The notes beneath the pieces were generated by a model, which made no database searches, was not told the DNA's origin, and saw only the letters and a program-made list of their open reading frames with translations. DNA of 64,000 bases from Gordius albopunctatus (taxonomy: Eukaryota), in the NCBI GenBank assembly GCA_964276515.1, contig OZ193910.1, forward strand, positions 2,976,001-3,040,000, given 5' to 3'. Positions within the stretch are counted from its first letter, which is position 1. The number at the start of each line of letters is the position of its first letter. Made by a program: the position numbers and the translations under genes. Positions 1-64,000 of the stretch are shown in pieces.

Positions 1-900
1 ATGTTATATTTTACTAACTTAATCGTGATGAAAATAAAGTATTTAGCGATTTGGAGAAAAGGCCCCAGGATTTTTTAAGGAAATTTCAGTGAGATCGTTT
101 AAAATGAAAATTGTAGTAGAAGTTAAATAAATATGAAGTAAATAGAATAAATTTATGGGCTAATTAAAAATTAGTATTTTAGACAATATAATTCTATCTG
201 AAAAATTATTTGTCTTATATGCTTGCAATTTTTATTTTGTTTAATTTTGTAACTTGTTTTTTATGTAGTTGCTTCCACAACATTATTTAAAACATGAAAT
301 GAATTAAGGATTTTTTTTATTATATAGATATATAGTAGCAAGAGAATAAATGATCGAAAATATTTCTCTTTAATTTCGGAATGCTCCTTATATAATAATT
401 AAACTTTGTTTTTTAATTTTTTTCTATTTTAAGAGACAGTTATTATTTGTATAATAAAAAAATGAGTTTATCATATTTACACTAGTAACAAATAATGTAA
501 ATTTTTCGAGCAGCTCTTACTCATTCGTCCCCTTTCCTATTTTAGGTTTTAACGTTAGAAGGGTAAAAAAATTTCCAATAAAAATGTTTTATGTAAAACT
601 GGAATTTGTTTATTATATATTATCTGTTCAACATCGCTGTTAGGTAAAAGAAAATATATCAAAAGATCCGAGTTTAACATACACTTGTAAAATATATTAA
701 AATTTAGAATGAATATTAGAAAAAATTCGACCAAATTTGTTACGATTATCTTACCAGAAGATGCAAAATGTAGAAACGGACATTATAGCTAAACCTTAAC
801 GGATCATAAATTTGAAGCTGACACTATAAATATAGACGTCGACATATTTTTATAATCAAATAGTAATAAAGGTATGTAGAAAAGGTGGGAAAATTACATC

Positions 901-3503
901 CTATTCCTTTGGCTTAGTGTTAGAGCTATTGGCAGCATCCGCTGTCATTTTACCAATGATTTCATTGATGCCCTTTATTAATTTAATATCTTTGACCTCG
1001 CTTACAATTTCCTGTTTTAATTTCGTCTTTTTTTCACCGTCGGATTTCAATCCATCGCTTATCACTGCTTCAATTGAATTGTCTGAATTGGCTTCTGTAC
1101 ACGAAACTTTGGATTCCGACTTAGGTAATACCTTTTCTTTTAGCTCTTTTAATATCTTAGTTGATTGAATGCTCGATTTGGGATTATCATTTTTATTATT
1201 AATCAATTTGTCCGTTAGTAAAATTTCCGATACCTTTTCAATAGATTTATTTTTCTCCTTCCTTTTCTTCTTAATTATGTGACATTTTTCCAAGATATAC
1301 CGCGGACCCTCCCAAAAAGTATAATCTACACTCTTTTTTTCATAAGCATTAAGTTTGTTCGATTCCACTTCGTATTGTGTCTTCTTTATCAACGTAGAAG
1401 TCTCATTAGATGAAGGTGCTATTGGAAAGTCTTTAGACGATTCAGTTGGAGACACCTTAAACTGAGCGTGTACGAGTGCTTGTGACTTAAGTCGTTTTAC
1501 CTCCTTCCTGTGCGCCCCGTATAAGACAAGGAGCCTGTATAATTCCAACATGATTATTAGAGAGTTTTTAGTGGTAAAAAAAATGCTCATTATGCTGTGT
1601 ACGTTATATCGCGTTATTAAGATAACTCTAAGGATTAGGAATGGAATGTCTTGGAAAATTAAATTGGAACTGACCCCCATGACGTCTATGAACATCTGAT
1701 ATCGTACCTTAACTAGTTTGGTATAAAAGATAGTTCCTAGTCGAGATTTTTTGGATTTTGAGGTTGTTAGGACAAATGTGAATTGCGCAAAACTCCAGGT
1801 CCATACTATTAATATGGCCATGCATAAGTTGCGATTTTTGTTGACCTCTTCTTCGTGAAAAGCTTCGAAAATTTCCATAATATCGGCTGCTGTTCCTATG
1901 TACACTAAGAGAATTTGTGATAGCTGATCTCTGCTGAGATCTCCCTTTGGCAATAACCAACGGCCTAGTATCAGCATAAAAACTATTAACTGCTCCAATG
2001 TTAGGATCCAACCTTCTTGAGTGAGTCGTATAGGCAGTGTAATCTTGAACAAAAGTTTAAAAATTTTAATAAATATATGAAGTGTTTCAAATTTATAAAA
2101 AATAAAGGTATTTAACCATAAAAGAAAATTTGATTATTGTTTCAGTTAGTGATAAAATATAAAGCTTTTATAATAAAAAAGAGATTAGGTATTCTTATTT
2201 TGGTTTCTGAACCCCTTTTATTAATAAAATACAAGTAGATCCTCAGTGGCACGCCTATGGGTGGATGGATACACAAATCAAAAAGTCCCAAGTAGAATGA
2301 TATATAATGCGCTGGGAACAAGACAAATCCCAAATAAAAACATATATACTAATAAGCAAAAAATCGCTTGACAACCGTAGACAAATATATATAGAGAAGA
2401 GGCATGAGTTCTGCCTTGATTATATGATAAATTTCCTTCTGGGAAATGTTTATTTTTTAAATTTATAAAGCGTTCTATACTCCGAGTGCCTTATCATGAT
2501 CGGGGGTATGTATAAAGCCTTTGCGTTCGTTAATAGATTCGCAGGAGAGGTAGCGAGAACCTGTAAGTTGGTGCTGTTGAACGTGTTTGTCTATTTTATA
2601 CAACTCCAGCAACCAAATAGAAGGTATCACACTGACTAGGTAAAACAAAACGCTCGGACAAAACCTAACGTTATGCACACAAACATATGTTTACCTTCCA
2701 ATAAAAAATAAATAAAAACTAGTTATATAGTGTAAAAATCTTTTAAATTTTTGAAATAAAGTATCCAATATTATTTTCCATTTTCGTAATAATTTGATTG
2801 AGAATATTCAAAATAATGAATTATATATTTCAAAAATAATGGCAAAAAAAGCGGAATTGCTTAATACCTAAATATATAGAATTTACCCCGGGCTTGGTCG
2901 ATGAAATACCCTGATTTAAAAAACCGGGTTGGCTTCAAGCAGAAAAATTTACAAAAAGTAGAAAATTTATAAAACTTGCAACAATTGATATAACTGAAAT
3001 GTTGCGACAGTGAACATTTTAATTGATATAATTTCGTTAAATTTACCCCGCAATATTATATAAGCACTTAAATCCTATTAAAATCAAATTTAATTGCTTT
3101 AAGTTGTCATTTTTTTGATTCCTTTAGGTCTTTTGGCCAGATCAGGTTTAAATTCATAAAATTAACTTAAATTTACATTATAAAGGAGTATTGCATAGAT
3201 TTAGCCAAAAAAACGTAATTGAATTTGAAGGCAAATCGAGTTTTCTTAAAATTCTGCATTAAATCAATTAAAACTTGGAATAATAATCAAATAAACTTTA
3301 AAAATGCTTTACCATTTGTATTCTTTCCCTTTGCGGTGTATAACACTGACAGCCATTTCTACGAACATGGGCCAAAGCAAGAAAGCTAAGTACCAATATA
3401 TCGGGTTCTTTTTAATAGCTACAACCCTCCAAAGTGTCAAAAATGAATGAACCGTAAATAAAAGTCGAACTAGAACGGCTTTTCCAATGTCACAAACATT
3501 CAT
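901..3503 (-). CDS. TMEM26: Transmembrane protein 26-like, 3 exons (~505 aa; in-frame upstream ATGs at 3581 and 3608 are possible)
   Basis: Exons 3503-3313, 2664-2481, 2043-901 join in frame through GT-AG introns. The product has the TMEM26 motifs KGKEYKWFCPSVLFYL, EQLIVFMLILGRWLLPKGDLSRDQLSQILLVYIGTAADI and QDIPFLILR. Confidence 0.9.
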
Positions 3504-4338
3504 AAGTCCTCTCCAAGTGTCGGAGTAGAAAGATCTCCTCCTAGTCTCTCTAAAAAACTGTCCCCAAAATCGAAGTTTCATGGAAAAAAATTGAAAAGTG
3601 AGGACCATTAATTAATAACACTGCATAGGGGATTGGAATTCTGTTAATTGTATTATATATTAATCGATGATCTTAAAATGGGTTTAAAAAATAATTTCCG
3701 GGATCCATTAATAATGTCTAAAACGTTAAATGAAAAAAATTATTATTAATGAAAAACGCTTATAGACATACCTGGCGTTTAGCGAGCAGTGGTCGATTGG
3801 CGATGCTAGAATAAATAATATATGATCGATTGGCTTATTTAAAAGGGGGAAGTTTGCCTTATATTTTGGGGTATGTCCGGCTATGGTAGCGAAGGAAATG
3901 GTAATAATCATTAATTTTTAGCCATGACACTGTCTAAACATTCTGGGGTAGGGCTACCTTAACCGACCGGAATTTTATTTAATGTTAATAGATGTGAAAA
4001 ATGTCGAAATTTTATACAAACAGCCGAGCCAAAGGCTTTGCTTTCTCATCTTTCATTATCTCGATTACACTGATTTACCAGCTGATCAGGATGAGTTTCA
4101 TTTTTTGAGGGGTAAAATAATAAATGCTCACTAAATAAACAGATGCGCCCACAGCAAATACACAAAATCCTCGGGTGACATTGAATTCATTGCACAACCT
4201 AAAAACATGAAAGAATTTAGTTAATAACTTATTACTATATGGTTAATATTAGGCTACAGTGAAAAAAATTTTAGAGTTTTTTTTAGTTTAAATGCTTTAT
4301 TACTTTGTTACTCTGCCTGCTTATCTTATATATGACTA

Positions 4339-4375
4339 CTAGCTGACCCAGCAAACGTTGTTTTGCTATATAGAT
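4339..4375 (-). mobile_element. Helitron-like 3' terminus (extent of the element unknown)
   Basis: The minus strand reads AGCAAAACAACGTTTGCT (hairpin)-GGGTCAG-CTAG-T, matching the Helitron end at 38645-38676. Confidence 0.55.
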
Positions 4376-5177
4376 TATTTCTAGAAAATACTATAAGCGA
4401 TGTGCATGCTCATCCTTATGCCTCGATCATATAATGAGCGATTAAAATATAATTGTCCTATGGGAAATAATTCACGAACTCAATGTAGGAAGAATTGACA
4501 CGCTAAATACAAAATATAAACACATAAAGCAAAGTACTTAGCATCAAATTTTTTATTGCTTTGCTTTACACATTTTGCCCATATAAACATACTGTCAAAT
4601 AAATTAATACATGCCTAAAGAATTATTTAATTTGTAAATTGCCACAGATTTGTTTTTTTATTAAAGGTGTAAAAAACTTTTTTGGCCCTACCGCAAAATC
4701 ACGATTCTGGCAAATGTCCGTTTTCGGACTTCAATCAAAACCCCAACACCCCCCTTGAAAATCTGTTTTATTTTTGCGCCTGAAAATATTTTAGCGCGTC
4801 CAGCTTTTCACTTATTTGGGCAAACTACAATTCAGCTTACATCTGCTTACAAACTTTAGGTATATCATTGGCCGCCAACTGAGCTTTATTGCAATAGTCT
4901 CATTGTTATCATGTTTAGCTGATATATTGTGTAGTTTAAGCCAACAGGTACCATTATAGACGTAGCCCGACCCTCTACCCTCAATTTGCCCTCCGTTAAT
5001 TTTTACTATTGCTTAAATTGTATAGGAGATGAATACTCCCATACGAATTTAGAAGAGCCTAATAAGGCCACACAAAGACAGCAAGTAGGCAGGGGTTTAA
5101 GGGGCGGAGCTCCTTGAGTAAGGTTTAGAGGGGCAGCCCCAGCCGGAGTACAGGAGTGAAGCCCTTTGTTTGAATTT

Positions 5178-5500
5178 TCTTCTTCTTTATCAGTTATTTG
5201 GTCCCGCGGTCGTGGGGTTTGTTTTGATAAGTTTCTTGCATCTTGACCGGGTGAGTGCCATGTCTTGACTACTCTTTAGTTTTCATAACTTTATCGCCTT
5301 GCCCGTTCCATGTGACACGGGGTCGTCCTCTTCCTCTCTTGTCCGGCACCTCCATGTCCAGTACTTTTCGATTTAGGTCATTTGTGTCCCCCTTAGTATA
5401 TGTTCATATCACCTTAACCAATTTTTGGCAATCATGTCCGCCAAGTTGACAAATTTATTTTTTATCTGTTTGAACTAATCTTATGACACCTAAAGCCATC
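5178..5500 (-). mobile_element. RTE-clade LINE 3' fragment
   Basis: Minus-strand remnant RKVLDMEVPDKRGRGRPRVTW (RTE-type C-terminal GRGRP..TW motif), followed by a short (AAG)n tail. The 5' limit is approximate. Confidence 0.6.
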
Positions 5501-5693
5501 AATGTGGGTTAACAGATTTGGCTCTAAAAATGACACTTGTCACTAAGTAAGTGAACGAATCTTAATATTAAATTTAAAATAATTTTATGGCGCACTTACC
5601 CATTAATTTTAGCTTAAAATATTTATTTCGCTCTATAAACGAAAATTATGACATTTACCACCAAAGTAAGTTGACAAATATAATTTTTATATT

Positions 5694-5862
5694 CATGGGC
5701 CTAGCCAAGGGGAGGCAGGGAGGGGCGGCTGCCCCCCTCTAAATCCAAAAAATTGTTGAAATTTATTAAAATCATGGATAAAATTTCAAAAATAATCATT
5801 TTGCCCCTCCCTAAATCATTATTGCCCCCCCCCCTCTAATCCCACTGCTGGCTACGCCCATG
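5694..5862. mobile_element. hAT-type MITE (CATGGGCGTAGCC family)
   Basis: ~170 bp with CATGGGC.TAGCC terminal inverted repeats; same body as the copies that retain 8-bp TSDs. Confidence 0.8.
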
Positions 5863-6865
5863 TAAATATATATATATATAAAAGGACGAGGGGTAGAATA
5901 TGAAAGTAATATATTGATTAGTAATGTAACGCAAATGATAATGAATAGGTATGAAGAAAGGAATATAATAATTAAGCAATATTTATTAAAGCTAGGAGGG
6001 GATGGGACGCGAAATGTATAACAAACAAAAAAAACAAAAAAAAGTTATGTATATAAAAACATATGATTTTACCAACTCGTCTTTGGCCTACAATATTATA
6101 ATATATAATTATAGCGATAATATAATCTGTATACGTAAAAGATATAATAAATAAAACTATTCCTTAAATATCTGATTGTAATACTATTCGTTCAAATTAC
6201 TATAGTGATAATCTTAATAAAATAAAAGTAGCATTATATGAGTGATGTATCTTCACCTCTTCTTTAATAGACTCCAGAAATTTTAAAATTAAATTTTGCT
6301 ATTGAAATTGCTATTGATTTTTTTTGCCTATTTCTTTGAATAAACCAACGCCGTTAACGATATTTTTTAGTCTAATAAAAATTTAAATTCTTTTAACTTG
6401 ACTTATTGTATATTGATCGTTAAGTTTTCAACAAACCATATTTTAAGCCAGTTCACCGGAAACCCAAAACTTTGATAAAAATTTACCCCAAATAATATGT
6501 AATGGCATTAATTTTCAAAAATCTCTAATGCTTATAGCCTAATAGAAAATAAGCTAGTATCTTTGAGAAACCTCAAAACTTTAGCCAATTTAACGAAAAG
6601 AAATATATAATCCACACCAAATAGATGTTGTTAAAATGCATTTATTGTGTCATTTACACCGAATAAAGGCGGGGGAAATGGGGGGTGGTTTGGAGTTATA
6701 ACGTTCGAAGGTTCAAAAAGAGGATAGAGAATGGTAGAAGGAAAGAAAAGAAATAAACCCGTGGTCGATAAACACACATTATAACGATGGATAACACAAT
6801 TGGGACCCCATTTAATCTCTTCGGACAAATTAAATATTATTGATTGAGGTCCTAAGCTTGAGTCT

Positions 6866-9800
6866 TCAGCAATCGCTTCCTTTTTTCCCCGAACTGTTGT
6901 GCTGGGTAGTTTGAGCTGTAGAATTGGAATTGTTGTTGTTAAAATTGCTTTGCGATGATAGTAAGGCGTTAGTCGTACTATTTATGAGATTATTTGTGTT
7001 GATGGAGGTATAGGGGGCACCTAACCCGTACAAGTGGCCTGAGTACTTGAGATCATCTATACTGTCTTCGAAATACATCTACGTACAAAGAAGAAAAGGC
7101 TTAAATTTTGTGTGTGTGCTTATATTGGTGTCGTAAAAAGACCCAAATTTGTTTAGTCCACCTTTGATACAGGCTAGAGGACTAAGGGCCGACTCAACAA
7201 AAACACACCAAATCCTCAGGTCTCTTTTTTCAAATTTTGACTAAACCTAGAGCGACTAACACCAATGATCGACTAAACAAAACCCAGGTCGTTTTACAAC
7301 ACTAGTGAGTACTACTAGTGTAAAAATTAACGTTTTCCACTGAAAAATACCATATAACTCTGTCAGTTATCAATGTATTCCTCCCCCGCCCCCCCCTGGT
7401 TTTCGGGGGGGGGGCTCTTAATATAAGCATACTTACTTCGCGCATTTTGAAAAAAGCAGCTCCGGTGAGCAAGCTATCGCTACCAGCGGTGTGTTGTGGT
7501 CCGATCCTTTCCAGCTAAGTAAAGATAACAATTATATAAATGTTGAATATTCGATTGAAAGGCGCATAATGTAGATAAAATATAATTCAACATTACATAT
7601 GCATCCAAAATCAATAAAATTTTCAGTATAAAAATGAAAATTTGGGAATATCTAAATCATCAAACATTTAAGGATATAGAAAGAGGGGGGGGGGGCATTT
7701 CCCTAAACCGTCTTAATTTATATTGTCGATCTCCCGCCCTCTGTCCCCAAATCCATCTTTAAAAGGTAACGGGCCGGGCGAGCCCAATTACTCTTAGCTA
7801 TTTGTGAATACAGCGTAAAGGAGTGGTGCTGGTGGGATATAATCCATAAGAGCAAAGTGTGTAATACAATCTATGAAATATGAATACAGCTGAACGTATT
7901 AAAGAGCGCATAGGTAGAGGCCTGCAAAATAAAATTACTTCGGCCCCATCCCGGCCCGACTTCTGAATTTTTATTTTTCCCGAGCCCAAAACATTTTTTT
8001 ATTTTTGCCCGACCCGATCCAATTTTAATTATATTTTTGAAAATTATATCACCACATCTAAATATAATTTGCAACTGGGATAACTTTGAAATACAAAATC
8101 CATCATTTTCGCTCGTTACAATTTATTCAGATAATAATCATTTAAAACTAAAAATCAAACTTTATAAAATATATTTTCAACAGTTCCAAATAAAAAAACT
8201 TTTGAAATATTTGCTTATCTTATTTCTAAAGTTGTAACGGCTATTATGAATCTATTTAAATACTAAAATATGGTTTGCTATTCAGGTCAGTTATATTATA
8301 ATAGACAGAGGGAAAAAGCTGAAGTTTGGAAGCTAAATAATGTAGGCTATGCGAAGATAATTACACGGTTCAACAAGAAAAATTAACAGGCAAACTGTTT
8401 CCAGATTCTGGTAGAGTTTTAAACGGTGAACACAAATATGTTTTTAGTTTTTTACCTATACGTCAAGTTTTTTAAATATTTGTTGTCAAAGTTGCCAAAA
8501 ACGCGATTTTAGCGTTTTTCAAACGTAAATAACTTGCAAATTAGTCGGTAAAATTTTTCTTTAATAGATTTAATACGTAGAGATAGGGGAGAGGAAAGTA
8601 TTCACAATTTTTTTTTATCCTAGCACATTTACTTTTTAAATTATATACAACATTAACTATCCCTATCTTTTACATTGACAAATTACACCAGACTTGAGGG
8701 CGCCCTCCCTTCTCTTCAATACTAGGAATTAAGTGCGTGTTGTTGTTTATCTACTCTACTACTACTATTACCCCCTTATTTTTCACGCTCGAGTAAAAAA
8801 TAAGGGGGGGGGGGAATGAGCCTGTTCGATACCAGGGTTTATATCAATCAAATCTGCCAAATGCCCGGTTACTTACATCTCTCTCAACCAAGCAACCACG
8901 GCTGCCAGTGATATCAACTGGGTTATTAACCAGCATGGTGCTGGTTATGATGGTAATGGGCGAGATATGGTATTAGCATTTTGGCATAACAACACTAATG
9001 GTAAGTGATGTGTGCAAATTAACAGGTTTAGCACTATACAAGCAGAACCAATTCGAGCCGATTAACATCACTAGTTTTATTTAGAGATATAATTGAAAAT
9101 TAATATCTAAAAAATGAGTTGGAACGACTATCTAATTTGTTTAAATTATTATCCCTGAAAAGTGGTTTGAAAAATAAGCTTTAAATGCTCATTTGTTCCT
9201 CCGCAGGGAAATGTTTATCTACTTTATTAAGAAAATGTATATAAAAGTATAGCTAGCGTGTTAAGTTGCTATAAAAAGAAAACATATGTATATGAAGATG
9301 TAGTATAGACGTTGAGAAGGAAATATGAGGTGACAAACGCGAGAGATTCGATGGGAGGGGGGGGGGGGTTAGCATGTTAAGTTTCTTGGGGGATGTTGGA
9401 TACATGATGGACGTATATATTTCGTGACATATGGATGACATTTGCAACCATCAGTCGGAGCATTGTCATGACATAGTTTTTGGCGCAGAGTTTGCGGATT
9501 AACGCGTCATTAGGTCTATGTCATGATCCCAAGGCTCCTAAGATGATGGGCTCGATTGATATCGTTTTGTAATGTTGAAGGAGTGCTTGGCGAACACCGT
9601 CGTACTTGTGAATCTTGGTTTGACGGGCAATATCTAAGGCTGCGATGCGGTTGTCAAAGGGAATGGCTACGTCGATAATTATGGCCTCGGTTCCTTTGGC
9701 AATGACCTAGTCCGGGCGTAGTCCTGAACCATCGACCGTCGTGTTGTCTCCTACCGCCTTATAAGTCTTTTTGGCGACATCCTTGAGTCTATTGACCACC

Positions 9801-12800
9801 AGATTGTGCCGCTTGGTGTAGGAAGCAGAATACTTCATGCAATGGTCCAGGACATGAGGTAGCGTTTCATCAGCCATCCCGCATCGCCGGCACTTTTTGT
9901 CTTTCCCCCGGTTGGTAATAGCACCCTTTAGGGGCAGTTGGTTGAGCCTCGCCCGATGGATGAAGCGCCAGTCAGAAAATAGTGTATACCGTCCATCACG
10001 CACGAATTGATGGCTGGCCGGGTGATTAGCAACGCACTCCATAACCTTGCCTTAATCGGGTAGAGATATAAGTTCGTTAGCTAATCGGTCTCTCGTGTAA
10101 GTGCGAAGGGAATTCACGTGCTTTCTTCTCATGTTTGGATCAATCCGAAGGTGGTCCTTGGTGATGAAGATAGCGTCGTCGTGAATTCCCAGGAGAGACC
10201 GATTTGACTGGATGCCTTCCTTGCCATTGTCCAAGTGTTGGCAAAACGGTTTGACTGTCCATTGAATGGCGCCTCGAGGGATCCGGATAAGAATTTCCCG
10301 AGAAACTCCGGTGTAATTATGGTGGCCTTAGGGCAGATCTGGCCAGATCCTTTACCCTTGGATCGCGGGAGGTAAGGAGTTTGAAGGCGTTGTCGACCGA
10401 GAAAATATCCGAATCAATAGCGCACTGAGGAAATCCCAGAGCCCCCTTTTTCGAAGACCCATAGAAGTAGCCATTGGCCGAATGGACGGTTAGATTACAA
10501 TTATTCCTGAGGAGGGGACGTAGTAATTTGTCCAAACCCACCCAGTCGCTTTTGGTGTGGGACTCCATTCGCATGGAGTGAGTCAACGTCAAAAATAAGA
10601 ATGTCTTCAGGGCGTCTGCGCGTTGCCACGGAGTAAGGCACGACGTCATTAGCCTCTCAGCAACATTCTTCCTTTCTTCCATGTCACCCATCGACTTGGG
10701 TATGGAAACTCCGATAGGTTTGCCTAAAAATTCCTCGAACTCTCCTGAGCCCAGAGTACGCAGAGGAACATTTGCAAGGAAGAATTGGGTCGGGACAGTT
10801 CCATAAGGAGTTCCCTTAGCGCGGAGAGTGACGCATATGGAGGAGTTGATGGTTAAGCCCACTCGCTGCGACATGGATGCAACTATATCCAGTGAAGCCG
10901 AGAGGTCGGACTGGGAAGGGGCCAGCAGCAACAGGACGTCGGCATAGGCCAGCACACGGGGATCAAGGTGGCCGGACTGTAGACTCCCCAAGATAAGATC
11001 CACTGCAATATTGAAAAGGAGCCCCGACAGCGGGCATCCCTGTTTAATACCTGATTTGATTGGGATCGAAGCTGTCCTGCCCTCCTTGGCAGCAAAGGTC
11101 GTAGACGAGTTGGTGTAGATGTCACGAACGATTGCTACCAGTTCGGGATCAACCCCGATGGCCTCAAGTGATAGGGCGAGGGCCTGATGCGGGACTGTTG
11201 AAAATGCGCTGGCAAAGTCCATCCAAGCAAAGTAGACGTCCATCCTACGGAATTTAGCTTCTTCTAAGGTGCGACGAAGAACGTAATTATGTTCTAAGAC
11301 ATCGTCGAATGGCATAAATCCCTTTTGAGCAGGACTTAGGGCTTCGTTGCTTTCCAGCCACCGAGACAACCTGTGACATAAGAGGCCGGTGTAGATTTTG
11401 TAAATTGTACAACTCATTGTGATTGGCCTCCAGTTTTTGATGTCCCCCACATCTCCCTTTTTGTGGACAAGGATAGAATCTGCAACTTTCCAGGCGTCCG
11501 GGATGCGGTGGTACTTGAGGCAGATATTAAAGATAGCCCCCAGCAACTTTCCGCATGGATCCATGCGAAGCCAGTTTGCATATGTGATTCTATCCGAGCC
11601 AGGAGCAGTATTCTCTGTCCATTCGACTTTGGATACGACTTCTTTGGAAGAAAAGGGGGCAGTTTGAGGGGTTCTGTGACTTTAGGTGGAATATCAAACA
11701 CTGATGGGTCAGTTTCATGTTTGCTACCGATAAGTTGTTTGTAAAAACCCTCGACGGTGCTTACCTCTAATTGGCATCGGGGAGAATCACCATCCAGAAT
11801 TAAACGGACGGCATTCCTACGATTCCGCTTATAGAGGCTTTGCATGACCTTGGCATCCGTCACATCCAACTTTGGTACGTTGTGTCTGGGGCGTGGGGGC
11901 TTGATCTTCAGCAATCGGCAAGCCTCAGCCGTGATGCGTCCAAGAAGTCCTTGAAAAATCTCCTAATTTTCCAGAGAATTGTCTCTCCGCTCGATATTGC
12001 TGAGCTCCTGAAAAAATTGAGAGGGAAGTTTCGTCTGTAACGGGTTGGAAAAACCGATTGCTTACGCGTCAAGGACTCTTTCAAAATCAGAAAAAAACTA
12101 TGCCTCGATTGACAAAGTAGCGAGGGCATTGTTGTTTGGCTGTGAAAAATTCCACCCCTATATATTTGGAAGCAAGTTTACCTTGCGGACAGACCACAAA
12201 CCTTTGGAGCGGCTATTTGGCGGATATCAGGATATCTCCAAAATTGGCAACAATCGATGAATAATGTGGTCGTGGAAGTTGTCTGCCTATGATTATAGTT
12301 TAGAATATCGACCTGGGAAAGAAAATTGCTTTGCAGATGCCTTGTCGCGACTACCCTTATTATCGGAAATTAACGAGGGGCTATCGGAAGATGAAAAAAT
12401 TTTTACCTGCCTAAAGTCAATTACGCTAGAAGACTTACAGGTGTCAGAAAAAACAATCGCGAAGGAAACTCTTGGTGATAGCACGCTCAAGAAAGTCTTA
12501 ATATATATAGATCAAAGTTGGAATGTAAACAAAAATGCCGTCGGCGAAAATGTATTACCGTATTTCAATAGGAAAAGTGAATTATGTTCGGATAAGGGTA
12601 TCATACAATGGAACGGTCGAATAGTCATACCAAAGACACTACGTAAATCGTTATTAAATATTTTGCATAGAGGACACCCTGGGATTCACGCAATGAAATC
12701 TATTAGTAGATATTATGTTTACTGGCCAGGTTTGGACGTAGACATTAGTCAATTTATTGCGAATTGTGGTAATTGTCAAAGGAACCGCATAAATATTCCT

Positions 12801-15800
12801 GAAGTTCCATTATATTCGTGGAACGTAACGAACACGCCTTGGGAACGATTAAATATAGATCTAGCAGGACCGATGGACTCCTACTACTGGTTTGTCGGTA
12901 TTGACTCTTATTCAAAGTGGATTAAAGTGGAACTCCTTAGGAATACATATTCTAAAATATTGATAAAAATAACTAATAGGATGGTTTGCTCGATTTGGTG
13001 TTCCACGTCAAATAGTCAGCGATAATGGACCTCAGTTTACTTCGGTGGAGTTTAGGCGATTCTGCAAGAATTATAATATAGTGCATATTCTGACCTCTCC
13101 GTACCATCCCAAGACGAATGGTTGTGCAGAGAGATGTATTAGAACACTAAAAAGCCGTTACTTGGCCACCAGAGAAGACATCAACGATACGGAGTGTATG
13201 AATGAAATTTTATCAACATACAGGGTTTGTGAACATAACTCAACAGGTAGGTCGCCATCCAAGATGCTTTTCGGAGGGGGGAATCGGACAATGCTTGATT
13301 GGTCCCGACCAAGTGCCCAAACCACTATGGAACACAAAATTAAAAAACAAGCCTTTCACCACGATATGACGACACGTCCACGAAACTTTGAAATAAATGA
13401 ATTAGTCTGGGTAAAAATGAATTGGCACCAGGATGGCGGGAAGGAAAAGTACTCGCTAGGAATGGGTTATTGTCCTATAGCGTTGAAAGTAACAATAAAG
13501 TCGTGCGCAAGCATGCGGACCAATTGAAAAAAAGGTAGTTGAAGAGAAAAATTCGGCTTGCCCGGTTGTAAATGATGCATCATTTGAAGAGGAGAAGGTA
13601 GTTTATGATCAAGAGATATCAAGACCAAATCATCAAGAGATATCAAGACCAGAACCTGGAGACTCAATACGGGAAGAACTATTGCCGGTAGATATTAACA
13701 TACCGGAAGATAAAGATGATGGAAACTTAAGAAGAGGAAATAGACCAAGGAGGCCACCGCGGAGATTAATTGAAGAGATTTAAAGCTGGTTAAACGGGGA
13801 GAGACGTAACGATTGTGTTATGTAACAAAAATTTATGATGTAACAAGTGTGTTTTGTAACAAAATGTAATTTTGTTATAAAATTTAAATCGCGTATTTTC
13901 AAATTCGAATGAACAACGTCTCTTTTTTATACTACCAAAATGGTATAAATGTTAGGTGTTAAAGAAATATGTAATCTTTATTTCCTTATGAAGCTTTAAA
14001 AATTATGATGTTTTCCCCTTATATATACAATATAAATTTAAATGCAAAAGACCATAGATGTTTTCAGTTGCGGCCCATAGCTCTTAAAATATGAACAACC
14101 TCTTTGAATATGTCATATCCGCTAGATGGCAGCAGCGTATCACTTTAGCGTTACGCAGATTAATTCCTACCTGTTAATGCTTCAAGTGTTTTTATGTTTA
14201 CATTTATATCACTATTGACTAGTGTTGTGAATGAACGCGTAAAAAATTGATGAAAGGCGTTCTTTTGTTTTTTGGTAAACTTTCAACGTGAACGCGCTCC
14301 TTTTTTTATGAACGCGTTCAAATTTAACGTTCCTTCAATTTTAAAAACTCTTTTTTATTTTTATTTATTTTAAAAATATTTTGTAACAAAAAAGTCTTAT
14401 ATTTTTTAATCAGCTGTTTTCCATTTTTCCTATAACCTATTCTGAAATAAAAATACCATAACGTGCATAATAATATAAGATAAAAGTTTATTAATTTAAT
14501 ATTATTAATTATATTTTAGTTTGTTGGTTAATATGGACAATCATATTATTATATCGTCGTCATCTCCAGATTCTGAATATTCAAAATCAGCAGATGAATT
14601 GACATTGACATGCCAAAAATATGATAATCACTCATTTCATATAAAGGACTGAATTCAATAATTACTAAATGTAAAAAAAATAAAATTTTAGTTTTATTCG
14701 AAAAAGGGTTTGAAACCCCTAGAATTGATAATGAAAGAACTATCGATTCCGAAATATCATTTTTGACGAGGAAGTAGAGGGCGGATTGGAGGATGATATC
14801 TTATCGCAATTTTTTGAAGCGAAGGACAAAACATTAAATCTTTTTAATAAATTTCCTGCTTTAAAAGATTTGTTTATTAAGTATAATACTCAAATCCCCC
14901 CCCCTTGTGGAGCTGGTTTTTAGTATAACTAACGCTTTATTGACTGCCAAGCGTTCCTGCTTATCCAACGAAAATTTTGAAAAACAATTATTATTAAAAA
15001 TTGATAAGAAAATTTTTTTATAAATAAAAAATCTTTATATTCGCTCGAAATAAACCTATTATTTTTTATCATTGCTAATAAATTGTGTTAAAAAAATATA
15101 AGACATTTATTTATATTAAATTAAATAAAAAAAATTATCATAAAATTTTGAATGAACATAAACGCGTTCTTTTTTTGAGAACGAACGTGAACGCGTTCGA
15201 TTTAACTTTTAAATTAAAATTTTACGAACAGAACTTTTTATTGATGATTAAATTCAAAATACATAAAAATAAAGTAAAGCAATTTTAATAGACCTGAAAT
15301 AAATATACAATTTTACGCAAATCGTACAAATGTTTCGCCTTTTACCATTTACTTTACTTACCACCATTTTTCATTAATTTGAAATAAACCTCATCTTCAT
15401 CCATCTTTCGCCTTAGAAGTGGCTATTTTCTATTATGAAATCGGTCATTGAGGGTGAAAGAATCATTCTACCATATCCTTTCCCGCCTATTCTGAATTGC
15501 CCAGCTGGTTGTTGCTCAACAACCATAAACCCCTTAGGGACTCGGAGCGTAAGTTTGAACTTCAACTCCACCTAGTCTCGGCACACAAATTAAACCTTAC
15601 AACAGTTATCCGTTGTCAGCGTTGCAGCTGCGATATTGTTGGCGCCCCGCAGAAACATCACTGCAACAAATAGATAAAAGTCAACTTCGAAACCTAGATG
15701 CATCAAATTTCAGGCAATACCCACTTTAATCATCTCACTAGAACGCCCAATTCCCAGCCGACAAATAGGAGCATGGTCCCCACCCCCTCTCCCAAGGTAT

Positions 15801-18800
15801 ATGTTCTCAAAGGCCCCAGGATTGGAAATTCGGATCCCGGCTTCATGTCCCATTTCCTTTGACCCCATGGCATGTTATACGAGCCAATCGATTACAAGTC
15901 CGGTAACGTCCCTATTATCAACACCTGCACCCTCACGGTCGATCGCCCCACCCACATACGCCCAAGTAGTTGTTGCCAACACTGGCAACAAACCAACAAT
16001 TAGGAAAGCCCCATCTCCCCAAAGGAATATGGCCGATCAGCTCGTTGCCTACATTTCAAGAGTCGACATCGTGAAGGCTGCTACAGAAAAAATGAAAACA
16101 AAATCCCCATCTTCCGCTTCAGTAAGAAACAAACCTAGGCGGCCCAAACCAGTTCCCACATTAATTGCGACATCCACAAATCAGGTGGTGATAAGAAATT
16201 CGTTTTCACCACTTGAGGTTGAACCAATGCAGATTTCCGAAGATGCAACCGATCAACCAAGGTTGGCATTGTCCCACACAGACGAAACTTCCCTCTCTCA
16301 ATTTTTTCAGGAGCTCAGCAATATCGAGCGGAGAGACGATTCTCTGGAAAATTGGGAGATTTTTCAAGGACTTCTTGGACGCATCACGGCTGAGGCTTGC
16401 CGATTGCTAAAGATCAAGCCCCCACGCCCCAGACACAACGCACCAAAGTTGGATGTGACGGATGCCAAGGTCATGCAAAGCCTCTATAAGCGGAATCGTA
16501 GAAATGCCGTCCGTTTAATTCTGGATGGTGATTCTCCCCGATGCCAATTAGAGGTAAGCACGGTCGAAGGTTTTTACAAACAACTTATCGGTAGCGAGCG
16601 TGAGGCTGACCCATCAGTGTTTTATATTCCACCTCAAGTCACCGAACCCCTCAAACTGCCCCCTTTCCTTCCAAAAGAAGTCGTATCCAAAGTCGAATGG
16701 ACAGAGAATACTGCTCCTGGCTCGGATAGAATCACATATGCAAACTGGCTTCGCCTGGATCCACGCGGAAAGTTGCTGGGGGCTATCTTTAATATCTGCC
16801 TCAAGTACCACCGCATCCCGGACGCCTGGAAAGTTGCAGATTCTATCCTTGTCCACAAAAAGGGAGATGTGAGGGACATCAAAAACTGGAGGCCAATCAC
16901 AATGAGTTGTACAATTTACAAAATCTACACCGGCCTCTTATGTCAAAGGTTGTCTCGGTGGCTGGAAAGCAACGAAGCCCTAAGTCCTGCTCAAAAGGGA
17001 TTTATGCCATTCGACGGTGTCTTAGAACATAACTACGTTCTTCGTCGAACCTTAGAAGAAGCTAAATTCCGTAGGAGGGACGTCTACGTTGCTTGGATGG
17101 ACTTTGCCAGAGCATTTCTGGTAGCAATCGTTCGTGACATCTACACCAACTCGTCTACGATCTTTGCTGCCAAGGAGGGCAGGACAGCTTCGATCCCAAT
17201 CAAATCAGGTATTAAACAGGGATGCCCGCTGTCGGGGCTCCTTTTCAATATTGCAGTTGATCCCATCTCGAGGAGTCTACAGTCCGGCCACCTTGATCCC
17301 CGTGTGCTGGCCTATGCCGACAACCTGTTGCTGCTGGCCCCTTCCCAGTCCGACCTCTCGGCTTCACTGTACATAGTTGCATCCATGTCGCAGCAAGTGG
17401 GCTTAACCATCAACTCCTCCAAATGCGTCACTCTCCACGCTAAGGGAACTCCTTATGGAACTGTCCCGACCCAATTCTTCCTTGCAAATGTTCCTCTGCG
17501 TACACTGGGCTCAGGAGAGTTCGAGGACTTTTTAGGCAAACCTATCGGAGTGTCCATACCCAAGTCGATGGGTGACATGGAAGAAAGGAAGAATGTTGCT
17601 GAGAGGCTAATGACGTCGTGCCTTACTCCGTGGCAACGCGCAGACGCCCTGAAGACATTCTTCTTTTCGACGTTGACTCACTCCTTGCGAACGGAGTCCC
17701 ACACTAAAAGCGACTGGGCGGGTTTGGACAAATTCCTACGTCCCCTCCTCAGGAATAATTGTAATCTAACCGTCCATTCGGCCAATGGCTACTTCTATGG
17801 ATCTTCGAAAAAGGGGGCTCTGGGATTTCCTCAGTGCGCTATTGATTCGGATATTTTCTCGGTCTACAAAGCCTTCAAACTCCTTACCTCCCGCGATCCA
17901 AGGGTAAAGGATCTGGCCAGATCTGACCTGGAGGCCACCATTACTCGCCGACTAAGGGGCAGTAGTGTCATTAAACCGGAGCTTCTCGGTAAATTCTTAC
18001 CCGGATCGCTCGGGGCACCATTCAATGGACAGTCAAACCGTTTTGCCAACACTTGGACAATGGCAAGAAAGGCATCCAGTCAAATCGGTTTCTCCTGGGA
18101 ATTCACCGACGACGCTATCTTCATCACCAAGGGCCACCTTCGGATTGATCCAAACATGAGAAGAAAGCTTGTGAATTCCCTTCGCACTTACACGAGAGAC
18201 CGATTAGCTGACGAACTTATATCTCTACCCGATCAAGGCAAGGTTATGGAGTGCGTTGCTAATCACCCGGCCAGCCATAATTCGTGCGTGACGGACGGTA
18301 TACACGATTTGCTGACTGGCGCTTCATCCATCGGGCGAGGCTCAACCAACTGCCCCTGAAGGGTGCTATGACCAACCGGGGGAAAGACAAAAAGTGCCGG
18401 CGATGCGGGATGGCTGATGAAACGCTACCTCATGTCCTGGACCATTGCATGAAGTATTCTGCTTCCTACACCAAGCGGCACAATCTGGTGGTAAATAGAC
18501 TCAAGGATGTCGCCAAAAAGACTTATAAGGCGGTAGGAGACAACACGACGGTCGATGGTTCAGGACTACGCCCGGACTTGGTCATTGCCAAAGGAACCGA
18601 GGCCATAATTATCGACGTAGCCATTCCTTTTGACAACCGCATCGCAGCATTAGATATTGCCCGTCAAACCAAGATTCACAAGTACGACGGTGTTCGCCAA
18701 GCACTCCTTCAACATTACAAAACGGTATCGGTCGAGCCCATCATCTTAGGAGCCTTGGGATCATGGCATAGACCTAACGACGCGTTAATCCGCAAACCCT

Positions 18801-21800
18801 GTGCCAAAAACTATGCCATGACAATGCGCCGACTGATGGTTGCAGATGTCATCGCTATGTCACGGAATATATACGTCCATCACGTATCCAACATCCCCCA
18901 AGAAACTTAACATGCTAACCCCCCCTCCCATCGAATCTCTCGCGTTTGTCACCTCATATTTCCTTCTCAACGTCTATACTACATCTTCATATACATATGT
19001 TTTCTTTTTATAACAACTTAACACGCTAGCTATACTTTTATATACATTTTCTTAATTAGATAAACAACAACACGCACTTAATTCCTAGTATTGAAGAGAA
19101 GGGAGGGCGCCCTCAAGTCTGGTGTAATTTGTCAATGTAAAAGATAGTAGGGATAATTAATGTTTTATATAATTTAAAAAGTAAAAGTGCTACGATAAAA
19201 AAAATTGTGAATACATTCCTCTCCCCTATCTCTACGTATTAAATCTATTAAAGAAAAATTTTACCGACTAATTTGCAAGTTATTTACGTTTGAAAAACGC
19301 TAATCGCGTTTTTGAGAAAATTTGACAGAAAATATTTTAAAAACTTCACGTATAGGGAAAAAACTAAAAACATATTTGTGTTCATGGTGAAAAACTCTGC
19401 CAGAATCTGCAAATAGTTCACAGGTTAATTTCACAAGTCCATTATTTGTTGACCAGTGTTATTTGAAATCGAGTTGAGTTTTAAATCATATTTTATAAAA
19501 GATTAGTTTGTTTTAGTTCAATTCGGGCCGGGCTCGGGCCTTAGATCGCCAAATCTTAAACTCACGCTGGTTGAAACCCCAAAAGCCGATAAAAATTATC
19601 AACGCATAATTTGTCATGCGACAACTTTTCGGCAAAACAATCAGAGCTACTATTTAGCGTGCAAAAGCATCTGGGTTTTGTATGATCGACCTTAGGTTTA
19701 AGTCGACAAAATATAAACAAATCCACTAGGTTTTTTGTTTTAATTTTCTTAGTCGCAAAACCTTTGGTTTGAATACTACTACTACTAATATTACTATGAT
19801 GGCATTGCAAACGTTAAAGTCTAAAATGGAAAAACAATTTTAAAAAATGGCTATTTGACGATAAACCTAGTTCGGAATTTCTATTTATATATATATAAAC
19901 AAAACTAAGTATTAAATAAAACAAAAACCCATTTCAAAAACCAAACGATTTTTATATCGCGACCGCCATGTGACGATTTAAATTGACCATGTCGAATTTT
20001 TTAAGTAGCTTATTAGGAATTCTAACTTGACATGGTTGTACAAAGTAAAACTTAAAAGATGTTTTCAAAATATTATTTGATTTTATTAGTGTCTCACATC
20101 TAATTGATCGGCAATTTCTTGCAGTCCACCCTTTAGGCTTCGGCAACTTTTCATCAAATATTTGATATCGTAAATGCAGGGGAAAAAAGTTTGGACCAAT
20201 TCGAAAAATTGGCATTCGTCAGGTGGCAAGGGGCTAACGGTGAGTAGCTTAAGCATGTAACCAAAATCGTAGCCACTGTTTAAAGGAAAAATATTGGAGA
20301 ATCATACATTTTTGTAGGATGTGCTTATGCTAGAGGTGTGCACGGATCAAATTTTTTTGATCCGATCCGATCCGAGGGGTTTTTGAAAAATTTTATATCC
20401 GACCCGATCCGAGTATTTTAAAATCCAAATCCGATCCGAAATTTTTAAATTAAAATTTTACGAACAGAACTTTTTATACCAAGAGGGAAAGGAGCTACGC
20501 GTCGGCTTTAAGGAAACGGGAGATGCTGATTTATCATTGACACTAGCTCCTTTCTCGCCAAACAAGAAAGTCTAGCTAGGGAAAAACGCTAGGGAAATAC
20601 TGATAAATATGTTGGGGTAAGTAAGGTGAGAGGTGGTATTGGGCATCAACAATAGTAAAGTAAAAAAAGAATGGAAAGATAATTATGAAAAGGTATACTA
20701 AAAATTATTAATTTAATTAATTAGAACTTATTATTTTTATTTTAAATTTGAAAATCCGATCCGACTTCCAAAATTAGCTTATGCTAAAAAATTTAACCAT
20801 TTTAGAATATATTAAAAACAGTAAAAGCACCAACCCTTAATTGTTCAAGTTGAATGTGGGAATACTCAGATGTATAATAAATATTTTGAGAATTCAAACA
20901 TTTTAAAACCCTTTAATTAACCACATAAAATCTTTTAAGCCTTAAATAAAAAGACAATAATTAATTAATAAAAATGGATGAAATGTACTTATTATAGTTG
21001 ATTTTTATTTTCAAATGTGAGCTTAGTTGATACCTATGGAATGAAAGCCATTTAATGTCGTCCATAAGGACAGTCCCAGACATCATTAATAGCTGAGCAA
21101 ATTCATCGGGATCTATGCCATCTTCTTCATGCTTTTGAAATTGCAACCCCGCCTTCTGTAATAATTCAATACTGTCTTGTGCAAACATATCATTCCTATA
21201 TCATCAGCACAAAACTAAATTATTGGGGAAAAAATATTTACTTGAGGCTAAATTTAAAATTAAATTGCCATGTTAGGTATCCTGGAGGTGTTTTTCCATT
21301 TTCATCCATGAAAGTTAGACCAATTTGAATTATCTTTAACATGTCCACATTACATCTCAAAAGTTGATACTGATAATCTGAAACACTCTTAAAAGCACCA
21401 ATAGGTCTAGCTACTACTCCTGGAAACTCTGTGTCCTGTTTTTAAAATAATATAAATACATGTAAATATTCAATTTGTAAATTGGTATTTATTCAAAATA
21501 GCATTTGGCAGTCATTTTATTTGCCTAGAACAAATTAACAAGCCAAAATATCAAAATCCATTATTTGAATAAATGTGAAATGTATGTTGGAATGTAAATT
21601 TTTAACGCAATGATATTTATAAATATTAGAATATAAAAATTAACAGACATAAAGTCTCGTTAAAGCCCCTAATATTGTATAAATTTTATTGAAAACAACA
21701 ATATCTGAGACAGATATGATCAACAATAATTTAAAACAAAATAATAGATTATCCAACTGATATTTAAACAATAAAAAAGGATTTATAAGTGTACCATAGC

Positions 21801-22049
21801 AATATAATGATATTTTTGACATATTTTTCGGATAATCTTAAATTCTTCTTCCATATTATGTGCCCAAACATCGCGAATTGTTCCCTCTGGAAACTGCAAT
21901 CCAAATTGAATTAAATTGCTAACAATGGGTGGCATAGATGAATGATTGTTTAAATTTGAATTATTATATAAGGTTGAACTATTCGAAGAGCGTATAAGAG
22001 AGTTTAAACCATGGAGGCCATTATTTATAGGGGCATTCATTGTGCCCAT
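6866..22049 (-). CDS. CNOT7: CCR4-NOT subunit 7/8 (CAF1/Pop2) DEDD deadenylase, 6 exons, 359 aa
   Basis: Exons 22049-21795, 21435-21242, 21195-21034, 20275-20098, 7514-7437, 7078-6866 total 1080 nt, all GT-AG and in frame. Motifs: IAMDTEFPGVVARP, RCNVD.LKIIQIGLT, WLSFHSGYDFGY, YDIKYLMKSC..LKGGLQE, HTAGSDSLLT, KYSGHLYGLG. Intron 4 (7515-20097) is 12.6 kb. Confidence 0.95.
7915..8363 (+). mobile_element. Left part of a hAT-type MITE (TAGAGCCCTGCA family), split by the 8364-19458 insertion
   Basis: Starts TAGAGGCCTGCAAAAT and is colinear with the reverse complement of 41637-41170 up to GAAGATAATTA. The sequence resumes at 19459. Confidence 0.75.
8893..9000 (+). pseudogene. Probable orphan (captured) coding exon, 108 bp
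   Basis: Pyrimidine-rich ...CTCTCAACCAAG acceptor and GTAAGT donor around an open phase 1-1 frame (TTAASDINWVINQHGAGYDGNGRDMVLAFWHNNTN). No partner exons were seen. Confidence 0.45.
9151..9217 (-). pseudogene. U5: U5 snRNA 3' half, directly after the retrotransposon 3' end
   Basis: TAAACATTTCCCTGCGGAGGAACAAATGAGCATTTAAAGCTTATTTTTCAAACC... aligns with the U5 gene at 39324-39391, including the Sm site. Similarity continues into the downstream flank to about 9131. Confidence 0.85.
9218..12038 (-). mobile_element. Utopia-like non-LTR retrotransposon, 5'-truncated degenerate copy
   Basis: Inverted near-identical copy of 16278-19060. Contains RT (WRPI, QGCPLS, YADV), CRRCG..ETLPHVLDHC, RHN and RPD. 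Interrupted by a frameshift near 11650, a deletion near 10325 and stops at 10052 and 9707. Confidence 0.92.
12039..13890 (+). mobile_element. Ty3/Gypsy LTR retrotransposon 3' fragment (RNase H, integrase, PPT, start of 3' LTR)
   Basis: PIAYASRTL..SEKNY and TDHKPL (RNase H), H..HPGI...C..C, DLAGP, DSYSKW, DNGPQF, NGCAER (integrase), with stops and frameshifts. Purine tract AAACGGGGAGAGA at 13792-13804, then CGTAAC (decayed TGTAAC). LTR end is uncertain. Confidence 0.88.
14220..15206 (+). mobile_element. Degenerate non-autonomous hAT element
   Basis: Starts TAGTGTTGTGAATGAACGCG with GAACGCG subterminal repeats at both ends. Remnant of the hAT dimerization domain at ~14850-15000 (FPALKDLFIKYNT...KRSCLSNENFEKQLLLK). 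Confidence 0.7.
15315..15345 (+). pseudogene. U5: U5 snRNA 5' portion ending at loop 1, directly before the retrotransposon 5' end
   Basis: ACGCAAATCGTACAAATGTTTCGCCTTTTAC compared with ACGCAAATCGTATAGACCTTTCGCCTTTTAC in the intact gene. Its AAATGTTT is the exact complement of AAACATTT in the 3' half at 9209-9216. Confidence 0.85.
15346..19060 (+). mobile_element. Utopia-like (NeSL/R2-group) RLE non-LTR retrotransposon, near full length, degenerate
   Basis: Frameshifted N-terminal zinc-finger region from ATG 15435 (IILPYPFPPILNCPAGC...LHLVSAH...CQRC..IVGAPQKHHC). RT in ORF 15801-18359, then LTPWQRADALKTF, DQGKVMECV, DWRFIHRARLN, the CCHC knuckle CRRCG..ETLPHVLDHC and the RLE motifs RHN/RPD/D/K..KY in ORF 18284-18910, with a ~150-bp 3' UTR. 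Lesions: 60-bp deletion at ~17118, YADN, and a 1-bp frameshift near 18280. Confidence 0.92.
19459..19540 (+). mobile_element. Right part of the split hAT MITE that starts at 7915
   Basis: TTATTTGAAATCGAGTTGAG...CGGGCCGGGCTCGGGCC continues the alignment with the reverse complement of 41170-41088. Confidence 0.75.
20331..20442 (+). mobile_element. hAT-type MITE 5' fragment
   Basis: TAGAGGTGTGCACGG terminus followed by CCGATCCGA subterminal repeats. Confidence 0.55.
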
Positions 22050-22204
22050 TTTGGACTTATTAATTTATTTTATTTTTTGACTTTTTTAAACAAATTATAA
22101 AAACATATGATTAAATGGTTTATTTGGTGGCCCGTCAACCTGATGAAAACCATGTTGCCGAATTGAATGTCCCAAGGTTAAAACTCAATAAAAAGCATCT
22201 TAAT

Positions 22205-23241
22205 CAGTCTTGTTAAGGAGCGGCGCTACAGGAGCGCCGCTTAATTTTTTCAAAAAAAAGCTTAAAAATTAGGAGCGGGAGTAGCTCCTTTTAGGGCTGG
22301 AGCGGATGAGCGGCGCTCCTCCACTCCTTTAAATTTAATATATAAATTATATTATTTTTTAAATATTAATAATATTTGTTAATTAAAATTTAATGAAAAT
22401 ATAATTTTATTTTAATTTATATGGGCTTCCTAAGTCCTACCATTTTTAAACCCATTTCAAAATTAAATGATCAGATTTAGAGTTTTGCCAACCTCTTGTA
22501 AAGTCTCTCATCAGCGGTATTAATAAAAGGTTTATAATAAAACATAAATTTTATCTATTTAAAAATCCTTTTTGCAGATTTCCAAATATTTATAATGATG
22601 ATAATATAATTGCAGCGATTGTCCATCCTGCATTTAAATTGAATTGGGAATGTATAAAAGATCCAAAAAATATGGAACTAAAAGCCAGATTAATTAATTC
22701 TTTAAGGAAACAAATACCCGACGGAAAAATAGCTACAACTAATTCACGGGAACCTTGTAATGATTTGGAAGATTTCTTTGGATTACATGAAATCGATTAC
22801 CATGAAAATAATATATTGAATAGATATTTTTTAAATAATGATAGCAAAATTACTATTTTTGAACAATTCCATGAATTAAAAAATATTTATATTAAATACA
22901 ATACCCCGCTTCCCTCTAGTGCTCCTATGGAGCGCCTATTTAGTATCGCAAAACAGGTCTTAGGGGAGAAGCGTGGGTGTTTGTTAGATTCTAATTTAGA
23001 AAATTTATTACTTGTAAAAGCTAATAAAAGATTATAAATAGTTTGATATATAATATAATACAAATAAAACGTTTTGATAAAAAAATATGATTTTGTTCCG
23101 TGTACCTTCTAAAAAAATGGAAATCAAAGGAGCGGCACTCCATTAGTTGGAGCGGGAGCGCTCCTTTTAATGTGTAGTAGTTGAGAAGGTAGGAGCAGGA
23201 GCGGGAGTCGCTACTTTTAAAAAGGAGCGTTAACAGATCTG
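22205..23241 (+). mobile_element. Internally deleted hAT transposon with transposase C-terminal remnant
   Basis: Imperfect TIRs CAGTCTTGTTAA / TTAACAGATCTG and GGAGCG subterminal repeats. ORF 22639-23037 encodes the hAT dimerization motif YIKYNTPLPSSAPMERLFS...KRGCL...LENLLLVKAN. A partial second copy of the left end lies at ~23245-23390. No TSD seen. Confidence 0.8.
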
Positions 23242-24308
23242 ACAGTTTTTTCAAAAAAAGCTGGAGCGACCCTCCTTTTCAAAAATGAGGAGCGGGAGTA
23301 GCTCCTTTTAGGGCTGGAGCGGAGGAGCGCCGCTTCTCCGCTCCTTTAAATTTAATATATAAATTATATTCTTTTTTAAATATTAATATGACTTACAAGA
23401 TTTTTCAAAAAATTTTCAATATAAAAAGGAAAAACTGATGTTTAATGTTTCAAATGATTAGATGAAAAATCAATATAAAACTCGGCTCAACATTTAATAA
23501 TGAATAAATTTAAATCAAATAAAATTATATTTTCATTAAATTTTAATTATAAGATATTATTAATATTCATTTTATAGATATATAATAAAAAATAGTTTTA
23601 TTATGGATTTAGTAGAGATTATAGAAGAAGAAACCAAAAATCCATTTCCACCATGCAAAAAATATTTTTAAAGGCGAAATGTATATTGTGCATTAACAAC
23701 AAAATGATTTCTTTCTCTAAAATCAGCAGCTTTAATTTAAAAAACACCTAAAAGTAAAATCAATATTTCTTTATTTTATACTCATTTTTTTTAAATGGTT
23801 TTAATTATTTGAAGGAAGGAGCGGGAGCGGGAATCGCTCCTCTTTATGCAATGACTTTGAAATCTAGCAATACCCAATCCATTTGCATATACTATACTGA
23901 TTATCTTAAATTCATTAAAGAGGTGAAACCGTGTACAAAATCATAAGCGCCATAAAGCAAAAAAACGTTTAATCGATTGTTTAAATATTTAAGTTTCTTT
24001 TAAAGTGCCAAAATTAAGGCTATAAACAATTAACTGAATGCATAATCCTAATTTTCACACCCGTAATTAAAATTGTATCAATAAACATGATCTTGATATA
24101 TATTACACCCAAATATTTTATGACTAGACTATTAGCTGTTTGTCACACTAAAGTGGTCAGCTTCTTTAGATATTTGGATGAGTGGTGATGCTCGGCTATC
24201 CAAGCCTGACAGCCATGCTGACGATGTGATGTATTTTACATCTTTTGAAAGAAAGTGCCGAAAGCGGGATTTTAACCCGCGAGCTCTTGTTCAAAGGTCT
24301 ATACCAAC

Positions 24309-24976
24309 TAGAGCCCTGCACGGGTGACCCGAAACGGGTTGAAAATTTTAAAATACCTTCGGGTCGGGCTAAAAATTTTATAATAGTTTTGGGTCGGGTT
24401 CGGGTTTAAAAATTTAAAACGCTTTCGGGTCGGGTCGGGTTGAAGGTTATAAATCTTATATTGCATAACAAACATATCTTTCAAATTAAGGCTATTACAT
24501 ATAAAACATTTTTTAATTAATATTATTTAATTGATTTCCTTGTAATTCACTTCTTATTTTTGTATCTGGCCAATTTCAAACTCTACATAGGTAAAATATA
24601 TAATAACTATAATATTTATTATTAATTAAGTGAATTATTATGGATCCACATAAATTACAGAAGCTGATTGACAATAAAATCTATAGAGTGGAAAAGAATT
24701 TGGTGGGTAAATCCAAGGTTTGGAATTGTAGACGCTATTATATTTATACATAATTATAGTAATTCTCTCAAATAAATTTATTATTCAAATTCGTGGCGTC
24801 AAATTGTTTCTCCAATTTATTTTGGCAAATCAATTTAAAATATTTAAAACGCTTTCGTGTCTGGTCCGGTTCGGGTTAAAAAATTAAAAACGCTTTCGTG
24901 TCGGGTTCGGGTTGAAAAATTAAAAATGCTTTTGGGTCGGGTCCGGGTTGAAAAAATGTGACTTTGCAGGGCTCTA
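24309..24976. mobile_element. hAT MITE (TAGAGCCCTGCA family), complete
   Basis: Perfect 12-bp TIRs TAGAGCCCTGCA and a perfect 8-bp TSD ATACCAAC (24301-24308, 24977-24984), with TCGGG subterminal repeats. Confidence 0.92.
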
Positions 24977-26947
24977 ATACCAACTACATCACCTTGTATA
25001 ATCAATCAAAGTCAGGATTCAAAATATCTGGCACAGTAACCGAACATATATAAGCAATAAAAGCATACTTGAAAGAACTAATTACGTAAAATTCTTTATC
25101 TGACATCTAGGTATTCAACTCATACTATAAGTTCAAATAAAGTATGCTCGCTGGGAATTCCCCCCAAATAAGTGTTATATTAATGCTTTATAAAGTTTAC
25201 AAACTTTAGGTATGCCAAATTTTCACTCAGACCCAATATTTTTAAACATTAAAGGCAGTCAAGGCTGCTCCTCATCTTTTTATAAATAATTACATTTTTA
25301 TAAGCCTGCTGCTATTTTAATAATTAACTTTCAAAGTAAATGATAGTAATACAAAGTGTTTTGCACGCATCATTCTTGAATGCTTGATTTTTAAACTTAC
25401 ATTTTTAGAAACTGAGTGTGCTGCAGACATTGTTGATTAAATTCAGCATTTAGTAGATTGGTTTTTAATCTACTTTTAGATGATCATGACATAGCCAACT
25501 TTAAAGCTAATATAGATGGCATCGGCAAACTTAAAAGGATAGCATTCCGACCTGCGGGTGGTCTAAGAGGGGATTTTTGTTAAAAGCTTAGGGGCTGGGC
25601 TTGGACGAGGTTAAAATTAATCAAACGAGCTCGGTACGGCTTAGCTATAGGTAGCCCCCGTTCCGGCCAATAAAGTTATTGAAATTATGCTTTTATTGTT
25701 GTATTTAAATACATAAAAAATTGTGTTTTTCAAATTTTTCGAATAATAGTTTCATCCATATTATTTTCCCCTCATCTTTTGTTCATAGAAGTTGTGTCTT
25801 TGGTGAATCCTGAAAGATTTTATTCTTAATAAGGGTGAAAAATAACGAATCTAGCTAATTTTCTATTTTATGATATAAAATTAACCTTGCATAGTATTTT
25901 CCATTATATTTGGCATGAAAGGTTTGAGCAGCTACATGTGAAAGTTTAACCGCGTGTCGCTTGTTAAAAGAAAAATAAACCCGCTTGGGACTGGTGAATA
26001 TATACAAGATTATTGTAGAAGATTTTCAAAACATAAATAAATGAATGTTTTGATATAGAGAAAAAAATGCATTCAGGGAGGGTTCAGACTGGGCTCGTGC
26101 TTATCAAATAATTAGCGGGCCTGGCCTATAATTTAGATTTTAATAGCTCGGCCCGGACCCTAGTTTTACATTTTTAGTACTGGTGGGCCAACTTGCATAT
26201 TACTAGTCCAATATAATTGCTTCAAATAAACAAAAGTTGCTATTTATTGTAAACATATTTTAAAATTTAGACATATCAATAAAAACCACTACTTTGCCAA
26301 TGTTATTGTATTGGACTTCATAATCAACTTCCTAAAAATTAGTTACTAACGCCGATACTTTAGAGTCAGTAAAAAATCGAGCAAAATCCTTTTTGTAAAC
26401 ATATACTGCAGTCTATAAACTTAAAACCCCCCTAAAAAATACTAACTAATTTGAATCTTCACTTGAGTTCAGATTTGTAAATATTATTATTGCATGTTAG
26501 AATGTAGCTTTTATAATTCGTTCGTGAAGAGTCACTAGTGAGCAAGAGAATGCTAGACTTAGAACCAGTTATATTGTCGAAAGATAGCTGATGGTGGGTG
26601 AGCAAGTTTATTCGAAATGATTATAAAATGCCAGAGATTCTAATTATGCGAAATAGATTATCTGAGATCACAGATTATATAGGCAATTCGTTGGATACAC
26701 CATACGCATGAGTAATAAATATAATTAAGATAATCCCGAACCTAATATAACAGCGTATTACACAAAACTTATCGAAAAAATCTTCTAAGTTGTAAGTGTT
26801 GATTGTGGTTTTCCCAGTTATATGGACATATCGGAAGACAATTGTCAGCAAACTACGTTGAAATGAATAAAAGTATGCGCTAAACATACCTTCTAAATGA
26901 GTTAAACTAAGCTACTACTAAATATTGCTACATATCATTGTCAAGTG

Positions 26948-29900
26948 TTATTTGGTGCTAGGGGATAGTAGAGTTTTTAGTATGGGTGTTTGGAATTGAG
27001 CCTCTTCTTGCAGAGTGGACGATTCATTTTTAATTGTTAGGTTAGCACCAATTTCGGATTCTGACGGGGCATCAACTGCTTCCACCTTAATATGAACATC
27101 GTCGATACAATTGCCATTAGGTACTGAAGGTGAATGGATGTTTTTTTGTACAGCGTTATCCAATACGTCTTGGCTAAGATCGGGACTGGCTGCCGGGCTC
27201 AAGCTTTTTAATCTATTCTCGGGTCGTTTGATGTCCAACTCTATGAGCTCGTCGAAACATTTAAAACGCTTGAAAAGTTCTTGATGTTGCTTCTCCTGGA
27301 CTTGAAGTTTTCTCTTTAAATCTAATATATGCAAGTACGTTAGTCATCATAGTTATGAAATTATACGAAGTTGTGGATAAAAATAGCATTTATGTACCAT
27401 AAAATACAGGTTTTATTGTAATCAAACCCCGAGAATCATAAATTAGCAAAAAATGGATCTATAAATTGTATATTTAAGGGTAAAGTATGAAATAGCAAGA
27501 AATAGATATTTGAGCCGCTCATAAAAACCTTGCTTGTCCTCTACCTTTTGCTTAAGTTTTTAAATAGAAATGATACAATATGGGCCACATTGCGGTAACC
27601 TAATACTTGAAAATAAATTATTTGGCATTATTAAAAGAAGAAGGGGGCGAAAATAGTCAAAAATTTTGAAGTGATTACACACGCAGTCCGAATGATAATG
27701 TTTTAGGCTAAGGGTCAAGCAATGAATAATAATTAAATTGTACTGATCATTTCCCTGGAAACGCGTTCTTTTTCGTATTGAATCCTGTTTTGATGAACGG
27801 CGAGCTTCTCTTTAAATTTAGTCATTAGGTCCAGTTCGTTTACGATGGTAGACAGCTTTGTGGCACCTTTTATAACACAAAATAACAATAAATAGTTAAT
27901 ATGTTTGAACAACATTTAACCGAGATCTAAATTACATTAAATTTATTTTATATTTGATTTATAAATAAGAAAATAACGCCTCAAATATTCATAACTAATT
28001 TCTACACGTTAAACCGTATGTTGCTAAGGCAAGCTTGCGCTATCTTTTAAATCATGTGAAATTTTATGCATGTATCCTTCCTTACTTAGACTCTTATTTT
28101 TCGTGATTTTGAAGTCGGGATTAGGATTAAGGGCAGCGGAATTCATTATCATGTTTTGGAGAATCTGGCCCTTCATCTCGTCGATGGAACTTTTAATCTC
28201 GTTCACAAATTCATCCAATAACCCCAATTTCGCTATTTTTACCCAAAATATTGAGGAATCTAAAGAGCATTGAACACGCGTAAACATGCGTATAAATACA
28301 GCTGGTGTTGTAAATAGAAAAAGGATATATTCGCCGCCATATTTTGTAGCAAAAAGATAAGCCGAACTAAGGGCCGATGGGCAAAATTAAAGTGGGAATG
28401 AGGCATTTGCCCCCCCCCCTCCCCACCCCCTTCCTGTTTTCCTCGGGTAGATTTGTTGGCGCTTTTTAATGTAACAAGCAAGGCAAGGGTCAGTCAAATA
28501 ATGAAAGAAAGGTGTACTTTCGTCGAGGCCGTTGCAAAGGGAAGTTGGTTTGTATTGTCCATTGGCTAAACTGTGGCTTTTATCGTGAGGCAACAGCTCA
28601 TTCTCCCCATTTTGCGAGGCGAATGAAGAAGTTGGAGATTTTGAGCTCTCTAAATCAATCAATAACTTATTTAATTAGATAGACTGAATATTTTTCAATT
28701 CAAGTGGAAACTTTCACATTTAATAGAGCTTAACCACGGGCGTCGCTAGCATTGTAATTAGACGGAGAGGGGAATGACAATTTTTTGAAATTACGAAATT
28801 TTAAAGAATTTATAGATTTAGATTGGGGGGGGGCACAACTAAAACGAGATGAGATTAAATGACAAAGTGGTATATATACACAATTTTGTACTAGCTAATA
28901 AATAGAGGGGGGGCAACTGCCCTCTCTCTCGATTCTATCAAATAAGCGTTAAGTTAACGCCGTTCAGTTTATCTTCATAAGACTTAACCTTTCCTTATCA
29001 AACTATAAAAAGGCAGTCATATTAACTAACTATTTCACGGGCGTCACCGTCAGCATTGCATTTAACACTCCGTTGGCCAGGTCAAAAAAACCCCAAACTT
29101 TAAATAGCTATAACTTTGTTGTATTGTAATATAAACTTTTCGAATTTTAAAAGCACAAGACTACAACTCTTATCTGTAAATTGATATATTACTTTGGGTA
29201 TTTGAACAAGGGGTTATTAAAATTTTATAATTACAATTAGTGCAACCCCGGAAAATTTCCCCCTCTATGTGACTATATTTATTCATAACAATTTGATTTC
29301 CTCCAATTCCATAATTTAATTTATAAGATCATATAAAATGAGGTTGGAGCTAAAACTAATAAAAATTTGGCATAAAAAACCTTAAAAACAAAAATAATAG
29401 AGATGTCCAAACTTAGGGAATTTTTGGCCCTACGTTTTTTAGGGCAAAAAGTTACTACTGTTCTAAGCCATTATTTTTCTAATTTTTGGACTTCAATTAA
29501 ATTTTTTGAAATACATTACAGAAGGTTAGAATTAAGAATAGGAAAAAAATCTAATCTTAAAACAAAAATTTTATGAGGCTCTAAAAATAGTGAATTTTGT
29601 GTAAAAAATGAGATTTCCTACATGTTTTGTTAGTTTAAAAAAGTCAGTTTATAAATGAACATTGGTAATAAAAGTTCATGATTTTTTACATTTGGCTTAA
29701 AAAAACGTCAAAATAAAAAAATAGAGTTTTTTCTATTCTTATTGATACATTTTTTAATAATTTTTCAACTACTTTTATATTTTTACAATAGAAATAAATC
29801 TTAGAAGGTTAAATTTGAGAATATGAAATTAATCTTCATGTAATATCTTAAAAAAACATTATGTAGGGCTATAAAAACAGTGAATTTTTCATAAAATGAC

Positions 29901-31796
29901 ATTTCATACACATATGAAATATCAAATATGATTTGTTTTAAATTAACAAGAAAGTTTTAATTCAGTTACTTTATAAAAAGACATATAAGTTTATTAATCT
30001 CATTTTTTAGTCTATTTAATCCTAAGCTACAATAATATTTACTATAAGGTATAAACTCCTCAAACTAATATATAATGTTTCTTTATTTATGATAACTTGA
30101 TAAAATGTTATATTTTTATTTTTATATACCATTTTCAGACAAAAAATAATATTATTGCACTGCTAGACATGTTGAAATATCTAAGTGCACAGGAAAATTT
30201 ACACAAATGAGCACTTTGAATAATCACGAGGAAAAATAAGCATGTTAAAATATGTTTAAAATATAAATACCTCAAATAAAATAAAATGTTTATAAAAAAT
30301 ATCTTTACAAATAGGTTAAGAATAATGGTTTTTGATAATAAATTTAAAAAAAAATATTGAAATTTTTTTGTTTAATATTTTGGAAGTTGGGGTCCTGGAG
30401 GACCCTGTGCATCTAAAACACTCTATATCTTAAAAACTATTAAATTAAAACAAGCCAAAATTTGCAGAGATATTAGTTAAGGGGGGGGGGGGGGGCAATA
30501 GTGATTTAGGGATAGGCAAAATAATCCTTTTTTACGTTTTAAACATAATTTTAATAAATTCCAAAATTTTTGGATTTTGAGAGGGGGGAATGGAATGAAT
30601 ATCAGATATCAGAATAAAAAAATTAAACAGAACAAATTTATTAAAATCCAAATTTTTTAATAAATACGCTTTTTAAATTTAGGTTAAACAGAACTTTTAA
30701 AAATTCACGGTAATATTATAATTTCATGCAATATACCTCGATCGTTGTGGGCTGTCATGGAGTTGGCTGAGCCGTTCACTTTCGGAACAGATTTTGAAAG
30801 TTCCTTAGCCTCAGACTCTGGGTCAGATTCTTGGTCTTGATTAAAAGAACCGGCGGATCCCCAAGGGTATGTGATGTTAGCAGCTTTCATTAAATCTCTC
30901 ATATAATCATAACCGCTTGAATCCTCACCCGAATTATTGGTGTTATTATTGTTGTTGTAGGGATTGTAGTAAGATGCAGAATCTCTCTTGAAGGGAACTA
31001 AGGTCGGTGCTTGACTCCCATTTTGGGCAGCGTTGTAGAGGATAGTATTCCTAAAAGTGGAAGTTAGGTCGTTGTTGTTAATACCATTTTCTTCACAATC
31101 TTCGCTAGAGGGGACACTATCAAGGTGTCCATTATCATCGGAAACCTTAAGCTTTTCATCACTTTCTCCGTTATAGTAAGAGTTATAAGATCGCTTGGGT
31201 GCGATCGCATCTGGGTTGGCGTTGGAATTGGGGTTTTGTGGGGGGGAAAGGCCGAGAATAGTGTAGCGTATGCAGGGATGCCTATTAAGTGTAGAAGTGC
31301 CCGTGGTTCGCCTATCGTATTTGTAGACGTGGTGACACCTATCGCATTTCACGAAATTAGTTAGGGCACCTTCGAAGTATATGACGGAAAAGGCGGTCCA
31401 AATAACGCTTTTCAAATTTGGGCCCTCCTTCCGGAGAAAAGTTAGGCGGGGGTCTCGGTTTTTTACGGCCTCGATGAAAAATTCCTTGTTATTCCAAAAA
31501 TTACCGGCGTAACATTGGTTTGGGCTCAAGGCTTGAGAAGGTGGCCTCTTGCCTTGTTCCGGCTCTTCATAGTTGCTAATATCAAAATGGCCACCGCTCC
31601 CCCTATTTAAACCGGGCTTAGAATTATGCAAGTGATTATTATGCTGCGTCTTAGAAGATTTGCTATAAATAGCGGTCCTAGCGTGAGTGGAACCGTTGGT
31701 CGTTATGAAAGGCGATACCGATTCGTTATTTATCGCTTGGAGCAAGTAATTTTCGTAAGAATTTGCGTCGGGGTCGTTCTTTATAACCGCGTTCAT
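26948..31796 (-). CDS. BED-type zinc-finger protein with a C-terminal coiled-coil-like region, at least 5 exons (~620 aa from ATG 31796)
   Basis: Exons 31820(ATG 31796)-30737, 28649-28518, 28259-28086, 27866-27744, 27321-26948 join in frame through phase-1 GT-AG introns. BED signature KSVIWTAF...VKCDRC..VYKY....GTSTLNRHPC. The acceptor at 31821 implies a further upstream exon. Confidence 0.8.
29066..30476. mobile_element. TTAA-flanked AT-rich insertion inside a MITE (possible piggyBac-like remnant)
   Basis: The MITE starts at 29037 and resumes at 30481, with TTAA at 29062-29065 and 30477-30480. Diverged internal direct repeats at ~29515-29620 and ~29800-29910. Matching TIRs are not evident. 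Confidence 0.4.
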
Positions 31797-33620
31797 GTCT
31801 TTTAGCCTTTCGGGACTCAGCTAAAATATAGGTTTAGAGATATTAATGTTAAAACCGTAAGAAAACGAAGGGACCGAAATTAAAATCAAAGTGACAACGT
31901 TTTTTTGCAATAGAGCAGGGGGTAGTGAGAGGGAGGGGGCTGGGTTCCTAGCTGAAGCTGATATATAAAATGGTTGTTGTAAAAGCTAGCGCGCGTTCTC
32001 CCATATCTCCAAAGCCTCGAGCGATTGGCGCCGCATGTGCATGATATACAACATAATGTGCGTACACGGGGACGACAGGGTAATATTCTGGGAAGTGAGA
32101 CTAGCTACTACTATACTAGGTAGGTAGTAGCTAGTATAGTTGTAGGGCTAGCGCTAGGGTGTGTCACTCTTCGCACATTCTGTATGGGTCCCTCTTTTAG
32201 CGTTACATATAATAACGGACCTTTCATTTCATTTCACAATTTATTATTTACTTATAAAACTATGTCTTCTTCTATTATTGATGCTTAAGGCAATGTTACC
32301 CCCCCCCTCACCCCACATCGCCTTATCGACTACAATTCTCATATTATTTGAGATGCACCCATGGCCCATAGACCTTACCCCATCCCCCCCCCCTTTTAAA
32401 ATTGCCGTAAGTGGTGTCATGGGCGTAGCCAATAGGAGGTAGGGAGGGGCGGCTGCCCTTAAGTACAAAAATTTATTAAATTGATGCCTGAAAATGCAAA
32501 AAATGATTACGCCCTCTTTAAAGCATTATTATTGTCCCCCTCTAATATCAATGCTGGCTCCGCGCATGGGTGGTTTGGGAATAGTGGTTAGATTCTTCGT
32601 AGAATCGGTTAACTGAAAAAATGAGCTTTGTTTTTGGTTCAAAAAATCACTTGCAACAGACTGACCCCCCCCCCTCCCCAACTATGAAAATTTTTATAAA
32701 TGCAACAAATAATTTGCTTATTTTGCCTCTTCGTAAATCACAGATGGGATATTTGTTTTTTATATTTTAAATTCAATAAAACACGTATTTTGGCGATTTA
32801 CATGAACGCAATGCAAACCCAGCTTGGAAGAGGAATTTTTAGCTGAACCGAGGGGGTGCCTTATAAAAGGAGGGTTAGGAGGCGAGCAGACATATAAAGT
32901 ACAAAGAGTGGAGTACCGGGGGGGGGGGGGTCAAGGGGGTTATATAATACGATTTTTATTAACATGGAGCTTTGTGAACGACGCCTTTTAACCGTCTAGC
33001 CGTTCAAATCTTCGCAGATATAAACTGTGGAAATATAGGGTTTGGCTTTGGGGTACATGGAAACGAGCTAGTTAAAATGCGCACCCTAAAATGCTTTTCC
33101 CCCTTTTCACTATTTCGTAGTTTTATATTATGCCGCCCTATTTTAGGAAGACAATTTGCCCTAGGGGGGGGGGCAAAACGTTTAAAATTTCATTTAGAGG
33201 GGGGCAAAACATAATTTTTCAATGTTTTTGCATTGAAAAAATTTTTTTTCGTAAATTAGGGGGGGGGGGGGGGGGGGGCTGTGGGTACGCCCATGTAAAT
33301 AGGTTCAAATATTTAAACTTTTTGAGAAATTGGAAATAAGGTCGTGAAATTTCCTCGTATACTCAGCTATATTTGCCATTTATATTAACTTTGTAAATAA
33401 ATCCTTGGGGTAAATAAATTGTTTTCATAGTGTAATGTAAACTCTGAATTGTCAAATCGGCCAATCACGATTTTATTAGAAAGGTCTGTCTGTGGAAGGG
33501 AATACCACGCCCAGGATATAATATCAAAATCTAATTGATTTTGTTACGTTTATAACATATTAAAAAAATATAAAAAACACTAAAAATTTTGAAAGCCCCC
33601 CTCCCCCCGAGTTAGGTTTC

Positions 33621-33790
33621 CATTGGCATAGCCAGCATTGTAATTAGAAGGGGGCAATAGTGATTTAGGGAGGGGCAAAATGATAATTTTTTGAAATTTT
33701 AGCCATAATTTTAATAAATTTAAAAAAATTTTGGATTTAGAGGGGGTCATCCGCCCCTCCCTCCCCCCCCCCCCCTGGCTATACCCATCT
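33621..33790. mobile_element. hAT-type MITE (CATGGGCGTAGCC family)
   Basis: Same body as 35969-36137 in reverse orientation. Confidence 0.75.
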
Positions 33791-34998
33791 AGGTTTCTAA
33801 AGATGCGTTGCTTATCATAAATAGACTCGTGATTGGTAATTTATCAAATTTATAGAAGAAATCATTTTCTTAGGGATTTAAATTATGTTAGCGGGTAGAT
33901 TTTCATAAATTGCTTTAAAGATTAATGCTCGTTCTTTACTTTAGAAACAACCAAAAAATTTGTATTTTACAAAGTGAATAAATTGATTTAAACTTGTTGT
34001 TTATTATCAGAATACATGTATATCATTAAGGAGGCCCTGTATCCAATCGTCCGGGTGTTATCACCAAATAGCCCATTTCCCCTATATTACACTAACGAGG
34101 CCGCCTCCTATCCTGACCATCCACTTTTCCATAAAACGTAAATCAGCTTTAGGGATGCTAAATTAAAAAGGATGAAGGGGGGGGGGCAAAGGGGCCAGAA
34201 CCACACCATGTGCGTTTTTTACGTGTGCTATGTCCGTGCCTAGTGGACCATTCATTTTGCCTCCAGTTCCTTTAACTGATTGTCCGCTCGCTATAAAAAC
34301 TCACCCTACCCATTAACTTACCAACATAAAACACGACACTGACAGTCCTCCCTCAGCGTGACCTTCTATCTCCCTCTAGCTATATAAGTCGTATACAGGG
34401 AGACGTAGACTGACAAATGCCACTTCACTCATAGGCTAAGCTGAGCGCTAGTTTATATCCTCCTAGGTCGCCAGGGGACAATGGAAGAGTTAGGGCGAGG
34501 CAGTTGGGTTGTCTCATGATGTCATGCACACACACAATACAAGGCTAAATCATTCATCTATGTGAATGTGACCCAGCGACACCTAGCCAACCATCACCCC
34601 TCTCCGCATCGCCATCTTTAATTTAATGGAAGGGCGGAGCCTTTAGACTAGACCGGACACAATTCTGGGAAAGGAGGGGTGGCTAGTGTTTTATGACAAT
34701 TATTGCTTGTGGCAGTTTTTGTAGACGCCATTTAAATAGCCGCTGTTTAATAGTGAAAAATAAAATTTCTGAGCGGGGGGGGGAGGTAATGCGACACATC
34801 GGGCAGCTGTGATAAATGGGATGGTTTTTATTATATTTTTGAATTTAGTCTATGAATAAATCTCATTCTTAAAAAATCAAAAGTCGAAATAAAGGTATTC
34901 AGTTTCATTTGGTATGCATCTTTTTTAATTCTACAAAAATTTCCGGTCGTTAGATACTTAGTAAAATACTTGTTCCTCAGCTTCAGTTTGAATATTAT

Positions 34999-35180
34999 CA
35001 TGGGTGTAGCCAGCTTTGGAATTAGAGAGGGGCAATAATGATTTAAGGATGTTTAGGGAGGGGCAGAATGAACATTTTTCGAAATTTAAGCCATAATTTT
35101 AATAAATTTCAACAATTTTTTGGATTCAGAGGGGGCAGCCGCCCCTCCCTGCCCCCCCCCCCATCTTGGATACGATCATG
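34999..35180. mobile_element. hAT-type MITE (CATGGGCGTAGCC family)
   Basis: TIRs plus a near-perfect TSD AATATTAT/AATATTAG. Confidence 0.8.
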
Positions 35181-35968
35181 AATATTAGTAAGCCATGTTA
35201 ATATTAGAATCATGGAAATTGGTTATTTCTAACCCGCCCGAAGCCTACATTTCTCATAAAAATATTACCAAATTTCAACCCCGAACACCTAACACTTACT
35301 CTCAACCCAGACCCAACTCGAATGTGAAATTCAACGTAAATATGCCCTCTGAAAAAATCAAGTATACTTACAATTTAGATGAAAATATTTAAACGCAAGC
35401 GCGTTAATATAATAATGATTAAGTTAGTCTATGCTTTCCACCTATTTATTATTAATAATTTTAAAACATGGAGGGCAAAATACATTTGAATTAGGAGATT
35501 GGAGGGAGGCAGCTAACCTTCCCTGTTTAAGCTTATAGTCAGATTATTATTAAATTATAAACCATTTTTTCATTCATTCAATTCGCAATATTATTGTCTA
35601 ATTTATTTGGAAAATTAAGGCTGACATATGTTATTAAGGGCAAAATTAAACAATCAATCCGAAGTGGATAAATAAATACCTACGTATATTCTTATATTTG
35701 ACATATATAAAAATAAATTGTTCGAAATTTAATCAAAACACTTGTTTCCATTTTAAATCCATTTATGATAGGGTAGTAATATATTCATAAATAATAAGTG
35801 AAGCCAGGATTACAAAAATGGTTATTTTTTTATCGTTTTAGTAATAAATTTTTTTTAATATTTAGAAATTACGAATTTAAAAAGTGCAGCCCCTCCCCTT
35901 CGCCTTCCCCTATCCTGATAAATATATTTATATTGGATAAACACTTGTTGAGTGATCACAGTGACAAC

Positions 35969-36137
35969 CATGGGCGTAGCCAGGGGGGCGGCTGCCCCCC
36001 CCCCATCTAAATTCAAAAAATTGATGAAATTCATTAAAATTATGGCTTAAATTTCAAAAAATGTTCATTTCGCCCCTCCCTAAACATTCCTAAATCATTA
36101 TTGCCCCCCTCTAAATCAAAAGCTGGCTACGCCCATG
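35969..36137. mobile_element. hAT-type MITE (CATGGGCGTAGCC family), complete
   Basis: TIR CATGGGCGTAGCCAG and a perfect 8-bp TSD GTGACAAC. Confidence 0.92.
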
Positions 36138-36583
36138 GTGACAACGATTGATGTTTCGTTTTATATGAAGTCATCTTTAAACTTTACATTTATTGTATGC
36201 TATTATCTTTTGGATGTCAAATCTATCTATGTATATATATATAAAGTAAAGTGTATGTATATATGTATTAGTGTCGGCAATTTTAATATAATTTCTTGAA
36301 CCCGAACTCAATTCCTTAAACCCAAACACGAACCCGATTTTATTTTGGGCGGGTTCGAACCCTTGAAAAAAGGACGGAAAAGTAAATATTCAAATAAGCA
36401 TACAATTAACTTAATGATAAATTATATTATCTAAAATTTATTTTTCTTTTGCATAAAAAAGGACAGTTCAAAATTAAATAATCAAATTCTAATTTTGATT
36501 AGAGACATTTAAAAGGAGTAAAAAATAAGCCACCAATTGAACTTTGTATATTTTAAGTGTTTATCCTCCTAACAAAAAATATT

Positions 36584-36751
36584 CGTGGGCGTAGCCAAAG
36601 GGGGGCAGGGAGGGGCGGCTGCCCCTCTAAATCCAAAATTTTGTTGAAATGTATCAAAATTATGGGTGAAATTTCAAAAAATGTTCATTTTGCCCCTCCC
36701 TCAATTATTATTGCCCCCCCCCTTCTAATTCTAATGCTGGCTACGCCCATG
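36584..36751. mobile_element. hAT-type MITE (CATGGGCGTAGCC family), complete
   Basis: TIRs and a perfect 8-bp TSD AAAATATT. Confidence 0.9.
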
Positions 36752-37203
36752 AAAATATTCATCATAAATTGAAAATCCTACATTATTATATACCGCTTTC
36801 TGGAATTGCTACATTTATCCTATAAATATTATGCTAAAACAAACCCAACAACTTTATTTAAGTCGAAATTGAAAAATCTAATTAATAAATTATAAGGCAA
36901 TATGTTACTAATTTGCAAAGCAAAATGTTTCAAAAACACACACTACATTTATTAGAGTAGAGGTAGCATGAGCGTAGCCAGGTTTTGGATTAGGGGGGGG
37001 GGGGGGGGGCAAAACGTTTTTTTTTAATTTTAAGGGTTTTTCGTTGAAAATGTTTTTGTTCGCTATTTAAGGGGGGGGGGTTACGCCCATGAGAGGTGAT
37101 ATTGGCAATCTATCAAATTCCACTATCTGTTGACCGTGAACTAGAACATGTGTCATTTTCCTCCTTTAATGCACACTGCAATTATTAACAAAAACAATGT
37201 ATA

Positions 37204-38675
37204 TCTATCTATATATATAAAAATCTAAGTCCCTTTTTTTGAACGCTAATAACTTTTAAAGTTCTCAACCGATTGCCACCAAATTTGGCCAGATTATTGC
37301 CTTAGCATTGTAGAAGGTTTATAGATACTTTTTATCAACCTGCGACAGCGGGAACCATGTTTTTTGGTAGTCTATACCGCCATCTAGCGGATTGTTCATA
37401 CTACCTTTTTTGTACTCATTTATCGTTATGGTGCTACCAATTACCTTAAACTTTTTTCCACTATTGCTTTATCTTATTTGTCTCAATTTTTTACTCAACT
37501 ACGCCCGTTTTTTTACAATATATAAATTTGTAACAAATAAATATTCTAGATACCGTAATACATCACCATATACTTAAATAAATATAACGCGCGCTTTCAA
37601 AAACATTCCCACGTTTCGTGCTTTTTTGCTATTTTTACGAAGTTCGATTATTAATATTAACACTACAAAAAGATTACTTTAACGCTAAGTTGATAAATGT
37701 AGACAATGATTAACCGACAAACTTGAAATGCAGTTATATGATTATTCATACAGAATAATGCTTCGAGAGCACGAAGAAAATCATATTTAAAATGCGCACT
37801 AAATTGTTTTTAGCGTGAAGAAGCGTGTGAAGTTGTAAAACGATAGACCTTTTTACACCAGTAGAAATTCCAAGGCGTGCATTTAATCCAATCTCATCCC
37901 CGATAAAGTGCATTTGTAAGAACTTATGTTGCCTATCTGGTATTCGAAGGAGGGACCCGGCTTTGTGGTAAATTTGGCCTTTTACTTTAAAGGTTGGCAT
38001 GAATTGTGTTGTAATAATATCTGCGCCAAACACGTCATTTGGAAGCTGGAGTTGTATTTCCTAATGTTAGATAAATGTCTAGAATCCGCACTATAACCAG
38101 CAAGGAGAAATTTTAATGACTGGGGATTTCTCCAAGTATAGGTAGTTTAACTTTTCCAGACGCGCAACACATGCCGTTCTTTTCTCCAGAAAATTTTATA
38201 GCATTGTAACAAGGACATACAACGACGGTCATAGTGGGGGGAATAATAACATGGCGGCGCCAATGGTTTTCTAATATCACCTCATTTAGATACTCTAGAT
38301 TTTAGGGTATGATGACATTACATTATTATATACGCTGTACTCAAATTTTTTTCTACATTTTCGAACATTATCAGTGACTTTTATGGCAGTGGTTTATAAT
38401 TTTTTGTCACCCAGACCCAATTATGCATATTATAACTAAACATCGCACTTTTTAACCTATAAAATTATAAAATACCTAATAAATATTTAAACGGTGTGTA
38501 AATCTATTAAATCATTAATAAATATGCCTTTTCTATTATTAAATTATAAAATATATATTTACATAATATAGCATTATATTTTTTCACATCATAAACCCTC
38601 TTACAAATTAATTTTTACTAATTATTTAACTAATTAGGGACTAAGCCAAAGCAACGCTTGGCCGGGTTCAGCTAG
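37204..38675 (+). mobile_element. Non-autonomous Helitron carrying a RepHel N-terminal fragment in antisense
   Basis: 5' A^TCTATCTATATATATAAA and 3' hairpin GCCAAAGCAACGCTTGGC followed by CTAG^T. Minus-strand remnant at 37746-38232: CPC..AIKFSGEKNGMCCASGKVKLP...NIRKYNSSFQMT.FGA...PTFKVKGQIYHKAGSLL. Confidence 0.8.
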
Positions 38676-39323
38676 TTATAAATATAAATGTGTTTACGCA
38701 TATTGCCCTTTCCTCAAAGGAAACCATTGATTGTATCAACTATTTCTATTGCTTCGTGTCGATTTTTTTATTTACTCGATACTGTTTTATAGGCTAAAAT
38801 TTTAAAAAATGATCATTTTGCCCCTTCCTAAATCATTAGTGCCCCCCTCTAATTCCAATCATGGCAAAGCCCATGTAAATCGCTATTATTTTATATTACA
38901 TCTTCACCATTTTACCTGACCCAAAATAATGGAACCCCTAAGCTGCCACTTTCTCTGTCAAACTAAACTGACAATTCTATCACTAAAATCAACTTTCTTA
39001 TGTAATGGATTGAACATTTCTCGGAATATTATTATGTCAAGTTTATATATTTTTTTTCAAACTAGCAATTAATTAACTAATTTAAATTTTTTAATATCAA
39101 TTTTTTTATCTAAATTGCGAATGTTAGATTTTCAAGGTTTCCCAATGTATTGGTAATTTAAATCATATGTAATATATCTTTTTAATTAGTTTGTATGAAA
39201 ATCTGAAAATTAACTACTTAAACGAAATACCCCAACTTAAGCAATATATTTTTACAAAACCAGAATAAATTTCAAATTTTGTTGGAAATTTGGGATAAAA
39301 ATGTCTAAATTGTTTAATTTGTT

Positions 39324-39434
39324 ATCCCCTAAAGAGGGGTTCGAAAAATAAGCTTTAAATGCTCATTTGTTCCTCCGCACGGAGACCTTTAGTAAAAGGC
39401 GAAAGGTCTATACGATTTGCGTTGAAACCGAGTT
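39324..39434 (-). ncRNA. U5: U5 spliceosomal snRNA gene (apparently intact)
   Basis: AACTCGGTTTCAACGCAAATCGTATAGACCTTTC-GCCTTTTAC-TAAAGGTCTCCGTGCGGAGGAACAAATGAGCATTTAAAGCTTATTTTTCGAACCCCTCTTTAGGGGAT. It has the invariant loop 1, the perfect stem AGACCTTT/AAAGGTCT, the CCG internal loop, an Sm-like ATTTTTCG and a 3' hairpin. Ends are +/- 3 nt. Confidence 0.92.
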
Positions 39435-40969
39435 AACGATTCGATGTAAAAACGCCTTGTTTATATATCATTCAAATGATATTGAACTTTAGTATGTAAA
39501 GATGCATAACAACTCTTCTCCTATTGTACCTTAAAAATAATATATTATTTCATCCAATTTTATAATTTTAACTTAATTTCAACTTAGGTAAAAAATCTAT
39601 ACCCCATTTTCTAAAGTACCAAAGTGTTTTCCCTCGTCATATATTTAGTATTCCGCTAGATGGCAGTATACAAATATTTTTTGCTTGGCAAGCGTGTAAG
39701 TAACCAACCTAGTAATGTTTCATTCGTTTCTAGTCAAACATGTCAAGTTAAGATCTGTTTTATTAAATCTCTAATAGAGTGCTCAGACTCACAGGAGCCG
39801 TTCATTTAACAAAATCCTAACGACCGCCATCGTGAACTACTTAATTTTTTTTATATTGTATTAGAAATCATCGATATTATAATATGTAATAACTCATTTT
39901 TATTTGTTAGTGTGAGTTTATAAATTATTTGTATTTGAGATTCATTAAATATAATTATTTTACAAAATCCACTAAAAAGTAGGTTCAAATCTTGTTCAAA
40001 AATGCAGTTTTAAACACTATAGTTTAATTTTAAAGGCCCAAAAAAAGACTGCAAATTGTTTTTTAACCTAAATAATTATATTTATGAATATAGTCAATTC
40101 CTAGCCAACTAAATTAGGCGTTGAAGATAAATGATAATATTTAGAAAATTTTTAAAAGGGATCGAGCAGTTATTAAGTTATAGTAAATGCGGAGAATACA
40201 CAAGTGTAGATTTTTATAGAAGAGATATATTTAAATTTAAGCGTATATGAAATATTAAATGATAATAATGATAATTAGATTCATGGGCATAGCCAGGTTT
40301 TGGATTAGGGGGCATGGCGAAACGTTTGAAAGTTCAATTAGGGGGCGGGGAAAACATAATTTTTTTGATTTTTAAGGGTTTTTGCATTGAAAAAATATTT
40401 TCCGTCATTTAGAGGGTGCGGCCCCTTGTCCTGGCCACGCCAATTATTAGATTTAATAAAAGTAACTTGTAAATTGATAACCTCAAGGCTACTAGTTGTA
40501 CGTTTTATATCCTCAATATGCTTGAAGCTGGTATCTTTGATCGTTTGCAAGTGAAGCTTTGAATCAATTCTTTTCCCCTGTTTAAGATGCAATTTATCCG
40601 CCGGGGCGTGGTTATGCGTGGTTCCATCAAGCACTTCAGTTATCTAATCATTAACAACAACTTTAATCCTACAATATCTATATTTTATTTATGGCTATTT
40701 GCAGGATTTTCAGTATGTTACACTTACAATGCGTTTTATAAATCATAAAATATAACGTGAAACAACTATTCGCTAAATTGATTTTAAATGAAATTGTATG
40801 AACTTCATATTTTCATTATTTAGTTTATATTACTTTAACTAATAAAAGTTTTTTAATAAAAAATATATATTGCAGTCCCTCATTGATAATATAATCATTG
40901 ATTAAGTGGCCTATGAAGTTATACCATAAATTAATGTTATAACACTTTTTATAATAAAGTGAGTTACGA

Positions 40970-41637
40970 CGCGCCCGCCCGAAGCCCGGCCCGACCCAAT
41001 CGGGTTTCGGGTCGGGCTCGGGCAGAATTTATAGAAACAATCGGGCCTCGGGCTCGGGTCGCGCCTGATGAGGCGGCCCGACTTGGGGCCCGAGCCCGGC
41101 CCGATATGACTAAAGCAAACTAATCTTTTATAAAATATGATTTAAACAAACTCAACTCGATATTAAATAATTATCTTCGTACACTATACACAATATAGCT
41201 TAGAAACTTCAGCCTTTTCCCCCTGTCTATAATATTTTGACCTAAATTGCAAATCTTTTTCTAGTATTTAAATAAATTCATAGTAGCTATTACTTTAGAA
41301 ATTAAATAAGGAATTTTTTTAAAAAGTTTTTTATTTGGAACTGTATAAAAATATTTTATAAAGTTAGATCGCCAGTTTTAAATTATTAGCTCAATAAATT
41401 GTAGCGAGTGAAAATGGAAAAATTACAATTAATAACAATTTAATGCATTATTTATTTGTATAAAATAATTTTAAAAAAATTTTAAAATAGATTTTTAAAA
41501 ATTTTCTATTTGAAAAAGCGGGCGCGGGTCGGACCAAAAATAAAAAAGTCGTTCGGGCTCGGGCCGGGCTCGGGAAAATGAAAATAGAGACGTCGGGCCG
41601 GGCTCGGGCAGAAAAAAATTCATTTTGCAGGGCTCTA
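40970..41637 (-). mobile_element. hAT MITE (TAGAGCCCTGCA family), one TIR lost
   Basis: TGCAGGGCTCTA ends at 41637, with CCCGA/TCGGG repeats and GTTACGA on both flanks. It serves as the uninterrupted reference for the split copy at 7915/19540. Confidence 0.8.
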
Positions 41638-44569
41638 GTTACGATATACCTATTTAAATAGCCTTTTATTGGTTTTTATTTATAAATATGGAAGCATTAA
41701 AAGATAAGAAATATAAGGGATAAATTTTCAAATTGCACAGAGTGCTTCGATCTCGTCTTGGTATCGAAAAAGAAATCTCGTCCCGGGTGTTTCTCGTCGT
41801 GTTTTGATTTAAATTTTTTAATTGCTATGCAATTTATGCGCTCGTTTTTTGGTGTCCATCCGTCCGTTGTCCGTTACCCTCCAATGTATTTACACCGGTT
41901 TTCTGCCTTGTAGGTTGGAGTTCAATCCCCGGAGAGGACAAGAAAAATTTTTTTAAATTTAATTAATATTATTTTCTTGTTAATAACGCGGATAATATGA
42001 CTTTTTGACCTTCCGCTGGCTACTGACCAATGAAAAAAATGACCATTGGCCAAATTGTCGTTCGAAATTTTTTTTCGTTTTTACATTGGTATATTATGTT
42101 AACATTGATAATTACCCTATGCCCTCCCCTAGAAGAGTCCTTGCCTCTACTGATATCGGTCCCTGTGCCCCTACAAAAGCCTATGCCTCTACTGATGTGG
42201 GTTCGAATCCCGGAGAGGGCAAAATTTTTATATATTTCATTTTTTGTCTGAAGATGATATATAAATATAAAAAGATAAAATTTTATCAAGTAGTCCCAAA
42301 TAAATAAACATTAATATTGGTTTGAGGATTTATAGGATTAATTTAATATGATTATAAATAAATATTAGACTTATACATTTTAACTTTTGTATTTTATTTT
42401 TTGTCTGAAGATGATATATAAATATAAAAAGATTATTGCTTTACTGGTTTCTCCCCTTTATTTTGCTCCTCTCTAACTCCAACTCATGATATAATAGGAG
42501 GACTTATAAAGTTTTGATTTACGGGTCATAGTTGATATGGTTTCAAAATATATATATGACTTTGATATTTAAACATAAAATGAACATTTTTTGAAATTTT
42601 AGCCATAATTTTAATAAATTTAAACAAATTTTTGGATTTAGAGGGGGAGGGGGCAGCCGCCCCAACCTGCTCCCACCCCCCCCCCCCCCGGCTACGCCCA
42701 TGCCTTAAAATTATTTTGGCAAATAATAATCTAAACAAACCCATAATATTTAATATCTTATATTATTTAAATCACGCAAATGCCTTTATTCATGCAAAGC
42801 TCTGAGTTATAACTTTTAAGACTTAGAATAGTTATTGCAAATGATCAAAGAGTCAGTATATATATATATTTATGGAATGCTCTGTGGTGTGTCTTAATTT
42901 TTAAAATAATATTATGTAAATAATAATAGCAGTCAGTAATTAAGCCAATTAAAAAGAACGTTAAAGCCGTGTACAAGGTTATTTATTTCTTGGTATAGCA
43001 AACTAAGATGGGAAAAAGGTGAAAAGTTACCTTTAAATCGGTTGAAATTGCCGCTGAACATCGACGAGAATAACGTTGCCTACATGTCCAACGAATGCTT
43101 GAGACATTTTTATTCTTCACGGTATAATAGTAATTTTGGTGACACAATAAGCTCTTCCGCTTATTAGTCAAGTATAATCGTAACATCATATATAATAATA
43201 ATTTGAAATGTGTATTATTGAAATAAGGCAGCCCTACTCTACAATATATGGGTTGATTGAGGGTAAAATTCGAATAAATGTCCAAAAGGTCAGGGTCATG
43301 AAGGTAATTTTAGGGTGTGGGCTGCTCTTTTGACCCCTTTAGACGCGATATTAATTTAGAACTTGGCGGGACTTTATATATTCATCATATTTACCTGAGT
43401 CTGTTATTTGGGTTGCGAAAGGCAAACGCTGGAATGTACCCCCCCCCCCCCCCAAATTGAATAAATATGGGATGACAGATTGTCATTTTGGTCCTGTTAT
43501 AAGGCTAAGACAAAGGAGACGACACATTTTTGCCGTTGAGCTTTTGCCTGAAAGGGCTTCCTTCTTTTACCTAAAATTCAAAATGGACGTAGAGAGAGTG
43601 TGAGGGGATTTCCCGTATTTTGTGTCGCATGTGTGACAAACGCCTTTGCCTGAAGCCCCCTCTCCATTTAAAACGGTCTCTCGTTAGGTTTATATTAGAA
43701 AGGGAAATATTATAAGCCTTAATTTGGGTAACTTAAAGTGCTTTTTATGTAATTTTTTAGAGGGGACATATGGAATTAAAAGATCATAATGAAGTTACAT
43801 GTATTTTTATTATCTGATGTTTATTTCTCCCCGTACACAGCAAATATTTGAAATGACTTCATCAGGATCTAACAAATACTTGAACAGGACCAAAAAATAG
43901 AAACATGTGTAAATGTGAATTAAACTGAAACACCACCGGACACCCATACATGGGCATAACCAGGATTGCAATTAGAGGGGGCAATGATGATTTGGGAAGG
44001 GGCAGCCGCCCCCCCCCCCCTGCCACCCTTGGACGCCTATGCATAGGCTATATATAGGTTTAAACCGATTTAAAAACGCGACAATCAAATTTAAACATAT
44101 CATTTTTCTACGGACTAACCATTGGCTCATTCATCACCAATTCTCTAGGCGTTATACCATACCTCTCTCATAAACAACTTATTTATATTATCGACAACAC
44201 TTTCGCGTTCCCTAAATGGCATTTATTTTCAAATTTAAAGCCTTTAGGTAAATGCATAGCAAATGTAATTTTATCCAAAAATAACAAATTAGTTTAATAA
44301 CAAGTTATAAATTAAGTTACATAAAAAATTTAATGATAAAAAACATAGCTTAAAATAGCCTTTTAGATTATTTTGTCATTCATCAGACCAGACTAAACTT
44401 GTGTATTGATGAGCTACTGTTTTAAAAATTAAAAATACATAGCAAGAGGTAGGCCTAGCTAGTAGACACAAAAATCTCCAAATGAAAATAGCTTTTTATA
44501 AAAAGGGTAAAACTCAATTAGTTATTAGAATTCTTCAAACTAAAGATATTGATAATCAAAGCTTAATCT

Positions 44570-45050
44570 TTCTTCTTCTTTATCTTGTATTTGATTCCAG
44601 AGTTTTGGGGTTAGTATTTTTCCGTTTCTTCCATTTTGATTTAAGGGCCATGTCCGCATGGGCCTAGCCAGCATTGGGATTAGTGGGGGGGGGGCAAAAA
44701 TAGGGAGAGGCAAAATCATTCTTTTTTTGGAAATTTTATCGCCATACTTTTAATAAATTTCAAACAAATTTTTGGATTTAGAGGGGGGCAGTCGCCCATC
44801 CCTGACCCCCCCTGGCTACTCCCATGCATGTCTAAATTTATTTCTTAATTAACATAACTTTGTCCACAGAACCTCTTCCACGTTACAAAAGGTCGTTCTC
44901 GTGATATCTTTCCCAATACTTTTCAATTTACACCCTTCGCTTCGCCAACCTTCTTATTATGTGACCACAACATTTTGGGCAATTTTTGATAATGTTCACC
45001 ATAGGATGTACACCAATTTTTCCCATGAGACACTAATGTATGCTTTTTAA
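44570..45050 (-). mobile_element. Old RTE-like LINE 3' fragment interrupted by a MITE (44657-44826)
   Basis: The (AAG)n tail and 3' end resemble 5178-5230, with a decayed GH..RR and RP..TW region. The MITE has TIRs and a partial TSD CATGTC. Confidence 0.45.
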
Positions 45051-46174
45051 ATTTGTCAATTTTATATGTAATCGTCGTAATGGTTTAAAAATATTTTTCA
45101 GCCATATGAGTTTTTTATTAAAATGCAAATGCCAACTATTTTCTGCATAACTTTATTCATGTAAACCCCTCATTCTCACCTGCCATGTTAAAGATTATCG
45201 TTAATTATTCCATCCTCCGCCAAAGTGAAGTGTGAGTTATGGAAGGGCAATCATCATATATAATTCAAATAATCGCTATGCAATTTAGGGGGCTCACTAT
45301 TGGATCTCCGTCCTTCCGTACTGTCCAACTCTCGTAATTTATCAATAATTTATGGGGAAACTTATACGGTTATTTTATGATTAGTGTGCTTGAGTTTGGG
45401 GGGGGGGGGAAAGAAATTGCCCGTCCCTATCTTTCCTCGAGCTAGAACATGTTATATAGCCCACAAAACTAAATATATATACCCCATCGCTTCAGCTATC
45501 TAACTATAGTATACTCCTCAATTGTTATGAATGTATTTCGCCAGATATCAAAGAAGGGTATTGATAAAATAAAGATTTTATTAATCGCATGGAATGAATA
45601 TTGATTTGCAAGTTGTGCCGATGGGTTGTATGACAAGCTTTTAAAAAGCCTAGCACACAACAAAATAAACCAAGGGGGGGGGGAGGGGGTTACATCCTAA
45701 TATATTTATGTATTTGGGTAAAATGGTGACAATTATATATGCTATGCTTTATAAATAACATTAAATAGTATAAGAATCATAATGCATTATTCCATGACGA
45801 CTATGATGCATTAAATGTGTGATTATTTTACAACTATCATGAGTTTACGACGATATAATAAGATATATATATATATATATATATATATTTAAGTTCGCGC
45901 GCGGCTTAAATTGGAATCAATTTGATTAACTAATTTTAAAATGCTCTTGATATTCTCAATTTCTTCAAAAGTTTAAAAACGCTTTGGCAAAATAAAAATA
46001 TGCATTCGATATGTATGTGTTATTATGTTTGTGTTTGTGGAATGCTGAATGAGGTGCTAAATAAGGCGACGTTCTTCCAATTCATGTTTCGAGTAGAATA
46101 TAGGTTGACTTCATGACTAGTGTGTGGATTAGCAAAAACATTGCACATTTTCCAAAAACTTTCGCACGCCCCTT

Positions 46175-49100
46175 TTAACTACTTTTAATGGGTAAATCAT
46201 TGGAATGATCAACTTTTGATGGTTTGTGGTCGAGGAATGTTGAAAATACGTTGTTATCAAAATTGATTTTGTTATTCATTTTATTCCCATTAGTTAAACA
46301 TTCATTTTCACCCTTGTTCTCGGATTGTGAAATGCGATATCTGGTGCAAATATCGCATAATAAAACCCGGGATTGAGTTAATTCTTTAACTTTACATTGT
46401 AGTTTTGCGTATTCGTTATCGTTCACTTTGCAGCCACAATTATTACAAAAGTGTAAAAATTCATGGTTCGGTAAAGGCTGCGTAGTTTTTGCCGATTTGC
46501 TGACGCTCTTAAAAGGATTTTCTCTGATTACAGATGTTTGTGAATTCGGTGGGACTTTCAACCTATGGTTATTATATTCATTTTTTGAGCTTCCTTCCAT
46601 ATTATTTTGTTGCCTGGTATCGATAAAATTTTATATATAATTGTAGGTCAAAAAGCGACATAGCTTACATATGAATTAAATAAAACTTAACTAGTTCGAG
46701 CACAATTATCTTCATAGACGTAGCCAGCATTGCGATTAGAGGGGAGCAATAATGATTTAGGTAGGGGAAAAATGATAATTTTTTGAAATTTTAGCCATAA
46801 TTTTAATAAATTTTAACAACGTGTAAGATTTAGAGGGGGGAAGCTGCCCCTTCCTGCCCCTCCCCTGGCTACGTCTACGATTATCTTTTCATTTATATTT
46901 TACACTGAGAAAATTGTAATTTTAAAGCCACACCATGATTGATTAATTTGAATTTATAGTACGAGTTAAGAAATAGTATTAACAAGATAAATTAAATTTC
47001 CACAAATCGTTATCGCCAAATTTTGCAGAAATTTACACTGCTAAGTTAGAATATAAAGTAGAAGGTTAGAGTAAAATTTAAAAAAGTTAGTTTAATTTAT
47101 AACCATGTGTTGAAATGTCTAATATTAATTAAAACGTACTGTGTTGATCTATTGTGCGGAAGCGAGTATCCATCAAGGTGACCGTAATTGCAATTTTGAC
47201 AGGAAATATCTCTACGACACACGTGCAATTTGCAGCGACTTCCCTTTAAAAATTTGTTAAACAATATTACTTTTTAATAAATAAATCAATATGTTTTTAT
47301 AACTTTTAAATTTTCAATTAAGGCATACATTGGAGGTAAGGGTGAGTAAATTGTTGATGCGTTCGAAATTAATAGTAGGCGCGCTATTAGGTCTCTTCCT
47401 TTTACAAACCTGTCTTTCAACATCTCCAACTGTAAATTCGTTTTGATATCTTACGTCTACACAAAAAATTCAAAGTTTTACACTACTATTATAGAGGAGT
47501 GTAACTGTAAAAAGGTTAAAAATGACGTTCAATTCAATACCCCTTTCATATGGTTTGTTTAGAGAAGGTTCTGAAGCTTGTTTCACATCTTGGTTCGATG
47601 TGCTTTGGAGACGCTTGTTAGCCTTGGTCATAAAATCGACCCCACGGACCAGGGTTCCCAAAAGATCAGACGAAAAAGATTTCTTATCATTAACCGATTG
47701 ATGATGATCTTCAATACTTTCAGCCGGCGAAGAGTTATATAAAGAATCCGTGGCAATTTGAGGGTCGATTAAAGTGGTTGTGAATCCATCTGTTACTTCA
47801 GGACTCAAAGGTGTCGACAGTGATGTATGGAGCTAAAATTAAATAAATCAATTATGAAAATAATGTTCTGCTAGTATAAAATTATATAAACCATTCTTTT
47901 TTTGATGCTTAGAGTAAACAAGTCTTGTTAAAGGTAAACCTATTGAATTAGGTATCAATTTTTAAGTTAATGAGGCCTTTCATTTACGTTATGGTGCTTA
48001 ACACGGCTTATTTAACTTTCATTTCGACATTTAAACTTGAACAAAAAAGTGTTAGCAGCATTGGGTTTGGGACATTCAGCAAAAAGATTTTTAAATAAAA
48101 TATTTTAGTTGTGAATGAAGATAGCCTAATGTACCTTATAATGTCTAACTAATTGATACGCTTTTGGTGCCGTGTAGGTGCATTCCTTGCAGTGGAATTT
48201 AAAGCGACGACTGTGAAATTTCATGTGCCTTTTCAGCATGCGTTCCAAACAAAACTTAGCAGGGCAATGCGGACACCTGAGATCTACTTTCATCTTTTTG
48301 CTAGGCATATCCTTGTGGTAGTCATCTAAAAATGAAAAAGTTTTGACTTTTTTGCTTAAAATGATCCAAATAATATGTGGTCCAAAAAATACTTTCGGGA
48401 CATTTAAATACAAATTTTAAAGATTTATTTAATGTTCAAGAGGAAATTTTTCCAATTAAGGATAATTTTCAATTAAAACTTGACCCATAATTATATAATG
48501 GTCCCTTATTGAGAAAAATAGAAGAAAGCATTAAAAAAATTGATAAAAAATCCAAATTATTTAAAAAAAAAAGTAAAATAAGTAGAACAATCGCTTTATA
48601 AAATCATATCAAAAATGGTGTAACAATTTACCAGCTCGATTGGAATCAGGATCTGATTCAAACGAACTTCGTTGGCTTGTTTGCGTATTTGGAATTGTCT
48701 CGATGCCATCCGCATGCATCGAAATGTGATTCATGTATCGCGTGGGATTAGCGCAATTGAAACTGCATTTCGGGCAATGTTGTAATTTACCTTTCATGCC
48801 CTAAAGCATCAATAAATTCATATTAAAATTGAAATTCCGAAAAAATCAATATAAATTAGGCATTTTGTTAAACTTTTTAAAATAAATAAGATTTTACGAC
48901 GCAAACCTTAAAAGACCGTATGCAAAAATAACTTCTCAATAAAATGTACTTTCTTCAACTTGGCTCAAATAAAAAAATGTAAAAAATAAAAAACGTTTTT
49001 GGGTAAGCTGCCCCCCTCCCTTTCAGGCAACATAAAAGTTTGGAAAAAGAATGGCTTGATGATTCCTTCATTTAATCATTAATAATATGTTATACCTGGC

Positions 49101-52100
49101 GCATCCCGTGTAAACTAATGTGAATCCGCACGTTAGCCCTGCGAGTTCCCAAGTGTGGACAGTAAGGGCACTTAAACATCCTCACGTATTTGCCCTTCTT
49201 AAGACCCCAAGCCACCGATATATCGTTTCCATCTTTGCCCCATCTGCACGGCTTAGGTGGTTGACTAAATAACGAAATTCGTTTACAAAGATAACATAGC
49301 AATAAACCATGGGCGTAGCCAATGGGGGGGGGGGGGCAGGAAGGGGCGGCTACCCCCCTCTAAATCTTAAACTTTGCTAAAATTTATTAAAATTATGGCT
49401 AAAATTTCAATAAATGACCATTTTGCCCCTCCCTAAATGATTATTTCCCCCCTCTAATTCTAATGCTGGCTACGCCGATGCAATTAACCGATAGTTTCTT
49501 TAAAATTAAAAAATAAATAAATGGTAATTATGGCAAGTGGAGATATATAAAATAACGGTAAGAAGGGCAGAGATCAAAACTCATAAAAATTATTTCAAAA
49601 ACGGCCACGTGTTTCTAGTTCGTCTTTTTATAAATAGGGAATTGATGCAATAAACACATTGCCTACAAAGTTGAAGGTTCCTTTACTTTATTAGACCTTT
49701 TATACAACATCTCCACTTAAAATAATTTAAAGAGAAACTTAGAGGGGGGGGCAATAATGATTTAGGGAGGGGCAAAATGATCATTTTTTGTAATTTTAGC
49801 TATAATTTTAATAAATTGTAACAAATTTTTGGATTTAGATGCGCTACCCCCATGAAGGCTAACTATTATTCTAAAATTTAGAATTAAAGGTTAAAAATTA
49901 ATTTAAACCTGGGAATCAAACTATCTTCAGATGGTTGATCAAGATCGATTTGGTCCAATAAATTATGCTTTTCCACTTTATGAGTGGCATCATTCGGAAT
50001 TGGTGAAGCCTGAGGGCAGGATATATTATGCTCGGTACTGTCTTTGCCAAAATCTTGATGGCACGTGTCATCTTGTTGTTTGACTGTGTTAGATGGTTCA
50101 ACTGTCGATGAAAGTTTCTCATCTCCATTGTAACACGGAGTTGTTTTGGTTGGGTAGCTGTCATTTTTTTGCAAGTACTCCGCGTAAATCAGCTTTAATT
50201 CCTGATTTTTTTTTTCTTTTTGAACAGCGGTTCCAAGCATGGAGGACAAGGAAAAGGGGACCCTCGTTTTGCGTTTGTTCGGAGATTTTTCCGCTAAACA
50301 AAATAATTTATTAAAAGTCATTCTAATTTCAGGGCTATTTTAAGTTTGAAGGAAAAAAATCGTAGAATATTATATAATTTATATAATATATGAAACCTGG
50401 TGTGGGTGGTATATAGGGCTCCTCGTTTCCATTGTAAGAAAGTTTATGGTCATTTTGGGGAGAGTGTAAAGTTTCTTCATAATTTTGAATGGTTAATAAG
50501 GTGTCGCGACCCAGTCCCGACGAATGTGACAATTTACCATCTCCAAGAGAAGGACCTTTTAATGTCATTTTGATGGAATTATTGTCGCCTTCGTCATCTG
50601 GTATTAGACACCTGTAATCATTTAAATCACCAGATTTCTCTTCTTCCCCACCATTAACGCTCTGTTCCTTAACATTTTCTTCCTTTGGTTTTTGATCCCA
50701 GGCCCAAGGCAAATTGTAAGGAGTCAATTTGACTTGTTCTTCATACAGCGGGGCGTCGTCTATGTCACAACATTGTGCGCTTGGGTCATAATGCCGAAGT
50801 CTATTCAAGATTTCTTGCGGGTTAGGCACGTGCATTCTCAAATGTTGCCACAACATGCGTTTCAAAGGTACGTAGTAAGGGCAGAACGGACATTTGAAGT
50901 AAGGCACCACCGGACTATTAGATAGACTACACGGGTCCTGATGTAATTCTTGGTGCCTTTTGAAAGCGGTGGCTTTATTACTTATGAAAGGGCATATGGT
51001 ACAAGGGAAAACGTTGGTTCTAGGATTCCCAGCAGCTGTTGTGGTTAAACTATTAGTGACCACTCGAGTAACGGGACCAGAATGAGTGGAAGTGGGCAAT
51101 AGAGGATTGACCGCGCTCCCTAATTTTGAGGCAGGTTGGGCGGAAGTGGTTGCGTTCGCTGAGCCATTAACTGGTGTTATGCGGTCGTAGTAGTTATCTA
51201 CTACGGGCATTATAGCGCTCGAATCGAGAGTTAAAATATCGCGATCCTCAACAAAATCTTGAGAACTAGGGTCAGCCCCGGCATTATTTTGGAGCGGAGG
51301 TTGTTGTTGACCTTGCCTTCGCCTCGTTACTTTGTACCCATGGACTTGATAAACGTGTCTTTCGGTGGACAAACGTCGAGCATTTTTGTATTCGCAAAAT
51401 TTGCAGCGATAAACGAGTAGTGGATTGCTGTAGTAAGAGCAAGAAGCGTTCGATCCATTTTCAAGGCCTCCGGGCCTAACTCTATCGTTTTGTGCTTCGG
51501 GCGCTGGATTTACATAGAGTATACTATTCAATTTTACATTTTATTTTTAATATATATAATTATGTTTAAGAGATAAAGTCCCGCACTAGCTCCCGCACTA
51601 GCCACCACTTCTTGATTTGAGTTGGATTAAAAATAGTATGGACTAAACATGTTAGAAAGCCCCTGACTGGATCGCTAATAAATTGAAAAAGAAGAGAAAG
51701 ATTCCCAAGGCATGGGTTCTCTATTTTGCAAAGCATAATAATAGATTATGTAAAATCCCCGCTAGTTTTAAGGGTCAAAATTCTAACCGAAGATAGGTTT
51801 AAGGAGATGGTGCAAAACAGACCATTGCAGGACTCATAAAATAATTAAATTTTATTTAAAAAATATACCATTTTCTCTAGTTGTTATAGAGCCCCTTGAT
51901 TCATTTTTTGCCGTTTCCGGCTTAAGAGCCCCAAAATTGGCGCCGTCTTCCGTAACCTGTTGTTGAGAAAAATCTGGATTGTTGAACAAAGCAGCACCTT
52001 TTTGTTGTAACAAATTTTGGCGGTGCATGTAAAGTTGATGTTCCATCCTCAATATTTTAGTAGGGGGGTTAGGTCCAGTCTTAATAAATTCGTCAGAAGC

Positions 52101-55100
52101 CCCACTGCCTCGCGGTTTCATAATTCGTATGGGAAGTTTTGAGAGCTCGGCTATTTCCTTCATCGCTTGAGGCGATTTCATAGTACAGGCCCCTACAGCT
52201 GTGGCATGCTTGGCTTTGATGTGTTTGCTTATGTCCCAGGACCAATACGATCTCTTACCTAATGTTAAAAAAAGAACTAAGACGACTGACTTTGATTTAG
52301 CCATGTTTGTTAATTCGAGGTTTGAGCAAAAGGTTCATTCTTTACAGGTTTGCTCATAGGGACTTTTGTTTTATTTTGGCCCCAAAATTATAAAAATTAT
52401 AACAGCTTCCAGGGCAAAATTCCACAGACCATTTAAAATAACAACTTTACCCACACCCGCATGGGCGAAGACAGGTTTTGGATTAAGGGTGGGGGGCAAA
52501 ACGTTTAAAGTTCAATTAGGGAAGCGCAAAACGTAAATTTTTTTAATTTTTAAGGGTTTTTTCTTTTTTCCGTCATTCAAGGAGGGGCGGCTGCCCCCCC
52601 CCCCCACGCCTATGCACGCCCATGTAAATATGTTAAGGTATCAATTGATTTATAAATATTATTTATAGCCTAATTAACGGCAAGGAGAGATTTTTTAGCC
52701 GTTTGAAGACATTCTTCTTACCGCATTCCGAACAGTTGTACAACTTTTCACTGGCGTGAATCGCTATGTGAAGCTTTATTTTGGCGGCGCAATTGGATAT
52801 GTAAGAACAAACTGGGCATCCAAACACATTTTTGCCACTGCCCGTTCTGGAAATATTGCTATTTTTAACGGGTCCACTAACACTAGTTTGTTGTTGATCC
52901 GTTTTGCTCAAATTCTGAAATGATTCCGAAGTTGGTTTTATGGTTTGGTAAACAGAAGCTGGAACTGCGGCTGGTTCGCGTTGGTAATCATCGGCCGCGA
53001 CTTCGTTGATTAAATTGTAAGCGTTTAAAAAGGAATCGCCTTCATCGCCCTCCGTTTGATTTCCACCTTTTACCCGGTAATTTTGGAGGAAATCTTGCAA
53101 AAGGGAAGATAAAGAAGAATGTGTAATATATGAGAATATGGGAGCCCTAAATTTTTATTTTTCTAACTTTTAAATAAGAATAAATATTTATGTAAAAAAA
53201 TTACAGTAGGTATTAAGATAAATTGAGAATAATAAATTGACGAGGTCTTAATCTATCATGATTTTGCATCTTTTGGATTCCATTGTTCAGTGCATTTAAA
53301 ATAGGCCAAAAAACATAGTTTTAAGTTTATTCAAAGCAATACAAAGTAAATTTCAAAAAAATTATATAATTAGAGGGAGGCAATAATGATTTAGGGAGGA
53401 GTTAGGGTAATTTTTATAAATTTAACAAATTATTGAATTTAGAGGGGGGGGGCAACCGCCCCTCCCTGCACCCACTTGGCTAAGCCCATAATGAAAGAGT
53501 TTTCCAAAGAATATTAAATTAAAATTTTCCATATTTACCCAAATTAAAAGGCCCACTATTATCATTGGTATTTTGAAGGGCCGTCGTCTGTTCGCTACAC
53601 AAACCATCATGTTCCCGTTTAAACATGCGTGCCAAATCGAAATATTGATTGATAGAGGCATTGCCTAAATTGTCGGTTGAATCGCGGATATGTGGAGTGA
53701 GTTTTAGGCGTTTGCCAGGTTGCGAGGGTACTATAGGAAGCTTTACAATAACTTTACCACCACGGACGTGGTTATCAGTAAGCGGATAACTGATATTCTT
53801 GATAACAGTATTTTGAGACTCTAAATCCTGATCAGAATCCTGGTCTGGTTGTCCGCTGGTGTTGGCGGTTATTAATTTCCCCAGCAAAGGACTAGCATCT
53901 AGGATATAAAAGTTAGCGTTCATTTTTGCAGGTTAAATGAGTATCTTTATTTATGTTAGTTTTTGAAATTAGGTAACAAATTAAAAATTCTAAAAAGTTT
54001 AAAGTCCAAAGTAGAGTAAGTGACTGGGAGGGTCGGGATAAAATTTTAACTTAGAATGTAGGGGGAGGGAAAGAAGAAAATTGCATCTAATAAAGATATT
54101 TAATTTTGAACATATTTTGCGAGTATTTGAGGCTGTTAAATATATATTGCAATAGTATATAATTAGCCATATTAAAATTTTAATGGATAATATAAGGGCA
54201 AAAAATCATGATAACTCTAATTTATTTATTGAGTCTTCAACGCTAATGTTAAATTAAATAAATTCTAACAAAGAAAACGATTTGAAGAAATTTTAGTTCT
54301 AGCTGATTTAAAAAAATTCTGAAATTTTTTTATCTGTTTGGTTGGGGTTATGGGTCAATAAGTTAGGTAAGTTTTCATTTCGGATAGGAGGGGGGGGGGA
54401 AGGTGACAAAACTCAGCTTTGCATAAATAATGGCCATTATAATCTTGTATTTTTAAAGTAATATCTGCTTCAAAAATTAGTCTTTTAACAGGGCATGAGC
54501 AATTACTTGTCATTAAAATTTTTTGCGAAAAGCCTATTCAAGATTTCCTTATAATCCCTAAAAACTAAACTAATTATAGATTCTACCAATAAATATAAAA
54601 TCACACATTCTATGGTTAGCGTCTTATTTGAACGACCCAAAATAAAAATCTCATGGCAAATTTTATCAATTTTTGACTTTAAACCATAAATTAGACTTCA
54701 ATGGGCGGAGCGCCAGCGAGAAAAGAAGAGGCGCAACTCATGGTTATTGAAATTTAAAAAAAGTTATCACGAGCTATTTGTCCCCGGCCTCCTTGCTTAA
54801 ATCCTGGCTACACCTTTGTAGACCTTTAAAAATAGAATGGATATTATACTTAGCCTCAAGGATTTTCATTTATCTCTGTTTGCCAAACAACACAAACCCG
54901 AGGCCCCCCCCGCCTAAACCCACAAATGTACAAGTAAATATAACCCATCTGTGACAATGATGTCATGCTGCTAGCTATATATTCAATGAATCCCCCCTCC
55001 CCCTAACCTAGAGAGATTTAGGAACGGTGAAGGCCCTATTTAAATTAGAGTGTAGTAGTGAATCCTCAGTCGTCTCTCCTCCTCATGTTCAAAAGACCTT

Positions 55101-58100
55101 TCATATCCTCCTAGCCCACCACCCCCACCCCCACCCGCACCCCCCACTGCTCTCTATCTTTAGCTAAAGCATCATTATCATAAATTTAATAATCAAGGCG
55201 TAACAAGGTTTCCCTGTGTCATACATTACTTACATACTATATCGGATTCAAGGTTGGGACTATCCCGTTTACCAATAGATCAAAGATGCCATTAACACGG
55301 GCGTAGCAAGAGGGAGGCAGAGAGGGGGGGGGGGCTGCCCCCTCTACATCCCACCATTCTTTAAAACTTATTAGAATTATGGGGCTAAATCTTCAAAAAA
55401 ATCACATTTTGCCCCCCCCCCCCTCTAATTTCAATGCTAGCTTCGCCTAACGACCCAACCCTTCTACACGGGGTAGCCGCGCGGCCTTTAGTATTATAAA
55501 TAATTCCATTGCATTGCTGTCGGATAAAGCGTGTCTCTTCTTCCCTTCAACAAATGTTATTGCGGCCCCGTTCTTCCTCTATTATATATCATCCCCCCTT
55601 GATCAAGGGAGCGAGCACAAGACGACAAGAAGGGGGGGGGGGCGAGTAAATGTGGGGTACAATGCGAGGTTACCCTCCCCTCCTATCCCCCCCTCCCCAA
55701 AAATGCATGACAAATCGTCAAGAATTTTACCCGTTTAGCTCACTTAAAATTTTACCTTTTAGCCCTGTAGTATGATGATGGGTTTGTTAGAGTTAGGGCA
55801 ATATTGGTTTTGGACCCTAACGTAAACACTAGTGTATGGTAAACCAAAAAATTTGTGGTCTCTTTTTCTTAGTAGACCCCTAGGCTTAGTCGAAATTTGA
55901 AAAACAGACCAGAGTCTAGTCTTGGTAAAACCCGTTACAGCACTAGTTAGTAGACACTTTTTGAAAATGCGTCAAATCAATTATATAAATTTTAGGCTAA
56001 AAACATCCAGAGAAATAAACTTAGAACTAAGGCGATGATCCATCTTTTTGTTATTTAAATGCGAATAATGATTAAAATATATACTCTTTTAGAATGGTAT
56101 TTACAATTGATATTAAGATTAATTCATTATTTACTACCATATACCGCCAAAAACTTACCTTTCGTGTGAAGAGAGGTGCAGGCATCCATACTACCATTGG
56201 TTTGATCTTCACGACCAGCATTTTCAAAAAGGTTGGAACCAAACTAACCAATATATATTGTAATCATGTAATAACGCTAGTAATAGTAATTGTCAATTTC
56301 GCAAACATTTTATGAAAATACAAATAGCTATACTAATCAATCTCAGTTAAAGGGGTAAAAGGTGAGGGCTATGAGACCCCACTGATTTATTCATAGTTTG
56401 GGCTGAGCAAAGCTAAGTATTATAAAATCGGAACTTTGTGCTAAGAGAAAAGGGAGTTCACCATTTTGCTTTAAATGTAATTTAAAATTATTTTATCTTC
56501 ACCCTCTCCAACAAATCATTATAAAAGTTTAGAGAGAAAACCTCCATTTCTGTTCAAAAAAAAGCTGTTCAGAAAATAAGCTAATAAAAAATTTAGACCT
56601 TAAAATGTACTTGATGTCTTATGAGGTGTATGGCGCATAGCGAATTTGAAAATAAAATTTAAATATTGAATATATAAAAATGGGTTAGATATTCAAAAAT
56701 AGGATTTTTAAAAATAAGACCTAATAATTAGATTTATTAATAAGATATCTAAAAATAGCATAGATATTCAAAAATGGTATAAAAAATGGGATATTAAAAA
56801 ATAGTGGGAAAACTTCCGTTAGAAGGTTAAATCTAAATTGCGAAAGAATCTTAAATCCATGGATTAATCTAAATTGCGGTAGAATACGTTTAAATTCTCA
56901 ATTAGATATTCTGCACTATACGCAGAAATTGCCAAATATTCATAAATTTACATTAGATTAGATTGTATGCACTATTTGTCGAAATTGCCAAATGTTCCAA
57001 TTGATTTATTAGCTTTTTTTTCTGATCAGCTTTTTTTGGAGAGCTTTATTTTTGAACACATTTTAGGGTCTAAATTTTTTATTAGCTTTTTTCCTGATCA
57101 GCTTTTTTTTCAATAATAAAGAATACATCATTTTATTAATAACTGCACGTCCTTAGGCTCCATCCAAAGTGCTGTTAGCCAGAGATATTTCGTTGGCCAC
57201 TCTTAACTCTATCTATCTATCTACGTGTGAGGGGTGGGTGTGAGAGTGGTTTGGAAATCGATAAAATGAAAAGCTATAGCTAAAACGGCGAAGTTCTAAC
57301 AACCTGCCAACCAGGCAGTCCCAAACGCAACGTTAAGCTATTTTTGTTAGCACTTATCCTTGGCCCCCCCCCGTTCGGTTATAACGAGTAGCGAGCAGGA
57401 CTCACTACTCTCCTCGTGCCCTGCTGCTATGTGAGCTCCCCCCTCACCCCCTTTGTCATTCTTCCTGTATGATGAGTGCTGGCTGGAGTAGAATTTTTAG
57501 AGCGTAACAATTGGGACGCTTGCCTCCTCCCCTCTTTAAGTGACAACAACTAGAACACACGCACCAGCACCACACAAACTCTCCTAAGCTCCTGAAATGC
57601 CTTTAAAATGTAAGAAACCGTAACTCTTATTTATTTGTGTGCCATTAGACACGTTATAACACAGTTAACTTCCTAGTCCAAAGTCCTTGCGAAATCAGCG
57701 CGAGCCTGGCAACAAATTTTTGAAGTGAAGTTAAACCTAATGCAAACTAATTTTCAAAGGAATTTTTCTCATAATCTATAAAATTCAAACTTAAATTTAA
57801 GGGCATCTAATATTAAATTTGTAAAATTAAAAATTACTTGAGGCGTCGTCACGGTTGTGTCCCGATGGACTTTAGCTTTGTGAGTGAAGGAACCCTTTAA
57901 ACGCAGAGTCCTACGACCGACCCCACTTTTTATTGGTGCTAATGGCACGACTGGTTTTTCCACGGAACTTTCACTTTGGTCCAATCGATTAAGTAAGGTG
58001 GTATTAATCAGTTTATCGCCCGGCTCGTTATTTGCAGTGTCTCGCGCGACTTCGAATGATTTTTGCTGGGATGCCAAATGTTTTGTGTACTGCGCGAACA

Positions 58101-61100
58101 ATTGCAATAGGTTAGGGGAGGAGGAGAGAATGCCTTCAAACGTGTTAAAACCTAAATTACTGCTTAAATCATGGTTTGACCCCAAAGAAAACTGACTAGT
58201 TGGTCCAACAGAATTTTTGCTGGGTTCTTCGCTGGTGGCACCGTTGCTATTACAATCTCGCGAAGAATCGTTCTCGTCACATAACCCATTGCTCACATTA
58301 AATTTTGCGGGCTCTGGGGTAGAATTGCTAGGCAAAGAGTTCGGGCTCGGGACTCCCCCTTTGAAAGTGGAATACACCTTTTCGTACAGCGCTGTGCGGG
58401 AATCGACCCCGTGCGTTTTTTTGAGGTGAGTCCTCAAGTCCGAAGCATACGCGAAGGTTCTCTTACAATCTTGACACTCGTAGGGTTTACTCACTTTGTG
58501 ACGGTTCCGGTAATGCAACCGCAAATCGCAACTCCATTTGGTACTGTAAGCGCACAACGTGCAATGCTTATCCTTTTCGTGCGGCAAAACGCGTTTGTAA
58601 ACGGGTCGGTTGGGATAGCCTAAATGGGGATACCTCCGACTAATGTGTGGAACGTTAGGCCGGCCAGTCTTGGAATTGACGTTGTTCCTAGTATTATCGA
58701 CTCGTTTAGGAGCTGCTACTGGAGATTGTAGATCTTCAAGATTTTGAGCTGATATGGACTTTTCTTTTTCTTGGAACTGTGGTGATGGATCGCGTCTTTT
58801 ATGAGTTAAAGGGTGCAGGTCCGACAAATGGGCCATGTATTGGGCCAAGGAATCGACCGTTGTGTGACACAAATTACATTCCGCGATGGAGCAGCATTGT
58901 GCATCGTGTAGGGTGGTGATATGAGTTTGTAGGTGGGAGAGCGTGTTAGCTTCGTACCCACAACCAAGGGGACAGGAATATGAGGCCCTAGAATTTGGGT
59001 TGTCACCCATTTTTTTAGGTTCTACGGACCAACAGTCTTTATCGATATTTTGAGGCTCTGCGTGTCTATTATAAATATCGAGCTCGTCACAAACACTTTC
59101 AGCGCCTGGCGTATTAGGGTCATCCGTTTTAAACTTGCGCCGGTCGAAATAAAGTTTAGTGGCTTGGGCCGAGGTTATGTTAAATTCACGACCATTGTGG
59201 TGCCTGTCTCTGTGCAATATGATGCCTTGATTGCTAGGCGACGAGTAAGTGCATTTGTGGCAACGATACAAAGATTTGACCGCGTGCCTTTTCAAGTGAC
59301 GTTCCAGGTTTGGGGAGTAGAAGGTCGAAAAATCGCAAAATTTGCAATACATCGGTCCTTCGTCGTGTTCGGCCCTGTGTTTAACTAGCATAGCTTTCGA
59401 GGGTGCGATATAATTGCAATCTTTACAACGCACAAATTTTTGCCCGGGCACCAAATCTTGCAAATGCTTAAAGTGTTTATTAGTTTCGTGCTGTAGCACT
59501 ATGCGTTGTAAGTGGTGGGAATAACCGCAATACCGACAAGTATAAGTCGTGTTGGAAGGATTTTCATCTTCAGGTCCTGCAGTTTCTTGGGATACGTTAG
59601 ATTCTCGGCCCCAAGGGCTAGAAGCTTTGACCTTTTCTACGCTAGGGTTTATACGAGTTAATTCGGGCAAATCGGCTGGTGTGTGATGACTAGATTCGTG
59701 ATCTCTCACAGAATCATGAGAAGCGTCGCAAAAGGTGCAAAAACGACAACTGTAAATCACCAATTTTGGGGGTGTCGTCGTCATAGAACTCATAACAGAC
59801 GCGCGAGCGGCAGTGCTTGTTGTGGATGTTCCAGGGGCGCTACTCTGTTGTAGGTAAAGTTTGAGTAATGGTATTTTTTCGTCAACTTCGGATCGGCCCT
59901 CCTTTGCGTCAGTTAATTCAAATGAATCGTGCGAATCGGACGGGTGCTGCGGATTTTGGATTTGTGAATTTTCAAAATGTGCATTCGGGAATTTTGTGAA
60001 AGGTTTAAGGGAACGATCCTCGACGTCTATCATACTAATGCGATGCTTGAAGACCTGATGTTGTGCGAGTTTATCGTGATTGGTGGTGGAGTATTGACAT
60101 AAACTACATTTCAGTAACACGTTAGTCAATAGCTCTTTACCATCTAATTCAATCTCTTCCGAACCAGAATCCTTAGTTGTGGGAAATGTAATATTAGGAT
60201 TCGATGCACCAAGACTAGTAGTGGCAGAGGCATTCTTGGTTCCAAAGTATGGACGAGATGGCTTTTTTAGTGCTTCGAATAGTTTGGAATGTTTAGTCGC
60301 AGCGGTTGAGTTCTGAAGTGGTAGACTAGTGGGGGTTGTTAAAGTTGTAGGAGGGATTGGGGTAGAGCTGATATCGTGCCCTTTGAAATGAACCAAAAAT
60401 TGGGCACCATCGTCGGTAGTGTAAGGGCACATGGGACACCTATAACCCAGCGAGGAAGCGCCTTGTGTATTGTTACCGCTTGTTGCTGGAGATTTTGAGG
60501 GGGGAGCGGAGTGAGCGGTTAATTTGTGTTTAGTATGAGCTTGTTCCGTGAGGAAATAAGCTTCGCATAAATCGCATTGCACGGGCATAGTAATTATTGG
60601 CGCCGGCGGTTGGGTATTTTGAGCCATTTCCTCGGGCGATTCTCGAAGATGGGCCATGTCTGTAGCGCTGGTATTTTTACACGCCACGTTAGCTGTAGTT
60701 GAGGGTTGGGCTGTACAGCCTTGTTGAACTTGATCTCTCACGTGATGCCTATAATCCAAGTGTCGTTTTATGCTTTGTTTGTACTCGGACGTAAAATCGC
60801 AGAGTGGACATTTAAAATTAATTTTGGGTACGCTGCCTGGAATGTCCGCGTTAACGTTAATCTTACGGATCTTCGCTATAATGGCCACCGACTCGGGGTG
60901 GTTAGCTTTAGAGGAATTGGGTTCGGTTTCCAGTGGGCCCGTTGTCTCTCCGAAACTATTGGACCGAGCTCGTGATTGAATCCTTTCTTCATGGTTGGAA
61001 TTGAGGTTTGTGCTAGCGTGGCTATTCACACTTATCAAATCGCCCGGGTGTTGCGTAATTAAATGTTGTCCCAGGGCGTATAGATTTGTTGCTAATACGG

Positions 61101-62226
61101 CGAAATTACAATGCGGACACTGGATTAGAGGCAGTGCCTGTTGTTGATTATCTTGGATTTCAGAAGGTCCACCGCTTAGCGGACTAGAACGATTAGCGTT
61201 TTCAGCTTTCGCGTTATCATCGGTTTGTTCAGGAGTTCCGTCATTCAAAAATTTATGGCGATTGCCTTGGCAGAACAACGAAATCAAAGGTTAAACATTA
61301 GTTATATCAACGAGAAAAAAATGAAAATTCAGCGTGAAGAGATATGTAGAAAGGTAATCAAATATACAAACACCTGGGCCAAACAGGGGGAGATCGAGCA
61401 AAGCAAAAACATTTACAAAGTGCAGCCTGTTGATAGCAACACCTCTACTACAAATTTTAGATGATGAATGATGATAAACTTGATTCAAGTCTCATGTTTT
61501 CCTATTTATCTAAGTATATTATTGGGCTAAAAAATTGAAAAAAAACAATTTTTTATTTTTAAATTCATTAGTAAACTTTCAAATTCGAACTTTATCCAAT
61601 TTTAATGAATTATCAAAATTTAGAAGCAAGACTTCAGTTTAATTCGTCTACAACATTACATACAAATTAAATTCATAATAGTTGAAGGCTATTTTAAAAC
61701 ATATTATAAATTCGAACAAAGTTTTCAATGTAAAAAAGTTTCTTACACCACAAAAACCTTTTTGCAACCCAACATTGAAGGCTATAAAATTGGATACCTG
61801 TATCCATTGGAATAGGCTCGGGTGTTAGTCTCAAACTGGGTGGGGGACAATGGACCCTTTCTTCGCTGTCTCGTCTAAGGTTAAAGGGGGCGCTGTAATC
61901 ACACTCGTTTTCAATATGGGCTTCCCAATCACTTTGGACGTCATGTTGTTTCGCTAGGTGTCGCCTGATAGATGTCAAGTATCTGGAAAAATAATTCGGA
62001 CAATCGCGACACTTATAAAGGTCCCCTTGAAGTTGGTGACAATATGGATTAGGCTGCGGTCGTTCTTCATTCTCATTAGCGACAATTAAATTCTCACGAT
62101 TGGGGGTAAGATCGTGGGGCGACGGAATTCCATTGGAATGGGATTGTAAAATTTGTTCCAGTGCGCGATTTGATGCAAAAGATTCCTTTCCCCGTTGTAA
62201 GGGTCCGTTATCCATTATTAGTTCAG
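46175..62226 (-). CDS. Very large multi-C2H2 zinc-finger protein, at least 15 exons, about 2680 aa, 5' end not identified
   Basis: Exons 62226-61798, 61265-57838, 56243-56159, 53898-53539, 53093-52722, 52258-51869, 51503-50397, 50293-49909, 49264-49096, 48800-48632, 48325-48135, 47832-47541, 47456-47329, 47243-47140, 46613-46175. All are GT-AG and phase compatible. Fingers split across introns are completed by splicing (CSEC|GKRSYWSWDISKH, LVRHYK|LH). Confidence 0.85.
46713..46879. mobile_element. hAT-type MITE (CATGGGCGTAGCC family), intronic
   Basis: TIRs and a perfect 8-bp TSD ATTATCTT. Confidence 0.88.
49307..49480. mobile_element. hAT-type MITE (CATGGGCGTAGCC family), intronic
   Basis: TIRs and a 7/8 TSD CAATAAAC/CAATTAAC. 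Confidence 0.85.
56551..57110. repeat. Foldback-like element with inverted end repeats
   Basis: AAAAAAGCTGTTCAGAAAATAAGCTAATAAAAAATTTAGACCTTAAAATGT (~56558-56608) is inverted at ~57058-57108, with a further partial unit at ~57005-57040. Confidence 0.55.
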
Positions 62227-63894
62227 CTGATACAAGGAAGGAGTGGCGTTTTAAAGAGTAATGTTAGTATACATTTGATATGATATTTAATTCCCCTAAA
62301 TTTTCATCATTTTTATCGTTAGGTTAATATGAAGGTGGCACCTAAAATGTGCGAAAGTTTTTATAGCTCTTAGAACATTTTTACCACCTGTAAACCGTCT
62401 ATAACTTGGTGGAGGGGCGGGCGAGGGGTGTTGAGATTATATGAATTGAATAACAGAAAGCGACCCACACCTATAAACTTCGTGGAAATTATATTTTGGC
62501 TTTAAAAGGGTTTAAACCACCCCCGCATACGATATTGTTTTTAGGGCCAATAGTGACCCCGGTGTAAGCAGTAAAACACGCAAAATTATAGATATATTTA
62601 CGAATTTGAGGCAAATATGGTTGAGGAGACATCAATCTGAAGCAAGAACTTGTTAACACCTTTAATCCTCAGTTTTTTACCAGATTTTGGATAAAAATTC
62701 AGCATACGTGATGCAACGATATATTAATAACTTAGGTGTAAATAGAAAGCAGGCAAGGGCTTGCGTCCCAAAGTATATACCCTCAAGGTCGTTTTGTCAT
62801 TCAGAAAAAGAAGAGGATAGATGTTAAGGTGCTGAGGGTGGGCGAGATAGGGGATAGGTAGATTGAAGAAAAAGTATTCAAAAGTCTATACAACAGGAGC
62901 AGGCAGCAGGACTAAGGTAAATAGTAAAGCTAGAGCGTAGTGAAGGGGAGGCAATGAAGGGCGCTTATTTCGAATTCTACAATTATGGTAAAAATTTAAA
63001 AACTATCATTTTGCCCTCCCCCCCCCTCTGATACCCATTCAAAATAGTAAATGCAAGATACGAAGGAGGCTATGATTAATATTACCCTAATCACTGTAAA
63101 ATCTAAAAATTGGCTATTTTAAAATATCTTTTAATTCAAAGATAATTATCGATCCAAAAGGTATTATTATATTTAAGGATTTTTAGTTTTCTTACTACAC
63201 AGATCATCGGAATTAGACTTTAATTTCAAGAAAATCGTTTAATAAAGTTAATAAATTTGTTAATTTGCCTCATGGATTTAGCAGATCTAGCTAGAGTTTG
63301 CTACTTTAAAACTAATTATAAACATAACATTAAATTGCAATTTTTAAGATTCTACCGTCAGCAACAATTTGATATTTTTACAATCCTTCTTTATATATTA
63401 GAAGTTAAATATTCAAAGAGATGCATATTAATCAATAGTATAAGTATGTCATTCTCAGGTTTCGAATTTGAACCCCCCCCCCCCCTAAATGGCGAAAAAA
63501 AAAATTTCAATGCAAAAACCCTAAAAAATTAAAAATTTTACGTCCCCCCAATGAATCACAGCTGAAAATCTAATTATTGGTTCAGAGATTATGATGGTGA
63601 GAAGATTAGGGGGGCTCTAAATCCAAAAAATTGTTGAAATTTATTATAATTATAACAAACATTTTAAAAAAGGATCATTTTGACTCTAACCCTAAATCAG
63701 TATTGTCCCCCTTTAATACAAATGCTAGCAGCTACGCCTATGCCCTTACATATACGATTTTCTGTAATCATATATTAATTAGTTGTGACTTTGTAGAATA
63801 CATATGCCTGATATTCGTAACATCTAACATACATACAATCCCATAAATAATAAAGCTCACGTGTTATTTTAAACAACTCAATTTTACCCACCCC

Positions 63895-64000
63895 TAGAGC
63901 CCTGCAAAAATACCACATTTTTTTACAAATGGCTTTTAAAATCCGCAAATTTTCACAAATTTCTCAAACTTCTTATATGACTGGTTTTTTTAATATTATT
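63895..64000 (+). mobile_element. Start of another TAGAGCCCTGCA-family hAT MITE (runs off the window)
   Basis: Exact 12-bp TIR TAGAGCCCTGCA at 63895. Confidence 0.6.

Follow-up and report, generated by a model that had tools for sequence, protein, structure and literature searches.

A retrotransposon of the NeSL/Utopia group was found to interrupt a U5 snRNA gene in a 64,000-nt stretch of Gordius albopunctatus DNA (contig OZ193910.1, positions 2,976,001 to 3,040,000; hereafter the window). It is best explained as a restriction-like endonuclease (RLE) element from the arthropod branch of this group, with its 3′ end repeatedly located at the edge of U5 loop 1, where it likely inserts by TPRT with loose fidelity, following a likely switch from U2; we consider this explanation as a whole to be probable.

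The window contained an intact U5 gene at 39324–39435 on the minus strand (Rfam RF00020, 82.6 bits, E 1.3e-12), which is of another paralog type and represents an empty target 24 kb away. Of the interrupted gene, 30 nt remained of the 5′ half (15316–15345, plus strand), ending in loop 1 (GCCTTTTAC) and identical to the intact 5′ half at 26/30 positions, compared with 20/30 at the best alternative position in the window. The 3′ half (9151–9217, minus strand) followed the left copy of the element; the 50 nt running from 9217 matched the intact 3′ half at 45 positions, the runner-up in the window reaching 28/50. This flank retained the Sm-site region, the terminal stem and the downstream stretch as at the intact gene, and the approximately 20 nt beyond it (9131–9150) were also similar to DNA downstream of that gene; self-BLAST aligned 39304–39391 with 9131–9217 at 86%. 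In the rejoined flanks, stem Ic was closed by AAATGTTT/AAACATTT, the corresponding strands of the intact gene being AGACCTTT/AAAGGTCT. Three compensatory pairs in this stem were common to both flanks and absent from the intact U5 nearby, indicating that both flanks come from a single type of U5 paralog. The element splits U5 at the 3′ edge of loop 1 in the same sense as U5, as the initial annotation had claimed, and the sequences and coordinates given there for the split gene and both copies were confirmed. Approximately 14 nt of the 5′ end of the interrupted U5, together with its promoter side, had been swapped for another high-copy repeat, as judged from repeat depth and a loose end at 15315.

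Rejoining the flanks combined one 5′ junction with the 3′ junction of the other copy, and showed no target-site duplication and a loss of at most 1 nt. The earlier claim that no base was lost or duplicated is one of two possible readings, and the base-exact C/T joining proposed with it was not supported, because the element has a T(A)n 3′ terminus, with which the exact cut cannot be fixed to the base. In other copies GAT and extra As preceded the U5 sequence; the junction T can accordingly be read as the element's, and the 5′ junction may be one target base short. The U5 3′ half was missing from the 3′ side of the right copy. The TAAACA previously taken for retained U5 at this position lies within a 10-nt microhomology, TAGATAAACA, that also opens a high-copy repeat (8753, 19057), and is no proof of U5.

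The element is a decayed single-ORF non-LTR retrotransposon with zinc fingers, RT, CCHC and RLE. The right copy (15346–19064, plus strand) was near full length, with the 3′ end ...TAGAT at 19057–19061 followed by AAA (19062–19064), which belongs to the element or to the target depending on the assignment; the 3′ end has the form AATAAA plus a few bases. The left copy (9214–12038, minus strand) was without the first 930 nt or so and carried several frameshifts and stops. Alignment of the two copies gave 93 mismatches in 2754 bases, a divergence of 3.4%. The N-terminal zinc-finger region (15435–15664, plus strand) was split by a frameshift, across which its motifs matched those of relatives weakly (4 of 7 tblastn queries taken from N-terminal parts of relatives gave E 7e-5 to 6e-3, and the others weaker matches). 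The main ORF piece (15678–18359, plus strand) comprised the RT (about 16854–17438; RVT_1, E 7.5e-24), with a 60-nt deletion at 17117/17118, and a thumb with the PWQR motif; a Pfam scan of the ORF from 15678 gave no match to a Myb domain. After a 1-nt frameshift, the C-terminal piece (18281–18910, plus strand) carried a DWRFIHRARL helix, the CCHC knuckle and an RLE with PD..D..K, and matched the solved R2 proteins 9nl3 and 9dou (E 4e-12 and 6e-12, respectively). An RT followed by a CCHC knuckle and a PD-(D/E)xK endonuclease, with no APE domain matched in a domain scan of the element, is the arrangement of RLE non-LTR elements and agrees with the architecture assigned at first. The YADD motif was altered to YADN and YADV in the two copies, and judging from this, the frameshifts and stops, and the deletion in the right RT, both copies are dead.

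In the careful RT tree, the element was placed in a 100/95 group with an oomycete RNase H+RT protein, a Ciona protein and a nematode protein. The oomycete member (P0068, P. ramorum) has its RNase H upstream of the RT, which is a published mark of oomycete Utopia; the Ciona protein (BAC82601) we take to be YURECi. The element also fell in a 100/99 clade of 26 rows with aphid, tick (Ixodes), spider and crustacean proteins. The 28S-flanked R2 elements (L003 and L004) were outside its group, and APE elements (L123 and L135) formed the outgroup. The element fits neither R2 (28S site, Myb) nor Tx1/Keno (AP endonuclease, two ORFs): the flanks are U5, the RT lies outside the L003/L004 clade and no APE match was obtained. 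These data support the classification of the element, apart from R2, as an RLE member of the NeSL/Utopia group, arthropod branch, to which group the initial annotation had assigned it.

The careful tree resolved the element as sister to a 21-row aphid/tick/spider subclade (89/92), not nested in it, on a branch of 0.57, and the best full-length identity to relatives was 41–42%. The tree anchors are proxies, with no Repbase-named Utopia and no identified HERO or R5 among its rows, and the U2 ancestry of the element also rests on proxies because none of its relatives in the tree has a verified U2 flank. Neither U2 nor U5 was found on the contigs of three close loci (L001, L002 and L084; 162 loci fetched), of which L084 at least ends within the ORF, and no snRNA was found on the contig of the nearest relative, L001. 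The long branch, the sister position and these flanks would fit an unnamed NeSL-clade lineage with a long-standing U5 target of its own, not derived from U2-targeting Utopia. Such an origin is highly improbable, given that the element lies inside the 100/99 clade of arthropod taxa listed as having Utopia, that the N-terminal finger, PWQR and DWRF motifs are common to it and the arthropod-clade proteins, and that the quick tree, which gave the same overall group, nested it among the aphid, tick and spider proteins.

Junctions were surveyed in contigs from four runs of two related organisms (A and B), the best-matching run being possibly the source of the window itself, and contig depths were kept out of copy-number estimates. 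A U5 junction with the element 3′ end at the same site was present in 11 of 32 listed records (of 206 pieces). Difference tables indicated about seven junction types, three in organism A and four in organism B, which differed in U5 stem and in A-run length, with 0–6 extra As. The strict 31-letter bridging rule was satisfied by 4 of the 11 records (2 junctions). The U5 junctions clustered within about 4 nt of one position. Among the loose-end rows listed (24 of 49), at least 13 contigs had non-U5 3′ flanks, and these off-target copies also ended at TAAA. No U2 was found among the flanks listed for the four runs (24 of 49 loose-end rows, some of which are multi-contig consensuses), nor was any U2 snRNA found in the window. 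The same U5 site was thus occupied in different paralogs of two organisms, as site specificity had led the initial annotation to expect; strict specificity, with nearly all intact 3′ ends at the target, did not hold. Because of the contigs with non-U5 flanks, the U5 site appears to be a preference of the element, many copies being elsewhere.

The two window copies probably represent one insertion that was copied in inverted form and later eroded by deletions, in agreement with the duplication suspected earlier. The truncation of the left copy adjoins a Gypsy-type LTR-element fragment covering the integrase region (12039–13900, plus strand, right edge approximate; Integrase_H2C2 and rve). The right copy is fused via the microhomology to the high-copy repeat (19057–19431, plus strand), a sister of which lies at 8753–8380, about 460 nt downstream of the left junction, and the first 200 nt or so of this shared repeat showed 5 differences only. 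A Fisher test (6.3% vs 3.4%, P = 0.011) that took in all 375 nt of the repeat at first suggested independent copies; this reading was dropped because the excess divergence of the repeat sits in its last 110 nt or so. The synonymous excess between the copies was not significant (28 vs 21.7 ± 3.9, P = 0.067). Taken with the many element ends in non-U5 DNA, the duplicated appearance and the insignificant synonymous excess would also suit a family that does not target U5, in which the U5 3′ half from one old insertion travels with the element through read-through transduction or DNA duplication, and target-derived 3′ UTR sequence is known in some R2 families (PMC5035012). We regard this as quite unlikely, since the attached U5 halves are of different paralog types, one of which, an odd paralog with the loop followed by AACGG, was both intact (2 contigs) and interrupted in the same run (X4). 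A-run length also varied among junctions, the site was shared by element subfamilies that differ by about 13% (19 differences in about 142 nt between records 2 and 12), and the 5′ and 3′ U5 halves in the window pair as one stem.

An APE element (L135 and neighbours, G001:C7) had its poly(A) joined to the U5 3′ half at the same loop-1 edge in all 6 junctions examined. It differs from the present element in having two ORFs and an AP-type endonuclease, in its distant position in the RT tree and in the presence of an intact U5, not a 5′ half, upstream of each copy. The site may consequently be intrinsically easy to hit. Along with the TAAA stops of off-target ends and the weak specificity of several Utopia families (PMC4640811), this would be compatible with a Utopia descendant priming at any TTT nick, with U5 enriched as an open, multicopy, ACT/AAA-bearing locus in which copies are transcribed and survive. 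Although T-rich sites are abundant in this AT-rich DNA, U5 junctions were about as numerous as all others among the rows listed; they were confined to the narrow interval given above, and no junction was seen at the other T/A runs of U5 (Sm site, loop) among those rows. Non-specific priming therefore seems unlikely.

For a U5-preferring element, we propose the following steps. The zinc fingers and the RLE would recognise the invariant U5 loop, and the bottom strand would be nicked at, or a few bases from, ACT^AAA. The freed primer, ending in TTT, would pair with the oligo-A end of the element, which would account for both the extra As at junctions and the off-target stops at TAAA. The top strand may be cut at nearly the same place, and target duplication would therefore not occur. 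Lying in the U5 sense, the element may be transcribed from the U5 promoter, because its 5′ UTR is only 89 nt long.

Neither Rfam nor visual inspection of the 5′ UTR revealed an HDV-like ribozyme. A hairpin was predicted around the likely start ATG (15435), at 15404–15461 on the plus strand (z -3.15), and 1 of 200 shuffles folded equally well. Within its 5′ strand, 10 nt match the loop-1 stem-loop of U5; this match was picked post hoc, and 0.2% of control slices reach it. A hairpin switch driven by U5 was considered and found unsupported, as the U5 remnant in a read-through transcript failed to displace the hairpin (pairing 0.003 vs 0.96). We give a little better than an even chance to a fuller account in which a lineage of Utopia left U2 for the invariant U5 loop 1, as the first RLE family there and at the same base step as an unrelated Tx1 family, and in which the U5-like strand of the hairpin is a captured relic of the target that gates translation.

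Fell et al. 2025 reportedly mined many arthropod NeSL/Utopia elements. A search of the literature apart from that study and Repbase, either of which could list one, found no RLE-clade family with a U5 target. A Tx1-clade family with a U5 target has already been published (PMC4494074, Fig. 3 legend) and shares this target with the present element; the novelty initially claimed is therefore limited to an RLE-clade element with a U5 site, U5 as a retrotransposon target being known from Tx1. Utopia itself is an RLE family of the NeSL clade that targets U2 snRNA (Kojima and Jurka 2015, PMC4640811). Like Utopia, the element encodes RT, CCHC and RLE, preceded by probable N-terminal zinc fingers, in one ORF, is inserted in sense where a spliceosomal snRNA gene is most conserved, and carries AATAAA near its 3′ end, many Utopia ends being AATAAA plus a few bases (PMC4640811, S1 Fig). 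It also resembles the arthropod Utopia families in having no target-site duplication, and the ant, beetle and reptile families in mixing on-target with off-target copies (PMC4640811). It differs in the target, which is U2 nucleotide 38/39 in Utopia and U5 loop 1 here, two sites without evident common sequence; a motif search of the published Utopia flanks in the supplements of PMC4640811 gave only two chance matches to the U5 flank motif. Target changes are known in other RLE lineages, including NeSL-1, YURE, R5/LIN, R2, R8 and R9. A move of NeSL away from U2 to a different target has been proposed (PMC4640811), and changed targets comprise the spliced-leader exon, a U2-derived satellite, tRNA and other rDNA sites (PMC4640811, PMC5035012); in the portions of these sources covered, none of these lineages is listed with U5. 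RLE proteins resemble Prp8 (PMC5678591), and Prp8 contacts U5 (PMC5718144); the bearing of either on targeting was set aside.

A Utopia relative thus occupies a single position in several U5 genes from two related animals, likely as the result of a target switch. Such switches are rare among RLE elements, and how they occur has practical weight, because R2-type proteins are in development for gene insertion, with retargeting as a main limit (PMC13580325). Given a U5-preferring relative of Utopia, which itself targets U2, a switch can be tested by domain comparisons or exchanges between related proteins that differ in target; if the present explanation is true, the two would also provide a natural U2-versus-U5 pair in which to map how an R2-like protein is retargeted. 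Keno, a Tx1-clade element with an APE enzyme and a U2 target, reached the same U2 site as Utopia in parallel (PMC4640811), and this convergence would be repeated by the RLE/APE pair at U5. That two unrelated enzyme types converge on one base step in U2 and, in the present case, on one in U5 suggests that few positions in snRNA genes are usable.

Two copies of the element were found in the window, the near full-length right copy (15346-19064, + strand) facing away from a 5'-truncated left copy (12038-9214, - strand), and the two differed at 93 of 2754 aligned bases. The truncation lies where a Gypsy-type integrase fragment (12039-13900) starts; after this fragment come two short tandem duplications, 13605-13652 and 13803-13870. 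The encoded protein has an RT domain (Pfam E values of 7.5e-24 and 6.2e-27), a CCHC knuckle and an endonuclease of the PD..D..K type resembling solved R2 proteins (E value, 4e-12). Both copies are dead. Their RT catalytic motif is altered to YADN and YADV; the right copy carries two frameshifts, one in the finger region and a 1-nt shift at 18278, besides stops and the loss of 60 nt from RT, and the left copy has several frameshifts and stops.

Searching with the Rfam U5 model gave a single intact match in the window (39324-39435, - strand), and the halves of this gene were recognized on the element flanks, as the initial annotation had proposed. The 30 nt 5' of the right copy (15316-15345) matched the 5' half at 26/30 positions (second-best place in the window, 20/30), and the 50 nt 3' of the left copy (within 9217-9151, - strand) matched the 3' half at 45/50 (second-best, 28/50). 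In the stem below loop 1, both flanks carry three compensatory pairs that differ from the intact gene, indicating that they came from one U5 paralog type. The right copy has no U5 3' half and is fused via a 10-nt microhomology to a high-copy repeat (19057-19431); the TAAACA read initially as a U5 remnant is present, but it falls inside this microhomology and does not prove a U5 origin. Past the left junction, at a distance of about 460 nt downstream, the same repeat occurs again (8753-8380), its first 200 nt or so differing from the right-hand repeat at 5 places, which agrees with the earlier caveat that the two copies are probably one duplicated insertion. Single-base codon differences between the copies were synonymous in 28 of 79 cases (null 21.7 ± 3.9, P = 0.067), a value compatible with either one or two insertions. 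The simplest history is probably one insertion followed by inverted duplication and deletions; therefore, the window alone was counted as one event. The high-copy repeat has about 100 times the contig depth of the element and on the opposite strand terminates in repeated CTA units, (CTA)n, which may represent a tail of SINE or LINE type. Elsewhere in the window, host exons comprise those of a Tmem26-family protein and long frames of C2H2 zinc fingers (901-2133, 50335-51540 and 57769-61290, all - strand), and a dispersed repeat of about 180 nt (77-88% alike, both orientations) is present at 5689-5869 and about ten other places, including 33617, 34992, 35985, 36579, 44657, 46707 and 49308.

Contigs of four public sequencing runs from two organisms were aligned, at 80% likeness, to the region around the left junction (9120-9330). 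The runs of organism A contained 51% and 44% of the element's sequence words and those of organism B 13% and 9%; run X1 may be the source of the window itself. Among the 32 matches listed of 206 pieces, 11 records (2, 3, 11, 12, 13, 17, 18, 19, 26, 27 and 28) started in the U5 3' half, crossed the junction and included 12 nt or more of the element, record 27 being weak with 12 nt of element only. At least 31 letters on each side were present, among the matches listed, in records 2, 12, 19 and 28, representing two junctions, one per organism. Depths compared by inspection across difference tables suggest at least about seven junction types. Three were in organism A: the window type, a type with a longer A-run, and a subfamily that has diverged by about 13%, sits on a U5 with stem AAACGTCT and shows 5-6 additional As. 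Organism B had a paralog with AACGG after the loop and 3 extra As, the canonical AAAGATTT stem and a variant thereof, and a type with 3 extra bases; two contigs of run X4 (organism B) contained the AACGG paralog in intact form. Differing U5 paralogs, tails and subfamilies at one site are predicted by repeated insertion and not by transduction of one U5 piece. The U5 insertion is real and represents more than one event, and the expected reuse of the same site was seen in both organisms among the matches listed. Organism B records 25 and 32, with the U5 3' part joined to the element 3' UTR across deletions (9189 to 9280 and 9211 to 9261), are probably eroded or 3'-shortened U5 insertions.

Strict site specificity, proposed initially, was not supported: among the loose ends listed (24 of 49 rows), the element 3' end ran into non-U5 DNA in at least 13 contigs (X1, 3; X2, 2; X4, 3; X6, 5), and among the matches listed on-target and off-target copies were of the same order in number. 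Ten of these 13 ends stopped at 9214, after TAAA, indicating that the element's own terminus is GAT followed by As. With such an end, cuts at C^T, at T^A or inside the A-run are all compatible, and the base-exact insertion between C and T was not supported. In both of these related organisms the family clearly prefers the 3' edge of U5 loop 1, though only loosely.

Over the full query, the closest proteins shared 38-42% identity; their sources included aphids, ticks, spiders, crustaceans, a springtail and a beetle. A careful tree (47 rows out of about 245 RT segments, 367 columns, LG+G4; no named Repbase family among the rows) placed both copies with these proteins in a 26-row clade (100/99), within a 39-row group (100/95) including P. 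ramorum, Ciona and nematode proteins; loci with 28S flanks and APE elements fell outside. The P. ramorum protein has RNase H upstream of RT, a published mark of oomycete Utopia (PMC4640811). The element occupied a long branch with L001/P0010 as its sister (90/82), and a 21-row subclade (89/92) did not include it; in a quick tree of 73 rows it was nested deeper. Judged by these tree neighbours, the host would be an animal, probably an arthropod. The assignment to a NeSL/Utopia-type group stood, with proxies as anchors in place of named families, and the taxa in Kojima and Jurka's tables suggest descent from a U2-targeting Utopia. No U2 flank was found at the close loci compared, or at the element 3' end among the matches listed for the four runs, whereas U2 is the defining target of Utopia.

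RLE elements nick the target and then carry out target-primed reverse transcription (PMC13580325). At the U5 site, a nick in the bottom strand at ACT^AAA would leave a primer ending in TTT that could pair with the oligo-A end of the element RNA, which would explain why A-runs vary in length and why off-target ends stop at TAAA. The top strand would be cut at almost the same place, giving no target-site duplication, as described for arthropod Utopia (PMC4640811). The element lies in sense behind the 5' half of U5, and just 89 nt precede the likely ATG, an arrangement that would fit transcription from the U5 promoter. A predicted hairpin (15404-15461; z, -3.15) spanning the 5' UTR and ORF start encloses this ATG, and three variants common in public runs (15424, 15441 and 15442) would, by inspection, tighten it. 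Its 5' strand has a 10-nt match to the U5 loop-1 region, chosen post hoc and equalled by 0.2% of control slices; its 3' strand also encodes a conserved EG motif at the ORF start.

Among the comparison sequences is an animal-derived 82-kb contig filed in a bacterial assembly (G001:C7; loci L135, L137, L138, L143 and L150), on which 89 motif matches mark a 436-nt U5 tandem array. Two-ORF APE+RT elements interrupt this array. Their 3' junctions were poly(A) followed by the U5 3' half in 6 of the 6 examined, at the same loop-1 edge as the RLE element, and intact U5 was present upstream at 7 of the 7 places checked, the last one degenerate. In another stretch of host DNA within a bacterial assembly, the A-tail of an APE+RT element (L123:1597-5699) meets U2 at the Keno/Utopia site, and a U1 gene lies some 220 nt beyond.

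In the parts of Kojima and Jurka (2015) consulted (PMC4640811), the snRNA-targeting elements are Keno and Utopia (U2), Dada-U1 and Dada-U6 only, and the Utopia flanks contain no U5 motif; two 2026 papers, in the parts seen, present Utopia as U2-specific or loosely specific and in no other way. U5 itself is already among Tx1-family targets (Kojima 2015, PMC4494074) and is not new as a target, contrary to what the initial annotation implied; the APE+RT elements of contig G001:C7 are a further instance of this kind. The annotation's statement that no RLE family is known at U5 agreed with the literature search, which found none; Repbase, Fell et al. (2025) and the PMC4494074 supplements lay outside that search, so priority is uncertain. 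With that proviso, what would be new here is a Utopia-like RLE family preferring U5 loop 1, filed as a retargeted family that works in a Utopia-like manner without the defining U2 target of Utopia.
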